Source: Elsinoe ampelina
Taxonomy: Eukaryota
NCBI GenBank assembly: GCA_010093995.1
Contig: ML992507.1
Location: 1,419,637 to 1,439,636 of the forward strand
Length of the DNA: 20,000 nt
Direction: 5' to 3'
A model generated the notes under the pieces. The model was given only the letters and a program-made list of their open reading frames with translations. It was not told where the DNA came from and made no database searches. The translations under genes were made by a program, and so were the position numbers. Positions 1 to 20,000 of the stretch are shown one piece after another (within the stretch, counting starts at the first letter, position 1; every line of letters starts with the position of its first letter).

Positions 1-669
1 ATGTATCGAGGGAAGTGGTGCGAATCTATCCAAGGTCTCACACGAATGTATTTGTCGCCTAGGATGGTGAATCCAAATAGGATGTGAGAGTCCAGTCCGC
101 CCGCTGGCATGTGATCGTTGTTGTCGTGGAGTTCACTTTGGATCAAGATCGCCATCACATGAAATCCCCGTTGGTCTGATGGTCACGGGTCATACAGAAG
201 CACTACAAGACCAATTGCACTCACATCGCCTTGAGAAAATGTCAGAGCTACGCATGTCACCTCCAGCAATTAGTTAATTGCCCCCCAAAAAAGTGCCCGC
301 GCCGTGCAAGCAAATCTTGCGCATGAAGGCAGATGCCTCGATTGTACCGTAGTGTAGCAAACACGCAAGAAGCTGAAATCGATCATAACGCTCTTTCGAA
401 TGGACATCTTGGCATCAGACGAAAGACGAATGTGAATGCTAGGTGAGACGCGAGATCGATGAGGAAGGGGGTATATGTTGCGGTCACGCATGACTAAGCG
501 CGCCAAAGTTTAGATTGGTCCAAGTCACATCACGGTACTGGCGAAAGGATTCTCAAGAAGTGTGTAGTCTGTCATTCACCTTCCCTTCTCTTTCCACGTC
601 ATTGAGAAGAAGGGTTTCCTCTCTGGAAGCCGTGCTCAATGAGCCCTCTACCCCAACGTCCAAGTTACC

Positions 670-2037
670 ATGGCTCGTGACGAGGCCTATGCCCCCTCAG
701 ACGACGAAAACGACTCCGACCACGACCTCCACATCTCCCGCAAAGGCGGCCGTGCCAAAGCGCGCGCGACACAAGCATGGGAAGCCTCTGCTCACCGGAA
801 CTGGGATCTGCAAGAGGATGCATCCGGCTCATTGACCTCGACTCTCACCAACCTCGAAGAAGCAGCTAAGCGGAAGCGATTACTCAAAGACACAACTCCG
901 CTCCAGCGCGGTATCATCCGACATGTCCTGCTCGTGCTGGACCTCAGCACGGCGATGCTAGAGAAGGATTTGCGTCCGAGCCGATTCTTACTTACCATTC
1001 AGTATGTGGTGCAGTTCATCGGCGAGTTCTTCGAGCAGAACCCTATCTCGCAGCTCGGGATACTTGGCATGAGAGATGGTGTGGCGGTGAGGATATCGGA
1101 AGTCGGCGGCAACCCGGTGGAGCACATCAATGCTGTTCGAGGATTGAGGAACAACTACGAGCCAAAGGGCAATCCATCGCTGCAGAATGCTCTGGAAATG
1201 GCAAGAGCAGGGCTCTATCACGCACCTAGTCATGGAACGAGAGAGGTGGTTATCATTCTGGGAGCTTTGCTGAGTAGCGACCCCGGCGACATCTACGATA
1301 CGATCAAGAAGTGTGTCAAGGATGGTATAAGAGTCGGGATAATTGGGTTAGCGGCGAGGATGCACATTTGCACGGAAATAGTCGGCAGGACGAATGGAGG
1401 AGACGAGTCCGGCTACAGTGTTGCAGTCGATGAGGTACAATATAGAGAGCTGCTGATGGGCATCACCACACCGCCAGTGGTCAGGGCTACAGACAAGAGG
1501 AGAGAGAAGAAGGCAGGCTTGCTGATGATGGGCTTCCCAAGCAGAGTCATGGAAGAAACACCAACTCTATGCGCCTGTCATGGACGACTGGAGAGGGGTG
1601 GCTACGAATGCAGTCGATGCAGAGCGAAGGTGTGCGGACTGCCAGCGACATGTCCTGGCTGCGATCTTACTCTCATCCTGAGTACGCACTTGGCAAGGAG
1701 CTACCATCATTTGTTCCCATTGATGAATTGGGTGGAGGTCACTTGGGAAAGAGCAAGAGAAAAGGGGAGCAGAGAATGCTATGGGTGCATGAGCGGATTT
1801 CCACCAGTACCTGGACAGAATGGAGAGGTCAATGGTGAAAGGAGGAGAGATGTCACGAAAAGGGCAACTGCGGAGGGGGCGAGTGAGAGCAGTAGGTATG
1901 AGTGCACCGTGTGCGAGAGGCACTTCTGCATCGACTGCGACGTCTTCTGTCATGAGGTCGTTCACAACTGCCCTGGATGCCAGAGCAACACCATTCTACC
2001 TGGACAGCAAGCGGATGAGGCTATGAATGGGGATTGA
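670..2037 (+). CDS. SSL1: TFIIH core subunit Ssl1/p44 (GTF2H2 orthologue), 455 aa, single exon
   Basis: Recognisable Ssl1 motifs: DTTPLQRGIIRH..LDLS.AM.EKDLRP, FFEQNPISQLG, PSLQNALEMAR, HGTREV, LLSSDPGDI (vWA domain); LCACH..GYECSRCRAKVC.LPATCP.C.LTLILSTHLARSYHHLFPL (C4 finger); C-terminal CYGC...YECTVCERHFCIDCDVFCHEVVHNCPGC. Confidence 0.97.
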   Translation: MARDEAYAPSDDENDSDHDLHISRKGGRAKARATQAWEASAHRNWDLQEDASGSLTSTLTNLEEAAKRKRLLKDTTPLQRGIIRHVLLVLDLSTAMLEKDLRPSRFLLTIQYVVQFIGEFFEQNPISQLGILGMRDGVAVRISEVGGNPVEHINAVRGLRNNYEPKGNPSLQNALEMARAGLYHAPSHGTREVVIILGALLSSDPGDIYDTIKKCVKDGIRVGIIGLAARMHICTEIVGRTNGGDESGYSVAVDEVQYRELLMGITTPPVVRATDKRREKKAGLLMMGFPSRVMEETPTLCACHGRLERGGYECSRCRAKVCGLPATCPGCDLTLILSTHLARSYHHLFPLMNWVEVTWERAREKGSRECYGCMSGFPPVPGQNGEVNGERRRDVTKRATAEGASESSRYECTVCERHFCIDCDVFCHEVVHNCPGCQSNTILPGQQADEAMNGD

Positions 2038-2962
2038 GGCTAGATGATCCAGGGCCATGCCGAACAGCACTTCACAACGCATTTGCTGGACAGCTGTGTG
2101 AAGCGAGAGAGTGCTACTTGGTAGGTATGTATGACTACACGAATGATGGTGCTTCACATCATTCCTCCGCAAGAGCGGCAGTAGCTTGGTGAGATACCAT
2201 GGCCGACATGCTCGGCTGTCTTTACTTTGTAGTGCTATCTGCATTCCTCGGGAGCGTGCCGAACCGAACAGCAGTCAGAATGGCAGGCTATCAAATACCG
2301 ACGACACAATGCATGATAAAGGGTCGACGAAGCGCTCGACGAACTAGTCAAACAAAGCATCCACTGGATCCAGGTTGCTATACCAGCACAGCTTCGGACC
2401 TTGTGAGGTCTCACACCTTCGTCATTGGTGCATCGGATACCACCACTTGCATCATGCCGAGATTGAGAGAACTTTACAGCTAGCTACCTGGCAAGCAAAC
2501 ACAATCACTTTGCCTCCCAAGCCGGCATGGCCGTTTCGACGTGCGGCCAGACCATTTAGAGTTTGACCCTGTCTGCTCTAGCGCGCATCCGCACCCCACA
2601 CGCCGCACACGGTCAGGCCGCTTGGACCGAGCTTTTGCAGGAAATTTGCGAGAGGCAGCTGGTGCGCGCGACGACAATTTCGCCCACTTTACATTCTCGC
2701 TAGGTACACTCTTCCCTCACCTTCTCTTCAACTCGTCGACCTGTCTTGAAACTCGTCGATATCGTCAGAACGACTACTTCATCACTCCTATCACTTCACA
2801 AGGTTCGTCAATTCCAACGGCCCGCTGCCTGTCAGCTGAAACTTCACACCAAAATCTCTCGCCTTTCAGTCGCACAACCGCCGCCGCCTCTCTTACTTGA
2901 TCCAAACCTGACCTTTACACAGTCTTCAATCTCTCAACCATCAACTCACCACCCCATACAAT

Positions 2963-3711
2963 ATGCAAGACTACGGAGCTCCTCAGGCCCAGGGCGGTCG
3001 TGCCTGCTACAACTGTGTAAGTCAACTACCCCGCTCCCCGCTTGTCTGGCGTTGTCAGACCTGCCGCCGAAAATTTCAGCTTTGCGCCTCCAGCACAATT
3101 CCTCCACACTCAACACTGTTCAACTATACTAACACGCGTCTGTAGGGAGAGACGTCGCATCAAGCACGTGATTGTCCCTCGAAGGGGACGCCGTCGTGTT
3201 ACAATTGTGGACAGGCAGGGCATATATCCCGAGAGTGCCAATCAGCTCCAAAGGAAAAGTCGTGCTATTCGTGCGGTGAGACCGGCCACATCTCTCGCGA
3301 GTGCCCCAAGGGCGGCGCTCCCGGAGGAGGATTCGGCGGCCCAGGAGCTGGAGCTGGCATGGAATGCTACAAGTGCGGCAAGGTCGGACACATTGCCAGG
3401 AACTGCCGCAGCAACGGCGGTGGCTTCGGTGGCGCCCCCGGTGGTGGCTACGGCCAGGGAGGTTTCGGTGGAGGTCGCCAGCAGACCTGCTACACCTGCG
3501 GCGGGTTCGGACACATGTCCCGTGACTGCACTCAGGGACAGAAGTGCTACAACTGTAAGATCTACCATTCCGTCTTGAAGGATATCACTAACAATTCGCA
3601 GGCGGAGAGATTGGCCATTTGAGCCGTGACTGCCCTTCTGAAGCCAGCCAGGAGCGCGTCTGCTACAAGTGCAAGCAGCCAGGTCACGTCCAGGCAGCCT
3701 GCCCCAACTAG
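2963..3711 (+). CDS. GIS2: CNBP/Gis2/Byr3-type zinc-knuckle nucleic-acid-binding protein, join(2963..3016,3146..3554,3602..3711), 190 aa, 7 CCHC knuckles
   Basis: Intron 1 is 3017-3145 (GTAAGT...TACTAAC...TAG) and intron 2 is 3555-3601 (GTAAGA...CACTAAC...CAG). The spliced frame gives seven CX2CX4HX4C knuckles ([98 protein letters not shown]) with Gly-rich linkers; stop TAG ends at 3711. Confidence 0.95.
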
Positions 3712-4957
3712 ACACACCACACCGACCGCGCTTAGGCGCACAACAGATTCTTCAGACCTGCATCACGGCACACCCAGCATCGGCAAGGACACCCCAATAT
3801 CGCTTCGGTTCGCGGCGGCAGACAGATGTATGATGAGGATGAGGAATGAACCTTAGGGAACCCCGGCGTTTTATCAGTTGACCGTTTACAACAAACCCGG
3901 GCTGCGACTCGATCTTTGGGGGTACTGGATGCTTGGGATGGACGATGCTCAACCTTGCTTTGACAGGGCAGGCGGCCGAGACGACGACGACGATCAAAAG
4001 TGTTTAGTCGAGGTTTTCTTTCCGGTCTGAGCGGACGGACAAGACCCTCTCCATGCTCCCCGAGGCAGAACTTCGTGCCTGGGACTTTTCGGAGTATGAT
4101 CTATTGTGATTGGTGACCTGCGTACGTAGCTGCCATCTAGAGAATGTGATGTTTGCAGCCCAACAACCTTTGTCCGCACCCGCGCTTGACATTTTTTTCA
4201 TTGATGATGTGCGTTTCTGACTACGTATCTCGTCGACAACATGCTTAGGAAATGGCATGGCTGAAGTCGTCGACCATGGGGAGAGACAGTGTTGCGTTCA
4301 GTCACGTGCAGACATGGATCATATCGCACTAAGCCTCTTTCAATGGAAAATGGCCACGATGGCCGTTTTTTGACCAAACAGGTTAGCGCGACTGCAGGTC
4401 ACCTTTTGAGAACATGTCATCTGGGCTCTCACCTACTACCTTACAGCATCCATTGCATCATTTTACAGCCGAAACGCCTTCGACTCGTTGTGCGTACCCC
4501 TGCTTTCACGTGTCGAGAAGACACGTCTATTCACACCACTTGTCAGGGATCTAGGATCCAGAGACTCTCTCGTACTCAAAGAGCTTTATGCGGGAACATC
4601 TCGTGCTCCAGCGAGGGGTGATGGAGCTCCATCAGATCTGTGGAGGGACTTGTTGGAGCTAGTCAGTATGGGGCCAGGAAGTGCTTCCATGCCAAAAGAT
4701 CTGACCTGAAAGGCACTGACCTGGTAGGAGCCGGTCTGGTAGGTATTGATCAGGATACAGATCATGTCCGCCCCGCAAGCAAGTCTTCCCACTTTTGCTC
4801 TTTCGACAGCCGTTCACATGTTTAGCTTGTCGATCATCTACCTCCTCACTGCTTCACCTCACCGCTGCGAATTTAGATCCAACTTCAAGTTCAAGCTCAC
4901 CTTCAACTTCAGCAGGCAGCCGTGGCATGTGCATCTACTGTAGCATGTGCTCGAAGG

Positions 4958-5214
4958 GATATATAAGACCACCTTCGCCCCCTCTAAAACCTTTCCTTCT
5001 TCCTACCACTCCACCCTTCCACTCCCTCGCCCCCTTTCCCCCCCTTTCTCACACCACCTCTCTTCTCTCCTACCACACACACTTACCTTTACAAGACCAC
5101 CCATCAGCAACATCACTCGCCACTCCAATACTGCCAACGACACAGATCGTGGCCCGAATCTTCAATTAAGCATCTCAGAACACATCAGGCAGGTCCTCCG
5201 AACTTATCACGATC
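4958..5214 (+). promoter_or_regulatory. Putative core promoter/5' UTR of the GTPase gene (TATA-like GATATATAAG followed by a long CT-rich tract)
   Basis: GGATATATAAG at ~4958-4968, then a pyrimidine-rich stretch (~4975-5110) typical of filamentous-fungal transcription start regions, upstream of ATG 5215. Confidence 0.45.
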
Positions 5215-8200
5215 ATGACGGACACGGCTGATCCTTCAGCTAAGGACAGTCTTTTCGTCCCACCCCATGATATCCGTGGTCCATCCATGATGCCATCTGG
5301 TGGGACTGATGTTAGCTCTGCTAGGACTGGAACGCCTCCCACGAGCTCTGCCTCTGAGACTGCTGCTGAGCCTGGCGCAGCTCCTACCAGCCCTCTCGCC
5401 ACCTCTTTCAAAAGACCTGCAGATGAGCCACCAGAAGACGAGCCTGACTCCAAGTCCGCACGCCGAACCATTCCCGGCAAAGTCAACTATCTCGGCGATG
5501 AGCTTGAAGAATACGACCCAGCTGAAGCGTTCTGTTTCGAGCTTCACGAAGGACTACCAATGGTTGCGTCGAGCCTGCCAGAATGCCGCCGAGCCGAGAT
5601 CCTGTCGGCAAAGGGACTACGCCTGGTACTTGATGAGCTCGAAAAACTACCAGAGCAAGGCAAAGAGATAGCTCGTCTCGTGCAGCAAATGAAGATTTGC
5701 TTGAACACCAAGCTGAGCAAGAAGTTTGTGGTAGTACTTGTCGGCGATACGGGAGCAGGGAAGTCCACGTTCCTCAACAAGCTACTTGGTCTTCGCAAGC
5801 AGCTTGCTTCCCAAGGTGCAAACGGCAAAGCTCAAACTCAAGTGGTGACAGAATACCATTTCGACGAGAGATACTCGAAGGAGAATGCGACCAAGCTGTC
5901 GCAACGCTCCATAATTCATCTCAAGTCAAAGGACCGGGTCGATGAGGAGATCGAGGCCCACCTTGAAACCTACTTGACCTTCCACAACACCGCCTTCAGG
6001 AACTTGCGTGGAGTCCAGAGGAAGAAGGAAGACATTGCTGAGGCTGAGACTGCAGAAGAGTTTCTCCTGACCGTTTTCGCTAAGCAGACTGGAGGCAACT
6101 TCAAGAATGCCGACAAACTTCGAGCGTACGCGAGGAAATTGAAAGCAAGAGAATACAACAAGACTCTCAAGGCTTTGCAGGACTATTGCGAAGGGCTACT
6201 ACGACCACACTTTGCGACAAAAGGCGATCCAGCGACCCGCGAGATACGAATCGACGAAGCGACTGTGTCAAAGCACAATCGGGCGGCTGCGGTCTACACG
6301 GAGCGCCCAATGTCTGGCCAGACTGGTCTCTGGCCGCTTGTGGAAAGGGTTCAGACTTTCGTTCCCTGCCCGCTTCTTGCCAAAGGCCTAGTCGTTGCCG
6401 ATGCACCTGGCTTAAGCGATAGTAATGCCATGAGACGGAACGCTTCCGAAAAGTACATCAGAGACGCCAACATGGTCTTCATCTTCGCACCCATCAAACG
6501 TATCGTCGATCACCCCATGATTCGCAAGTACCTCCGCAGCTGTCTCGTATCCAAATCCATCGAGGATGTGGTAGTTGTGCCGACCCAGATCGATGACATG
6601 GGTCAGCCTGGTGAGAGGGACTCGGAGGGAGAGGGACTGGATGATTACACACAGATGATTGCAGAATACGACGAGGCATACGAAGCTGCCGACGAAGCTT
6701 TCAGAAGAGCGTCGAAACGCACCGAGAACACCGAGACCAGGGTATCACTCAAAAAGACTCGAGAGAGAGCTCTGACGACTCTGCAACGCGCTCGCATCTT
6801 GATGCGCAACCAAGCAGTCACTCAGAATCTGCAGGGACTCTTGCCTGCCGAGTATGCCAAAGATAAGCTGTTGGTCATGCCTGTCTCCAGTTCCCAGCAC
6901 CAGCTCTACGTTGACGGCCTCGCCGGAGACGATACTCTACTCAAGATGGGACCTGACGGGCATGGAGAAGACGGAGTTGCGGCCATTCGCTCACTCATGT
7001 TTATGCGGGCCCAAGATGGTTTGATGCAGAGGCTCTTGGACTATGTGTTCAACGACATTGAGGTCCCACTGGGTCGCATGAAGCTGGTGCTGGAGAAGAA
7101 TCCGGACGATCGCAGAGAAAGTCTGTTCAAGGCGGTGGAGGAGGCTATTGAGAATGGCAAAGAATGTGTGACCGGGTATCACAAGAAAATTCAGGCAGCT
7201 GCAGAGCAGAAAGTTCTGAAAGCGATGACCAAGACCAACAAGCACTGGGTCAAACAATTCGACGAGCTGATCCAGGGGTGGTACGACATCGCATACGCAC
7301 ATCAGACATTCAAAGCGATTGCGAGAAGACATGGGCGCCACTACATCAAGAAGCAGGATGCAACGACCGATTGGACTGGCGATGTCATAGGAGTCGTCAC
7401 GCCGTCCATCCAACTGATGATTCGCGACTTCAAACAAGACTGCGAACGCATTCAAGTCAGCCTTCTTGAGTCCTTCAACGGTACGATGGACGGCGTGCGA
7501 GATACTACAAGGACCGACGCCAACGTGGGCGGGATCGACATGACGACCATCTTCAAGCTACTCGAGACGCACAAGAAGCACTTCGAGCACTCCGTTCCCG
7601 CAGCTTTCGCCGCTCTCGCTGACAGCGTCATAAAACTCGGTGCCGGAATCCTACCAGAACCGCACGAGATCCTACCAAATGCCAAATCCAAATCCAAGAC
7701 CAAAAAACTTCGTCTCGCTCGAGGCCAGGGCCGTGACTTCTACAAGAGCATGGTCGCCCTGTACGATGGCCTCGTCAGCGACCAACTTTTCGGGCCTGGC
7801 ACGAAGAAAGTGACCGCGAAGCGCTGGGCCCATCTCCGCAAGCAGCTCTGCAACACCCAATCAGGAAAGCCCATGAGCTCCCTCAGAGCCGACTTCCGCT
7901 TCCGCCTCACCCAAACCATCACCGGGTTTGCCGAACACCTCATGGTGGACATCATGGGATCGCCCTTCAGGGAGATAAGTGCGGATTTCGAAGCCAGGTT
8001 TGGCCGCTACGAAGACTTCCAGGATCAAGCTACCCGCGACAGTATCAAGACTGCGCTTGAGAAGGTACTACCACAGGCCAGACAGATGTTCGATGAAGCG
8101 CAGAGGTGCCTGAACTGTGCGGTCGAGTGGGAGAAGGAACATGGTGGGTTGGTGGCGAAGCCGGTGGCCAAGCAGGTCAAGTTGAAGGCCGAGGACTTTC

Positions 8201-8304
8201 TGGACGACATGGTGAGCGACGTTGAGGAAGAGGATGAAGATGACGACGAGGACGGGGGTGAGACAGAGGATTCGGACTCTGACCTCGAAAGCGAGGCGGA
8301 TTGA
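5215..8304 (+). CDS. Large dynamin-superfamily P-loop GTPase (Dynamin_N; SLIP-GC/NUGGC-like fungal family), 1029 aa, single exon
   Basis: G1 VVVLVGDTGAGKSTFLNKLLG, G2-like AQTQVVTEY, G3 GLVVADAPGLSD preceded by GLWPLVERV, G4-like VVPTQIDD; long helical C-terminal half; low-complexity N-terminus and acidic C-terminal tail; 3-kb uninterrupted ORF. Confidence 0.88.
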   Translation: MTDTADPSAKDSLFVPPHDIRGPSMMPSGGTDVSSARTGTPPTSSASETAAEPGAAPTSPLATSFKRPADEPPEDEPDSKSARRTIPGKVNYLGDELEEYDPAEAFCFELHEGLPMVASSLPECRRAEILSAKGLRLVLDELEKLPEQGKEIARLVQQMKICLNTKLSKKFVVVLVGDTGAGKSTFLNKLLGLRKQLASQGANGKAQTQVVTEYHFDERYSKENATKLSQRSIIHLKSKDRVDEEIEAHLETYLTFHNTAFRNLRGVQRKKEDIAEAETAEEFLLTVFAKQTGGNFKNADKLRAYARKLKAREYNKTLKALQDYCEGLLRPHFATKGDPATREIRIDEATVSKHNRAAAVYTERPMSGQTGLWPLVERVQTFVPCPLLAKGLVVADAPGLSDSNAMRRNASEKYIRDANMVFIFAPIKRIVDHPMIRKYLRSCLVSKSIEDVVVVPTQIDDMGQPGERDSEGEGLDDYTQMIAEYDEAYEAADEAFRRASKRTENTETRVSLKKTRERALTTLQRARILMRNQAVTQNLQGLLPAEYAKDKLLVMPVSSSQHQLYVDGLAGDDTLLKMGPDGHGEDGVAAIRSLMFMRAQDGLMQRLLDYVFNDIEVPLGRMKLVLEKNPDDRRESLFKAVEEAIENGKECVTGYHKKIQAAAEQKVLKAMTKTNKHWVKQFDELIQGWYDIAYAHQTFKAIARRHGRHYIKKQDATTDWTGDVIGVVTPSIQLMIRDFKQDCERIQVSLLESFNGTMDGVRDTTRTDANVGGIDMTTIFKLLETHKKHFEHSVPAAFAALADSVIKLGAGILPEPHEILPNAKSKSKTKKLRLARGQGRDFYKSMVALYDGLVSDQLFGPGTKKVTAKRWAHLRKQLCNTQSGKPMSSLRADFRFRLTQTITGFAEHLMVDIMGSPFREISADFEARFGRYEDFQDQATRDSIKTALEKVLPQARQMFDEAQRCLNCAVEWEKEHGGLVAKPVAKQVKLKAEDFLDDMVSDVEEEDEDDDEDGGETEDSDSDLESEAD

Positions 8305-8362
8305 TGGGGTAGTGGTAGGATTGACGACACCGAGAGGTCGGTTGGAGTTTCGAGAGACTGTC

Positions 8363-8418
8363 GATGGGTTTCTGGGAGGACGTTGATGAGTTTCTGGGAG
8401 GACGTTGATGAGGTTCTG
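8363..8418. repeat. 22-bp tandem repeat, ~2.5 copies (GATGAGTTTCTGGGAGGACGTT), in the 3' UTR region of the GTPase gene
   Basis: Units start at 8363, 8385 and 8407. Confidence 0.85.
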
Positions 8419-8814
8419 CCCGGGAATTTCAGAGATGCTGGTGGGACGCTGGAGAGCTTCTCGTAGGACAATGCAATGCGGAGGCTCTCAGAGACAAGGA
8501 TGGGATCGAGCGAGACGAGACTGAGGATCTAATCACAGATTATCACATTTATCATCTAGATAGTCCGATCCATTGACCAAAGCAATCCAGTCCCAGAAGC
8601 GTCCATACCATTTCGTGCTCCGAGTTCCAGCTGCCTCGCAGCCCCTTGCTTGCCATCCATCATCGACCCGTGCCTGACTATGAATTGGGTATGCTCTTTG
8701 CCTTCCTGGTGTGCATGGAAATTGTGAGCTTGAAAGATCGGCGTCCGCCTTCCACTTGCGGTCCGACATCCGTTTCAGGTCTAGCGCCATCACTTGCGGC
8801 TCCTCGGACTCCTC

Positions 8815-8956
8815 TGTTGTAACTGGCAAATCGGATCGAGAGACGTGTATTTCATTCAGAGAGTTACAATAACCGATTTATCTACTGTGCGTGCGCTGAC
8901 TTATTAGTGCCAGTTCTTTAGTATTAGAGAAGCTATACTAGCCTTCTATTATAACA
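8815..8956 (-). repeat. Copia 3' LTR, 142 bp
   Basis: Bounded by inverted termini TGTTGTAA (8815) and TTATAACA (8956; one RIP-type mismatch). Directly adjacent to CTCCCTCTC (8957-8965), which is the polypurine tract GAGAGGGAG on the minus strand. The partner LTR is not in the window. Confidence 0.75.
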
Positions 8957-9324
8957 CTCCCTCTCTAGTATAGATTATTAAAGCTAGAGAACTATTCTGT
9001 TATATGTAAGTAAAGTAATTAGCTTATTACTTTATCTCTTTATAATTGCTTATGATTATTAGTGCTAGCTAATCACTAGTAAGAATTTACTATTAGATTA
9101 GCTTATAACAGCTAGTAACAATAGTAACTATTAATAATAGCTAGGTAGCTATTGTCTCTATTGTTCTATGTGAATAGATTAGCTTATAAATCTTAACAAG
9201 GGAGATATAAGTATCTAGCTAACTTCTTTATAGTTTCTCTTTCCTTTATTATACTTATAATAAAAGCCTACTATTTTACATTTCACTTTTACACCTTCTA
9301 TAGTATAAACTAACTCCTTATAGC

Positions 9325-10515
9325 ATAAGTGCTACTACTTAGCTAGGCATTAGTAGTATTACTACTAGTACTAGAGTACTAGGTAGTTCGCTAGGTAGTA
9401 GAGGTAGAGAATGTAATCTTTCTTAGTCTAGAGATTTAACTAGTTCTAAGACAAAAGAGTAGAGTACTATAAGGGCTATTACTAGACTAAATACTCTTAG
9501 TATATTATTCCTTATATAGTCTAAAAAGTAGTACTAACTTATTATAGTTAGGACTAAATAGGCTCTTACTTAGGAGCTTACTATAAGCATCTAGAACAAC
9601 CTTACTAGGCTTAGGGACCTTAGATACTACAACTATAACTTGCTATACTTAGTCTTTAGGTCCTCTACTATTTAGGCTTTTAGTGCTAGTAACCTAGATC
9701 TTTTAGTCTTAGCCCCTATCTAGGTAAAGAACCTAACTAAGATAATTAACTTAACTAGTTCTCTAACTTATATAGCTACCTTAATAGGAACTAGTACTAC
9801 TAGAAGAGTTATTTACTATAGTACTAACTACTACACTAAGTATTAGAGCTCTACTCTAAGTAATAATAATAGCCTTAGTAAAGCTAGTAAGTTCAAGTAG
9901 TATATTATAGTCTCTAGCTAGTTCTATAGTGCCTATACTAACTATGCCTATAGTCTATAGTATAAGACTTGCTCTCTTATCTAGTATACTTTAACTCTAA
10001 GGCCTCTAAAGGAAACTCTAAGTAGTTTAAGGCCTATTACCTAACCTGTTCTATATAGCCTAATATACCTACTAACTAAGCTTCTAAGGTCTTTCTCTTT
10101 TAGTAGTACTTTGCCTTAAAGGTTCTTACTAAGGCCTACTTCTTCTCGTAGTAGGCCTACTAACATTATTAATAAGTCCTTAGTCTATCCTAACTTACGC
10201 TACTTTATTATAGTCCCTATAGACTTTGCTAATCTAGCAAATCCTATATAAGCTAAGCTCTAGGCCCTATAGGTTATTATAGCTAGGTTTGCTATAAACA
10301 TAGCTAAGGTTATATCTAGTAAGAGGGCTAGCCTTCTAATTATTTACACCTTTACTATATAAGGTTTAGCTAGTAGTATAGGTTATATAAGGAATATATC
10401 TAGTTCTTCCCTAAGAAATAAAAGGTTAAGGGCTAACTCTAATATATTAATAGGTAGTAGATCTCGTGCTAGCTCTAAGAGCTTTAAGAGGATAAGAACT
10501 CCTCTAAGAAAGTAA
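9325..10515 (+). pseudogene. RIP-mutated DUF3716-like Cys-rich gene inside the copia element, antisense to pol (~396 codons)
   Basis: One frame with no frameshifts; internal stops are TAG/TAA, as expected from RIP of CAG/TGG/CAA. De-RIPed 9832-9978 reads C-T-K-C...G-K-F-x-Q-C-V-V-V-S-G-Q-F-x-G-A-C-A-N-C-A-Y-S-L-Q-Y-K-T-C-S-L, matching my recollection of the DUF3716 signature. The start is inferred from ATA at 9325. Confidence 0.75.
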
Positions 10516-10764
10516 TTAGTAGAGTGTAATAAGTAGTTAGTAGTATAGGATAGTAGTTAGTATTAAGTAGTAGATATAGCTTAGGTATAAGTAGCTAGTA
10601 ATAAGGTTATAATAGCTTTTTCTTTCTCTCTTTTTAATGTTAAAGTAACTTACTTTAAGTTTTTAGACAAATAAGATAGCTTAATAAGTAGTAGTAGTAT
10701 AAATAATATACTTAAAATAATAATACATATAAAATCTAAATAAGTATATAGTATAGATATACAC

Positions 10765-12656
10765 TAAGTAATTAGCCTTTGCTAATTAATTAAGGATCTT
10801 ATTAGGAGACTTAGGCTTTATAAGTGCATTAGCTAATTACTAAGTTATATTAATATACTTAAGCTTAATTACTCTAAGTTCGTGCTACTCTTTATAGTAA
10901 TAATTCTTTAGATTAATATACTTAGATCTCCTTAAGTTAGTATAATTTCTTATAAGTTTAATAGCTAATTTATTATTAATAAAGACTATAGTTAGACTAA
11001 GGTAGATATTAGTAAGTAGTCTAAGTTTAATAATAAGGTTTCTTAACTAATTAATCTCTCTATAGGTCTTAGTAAGGGTAAGGTATTTAGCCTTAGTNNN
11101 NNNNNNNNNNNNNNNNNNNNNNNNNNNNNNNNNNNNNNNNNNNNNNNNNNNNNNNNNNNNNNNNNNNNNNNNNNNNNNNNNNNNNNNNNNNNNNNNNNNN
11201 NNNNNNNNNNNNNNNNNNNNNNNNNNNNNNNNNNNNNNNNNNNNNNNNNNNNNNNNNNNNNNNNNNNNNNNNNNNNNNNNNNNNNNNNNNNNNNNNNNNN
11301 NNNNNNNNNNNNNNNNNNNNNNCCTTTAAGCTTCTCCTTTAAGTAGTGTAATTACTTAATCTTAATTATGTCCTTAGTTCTATAAAGTTAAATACTAAGG
11401 AAGAGGTTTAAGTTTATAATCTTTATTAGAAACTTAAGATAAAGATCTTTAACTAGCTTATCTATATACTTCTACCTAGTAGTAATAATTCTAAAGTTAT
11501 TAATATATATAAGAACTATATAGTACTTATTAATAAAGAGATAAGCATTACTATAAAATTTATTAAAACTAAGTAATAGAAGTGCCTTAACTATAGCGTT
11601 ATACTAGAGGGTAGTAGCTTACTTAAGCCTATATAAGCCCTTTATAAGAACAATAAGCTTATTCTATTTACTAGGAATTAGTACGCCTTCTAGGTAAGAG
11701 ATATAGTTCTTAATATTAATATCTAGTCTAAGGAATATAGTAACTACATTAGCTATTATAATAACCTAGTTATAATAAAGAGTATATATAAGAATTACTC
11801 TTCTAGTTTTAGCTCTTAGTATTAGTATAAAGGTTCTAACAAAGTTAATGCCTACTCTTTAAGTAAAGCTCCTTATAGTTTAATAAGCCTTATATCTTTT
11901 AACTTTACTATTAGTAAGCCTCTTAGTCTTAAAGATCTATTTACCTATTATTAGCCTAACACTTCTTAGTGCCTATGATTTCTTAATAATTAAAAAGGTT
12001 TTAGAGTTAGTTAGAGCCTTCTACTCTGCCTCTATTATAGCTTACTAGTAATAACCTTTAGAAGAGGATAGTATATCTCTTACTATTTGTAGGTCTAGCT
12101 TAAAATTGACAGCTATAGATCTAATAATCTTACTATTATTAAGCTTCTTATAATTAATCTAGCGATGTATTTTAAGAGACCTTCTAATAGTTTCTTATAG
12201 TAAGAGAGATCTCTTTCTTTTACTAGTTAGAGGTTATATATTAAATAGTATAATAAGGAAGTTAATATCTTTATTCTATATATATATTAGTAGTTAATTA
12301 ATATTAACTATAGGATTAAAGGTTAAATATAGTTTACTAATAACTTTAGGTAGTAGTATTATAAGGTCTTCGCTCTTATAATTAGTAATAACAAGTTACT
12401 TCTCCTATTTATTAATAGGTTAAGGATCTAGTTTAGGATGTTAGTATTGCTCTCTCTATTCTTTAATAGGGGTAGATAATTGTTATTTATATCTAGGGAT
12501 TAAAGGGTAGTTAGATATTAGTTGTTTAGCTTAAGGTTATTTAGCCTAAGTAGTTTATAGATTCTTATAACTAAAGGGTAGTTAATTATAGCTATAGTCT
12601 TAATTATAATTACTACTAAATATCTACTCCCTCTAAAGCTATAAAGCCTTAGGTTA
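10765..12656 (-). pseudogene. pol: Copia pol relic: reverse transcriptase and RNase H
   Basis: De-RIPed motifs: WIFKTK (~11935), YKAR..F.Q..GIDF, DVVTAFL, LVKGLYGLKQA..LWY (~11600-11650), VLVYVDDF (~11495-11515), FVDNKSAI, RSKHIDLK, QLADALTKP (~10795-10825). Boundaries are approximate. Confidence 0.9.
11098..11322. other. Assembly gap (225 N)
   Basis: Run of N between the copia RT and RNase H segments. Confidence 1.
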
Positions 12657-12661
12657 TTATA

Positions 12662-12892
12662 TATTAGAGGTAGATTATATTAATACTAGTAAGTATATAT
12701 AATAATTAACTTATAGTAGTATAAGGATAGCTCTTAATTAGTAGTGCGAATAATACTTAAGGAAACTATCTTCCTCCGCTAGTGCGTAGTAAGATTAGAG
12801 CCTATATATATAGGCTATCTAAAGCTAGCTAGACCCTAGATCCTTACACCTAATTAGAAGCTTATACCTTATCCCTAAAGATCTCTATAATA
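12662..12892 (-). repeat. Gypsy 3' LTR, 231 bp
   Basis: Ungapped match to 19418-19648 with ~13 differences by eye, all transitions. Termini TATT...AATA are RIPed TGTT...AACA. Followed on + by TTACCTCCTTCTCT, the complement of the PPT AGAGAAGGAGGTAA. Confidence 0.96.
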
Positions 12893-13264
12893 TTACCTCC
12901 TTCTCTAAGCTAATGTCCTTAGCAGCTAGCCTCGATAAAAACCTATTAGCCTTTATAACTATTATAGGAAAAGAGTGTCTAGCATTGCTACTTTATCTAC
13001 TTATGTCTCTTATATAATTTTTGCATAGTCCGTATATAATTAGTAAGGTTATTGTAGCTTTATTGCTTCTAGAAAGGTAAGTAATATGCGCTTTATTTAG
13101 GCTTTATTTAGGATTTTTGCCTCCTAGGCCCTTAGTACTAGAACTGCCTTTGTTACGTAGGACAATAATAATAAATATAGCTAGAATATATTTCTACGAC
13201 GCGCCTATACTTCTTAACTTCCTTAATAATACTTATTACACATACTACACCTTCTTTGCCTATT

Positions 13265-14260
13265 ATAGTTGCCTTTAGTAGACTAATATACATTAGCTCT
13301 ACTACTCTTAGTTGTGCCTATAACTATGCTTTTCGCCGCCGAGTTACCTACGATATAACTACGCTCTATATGCCGACTTATATATACTACGTATATAAGA
13401 TTATAAAGTATAGTATAGTTTATAGTAGGCTAGACCTTAAGAGGTGTAACTACTATACTAGAGGTAATAGATCTTCCTACACTCTAGTAGGGACTTTACT
13501 AAGTAATACTCTCCTATAACATTACTAATACACTTAGGTACCTATTACGTTTAATAGTTACGTCGAGCGCGTATACTAGTTCTACAATACCTATATCTAG
13601 GCTATTAATACTAGTACCTTTCCTAGGAATAGGAGAAGCTAAGACTCTACTATCTAGCGTATAGGCTTAGCTCTTACGCGCGCCTAGCGTACCCTTACCT
13701 AGTAGCTTAAGCATTATAGGTATATTATAGCTCTTAGAGGAAATCCCTTAGAAATACTAACTAAGGTGCCTAAGTCTAGCTCTAATATAGAGAGGCTATA
13801 GCTGTTAGAGTAGAGGAGAATTACTAATGTCCTAAAATAGATAGCTGTTTAGTAGTTTAGCTATGTAAGTTTATACCCTACTTGCTTCTAGTTTATATAC
13901 TAATAGCTAGGATAGCCTAGTCCTCTTAGGTTTAGTAGTAGTGCTCCTAGTGGTAGGCCTTACCTACACTTTAGGCCTAGTAGTAGTCCTAGAGGTAGTA
14001 GTAGTAGTAGAGGTAGAGGTAATAGAGGTAGAGATAGAGGTAATAGTAGCGGGAGTAGTAGCGTAAGTTTATACCTACCTATTACCTACATCGTATACTA
14101 ATATCGTAGCTAGGGTAGTAGAGGTAGTAATAATAGTAATAGGGATAGAGATAGCCCTAATAGAGATAGAGAGGATAGGGAGAATAGAGATAATAAGGAT
14201 ATTAAGGAGTTTAGTAGTTTAAGTAATAAGAATACTAATAACTAGATAGACGTAGTATAA
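13265..14260 (+). pseudogene. RIP-mutated four-exon antisense accessory gene of the gypsy element: Zn2Cys6-like Cys motif, helical middle, Gly-rich/acidic tail (~280 aa); join(13265..13486,13538..13864,13916..14062,14114..14260)
   Basis: Three GT...AG introns of 51 nt with CTAAT branch-like motifs (13487-13537, 13865-13915, 14063-14113), all phase 0, give one continuous frame whose internal stops are all TAG/TAA. The start (ATA for ATG), stop and two of the acceptor sites are inferred. Confidence 0.72.
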
Positions 14261-14589
14261 TCGCTATTATATATTATGTTAATCACTTACTAATAGTATA
14301 GCTAGGATAAAGAGGATAACTTAGATATTGTTATTAATAAGAATAAGAATAATAAGTAGTTATTACGCTTATTGCTTATAGGTTAGCTATATAAAGCATA
14401 TATAGCATAGGTGTTTTTAGTATTATTCTTACGAAGATACTAGGCTAAAGAGCTATAGATAGAAATAGACAGTCTTAATCCTTAAGCTAATGTTCCTATT
14501 AAAGTTATAAAGCTAAAGTCTCTAGTGCTAAGTATCTTATTATAAGTATATAATAGTATTACTACGAGTTATCTACTATCTACTACTAA

Positions 14590-17500
14590 GTTACTTATTC
14601 TTCTCTTAACCCTAGCTATACTTACTACTTTCTCTAAACTCCCTTAATAAGTTATCTATCTCCTTAAAGTCCTCTTCCTTTATCTATAAGCTTTTAGTCT
14701 TATTATACCTTTCCTACTTAAGTAGATATTTCTTCTTCCCTACGTATATAGTATGCTCCGTAAGAATCTTCTCTATATACTAAACTTATTCTCTATCTTT
14801 TACTAGCTCTAGGGCCCTTATGTTTAGTAATTCTTCTCCTTCCCTAGGGTAAAAGAGCTCTAGAAGAGACACATAAAACACATCGTATATGCGATAAGAG
14901 CTTAGTAGCTATAGGCGATATACCTAAGAGTTAATTACTTCCTTAACATAAAATAGGCCTACGAATTTGTCTATTAGCTTCTTACTTAGGGCTTTAAGCT
15001 TAAGGTTCTTTATGTTTAGCTACACTAAGTCCTTTAGCTTAAACTTTATTAGGGTATACTTCTTGTTATAGTACCGGGTTTAATACTTAGCTACGGCCTT
15101 TAAGCGCTCTTAAAGATTTACTTATAGTACGTATATGTTTTACACTTGTCGTATAGCTACTAGTATCTCCCCCTCTAGCTGCCTATCCTTAGGCGAGTTA
15201 TAGAGGATTAGGTACTTTCCTAGGACAATAAAGAACAGAGTTTTCTTTGTTGCTATATATATTAAGTTATTATATACAAATTCGGCTATATAAAGCAAAT
15301 TCGGCTAGTCTTTAGAATGCTCTCTTATAAATACCTAAAGGTAGTGTTCGAGTGTCTAATTCTAGTATTCTATTTACTTATCGGTTTATAGATAGAAAGC
15401 TATACTTAACCTACGCTTTACCTATAGTTAATAGCAAATTTTAGTCTAGAACTAGCTTATAAAGAGAGATCCTCTATCTAACATAATTCCTTTCTATACA
15501 CTATATTTGCAAATTATATGCTTAAAGTAGACATCTATAAAGTCCTTTATAGTCTATATCTCCTTAGCTACAATATAGATTACTAGCTTTAATAATCTAT
15601 TATAGATTACTAAGATTACATTATATGTGCTACTATTATACATTATAGAGGGGAGCTTTATAATAAAGTCTAGTATAACTTCTTTAAAGATATTAGAAGG
15701 AATAGGTAGAGATAATAGCTTACTATATAGTATATGCCTTAGTACTTTTAACCTTTAGCACGTGCTATATGTCTTAATATACTTATACACTTCCTAATCT
15801 AATAATAGCTAGTAGTAGTATCTACTAATTAGATTATGCATTCTTATAGCGCTATAGTAGCTAGCTATATAAGAGTTATAATGTTAATATAAGATTTCTT
15901 GTCTTAGACTTAGTTTATTAGGAACATAGAGCCTGCCCTTATATATAAGAGTTCTATCTTTACGTTTATACTATGCTAGTAACTTCTTACTACTTTAGGT
16001 ACGCTCTTCCTACTCTAGATCGGCTATGCGCTTTAAAGCAAAAGCGTTCCTCTACTAAAGTATATAGATAGTCTATAATATTAAAGTATCCTCTACTAAT
16101 ATAAGTTCGCTAGTAATAAGTACTCTCGCTAGATAGCGTAGTATATATAGTATATATTCTATAGCACTAGTAGTTAGGCTAGATCTACGTTTATAGGTTA
16201 TAGGCTATTAACCTACAACCTCTAAGCTATGCTTAGGGGTAGAGCTAATTCCACTAACAAGTTACACCCTTGTAGTAACTAGATCTAATCCTAGTTTACT
16301 TACTAAGTTTAGCTTATGTTATAAGGTAGAGAGTAATCTTATAAGTGCGTAGTTCTCCTTAAAGTAGTCTACTCTTCTTAAGGGCCTATTAGCTAGATTT
16401 AACTTGCTAGGGCAGTGCTAGACTTCGAAGTTAAAGGCTTCTAGGTAGGACGCCTATTACGCCTAGCACGGGTTAAGCTTACTTATATCGCGTATGTCTT
16501 GTAGGTTATTATAGTCACTTAGAACTTGTATAGTATACTAAGTGCCCTTAAGGTAGTAACGCTACTACTTAAAGCAATAGATAATTACGTATAGTTCTTA
16601 GTTATATACCTCCTAGATACGCTCTACTCTCTAAAGCTTCTTAGAGATAAAGGCGACTAGGTGCCATTTCTCGTCTTTATATAGCTAGGAGAGAATACCT
16701 GCTACTATAAAGGTCGATATATCTATCTCTAGGCATATTAGTAGCTAGGGGTCGAAATGTTATAGTAAAGGCGCTTCTATAAAGCATACTTTAAGCTAAA
16801 CAAAGCTAGCTTCTATAGCTTCTAGCTATATAAAGGTAAATTGCTCCTTCTTTAAAAGATCTATTATAGGGGCTATTAGTTTTATATAATTCTAAATAAA
16901 TCTATAATAGAAGTTAGCAAAGCTAAGGAATAACTAAAGCTCCTTAACGCTAGTTAGTCGAGGCTATCTAGAGATAGTTACTACTTGCGTAGGATTAGCG
17001 TAGACACCTCGCATGTCTATAATAAACCCTAAGAAGAACATCTACTTTATAGTAAAGGTATACTTAGACAGGTTTACGAACAGTTTAGCCTGTCTTAACT
17101 GTTTAAGAATAGCGCTTACTACTCGCTAGTAGGTATCTAGATCTTTACTATAAGTGTAGATAAGAATATTATCTAGGTATACTATATATAGATAGTCTAC
17201 TAATCCTCTAAGAGTCTAGTTAATATAGGCCTAGAAGGTAGTAGGCGCGTTAGTAAGCCTAAAAGGCATAACTAGGTATTTAAAATAGCTATAACGTGTT
17301 CTAAAGGCAGTCTTCTACTTATCTCCTAGGCTAATATAGATTCTGTTATAAGCATCCTTTAGATCTAGAGTTATATAGTAATATACGCCTAATAGGTAGT
17401 CTAGCGTCTTACTAATTAAGGAGAGTAAGTAGTAATCCTTTATAGTAACAGAGTTAAGGCCTCTATAGTTAATATATAAACGAAGAGTGCTATTCTTCTT

Positions 17501-18322
17501 TAGCATAAATAGGATAGGTGCCTCTACTAGGCTTATACTATAACGAATTTAGCCCTTCTTAAGTGTATCTTCGAGGTATAATTATAGCACCTTAAGCTCT
17601 TATAAAGAGAGGTTATAGAGCAGGCTATAAGGTAGCTCCTTGCCTAGTAGAATAGGAATTTAATAATTCTCTTCTTTAGTAGTAGGTAGGATTTTAGTAG
17701 CATTAGTATTAAAGACGTCCCGGTAGTCTAATAATACGTCTAGCACTTAATTTTCCTAGGAGACACTAGCAATTTAGACATAGGTAATAACTTCCTTACC
17801 TTAAGAGTTACTATAAACCACGCCTAAGAAGTGTATATAGCTCTCCTCTTATTCTAGCTACTAGATTGTTACTATCTAGATACGTAACTTGTCTTTAATG
17901 CTCTAAGCCTAAGTCTACTATCTATAGTCTAGCTATATAGCTTCTCTTTATAAGAAGGAGTTACCTAAGAGTAGCTCTAGCCCTTCTTTGTCTACTCTAT
18001 AAGTAATAGTTTTAACCTAGTATATTACGCCTCGGTTGTTAGTAAGTACTACCTATATCTTATATATAGTATATATAGCTTTCCTCTCTAACTCTACCTA
18101 GGCTAGTTAAGGTAGGTTACTTAGTACTAAGTTAAGGTTTATCTTAATTGCTATATGCTAGCTAATAAGGCTAACCTCTACTTAAGAATCTAGAATAACT
18201 CCTACCTTATAGTTAACCCTAGTTGCTTCTATTATAATGTAGATATAATATATCCCTAGTAAAATATTAATAGCTCTATGCCTTATAGTTCCGGAGGTAA
18301 CTACGAGGCTCGGCCTTTTCCC
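14590..18322 (-). pseudogene. pol: Gypsy pol relic: protease, RT, RNase H, integrase, chromodomain
   Basis: De-RIPed motifs: ILDS (protease, ~18190), KK.GTLRLCVDYRGLN, LDLKDAYN, KTAFRT, MPFGLTNAPATFQ, VYLDDILI (~17165-17182), LETDAS..AGILSQ, WHPVAF.SKK, integrase CxxC (~15760), LDFI, SDRGSLF (~15470), PQTDGQTERQN (~15370), GPF (~14955), chromodomain VEKIL...KYLLKWEGY...SW (~14685-14785). The 3' end is approximate. Confidence 0.95.
18280..18322 (-). promoter_or_regulatory. Putative -1 programmed ribosomal frameshift signal between gag and pol
   Basis: Slippery heptamer G GGA AAA in the gag frame (18322-18316), a 6-nt spacer, then an 11-bp stem-loop (18309-18280). The RT frame is -1 relative to gag. 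Confidence 0.75.
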
Positions 18323-19377
18323 TAGACCTATCTTACGCGAGTAATAGGCTCCTTATTAGTGTCTAAGAGTTAGGCTTTCTTCCTACACTCGTTTACGTAG
18401 TAGCCTATCTTCTTATAGAAGTAGCATTTAACTCCCGACTTGTAGGAGGAGTCTTTCTTAGAGGCTAACCTCTCTTTATATTAATCCTCGCATTATAGCT
18501 TTTAGCTATATCTAGCTAAGTAATTGCGATAGTTCTATAGCTTGCCTATGCCCTATAGGTTATACTCTAGCGTAGATCCTAGAATAATAAGACCTTCTCT
18601 TATTAGAGGTATAGTATAGTAGTTTATAATTGCTTACTAAAGTTCAGAGCGGAGTTTTAAGAATAGGTACTATATATAGTACTCCTCTAAGTAGGGGGGT
18701 AGCTAGTTCTTAATTGTTTCTAAATAGGTAGCGAAGGCCCTAATACTCTATCTAGGAAGTTATAGCGTAGTAGTATACGTAGTAGTTGCTTCTAGGGTAC
18801 AATTAATAGAATTAGAGAGTATGTCTAGTAGAAAGGTCTTAAATTAGCTCTAGGTATACGATTTTATAAGTAGCTTATACTTTATATAAGAGTACTATAC
18901 TTCGTATAGGTCCTCTATAAGATACTAGCTTACCTAAGTAACCTTCTCTTGTTCTAACTAGAAGTTCTCTAGAGTAAGCTAGAAGGCTATCTTATAGCTC
19001 TAAGTAAATTCCTTATGTTTCCTTAGGTGTTTCTCTTTATATTCCCTAGGATCCTTTAGCCTTATACTACGCTTCGTACGTAAAGATTCTATATCTTAAG
19101 AGGTATAGCGCTTATAACTTTCAGCTGCTAATCTTATTTCTACATCGCTTTAGATCTTAATACTATCTAGATTTACTTCTCTCTTAAGGAGAGCAATTTG
19201 TTCCTTAATCTATTAGAGAGTCTATTCCTATAGGAGATAATCCCTTCGCTATTCTACGTTATAGATATGCTTCTCGAGCGAGGTAGTTACTACTAGCAGT
19301 TCTCCCGGAGTAGTTATAGAGGTTCCTATACTCTCCTTATTACTAATAGAGCCTAACTACGTCCTTGTAATAGCTAT
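18301..19377 (-). pseudogene. gag: Gypsy gag relic with C-terminal CCHC zinc knuckle
   Basis: De-RIPed C-Y-F-C-K-K-x-G-H-Y-x-N-E-C at ~18383-18427; the frame ends QGKGRAS-stop at 18301. The start is inferred from ATA at 19377, just inside the 5' LTR boundary region. Confidence 0.85.
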
Positions 19378-19417
19378 CCTTAGACTACTTTCTAAGTAAG
19401 GCAAGGAAGTATTATTA

Positions 19418-19648
19418 TATTAGGGGTAGATTATATTAATACTAGTAAGTATATATAATAATTAACTTATAGTAGTATAAGGATAGCTCTCGATTAGTAG
19501 TGCGAATAATACTTAAGGAAACTATCTTCCTCCGCTAGTGTATAGTAAGATTAGAGCCTATACGCATAGGCTATCTAAAGCTAGCTAGACTCTAGATCCT
19601 TATACCTAATTAGAAGCTTACACCTTATCCCTAAAGATCCCTATAACA
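19418..19648 (-). repeat. Gypsy 5' LTR, 231 bp
   Basis: Direct repeat of 12662-12892; begins TGTT on the minus strand (AACA ending at 19648); flanked by TSD TTATA. Confidence 0.96.
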
Positions 19649-19653
19649 TTATA

Positions 19654-20000
19654 CCTATAGAATATATAGCTATTTAATAACTTATATTACCTAGTCTTTA
19701 TAGACTATATTCTTATTAAATGTTATATAGAGTAATATAATAATCTTTCCCTTCTAGGCTTACTAAGTATAATACTAATAGAGTATCTAGATAAGGTAAT
19801 TAGTTGTTAAGTTGTTCTATATACTAATATACTAACTAAGTAGTACTCTAGCTTAGAATTTGTATAATTTAGAAACATATTAGTTATAGATATAGGCTCT
19901 ATAGCTAAAGCGTCTAATATAAGTTAATAAGACTAGCCTATTATTATTAAGAAGATTCTTTCTTAGCTCTTATATAGGGATCTTCTTAGTTTTAGTATAG
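19654..20000 (-). pseudogene. pol: Copia integrase C-terminal (SH3-like) relic, upstream continuation of the interrupted pol
   Basis: De-RIPed reading HIRRFGCRAYIH...KFQARALLG.YVG...NYLIW...HVTFDEN is typical of the region following the copia integrase core. Confidence 0.85.

What the first reader, a model, noticed from the sequence alone, without database searches (positions are those of the whole stretch)
8815..19648. Convergent architecture: two unrelated nested retrotransposon superfamilies each carry an antisense six-Cys gene at the same position
Seen: the copia host and the gypsy insert both have the layout pol, then a convergent antisense gene, then PPT and 3' LTR. Inferred: each gene encodes a six-Cys, two-CxxC putative zinc-binding module with low-complexity flanks, with no obvious sequence similarity between them. 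Independent acquisition of the same design points to a shared selective function, such as countering RIP/RNAi/heterochromatin silencing, activating LTR transcription or controlling copy number. This may be an under-described class of fungal retroelement accessory systems that RIP hides from annotation pipelines. The function is speculation.
Basis: inference. Interest (0 to 1): 0.8.

Follow-up and report, generated by a model that had tools for sequence, protein, structure and literature searches.

The report
Antisense zinc-type gene in fungal retrotransposon
A mutation-wrecked fungal gypsy retrotransposon carries, backwards between its polymerase gene and its end repeat, a real and conserved six-cysteine gene, but the matching gene claimed for the surrounding copia element could not be confirmed.

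Summary
Window 8815-20000 is RIP-degraded DNA. It holds a Ty1/copia element on the minus strand with a 6,992-bp Ty3/gypsy chromovirus, also on the minus strand, nested inside it.

The gypsy half of the finding is confirmed.
- The plus strand at 13265-14245, between pol and the PPT/3' LTR, encodes a member of an unnamed Pleosporales protein family. Support: phmmer E 1.8e-7 against 1.84 billion proteins, and family HMM E 1e-19.
- The family has an invariant C-x2-C-x9/10-C-x7-C-x2-C-x6/7-C module, three long helices and an acidic Gly/Asp/Ser tail.
- In the window, 5 of the 6 Cys are Tyr (TGY to TAY), the start codon is ATA, and there are 12 internal TAG/TAA stops.
- Two copies of a different gypsy family (65-67% nucleotide identity) in another genome carry the same gene at the same place and orientation.

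The copia half is not confirmed.
- A 1.4-kb spacer exists and its plus frame is fairly open.
- It has no homologue in any search I ran and only one real Cys codon.
- It is 5-35 times less abundant in reads than the rest of the copia.

So "convergent architecture" is unproven. Antisense genes at this position are already known (Boty brtn; plant Grande, RIRE2 and Retand). This gene family, and its link to transposons, appear undescribed. Its function is inferred only: an element-encoded regulator.

The parts
8815..9231 (-). copia 3' LTR; the right boundary is approximate
   Evidence: Loose ends at 8814/8815 in X1, X3, X4 and X5. Depth is 106,337 in bin 8802-9202, about twice the 50-67k of copia pol. 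GC drops at 8815. The partner LTR lies outside the window.
9234..9250 (-). candidate copia polypurine tract (a pyrimidine run on the plus strand)
   Evidence: Read from the sequence. Inferred, not tested.
9232..10690 (.). copia spacer between pol and LTR; holds the unverified plus-strand candidate frame 9601-10512
   Evidence: The plus frame has 4-6 stops per 100 codons and R/Y codon periodicity. There were 0 homologues, 0 Pfam families and 0 PDB sequences. Depth is only 3-12k, against 50-106k in the flanking copia parts.
10691..11098 (-). C-terminal part of copia pol (RNase H region), cut by the N run 11099-11323
   Evidence: Recognised by eye from the translation (motifs recalled, no tool hit).
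11325..11960 (-). copia reverse transcriptase (RVT_2)
   Evidence: Pfam PF07727, E 8.4e-14, 52.2 bits.
12660..12895 (-). gypsy 3' LTR
   Evidence: Direct repeat of 236 nt, 94% identical to 19416-19651. All 13 mismatches are transitions.
12896..12906 (-). gypsy polypurine tract (AGAGAAGGAGG on the minus strand), abutting the 3' LTR
   Evidence: Read from the sequence. A similar tract, AGAAGGGGAG, sits at the same place in L001.
13265..13486 (+). antisense gene, exon 1: the start codon is ATA where the family has Met; conserved N-terminus and Cys module
   Evidence: Alignments A1 and A4; tblastn of P0001 and P0010.
13379..13480 (+). six-Cys module; here one Cys plus five Tyr at the six Cys columns
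   Evidence: A4. The six Cys are invariant in 5 of 5 intact relatives (A5). It is the only non-trivial hit of the [C/Y] pattern in the AT-rich block.
13487..13537 (+). intron 1 (51 nt, phase 0; GTAGGG...ACTAAT...TTAG)
   Evidence: It falls in an alignment gap against the spliced models P0005, P0010 and P0024. P0012, P0003 and P0002 read through the same place. Found by the motif scan.
13538..13864 (+). antisense gene, exon 2: the helical core, with 12 internal TAG/TAA stops
   Evidence: phmmer hits cover it; family HMM E 1.1e-19 over 13286-13867. At four sites a stop aligns with Gln in at least some relatives.
13865..13915 (+). candidate intron 2 (51 nt, phase 0; GTAAGT...TACTAAT...TAG)
   Evidence: Motif scan. 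Many relatives' gene models diverge at exactly this point (A3). Inferred.
13916..14062 (+). exon 3: low-complexity Ser/Arg/Gly/Asn stretch, matching the family's acidic Gly/Asp/Ser tail
   Evidence: Translations; tails of P0024, P0005 and P0012. The frame choice is inferred.
14063..14113 (+). candidate intron 3 (51 nt, phase 0)
   Evidence: Motif scan. Inferred only.
14114..14245 (+). exon 4: low-complexity tail up to TAG at 14243-14245
   Evidence: Translation. Inferred.
14612..19415 (-). gypsy gag-pol
   Evidence: Pfam hits: RVT_1 17500-17018, RNase H 16813-16436, integrase Zn 15910-15746, SH3_Tf2-1 15031-14855. The chromodomain-like end near 14760-14620 and the gag zinc knuckle were seen by eye.
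19416..19651 (-). gypsy 5' LTR
19652..20000 (-). the copia resumes upstream of the gypsy insertion
   Evidence: Depth is 77,161, like the copia parts and unlike the gypsy's 1.5-2.4k.

Best explanation
Window 8815-20000 is a RIP-killed Ty1/copia element on the minus strand, with a RIP-killed 6,992-bp Ty3/gypsy chromovirus nested in it, also on the minus strand.

Shown: the gypsy element carries a convergent plus-strand gene of about 275 codons between the end of pol and the PPT/3' LTR. The gene starts about 370 nt from the LTR and has at least one 51-nt intron, probably three. Its product belongs to a conserved, unnamed protein family of Pleosporales fungi. The family has four parts: a conserved N-terminus, an invariant six-Cys module with two CxxC, three long helices, and an acidic Gly/Asp/Ser tail. 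The gene is an integral, inherited part of this lineage of gypsy elements. In the window it is dead: ATG has become ATA, five of six Cys have become Tyr, and Gln codons have become stops.

Inferred mechanism (about 1 in 4): the protein is an element-encoded regulator. On this reading the Cys module binds zinc and nucleic acid and the tail acts as an activation or interaction region. The gene would be transcribed from its own promoter next to the 3' LTR, against the element's genomic RNA. Protein and antisense transcript together would then tune the element's expression or its silencing.

The copia element has a long spacer between pol and LTR, but no gene in it is demonstrated. That spacer is most likely a variable or inserted segment of a minority copia subfamily.
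For: Homology
- phmmer of the plus frame 12896-14599 against 1,835,955,588 proteins gave 10 hits at E <= 1e-3, the best at 1.8e-7. Nine of the 10 are proteins of 102-217 aa that align to the same stretch.
- Three of the 9 looked up are named hypothetical proteins of Paraphaeosphaeria sporulosa and Pyrenochaeta sp..
- A profile of these proteins found 17 proteins, including a full-length 237-aa Alternaria alternata protein.
- The family HMM hits the window at E 1.1e-19, and no other six-frame translation of the window matches (next best E 1.4).

Colinearity and decay
- Colinear alignment places the family's Met at ATA 13265 and intron 1 at 13487-13537.
- The six invariant Cys columns read one Cys plus five Tyr in the window.
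- Stops align with Gln in at least some relatives.

Same architecture elsewhere
- L001 and L003 are two copies in another genome. Both have 164-169-nt LTR pairs, minus-strand RVT_1, RNase H and SH3_Tf2-1, and the homologue on the plus strand about 300 nt from the 3' LTR.
- Their RT/RNase H DNA is only 65-67% identical to the window's.
- Both are RIPed, with Tyr at 6 of 6 Cys columns.

Integral part of the element
- Read depth over the gene (1,510-2,410) equals that over pol (1,572-2,212).

Copia
- See the observation check.
Against: - No RNA evidence. No RNA contig covers either spacer, which is uninformative for a RIPed copy.
- Genomic context is known only for the window and for two copies in one other genome. 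L002 and L004 match L001 and L003 with identical statistics and look like the same loci in a second assembly.
- The context of the intact relatives (Alternaria, Pyrenochaeta) is unknown, so some may be host genes.
- Zinc binding and nucleic-acid binding are not shown.
- There is no Pfam family (0 of 6 relatives above cutoff), no PDB sequence relative, and only generic helix matches by fold.
- The AlphaFold model of the Cys module is of low confidence.
- Introns 2 and 3 and the tail's frame rest on splice motifs and composition only.
- For the copia, absence of homologues for a RIPed query is weak negative evidence. The plus frame is open and shows codon-like periodicity.
Confidence: 0.8

Rival explanations
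1. One reading: both the copia host and the gypsy insert independently acquired an antisense six-Cys zinc-module gene at the same position. This would be convergent evolution of a retroelement accessory system.
For: - The gypsy gene is real.
- The copia has a spacer of about 1.4 kb at the same relative position.
- Its plus frame 9601-10512 has only 4-6 stops per 100 codons and positive R/Y codon periodicity.
- A 22-residue stretch near 9925-9990 has six Tyr plus one Cys, with CxxC-like spacings if Tyr is read as former Cys.
Against: - There were 0 homologues in two protein searches covering lengths 30-532 aa, 0 Pfam families and 0 PDB sequences.
- It does not match the gypsy family.
- The same plus frame is equally open across copia pol, where it is not coding, so openness is weak evidence.
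- R/Y periodicity cannot tell a frame from its antisense partner.
- Tyr codons are common in every frame of RIPed DNA.
- A GTAAGT...TACTAAC...TAG intron-like signal (9887-9953) overlaps the supposed Cys cluster.
- The spacer has 5-35 times less read depth than the copia LTR and pol.
Confidence: 0.1
2. The copia spacer does encode a real plus-strand gene, but of an unknown family with no Cys module. The similarity to the gypsy layout would then lie in position only.
For: The plus frame is open and shows R/Y periodicity over about 1.3 kb. Botrytis LTR elements other than BcGypsy1 are also drawn with additional ORFs (passage in PMC8365987).
Against: The same negative searches apply. The low and uneven depth of the spacer points to a variable or inserted segment rather than an integral gene.
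Confidence: 0.15
3. The gypsy plus-strand gene is a one-off captured host fragment, or a chance open frame in RIPed DNA, and not a gene of the element.
For: Most relatives in the databases are annotated only as hypothetical proteins, and their genomic context is unseen. Some sit on megabase contigs.
Against: - The same gene sits at the same place and orientation in a gypsy family that is only 65-67% identical, in another genome.
- Depth over the gene equals depth over pol.
- The HMM E-value is 1e-19.
- The six Cys are invariant in 5 of 5 intact relatives that share only 41-49% identity.
- Many relatives lie on contigs of 0.6-6.6 kb, one of them on 9 contigs, as repeats do.
Confidence: 0.04

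Closest known systems
brtn, the antisense gene of Boty-like (BcGypsy1) chromoviruses of Botrytis cinerea and Sclerotinia (Zhao et al. 2011, Virology 417:248). The paper itself is not held; I know it from passages in PMC7264820, PMC8365987, PMC4227169 and PMC5987419.
   Same: Both are fungal Ty3/gypsy elements with a chromodomain and a length of about 6.4-7 kb. In both, an extra gene sits on the antisense strand between pol and the 3' LTR.
   Different: The host class differs: Leotiomycetes there, Pleosporales relatives here. No entry named BRTN appeared among the 10 phmmer hits or the 17 profile hits. I had no brtn sequence, so homology is untested. Whether brtn has a Cys module is unknown to me.
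Plant antisense additional ORFs between pol and the 3' LTR (maize Grande1, rice RIRE2, Silene Retand, Phaseolus PvRetro13); review PMC7264820, passages read.
   Same: Position, orientation, conservation within the family, and unknown function.
   Different: These are plant elements with unrelated sequences. I recall that they are mostly non-chromovirus Tat/Retand lineages.
HBZ of HTLV-1 (recalled knowledge, not tested here)
   Same: It works alike in layout: a spliced gene on the antisense strand, driven from the 3' LTR side, encoding a small regulator with helices and an activation-type region.
   Different: HBZ belongs to a retrovirus of humans and is a bZIP protein, not a Cys module. There is no sequence or fold relation. 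The HBZ helix at Z 4.7 is a generic helix match.
Gal4-type Zn2Cys6 binuclear cluster (Pfam PF00172); consensus CX2CX6CX5-12CX2CX6-8C, recalled
   Same: Six Cys with two CxxC. The second half (C-x7-C-x2-C-x6/7-C, with Lys-Pro after the third Cys) fits the spacing. Predicted short helices start at each CxxC. Helices and an acidic tail follow, as in fungal activators.
   Different: The first loop is 9-10 residues, not 6. Zn_clus was not listed for any of the 6 relatives scanned at E <= 10. The basic residues after the first CxxC are missing.

Membership tests
LTR-retrotransposon antisense additional ORF between pol and 3' LTR (Boty brtn; plant Grande, RIRE2, Retand) | Lies between the end of pol and the PPT/3' LTR | tested here: met
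   The gene is at 13265-14245. The first in-frame pol stop is at 14612-14614, the PPT at 12896-12906 and the LTR at 12660-12895.
LTR-retrotransposon antisense additional ORF between pol and 3' LTR (Boty brtn; plant Grande, RIRE2, Retand) | Encoded on the strand opposite to gag-pol | tested here: met
   The pol domains are on the minus strand. The family match is on the plus strand.
LTR-retrotransposon antisense additional ORF between pol and 3' LTR (Boty brtn; plant Grande, RIRE2, Retand) | Present in the copies of the family and conserved in related families | tested here: met
   Depth is uniform over the gene and pol. The layout is the same in L001 and L003 of a gypsy family 65-67% identical.
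LTR-retrotransposon antisense additional ORF between pol and 3' LTR (Boty brtn; plant Grande, RIRE2, Retand) | Transcribed, and spliced where introns exist | not testable with these tools
   No RNA contig lies on the spacer, and this copy is RIPed. Splicing of intron 1 is implied only by the gene models of P0005, P0010 and P0024.
brtn family proper | Sequence homology to BRTN of Boty | not testable with these tools
   The paper is not held and I had no BRTN sequence. No hit carried that name.
Gal4-type Zn2Cys6 binuclear cluster (PF00172) | Spacing CX2CX6CX5-12CX2CX6-8C (recalled consensus) | tested here: not met
   The first loop is 9-10 residues in 5 of 5 intact relatives. The second half fits (A5).
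Gal4-type Zn2Cys6 binuclear cluster (PF00172) | Match to the Pfam model | tested here: not met
   Six relatives were scanned at E <= 10 and Zn_clus was not listed for any. The precomputed Pfam field is '-' for 17 of 17.
Ty3/gypsy chromovirus | LTR pair; domain order RT, RNase H, integrase; C-terminal chromodomain | tested here: met
   LTRs. RVT_1, RT_RNaseH, Integrase_H2C2 (below cutoff at 20.6 bits) and SH3_Tf2-1 lie in that order on one minus frame. The chromodomain was seen by eye only; there was no Pfam Chromo hit.
Ty1/copia | RVT_2-type reverse transcriptase; integrase upstream of RT; LTR pair | tested here: inconclusive
   RVT_2 at E 8.4e-14. The integrase and the 5' LTR lie outside the window.
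RIP-mutated repeat | TpA/ApT well above 0.89 and (CpA+TpG)/(ApC+GpT) below 1.03 (recalled thresholds); differences between copies are transitions | tested here: met
   Indices are 1.57-2.69 and 0.17-0.67 in the block, against 0.53 and 1.30 in the host DNA. 13 of 13 LTR mismatches are transitions.

The most novel reading that the evidence does not exclude
A lineage of Pleosporales chromoviruses encodes, antisense to pol, its own miniature zinc-cluster-type transcription regulator. It would have a Cys6 module, helices and an acidic tail. It would act on the element's LTR or on host silencing, as a fungal-transposon counterpart of a retroviral antisense regulator. In addition, the copia spacer would hide an independently acquired gene of the same design, so that the layout is convergent.
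Probability: 0.08. Interest if true: 0.8.

Novelty: new variant of a known kind. Interest (0 to 1): 0.5.

Why it matters
Accessory genes of fungal LTR retrotransposons are almost unstudied; brtn of Boty is the one published case that my searches found. This work ties an unnamed family of small "hypothetical proteins" in Pleosporales genomes and metagenomes to gypsy elements. It also gives the family a gene model and a conserved six-Cys signature.

This matters for three reasons.
- Annotation: these proteins are transposon genes, not host genes.
- RIP studies: the case shows how Cys-to-Tyr and Gln-to-stop changes hide such genes from pipelines.
- Biology: it makes a concrete question testable, namely whether a fungal transposon encodes its own nucleic-acid-binding regulator.

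The broader claim of convergence between superfamilies would be more striking, but it is not supported here.

Tried and rejected
- Own genome: not held, so there was no genome-wide copy analysis.
- RNA evidence: no RNA holder was listed, and no RNA-type contig lay on either spacer. This says nothing about expression.
- Joint 9259 to 10558 in one X1 contig: it has only 27 letters on its shorter side, under the 31 needed, so I did not count it as a bridge. Only the depth profile is used.
- Pfam on 12 frames of both spacers at E <= 10: one meaningless row (Neur_chan_memb, E 0.87).
- Similarity between the copia spacer and the gypsy element: nothing beyond chance by blastn or tblastn.
- R/Y codon periodicity: shows a coding-like signal but cannot tell the strand.
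- Stop density: the same plus frame is open across copia pol too, so it is weak evidence.
- Fold searches of the P0024 model: Foldseek against the PDB gave no hit at E <= 1e-3. VIA-wide gave a best Z of 5.3, with only helical hairpins and coiled coils.
- AlphaFold of the N-terminal/Cys part alone: mean pLDDT 47.8, too poor to search with.
- PDB sequence searches: 0 hits.
- Homodimer prediction of the helical part: no verdict.
- Viral-contig scan: 0 relatives.
- The genome search on the fetched loci: the records are not held.
- Earlier findings of this scan: nothing returned in 3 look-ups.
- Target-site duplication of the gypsy insertion: not resolved, because the LTR ends are blurred by RIP and a 2-nt indel.
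- Zhao et al. 2011: not held.
- Literature searches for antisense ORFs in fungal LTR elements and one TE-family name search: only the Boty case turned up. The fungal LTR survey PMC3248453 has no occurrence of 'antisense'. bioRxiv supplements and Fig. S1 of PMC8365987, which draws further additional ORFs, could not be seen and may bear on the novelty claim.

Full report
**1. What the region is.**
The window splits at 8815. To the left is host DNA at 52-58% GC with long ORFs. One is a 1029-aa dynamin-type GTPase whose nearest clusters are from Ascomycota. To the right is DNA at 18-38% GC.

The RIP indices are extreme on the right and normal on the left. TpA/ApT is 1.57-2.69 against 0.53. (CpA+TpG)/(ApC+GpT) is 0.17-0.67 against 1.30.

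One direct repeat pair stands out: 12660-12895 and 19416-19651, 236 nt at 94% identity. All 13 mismatches are transitions.

Reading stops as X, Pfam finds these domains on one minus-strand frame between the repeats:
- RVT_1 at 17500-17018
- RNase H at 16813-16436
- an integrase zinc domain at 15910-15746 (below Pfam's cutoff)
- SH3_Tf2-1 at 15031-14855

By eye there is also a gag zinc knuckle and a chromodomain-like end. The first in-frame stop falls at 14612-14614. A purine tract (AGAGAAGGAGG on the minus strand) abuts the 3' LTR.

Outside this 6,992-bp gypsy element, RVT_2 lies at 11960-11325 on the minus strand. A copia-type pol C-terminus is readable by eye down to about 10690.

Reads from the likely source genome (X1, single-copy depth 150) give these depths:
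- 50-67k over copia pol
- 77k over 19629-20000
- 106k over 8802-9202
- 1.5-2.4k across the whole gypsy

Loose ends at 8814/8815 in 4 of 4 runs mark the copia terminus.

**2. The gypsy antisense gene is real.**
No Pfam family matched either spacer on either strand. I therefore sent the plus frame of 12896-14599, with TAA/TAG read as Q and TGA as W, to a full phmmer scan of 1.84 billion representatives.

It returned 10 hits at E <= 1e-3, the best at 1.8e-7. Nine are small proteins of 102-217 aa that match the same stretch. The tenth is a 2515-aa protein that matches only the low-complexity part.

Three of the nine are named hypothetical proteins of Paraphaeosphaeria sporulosa and Pyrenochaeta sp.. 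A profile of the nine found 17 proteins, among them a full-length 237-aa Alternaria alternata protein. None has a Pfam domain.

The alignments show a clear family architecture:
- a conserved N-terminus (MV.Y..PKYI.K)
- six invariant Cys, spaced C-x2-C-x9/10-C-x7-C-x2-C-x6/7-C
- a core with VP.E.NGR..RLY, G..LAR.Q and EQRRI
- an acidic Gly/Asp/Ser tail

The window's frame is colinear with this architecture:
- ATA at 13265 stands where the family has Met.
- The six Cys columns read Tyr, Tyr, Tyr, Cys, Tyr, Tyr.
- At four sites, a TAG stop aligns with Gln in at least some relatives.
- A 51-nt stretch (13487-13537) with GTAGGG...ACTAAT...TTAG sits where spliced models have a gap and unspliced models read through.

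An HMM of the family scores E 1.1e-19 over 13286-13867. No other six-frame translation of the window matches; the next best has E 1.4.

Two more 51-nt, phase-0 intron candidates (13865-13915 and 14063-14113) would join the core to a Ser/Arg/Gly/Asn-rich stretch. That stretch corresponds to the family's Gly/Asp tail after G-to-A changes. This part of the gene model is inferred.

**3. It is a gene of the element, not a stray.**
A metagenome-contig scan gave four loci. L001/L002 and L003/L004 have identical match statistics, so I count two independent copies. In L001 and L003:
- LTR pairs of 169 and 164 nt lie about 6.4 kb apart.
- RVT_1, RNase H and SH3_Tf2-1 lie on the minus strand in both; L001 also has the integrase Zn domain.
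- The homologue lies on the plus strand, 295-317 nt from the 3' LTR, with a similar purine tract at the LTR edge.

Their RT/RNase H DNA is only 65-67% identical to the window's element, so this is another gypsy family with the same layout. Both copies are RIPed too: the start is ATA and Tyr stands at 6 of 6 Cys columns.

In the source genome the gene region has the same depth as pol. Many database relatives sit on contigs of 0.6-6.6 kb, and one on 9 contigs, as expected of repeats.

Conservation argues against neutral drift. The six Cys are invariant in 5 of 5 intact relatives that are only 41-49% identical to each other.

**4. The copia gene is not shown.**
The spacer (about 9232-10690) exists. 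Its plus frame with position mod 3 = 1 has 4-6 stops per 100 codons over 9601-10500 and positive R/Y codon periodicity. The tests against a gene there were these:
- The same frame is just as open (6-7 stops per 100 codons) across copia pol, where it is not coding.
- R/Y periodicity is symmetric between a frame and its antisense partner.
- Two protein searches that together covered lengths 30-532 aa found nothing. Neither did Pfam, PDB sequences or the gypsy family profile.
- The only CxxC-like cluster in that frame (near 9925-9990) is six Tyr codons and one Cys codon. A strong intron-like signal (9887-9953) overlaps it.
- Depth over 9203-10405 is 3-12k, against 50-106k on both sides. Most copies of this copia family therefore lack the segment, or carry a much diverged version.

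I put a real copia antisense gene at about 1 in 4, and one with a six-Cys module at about 1 in 10.

**5. How it may work.**
Shown: position, strand, family membership, conservation and decay by RIP.

Inferred: the Cys module binds zinc. The second half of its spacing, and the Lys-Pro after the third Cys, recall the fungal Zn2Cys6 cluster. The first loop is too long, however, and Pfam Zn_clus does not match.

AlphaFold (pLDDT 75) predicts short helices starting at each CxxC, followed by three long helices. No solved fold or sequence relative was found.

A metal module, helices and an acidic tail make the outline of a small regulator. Transcription towards pol would also produce RNA antisense to the element's genomic RNA.

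I rate [quoted passage not shown] at about 25%. The rest is open.

**6. Comparison and novelty.**
Antisense ORFs between pol and the 3' LTR are published for Boty of Botrytis and Sclerotinia (brtn) and for plant Grande1, RIRE2, Retand and PvRetro13 (passages in PMC7264820; also PMC8365987, PMC4227169, PMC5987419). The kind is therefore known.

No hit here carried the name BRTN, but I could not compare sequences. The Cys6 family, its link to gypsy elements and its gene model did not turn up in my searches.

Verdict: a new variant of a known kind, of moderate interest. The headline claim of convergence is unproven.

Noticed in passing
window 11099-11323: A run of 225 N sits inside the copia pol, between RVT_2 and the RNase H part. 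The pol reading frame differs on its two sides.
   Followed up: no
window 5215-8304 (+): An intact 1029-aa ORF of the dynamin-N/DUF7605 GTPase type ends about 500 nt from the edge of the RIPed block. Its nearest clusters are from Ascomycota.
   Followed up: partly
window 8815-8956: The first 80-140 nt of the copia LTR occur in contigs of runs X3, X4 and X5, joined to unrelated GC-rich sequence. These copies have C where the window has T (for example at 8902, 8905 and 8924). So less-RIPed LTR pieces lie at many other loci, possibly in transcripts.
   Followed up: no
window 13487-13537, 13865-13915, 14063-14113: All three intron candidates of the antisense gene are exactly 51 nt long and in phase 0. 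The second and third begin with the same 13 bases.
   Followed up: partly
P0010 and P0025 (database relatives): The annotated Paraphaeosphaeria protein P0010 has Tyr at 2 of the 6 Cys columns, so it looks RIP-touched itself. P0025 is filed under Quercus suber but groups with fungal sequences, which suggests fungal DNA in that plant assembly.
   Followed up: no
L001 about 18934-19092 (-): A hAT-family dimerisation domain (PF05699, E 2.8e-7) lies about 3 kb from the gypsy element in the related locus.
   Followed up: no
window 9887-9953 (+): A textbook fungal intron signal (GTAAGT, TACTAAC, TAG; 67 nt) lies in the copia spacer. By my scan such signals arise by chance about 0.4 times per kb of RIPed strand.
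   Followed up: partly

Follow-up and report, generated by a model that had tools for sequence, protein, structure and literature searches.

Extra open reading frames (ORFs) that run antisense to their element and lie between pol and the 3' LTR have been described in the plant gypsy elements Grande, RIRE2, Retand and PvRetro13 and in the fungal element Boty. According to the sections of two papers that deal with them, their products have no database relatives and are suspected of a regulatory role in the nucleus (PMC7264820; PMC8365987). The plant frames are grouped as aORF-3R, with gene23 of maize Grande, rice RIRE2, Silene Retand and Phaseolus PvRetro13 as examples (PMC7264820). The fungal case, from Botrytis cinerea, is brtn, a gene of Boty-like Ty3/gypsy elements (Zhao et al. 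2011, as cited in PMC8365987 and PMC7264820). Gene transduction, for which maize Bs1 is the example, also places a foreign coding piece in the internal region of an element, in few copies, and as sketched in PMC7264820 it usually concerns sense gene fragments. Furthermore, the part of PMC8232023 devoted to REP9, an IS3EU-type DNA transposon of Zymoseptoria tritici, reports two DUF3716 genes that ride in this element. In a search of the main texts of the literature, neither a copia element of a fungus with an extra antisense ORF nor a report of a DUF3716 gene (as DUF3716 or PF12511) in a retrotransposon was found.

The window analysed here, a stretch of 20,000 nucleotides of Elsinoe ampelina DNA, contains a locus that can be compared with these systems. 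In our preferred reading, to which we give a probability of about 0.45, a dead copia element on the minus strand carries a module of about 1.3 kb that amounts to one former gene of about 397 codons, most likely antisense, between pol and the polypurine tract (PPT). The ORF (9325-10515) lies between the pol end (10681-10762) and the PPT (8957-8966), as in the aORF-3R class, and a degraded new case of the known antisense extra-ORF class is a plausible description of the locus. With the plant frames, as they are outlined in PMC7264820, it would share the position between pol and the PPT/LTR, the antisense orientation, the lack of homologues, a suspected nuclear role involving nucleic acids and the need for an own or antisense promoter. 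However, the plant frames belong to gypsy elements and occur in all or most copies, whereas here the element is a fungal copia and the frame seems to be confined to a minority of copies (PMC7264820). The Boty-like element is likewise a fungal LTR element with an antisense extra gene, a likeness drawn from published descriptions, but it is Ty3/gypsy and the element of the window is Ty1/copia (PMC8365987; PMC7264820); in addition, the copy in the window is destroyed by RIP and its module is seemingly absent from most copies. With Bs1 the locus would have in common a foreign coding piece inside few copies of an element, but in place of the usual sense fragments there is a whole ORF-sized unit, seemingly in antisense (PMC7264820).

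The locus borders on host DNA. Bases 1-8800 have a normal composition (GC 0.47-0.60) and contain ordinary fungal genes. Among these are the gene of an Ssl1/TFIIH subunit (670-2037); that of a zf-CCHC protein with at least five CCHC zinc knuckles (~3200-4000), which is split over two frames and is therefore probably encoded by a host gene with an intron; and a host gene of 1029 codons for a dynamin-family GTPase with DUF7605 (5215-8304). The RIPed repeat block starts about 500 bp past the last of these genes. From ~8957 to 20000 the DNA is strongly RIP-like, with GC of 0.14-0.38 against 0.47-0.60 upstream, TpA/ApT of 1.7-2.3 against 0.53 in genes, and (CpA+TpG)/(ApC+GpT) of 0.17-0.28 against 1.31 in genes. 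This signature marks the host as a filamentous ascomycete. TGA is found 0-1 times in every frame of all RIPed parts of the window. RIP causes transitions only and so preserves the original order of purines and pyrimidines, and it converts TGY (Cys) into TAY (Tyr).

The module sits in a Ty1/copia element that lies on the minus strand and is heavily mutated by RIP. In a Pfam scan of all six translated frames, with X at stops, its reverse transcriptase was recognized at ~11325-11960 on the minus strand (RVT_2, PF07727, E=8.4e-14). A run of 225 N (11098-11322) lies within the reverse transcriptase-RNase H region; past it the pol frame resumes shifted by one, and the real gap length may differ. The C-terminal part of Pol, the RNase H end, occupies 10681-11097 on the same strand, with stops at 4.5% of codons. 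Its translated frame contains ANALIK at 10816-10833, in which RIP has changed D to N and T to I relative to ADxxTK, the motif that marks the end of copia RNase H in the pertinent section of Donnart et al. (PMC5445492). The conserved tail reaches ~10762 and the next in-frame TAA is 10681-10683, in agreement with the initial annotation, made from the sequence alone, which had placed the RNase H end at ~10765. For this tail no Pfam model matched, and a word-indexed search against longer proteins gave nothing. Membership of the GalEa clade was considered and rejected: the reverse transcriptase motif is YVDD-like (RIP-altered) and not QTDD (PMC5445492, from its description of the clade).

Downstream of pol, the copia 3' untranslated region is divided by the module. 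Its pol-proximal part (10558-10680, minus strand) follows the in-frame TAA, and the summed depth of contigs from the same organism jumps at ~10556 to at least 59,000. Its LTR-proximal part (8967-9259, minus strand) has 11-14% stops in all six frames and no codon signal. The polypurine tract, read from the sequence as AGAGAGGGAG, occupies 8957-8966 on the minus strand directly upstream of the 3' LTR, a repeat of 142 bp with the ends TGTT...AACA (8815-8956, minus strand) that was delimited by sequence and contig ends. Logan contigs of two organisms (run X1 for the organism of the window; runs X4 and X5 for the other) match up to exactly 8815 and 8956 and are unrelated beyond, and since they break exactly at both ends, 8815-8956 is taken as a true LTR. 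One contig of 498 nt from the second organism contains all 142 bp with 12 differences, and in this organism (runs X4 and X5) the LTR adjoins different internal or flanking sequence. The LTR is far less RIP-mutated than the interior of the element, with TpA/ApT of 1.42 and a CpA+TpG index of 0.83. A second copy of it was not present within 8500-20000, the 5' end of the element being situated past base 20000, and a degenerate RIP-tolerant LTR pattern had 0 matches in metagenome contigs and viral contigs. Adjoining the LTR, TCCTC (8810-8814) is a candidate half of a 5-bp target-site duplication, judged by its letters; its partner would lie beyond the window. The minus-strand copia element proposed in the initial annotation, with this LTR and polypurine tract, is thus borne out by the RVT_2 match, the sequence and the contig ends, and the extra span of about 1.8 kb that it had noticed between RNase H and the PPT/LTR measures ~1.7-1.8 kb from the pol end to the polypurine tract.

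The copia element is interrupted by a complete-looking Ty3/gypsy element of 6992 bp on the minus strand (12660-19651). Its LTRs (12660-12895 and 19416-19651) are 236 bp long and 94% alike, and all 13 differences between them are transitions. Pfam matches to RVT_1, RT_RNaseH_2, RT_RNaseH, Integrase_H2C2 and SH3_Tf2-1 lie in one frame, and a polypurine tract abuts 12896. The five bases that flank the LTR pair on either side (TATTA and TACCT) differ, so a clean target duplication is not seen. With LTRs of 142 and 236 bp, and by their lengths, the copia and gypsy elements do not fit the repeat families published for Leptosphaeria maculans.

Within the extra span of the copia element, the + frame at 9325-10515 is a RIP-destroyed ORF relic of 397 codons. 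It contains 23 stops (5.8%), 17 TAG and 6 TAA with the last one included and no TGA, which leaves 22 internal stops; no ATG is left, and the ATA at 9325 may once have been one. Its stop count is the lowest of the six frames. Known RIPed pol or coding frames in the window have 4.5-7.1% stops. In the adjacent non-coding stretch 8957-9324, stops make up 11-14% of each of the six frames, and no frame is preferred. Of the earlier description of a + frame of ~396 codons interrupted only by TAG and TAA, the frame itself stands; the type of stop is uninformative, with TGA at 0-1 everywhere in RIPed DNA, and the TAG:TAA ratio does not separate frames. The stop count was compared with simulations from second-order Markov chains, in which each run was represented by the best of its six frames: 23 or fewer stops were reached in 0 of 3000 runs when the chain was trained on the candidate and in 1 of 3000 when it was trained on all RIPed DNA. 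A dicodon model in purine/pyrimidine terms, which is invariant to transitions, was trained on two host genes and two pol genes. This model chose the true frame in four of five cross-tests, missing the RNase H tail of 110 codons, and gave the + frame +46 to +54 bits; 53 bits were reached by 0 of 2000 Markov sequences. The coding signal on the + strand sets in at ~9230-9320 and persists beyond 10515, but it dips at 9859-10248, a stretch in which the best score belongs to another minus frame. A usage model over 64 codons, for which the RIPed pol genes were the training set, was dropped, as it gave contradictory answers and failed its own cross-validation.

From the low stop count relative to the Markov nulls and from the purine/pyrimidine codon signal, a former coding sequence at 9325-10515 is well supported. 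The encoded protein itself is a purely statistical prediction, with no homologue in any frame. In the + reading it would have a Ser/Thr-rich N-terminal half, a central Tyr-rich stretch of ~60 residues and a basic tail. The basic C-terminus seen in the initial annotation holds up: 13 of the last 50 residues are K or R, and 9 of them stay basic under strict RIP reversal. The TATA-like motif that had been noted at ~9205 is present (GATATAAG at ~9204), but it is unremarkable in DNA of 29% GC and is not part of the segment of low depth, which begins near 9260.

The same frame had been assigned to the Cys-rich fungal domain DUF3716, on the basis of a core in which Tyr codons were restored to Cys. 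This core is a Tyr/Cys-dense stretch of residues 161-222 (9805-9990, + strand) with 13 Tyr or Cys codons. Pfam gave no match to PF12511 for the + frame, whether stops were written as X (E up to 1) or as Q (E up to 10), the sole entry with Q being an unrelated BRCT model (E=7.3), and across all six frames of the candidate it returned noise alone (E=0.11-7.3). Word-indexed protein searches with the whole + frame and with the core (residues 150-235, E up to 10) gave nothing, nor did a full HMMER search of the + frame against 1.84 billion protein cluster representatives, and a degenerate RIP-tolerant pattern of the core had 0 matches in metagenome contigs. Missing matches are expected even for a true member of the family, because RIP turns Cys codons into Tyr. 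The identity is nevertheless tentative, and the motif appears solely after Tyr-to-Cys reversal. Every residue restored in the Cys motif can be reached by reversing CpA-to-TpA or TpG-to-TpA changes, but each Tyr codon could equally revert to His, Arg or Tyr. The lone surviving TGC (9970-9972) reads TAC in 7 of the 7 other contigs that cover place 9971, and stretches of 59 residues with at least 13 Tyr, Cys or His make up ~4% of windows over all frames of RIPed DNA.

A pattern search was also made with a putative Cys signature of DUF3716, drawn in part from the text of the initial annotation. Over sets of RIP-reachable residues, this pattern, which was set post hoc, occurs once in 11 kb times six frames, at the candidate; the full post-hoc pattern was found in 0 of 200 simulations, and its core averages 0.04 per simulation. 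Judged from the letters, the central Tyr codons may derive from Cys or His codons and possibly formed a zinc-binding domain, for which the DUF3716 label would serve as a lead only. A protein of the DUF3716 type would probably bind DNA. It is doubtful that a fungal Ty1/copia lineage acquired a complete Cys-rich gene of this type, carried it in antisense and copied it by retrotransposition. If the label were true, the likeness to REP9 would be that of a mobile element with a DUF3716 gene as a non-enzymatic passenger; REP9, however, is a class II element with real Pfam matches to DUF3716, as described in the relevant part of PMC8232023, and the frame in the window has none.

How widely the module is shared was approached with contigs of run X1, from the same organism, which were aligned to 8300-11097 at 80% likeness or more and their word depth summed. 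The unique flank has a summed depth of 150 and the LTR (8815-8956) one of 117,000-171,000. The values are 66,000-107,000 at 8958-9145, 11,500-15,200 at 9146-9427, 1,900-5,100 at 9428-10555 and 52,000-103,000 at 10556-11097. Summed depth across 9146-10555 is thus ~4-50 times lower than in the flanks (mostly 15-50-fold), although contig depth is not the same as copy number. Within the low stretch, 9992-10179 forms a bump of 23,000-27,000, a depth 5-10 times that of the rest of the module. This bump overlaps the dip in the + coding signal where another minus frame is best, and in one contig 76 different letters stand in place of 10032-10098; the bump may represent a small repeat of its own or a sub-module that is shared. 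In a contig from the same organism, 10558 follows immediately on 9259, with 1298 bases left out and 0 letters common to both sides; this contig marks out a low-depth module of ~1.3 kb (9260-10557, + strand), inside which the ORF at 9325-10515 sits with 65 and 42 nt to spare.

Given the low summed depth and the skipping contig, the module seems to be absent from most copia copies, and either a small subfamily seems to carry it or the majority lineage seems to have lost it by deletion. Such low depth argues against an integral and conserved component of the family, and the proposal that the product was a retrotransposon accessory protein is weakened by a depth ~4-50 times below both copia flanks together with the skipping contig. 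The module itself is multi-copy, since other contigs match parts of it at 85-87% identity (two records), and its summed depth is ~13-35 times that of the single-copy flank. Of the 145 kinds of change listed in run X1, 128 are transitions. Among the contigs listed, which are few of 2161, none bridges an end of the module in another copy, so other module copies may sit outside copia.

Several explanations other than our preferred one were weighed. That there was never a gene, and that a long non-coding 3' region of copia merely acquired low stop numbers and periodicity by accidents of composition, is very improbable. Its proponents could point to the empty protein searches, to the frequency of Tyr-dense windows in RIPed DNA and to fungal copia elements of 5.4-7.0 kb that are described with a single large ORF in the part of PMC5445492 dealing with one clade. 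From such elements, long non-coding copia tails may be common, although the copia element of the window is not of that clade. Against these points, the observed values were reached by 0 of 2000 and by 0-1 of 3000 null sequences, and the non-coding neighbour 8957-9324 shows no preference for any frame. A gene on the other strand is also improbable, though less so. Here the minus frame that continues pol would extend Pol at its C-terminus or form a third sense ORF, env-like in position, with the + frame as its antisense shadow. The + frame indeed shares its codon register exactly with the copia pol frame on the opposite strand, and one periodic pattern runs from RNase H through the whole module, but a shared register has a chance of one in three. 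The in-register minus frame of 9325-10515 scores +29 to +42 bits, near the + frame, and the antisense frames of true genes here are also stop-poor (6.6-10.8%). However, this minus frame has 39 stops in 397 codons (9.8%) against 23 on the + strand, more than any of the three RIPed coding frames known here (4.5-7.1%); the protein that it requires would consist of ~10% Gln plus Trp, and the frame has no Pfam match. In each of the 3 known genes, stops are fewer in the sense frame than in the in-register antisense frame. The purine/pyrimidine model favours the + strand with every training set, by 6-20 bits, a small margin next to the 25-158 bits of the four control genes. Another minus frame, with 28 stops, was rejected at -9 to -27 bits in this model. 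The + strand, antisense to gag-pol, is thus the better reading by roughly 3 to 1, with moderate strength. The antisense gene proposed between RNase H and the 3' LTR is confirmed in its position, and its strand is favoured by the stop counts and the 6-20 bits with that small margin.

If there was a gene, it could still have entered the element from outside without ever serving it. An independent nested insertion or capture, by which a piece of another repeat or a host gene came to lie in one copia copy or a small lineage, is unlikely, though less so than a gene on the other strand. One form of it would be a fragment of a DUF3716-carrying DNA transposon similar to Zymoseptoria REP9, and DUF3716 genes are documented in this class II element (PMC8232023, in its account of REP9). 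The drop in depth below both copia flanks and the contig that joins 9259 to 10558 fit an insertion, as do two contigs that match from 9202 on and are preceded by unlike sequence of normal GC. Against an insertion, no terminal repeats, inverted or direct, and no target duplication were found at the two junctions (9259/9260 and 10557/10558), also when the sequence was reduced to purines and pyrimidines, and no letters are shared at the joint. Termini or a target duplication of its own had been named in the initial annotation as the sign of an independent insertion. Furthermore, no other part of the window is similar to the module, and a module present in multiple copies, at ~13-35 times the depth of the flank, is most easily explained by copying along with copia.

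In the preferred reading, with an antisense gene carried by the copia element, transcription of an intact copy of the gene would have started at a promoter of its own or at an antisense one located in the element's 3' end, and the product may have been a nuclear accessory or regulatory factor that bound nucleic acids. Alternatively, antisense RNA of the module gene may have damped the element. The copy in the window, with 22 internal stops and no ATG, is predicted to make nothing.

As a relic destroyed by RIP, the locus is of value as a pointer to intact copies in related fungi and is otherwise of modest interest. The antisense extra genes found in the literature belong to Ty3/gypsy elements, in plants and in Boty, and the function of these known genes of LTR retrotransposons is not understood; a copia case, from a fungus of the filamentous kind, would extend the class. 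If the DUF3716 label were true, a common fungal domain of unknown function would be tied to mobile elements of both classes, and its repeated recruitment by unrelated mobile elements would give a first handle on its function.

What the first reader, a model, noticed from the sequence alone, without database searches (positions are those of the whole stretch)
13265..14260. Hidden intron-containing antisense gene with a Zn-cluster-like motif inside a gypsy chromovirus
Seen: ~1.7 kb separates the pol end (~14590) from the 3' LTR (12892). On the strand opposite gag-pol there are three 51-nt GT-AG intron-like segments (donors GTAGGG, GTAAGT, GTAAGT; ACTAAT branch-like motifs) that join four exons in one frame with only RIP-type stops. 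Inferred after reverting RIP: exon 1 has PT-C-x2-C-x10-C-x7-C-x2-C-x7-C-x-x|VP (13379-13480; one codon is still TGT, five are TAY from TGY). This resembles the Zn2Cys6 pattern CX2CX6CX5-12CX2CX6-9C with a longer second spacer. Exon 2 looks helical (…LTRAQRTLTQQLEH…ERLQLLEQRRIADVLKQM…), exon 3 is Gly/Pro-rich, and exon 4 is Gly/Asp/Glu-rich. A DNA-binding-like domain plus acidic tail suggests an element-encoded regulator or anti-silencing factor. Antisense orientation explains why the introns survive retrotransposition. Established: a spliced antisense gene (brtn) is reported in Botrytis Boty elements; whether this gene is related is unknown. The ORF track shows only an 87-aa fragment of it.
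Basis: partly seen in the sequence, partly recalled or inferred. Interest (0 to 1): 0.85.

Follow-up and report, generated by a model that had tools for sequence, protein, structure and literature searches.

The report
Antisense six-cysteine gene in fungal retrotransposon
A mutation-riddled fungal gypsy retrotransposon carries, on the strand opposite gag-pol, the dead copy of a real, intron-containing gene for a small six-cysteine protein that intact relatives in other fungi still keep, and whose job is still unknown.

Summary
Window 13265-14245 (+) lies between the chromodomain end of pol and the 3' LTR of a RIP-degraded Ty3/gypsy element on the minus strand. It is the dead copy of a conserved gene.

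- **Homologues.** Read with X at stops, it matches "hypothetical" proteins of Alternaria, Pyrenochaeta, Paraphaeosphaeria and Meristemomyces (E 8e-7 to 4e-4). None has a Pfam domain.
- **Motif.** A helical middle and a Gly/Asp/Glu tail follow.
- **Cys codons.** The six are TGT once and TAY five times.
- **Introns.** Introns 1 and 2 sit at the family's positions. In 9 of 12 intact loci intron 1 is not a multiple of three, so splicing is required. Intron 3 is unverified.
- **Selection.** Third codon positions vary most (26/23/52 of 55 columns). Exon-1 dN/dS is 0.12-0.45.
- **Context.** In 10 of 18 metagenome loci the gene converges on a chromo-integrase pol. Four loci lack pol; aligned representatives keep the LTR end and polypurine tract.

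Not shown: zinc binding, Zn2Cys6 membership (0 of 15 members hit Pfam Zn_clus; folds inconclusive), expression, function, or kinship with brtn. Most likely it is an element-encoded nuclear regulator. This is a new variant of a known kind.

The parts
12659..12896 (-). 3' LTR of the minus-strand Ty3/gypsy element
   Evidence: Direct repeat with 19416-19651, 94% identity. Ends refined by alignment.
12897..12911 (-). Polypurine tract (AGAGAAGGAGG on the minus strand) next to the 3' LTR. A conserved T-rich stretch follows to about 12950.
   Evidence: Read. Homologous to L010, L013 and L014 (CCTCCCTCTCTA...GCCTCGATAAAAACCT).
12897..13264 (+). 368-nt spacer between LTR and start codon; presumed promoter and 5' UTR of the antisense gene (inferred)
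   Evidence: Comparable spacer of about 410 nt in L010, my reading of the LTR end at about 244 and ATG at 656. No promoter was tested.
13265..13486 (+). Exon 1, 74 codons. Start ATA (from ATG). Conserved N-terminal segment. Six Cys positions at 13379, 13388, 13421, 13445, 13454, 13478.
   Evidence: Colinear without indels with the family: 72 codons from Met to Cys6, then 2 codons, then the donor.
13487..13537 (+). Intron 1 (51 nt; GTAGGG...TTACTAAT...TAG), phase 0
   Evidence: Same position in 12 of 12 loci that have exon 1. Spliced out in the NCBI models P0006-P0008. Read through as 17 extra residues in P0009 and P0010.
13538..13864 (+). Exon 2, 109 codons with 12 RIP-type stops; helical core (VP..FN..R..RVY ... 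LARAQR ... LLEQRRI)
   Evidence: phmmer hits with E 8e-7 to 3.7e-4. tblastn of P0007 gives 5.5e-9. Helices with pLDDT about 90 in the P0007 model.
13865..13915 (+). Intron 2 (51 nt; GTAAGT...TATACTAAT...AG)
   Evidence: The donor falls 8 codons after the ALEQ-equivalent, as in L008 (738|739) and in all unspliced ORF calls, which run on with 'V'.
13916..14062 (+). Exon 3: low-complexity tail, first part. Ser/Arg/Gly-rich as it now reads; Gly-rich before RIP (inferred).
   Evidence: Intact relatives have a Gly/Asp/Glu tail here.
14063..14113 (+). Putative intron 3 (51 nt; GTAAGT...TATACTAAT...AG); unverified
   Evidence: Splice-like signals. Its first 13 nt equal those of intron 2. No counterpart in L008, which has two introns.
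14114..14245 (+). Exon 4: tail, second part (Asp/Glu/Gly-rich before RIP, inferred). First in-frame stop is TAG at 14243-14245; the next is TAA at 14258-14260.
   Evidence: The true stop is uncertain because RIP creates TAG and TAA.
14584..19414 (-). gag-pol of the host element (RT, RNase H, integrase, SH3, chromodomain-like end); RIP-degraded, single frame
   Evidence: Pfam hits. tblastn of L008 pol (41% identity, 18322-14621) and gag (19077-18304).
19416..19651 (-). 5' LTR

Best explanation
SHOWN. Window 13265-14245 (+) is a RIP-inactivated copy of a conserved, spliced accessory gene. A clade of Dothideomycete Ty3/gypsy chromoviruses carries it between the chromo-integrase end of pol and the 3' LTR, on the strand opposite gag-pol, so the two genes converge. 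The intact protein is about 220-240 aa. It has a conserved N-terminal segment (MVYYPxPKYIxK...), a six-cysteine module (C-x2-C-x10-C-x7-C-x2-C-x7-C, with Lys/Arg-rich loops in the element-borne copies), a roughly 100-residue helical region whose first two helices form an antiparallel hairpin, and an acidic Gly/Asp/Glu tail. The element's genomic RNA is the other strand, so the introns are never spliced out of the template and survive retrotransposition. The family is under purifying selection.

INFERRED. The cysteines bind zinc. The protein is a nuclear nucleic-acid or chromatin-binding regulator made from an antisense transcript that starts near or in the 3' LTR. It promotes the element's own expression, either by activating LTR transcription (basic Cys module as DNA-binding part, helices as oligomerisation part, acidic tail as activation part) or by countering silencing.

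My odds: real gene 0.95; integral accessory gene of the element 0.9; zinc-binding 0.75; DNA-binding transcriptional activator of the element 0.3.
For: - Homology. phmmer of the X-at-stop frame found 5 proteins, E 8e-7 to 3.7e-4. Profile search found 27 relatives. Named sources are Alternaria, Pyrenochaeta, Paraphaeosphaeria and Meristemomyces, which span two Dothideomycete subclasses.
- RIP-aware colinearity. At 81 consensus columns the window codon is identical in 32 and RIP-revertible in 24. Shuffles give a mean of 14.2 and a maximum of 28 in 2000.
- Six Cys are invariant or nearly so in 15 sequences.
- Introns. Intron 1 is at the same codon in 12 of 12 loci, 49-56 nt long, and not a multiple of 3 in 9 of 12. 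Intron 2 is at the same codon.
- Coding strand. Variable sites by plus-frame codon position are 26/23/52 of 55 columns; pairwise differences are 756/669/1503. Exon-1 dN/dS is 0.12-0.45.
- Context. A chromo-pol lies directly downstream and convergent in 10 of 18 loci. The window's element has a pol only 41% identical to that of L008 yet the same layout.
- Copies. Contigs of organism A cover all 30 bins of 12660-15660, with 269 of 281 variant places being transitions. Organism B covers 28 of 30 bins.
- Fold. Helices 77-99, 107-137 and 151-180, with pLDDT about 90 over residues 81-130.
Against: - No evidence of expression or splicing was obtained. No RNA holder was listed and there were no joints.
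- Zinc binding is inferred from cysteine conservation only.
- 0 of 15 members hit Pfam Zn_clus at E<=10.
- The exon-1 model is poor (pLDDT 57.7).
- The loops of the Cys module are acidic rather than basic in the pol-less copies L012 and L014. That weakens a universal DNA-contact role.
- No CGG-type repeats stood out in the L010 LTR and spacer; only one CGGCCG was found.
- The window copy itself is dead: 13 in-frame stops, five of six Cys codons changed, and the start codon lost.
Confidence: 0.6

Rival explanations
1. The gene is real and element-borne, but the protein is not a transcription factor. It acts after transcription or on chromatin proteins. Possible roles are a cofactor of particle assembly, reverse transcription or integration, or a decoy that binds histones or silencing proteins through its acidic tail. 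In this reading the Cys module is a protein- or RNA-binding zinc knuckle.
For: - No Zn_clus HMM match in 0 of 15 members.
- The second Cys spacer is atypical.
- The helical hairpin gives only generic coiled-coil matches, Z <= 5.2.
- Acidic tails resemble those of histone-binding proteins. The only PDB sequence hits were to such tails, and both were non-significant (E 0.56 and 1.4).
- The Cys-module loops are acidic in L012 and L014.
Against: There is no positive evidence for any of these roles. The overall order of a basic Cys module, then helices, then an acidic tail is that of small fungal activators (established knowledge, recalled).
Confidence: 0.28
2. The gene is a passenger. It is a host gene that one ancestral element captured, and it is carried along without a role in the element's life cycle.
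For: Intact copies exist outside complete elements, next to host genes in L013 and L014. No function has been shown.
Against: - The pol-less copies keep the LTR end, the polypurine tract and the 360-nt spacer of the element, so they derive from elements and not the reverse.
- The gene keeps the same place and stays under purifying selection in elements whose pol proteins are only 41-80% identical. A useless passenger would be expected to decay.
Confidence: 0.08
3. The coding strand is the sense (pol) strand: a third ORF downstream of pol, or dual coding. The plus-strand frame would then be its shadow.
For: - A minus-strand frame over the same exons has few stops, 3.94 per 100 codons.
- Intact copies show open minus-strand ORFs of 205-222 aa across the region (L008:496-1110, L010:1004-1669).
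Against: - Substitutions pile up at plus-frame third positions: 52 against 26 and 23 variable sites.
- The minus ORFs have no Pfam match.
- Conserved GT..AG introns, a conserved Met and the Cys pattern exist only on the plus strand.
- The reverse complement of GGT/GAT/GAG-rich sequence cannot contain stops.
Confidence: 0.03
4. Chance: an open-looking frame and splice-like motifs thrown up by TA-rich RIP-mutated DNA.
For: Splice-like patterns occur by chance at about 3.7 per 22.4 kb. Tyr codons are plentiful, so a Cys pattern could be picked out by choice.
Against: There are homologues with the exact motif, the same exon lengths and the same intron positions. The shuffle test gives 56 of 81 matching columns against a maximum of 28.
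Confidence: 0.01

Closest known systems
brtn, the additional antisense gene of Boty-like Ty3/gypsy elements of Botrytis cinerea and Sclerotinia (Zhao et al. 2011, Virology 417:248)
   Same: An extra gene on the antisense strand between pol and the 3' LTR of a fungal chromodomain gypsy element. This is stated in passages of PMC7264820, PMC8365987 and PMC4227169. A Monilinia transcript is reported to resemble both truncated Pol and BRTN (PMC5987419).
   Different: - Sequence kinship could not be tested. The original paper is not held and no protein named BRTN appeared in any search.
- The hosts differ: Leotiomycetes for brtn, Dothideomycetes here.
- The passages I read mention no cysteine motif or intron structure for brtn.
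Zn2Cys6 (Gal4-type) fungal binuclear zinc cluster, Pfam PF00172
   Same: Six cysteines in two C-x2-C-xn-C halves. Spacers 1, 3, 4 and 5 fall within the textbook pattern CX2CX6CX5-12CX2CX6-8C (pattern recalled). Short helices are predicted at each C-x2-C. Helices and an acidic tail follow, as in small activators.
   Different: - The second spacer is 10-11, not 6.
- 0 of 15 members hit the Pfam model at E<=10.
- No PDB sequence hit.
- Structure comparison was inconclusive.
- The protein is only about 230 aa, has no fungal-specific transcription-factor middle domain, and is encoded by a retrotransposon.
Antisense additional ORFs of plant LTR retrotransposons (Grande, RIRE2, Retand, PvRetro13)
   Same: The same place and orientation, between pol and the 3' LTR and antisense. 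They are conserved within families and their function is unknown (passages of PMC7264820).
   Different: They belong to a different kingdom and different element lineages. Homology was not tested here.
HBZ of HTLV-1 (antisense, spliced, transcribed from the 3' LTR; a bZIP regulator). Recalled, not from a call.
   Same: A working analogy only: a retroelement-encoded regulator made from an antisense, spliced transcript that starts at the 3' LTR.
   Different: It has an unrelated fold and host. Here no transcript, start site or regulatory activity has been shown.

Membership tests
New family of Dothideomycete 'hypothetical proteins' (P0006, P0007, P0008, P0011 and others) | Significant sequence similarity over the helical core | tested here: met
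   phmmer E 8e-7 to 3.7e-4 for 5 proteins. tblastn of P0007 against the window gives 5.5e-9.
New family of Dothideomycete 'hypothetical proteins' (P0006, P0007, P0008, P0011 and others) | Six Cys with spacing 2/10/7/2/7, placed 72 codons from the start, then 2 codons and an intron | tested here: met
   The window has TGT at one position and TAY at five, with no indel. RIP-type G-to-A change explains all five.
New family of Dothideomycete 'hypothetical proteins' (P0006, P0007, P0008, P0011 and others) | Introns 1 and 2 at fixed codon positions | tested here: met
Zn2Cys6 binuclear cluster (PF00172) | Match to the Pfam Zn_clus model | tested here: not met
   0 of 15 members at E<=10. 0 of 5 members.
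Zn2Cys6 binuclear cluster (PF00172) | Cys spacing CX2CX6CX5-12CX2CX6-8C (pattern recalled) | tested here: not met
   The second spacer is 10, or 11 in P0008. The other spacers fit.
Zn2Cys6 binuclear cluster (PF00172) | Fold: two short helices around two zinc ions | tested here: inconclusive
   The exon-1 model has pLDDT 57.7 and its best match is Z 2.1. Foldseek on the whole-protein model found nothing at E<=0.001.
Zn2Cys6 binuclear cluster (PF00172) | Binds two zinc ions and CGG-containing DNA | not testable with these tools
   Needs metal analysis and DNA-binding assays.
brtn of Boty-like elements | Antisense gene between pol and the 3' LTR of a fungal chromodomain gypsy element | tested here: met
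   The window and 10 of 18 loci.
brtn of Boty-like elements | Sequence homology to BRTN | not testable with these tools
   No BRTN sequence could be obtained. The paper is not held and no named hit appeared.
Ty3/gypsy chromovirus (the host element) | LTRs, gag with a zinc knuckle, RT, RNase H, integrase, C-terminal chromodomain | tested here: met
   Window: RT, RNase H, integrase zinc domain and SH3, LTRs, and a chromodomain-like end read. The full domain set, including Chromo at 3e-12, is in L008 and L010.

The most novel reading that the evidence does not exclude
A clade of fungal chromoviruses encodes its own miniature Gal4-style activator on the antisense strand: a divergent binuclear zinc cluster, a coiled-coil and an acidic tail. 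It would be made from a spliced transcript that starts at the 3' LTR, and it would switch on or protect the element's LTR. That would make it a fungal counterpart of the antisense regulators of complex retroviruses. Hosts would have repeatedly kept pol-less copies (such as L013 and L014) as genes of their own.
Probability: 0.2. Interest if true: 0.85.

Novelty: new variant of a known kind. Interest (0 to 1): 0.66.

Why it matters
Accessory genes of LTR retrotransposons are rare and poorly understood. For fungi, the only one I found in the held literature is brtn.

This case defines a conserved protein family that has no Pfam domain and is labelled only "hypothetical". It has a clear cysteine module, conserved introns and purifying selection. 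It is carried by diverged chromoviruses across two Dothideomycete subclasses.

It gives a concrete candidate for how such elements regulate themselves or resist genome defence. It also provides a textbook example of introns preserved by antisense placement, and possible cases of domestication. Finally, it shows that a coding relic can be read through heavy RIP.

Tried and rejected
- **Own genome.** Not held, so no copy census or deRIP of the window's own family was possible.
- **RNA.** No RNA holder was listed. The two guessed-RNA runs X4 and X7 laid no contig, and no joints were seen. This says nothing about expression.
- **Pfam on the three plus-strand frames of the window.** Nothing.
- **Structure.** The full-length model gave no Foldseek match at E<=0.001. 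VIA-wide gave only generic helical hairpins, best Z 5.2. The exon-1 model is of low confidence and its best match is Z 2.1.
- **PDB profile searches.** Only chance hits to acidic tails, E 0.56 and 1.4.
- **Homodimer with zinc.** No verdict, score 0.02. This is not evidence either way.
- **ESM Atlas.** Only unnamed Ascomycota clusters of 63, 157 and 77 members, with scores 0.90, 0.86 and 0.84.
- **Fused forms.** A search among longer proteins found none, which is weak evidence.
- **Viral contigs.** None found.
- **Zn2Cys6 examples.** None occur in the window or the loci for a profile-to-profile comparison.
- **CGG-type sites in the L010 LTR and spacer.** Only one CGGCCG.
- **Earlier notes of this scan.** Nothing.
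- **Literature.** The Zhao et al. 2011 paper is not held. The supplements of PMC8365987 that draw brtn are PDFs and were not seen.

Full report
**1. Setting**

The window has a GC-normal left part of about 52-58% GC. It holds a TFIIH Ssl1 gene (670-2037) and a dynamin-like GTPase gene (5215-8304). From about 8500 onward the DNA is AT-rich.

In the AT-rich part, RIP indices are extreme: TpA/ApT is 1.6-9.7 and (CpA+TpG)/(ApC+GpT) is 0-0.56. The thresholds for these indices are recalled.

Direct repeats at 12660-12895 and 19416-19651 (94% identical; ends about 12659-12896) bound a Ty3/gypsy element on the minus strand.
- One minus-strand frame, read with X at stops, gives RVT_1 (1e-18), two RNase H models, Integrase_H2C2 and SH3_Tf2-1.
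- The intact pol of locus L008 aligns to 18322-14621 at 41% identity, and its gag to 19077-18304.
- About 1.7 kb therefore separates the pol end (about 14584) from the 3' LTR.
- A polypurine tract, on the minus strand, sits at 12897-12911.

**2. The observation**

All four exons share one phase.
- Stop density in that phase is 4.66 per 100 codons, with 0 stops in exon 1 and 0 in exon 3. The true pol frame has 7.33 and off-frames have 9-29.
- Splice-like patterns arise by chance at 3.7 (sd 2.2) per 22.4 kb in first-order Markov simulations. Six were seen, three of them within 630 bp on one strand.
- A minus-strand frame over the same exons is just as poor in stops, at 3.94 per 100. Stop counts alone could not name the coding strand.

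**3. Homologues settle it**

The plus frame 13256-13864, with X at stops, was searched with phmmer against 1.84 billion representatives. It hit 5 proteins at E 8e-7 to 3.7e-4.

Follow-up searches found P0006 (Pyrenochaeta sp.), P0007, P0011 and P0012 (Alternaria), P0008 (Meristemomyces frigidus), P0002 (Paraphaeosphaeria sporulosa) and many unnamed ORF fragments. There were 27 hits with a profile. All are labelled "hypothetical" and none has a Pfam domain. The named species lie in Pleosporales and Mycosphaerellales, two subclasses of Dothideomycetes.

The full-length Pleosporales proteins read ...PT-C-x2-C-x10-C-x7-C-x2-C-x7-C-(Y/C/F)-L-VP.... Meristemomyces P0008 deviates slightly (x11/x6, no PT, VS instead of VP).

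The window is colinear without indels.
- There are 72 codons from the start to the sixth Cys, then two codons, then the donor. The same holds in 12 of 12 loci that include exon 1.
- The window's start codon is ATA, aligned to the family's ATG at 13265.
- The six Cys codons are TAT, TAC, TAT, TGT, TAT and TAC.
- Over 81 columns with a family consensus of at least 70%, the window codon encodes the consensus in 32, can be reverted to it by RIP-type changes in 24, and differs in 25. Eleven of the 25 lie in the intron read-through columns.
- Shuffled pairings give a mean of 14.2 and a maximum of 28 in 2000.

**4. Introns**

- The NCBI gene models splice out a segment exactly where the window has intron 1.
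- Unspliced ORF calls either carry 17 extra residues there (P0009, P0010) or stop being homologous after a 'V' (= GT) at the ends of exons 1 and 2.
- In 12 metagenome loci intron 1 is 49-56 nt long. Donors are GTGAGT, GTAACT or GTAAGT, there is a CTRAY branch-like motif, and the acceptor lies before the Val-Pro codons.
- In 9 of the 12 its length is not a multiple of three, so the conserved protein exists only after splicing.
- Intron 2 begins 8 codons after the ALEQ-equivalent in the window, in L008 (61 nt, 739-799) and in the unspliced ORFs.
- L008 has only two introns. The window's third GT..AG segment lies in the low-complexity tail and shares its first 13 nt with intron 2. It remains unverified.

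**5. Which strand codes**

Intact copies also show open minus-strand ORFs of 205-222 aa over the region. These have no Pfam match.

Across 12 distinct loci and 55 ungapped exon-2 codon columns, variable sites by plus-frame position are 26, 23 and 52. Pairwise differences are 756, 669 and 1503. Exon-1 dN/dS is 0.12-0.45 in eight pairs.

The plus strand is therefore the selected reading. The minus ORF is a shadow of GGT/GAT/GAG-rich, codon-biased sequence.

**6. It belongs to the element**

The scan returned 18 metagenome loci. They sort as follows.

| Loci | Count | What lies downstream |
|---|---|---|
| L001-L004, L006-L011 | 10 | Chromodomain end of a gypsy pol, directly downstream and convergent |
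| L005, L012 | 2 | Too short to tell |
| L013-L016 | 4 | No pol despite room |
| L017, L018 | 2 | Only 31-residue partial matches |

- L008 is a complete element. The gene is at 147 to about 1009, the pol at 1097-4831 with RT, RNase H, integrase, SH3 and Chromo, and the gag at 4783-5994.
- L010 holds two tandem elements.
- L013 lies near alcohol dehydrogenase and Nup192 genes. L014 lies near HET, NACHT-ankyrin, ABC transporter and kinase genes.
- L013 and L014 keep an intact gene with poly-Asp tails.
- They also keep the LTR end, the polypurine tract and the roughly 360-nt spacer of the element. They are therefore element-derived remnants or domesticated copies, not the source of the gene.

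In the window's own species, contigs of run X1 cover all 30 bins of 12660-15660. 564 pieces were laid, and 269 of 281 variant places are transitions. A second organism (X3) covers 28 of 30 bins, including 13406-14024.

The window's element and L008 have pols only 41% identical, a figure partly lowered by RIP, yet the layout is the same.

**7. What the protein looks like**

AlphaFold2 on P0007 with 7 sequences gave a mean pLDDT of 67.
- Confident helices lie at 77-99, 107-137 and 151-180.
- Short helices lie at the two C-x2-C motifs.
- The tail is disordered.

Structure searches gave nothing specific.
- Foldseek found no hit at E<=0.001.
- VIA-wide found only antiparallel helical hairpins, Z <= 5.2.
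- The exon-1 model was poor, with pLDDT 57.7 and best match Z 2.1.

No member matches Pfam Zn_clus (0 of 15 at E<=10). Profile searches of PDB sequences hit only acidic tails by chance. No longer fused forms were found, which is weak evidence.

**8. Mechanism**

- **Shown:** a conserved, spliced, selected, element-borne antisense gene.
- **Follows from how LTR elements replicate (established knowledge):** the RNA that is reverse-transcribed is the pol-sense strand, so introns of an antisense gene are not removed from it.
- **Inferred:** six invariant cysteines in two C-x2-C-xn-C halves bind zinc.
- **Inferred:** Lys/Arg-rich loops in the element-borne copies, a helical hairpin and an acidic tail fit a small nuclear DNA- or chromatin-binding regulator of the element. 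About 0.3 is for a true LTR activator.
- **Main rival (about 0.28):** a non-transcriptional cofactor or a chromatin decoy.
- **Against a universal DNA contact:** the loops are acidic in L012 and L014.

**9. Comparison and novelty**

An antisense gene between pol and the 3' LTR of a fungal chromovirus is known as brtn. I saw only passages of PMC7264820, PMC8365987, PMC4227169 and PMC5987419. The original paper is not held.

Kinship with brtn could not be tested. I found no description of a cysteine-module antisense gene in Dothideomycete elements in searches of the held library, which lacks most subscription journals.

I rate it a new variant of a known kind. The window's copy itself is a dead relic. 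The interest lies in the family it reveals.

Noticed in passing
window 12897-12950; L010:245-300; L013 and L014 upstream of the gene: The polypurine tract and a T-rich stretch beside it (GCCTCGATAAAAACCT on the plus strand) are nearly identical in the window and L010, whose pols are only 41% alike; L013 and L014 keep the tract but not that stretch. It may be a plus-strand priming signal (a U-box-like element) or part of the antisense promoter.
   Followed up: partly
L013:1981-3200 and L014:8675-9900: Intact copies of the gene with poly-Asp tails sit among host genes with no pol nearby, yet keep the LTR end and the polypurine tract. They are 80.6% alike over 1.1 kb, and exon-1 dN/dS between the L012/L013 and L014 sequences is 0.15. 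This may be domestication or a pol-less derivative element.
   Followed up: partly
L008:496-1110 (-), L010:1004-1669 (-), L007:5612-6259 (-): Open minus-strand ORFs of 205-222 aa overlap the antisense gene in intact elements. Codon-position variation shows they are shadows of the plus-strand gene. They have no Pfam match.
   Followed up: yes
window 8800-12659: A second AT-rich, RIP-like block lies left of the element and has no similarity to it; there is one 32-nt match only. It holds two more splice-like patterns on the plus strand, at 9887-9953 and 11012-11065. Its nature is unknown.
   Followed up: no
P0035; L016:160-590: Other genomes also hold decayed copies in which Cys positions read Tyr. 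The same RIP-type damage is therefore seen outside the window.
   Followed up: no
window 13865-13877 and 14063-14075: Introns 2 and 3 of the window start with the same 13 nt (GTAAGTTTATACC) and both end with TATACTAAT..AG. Intron 3 may have arisen by duplication of intron 2 within the tail.
   Followed up: no
L010 (two elements 6403 nt apart); L007 and L008 (about 6.5 kb, permuted): Elements occur in tandem sharing an LTR, and two contigs are circular permutations of one element. These could be tandem arrays, assembly collapse, or circular forms.
   Followed up: no
window about 8500: There is a sharp boundary between GC-normal genes (Ssl1/TFIIH at 670-2037, a dynamin-like GTPase at 5215-8304) and the RIP-affected repeat region.
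   Followed up: partly
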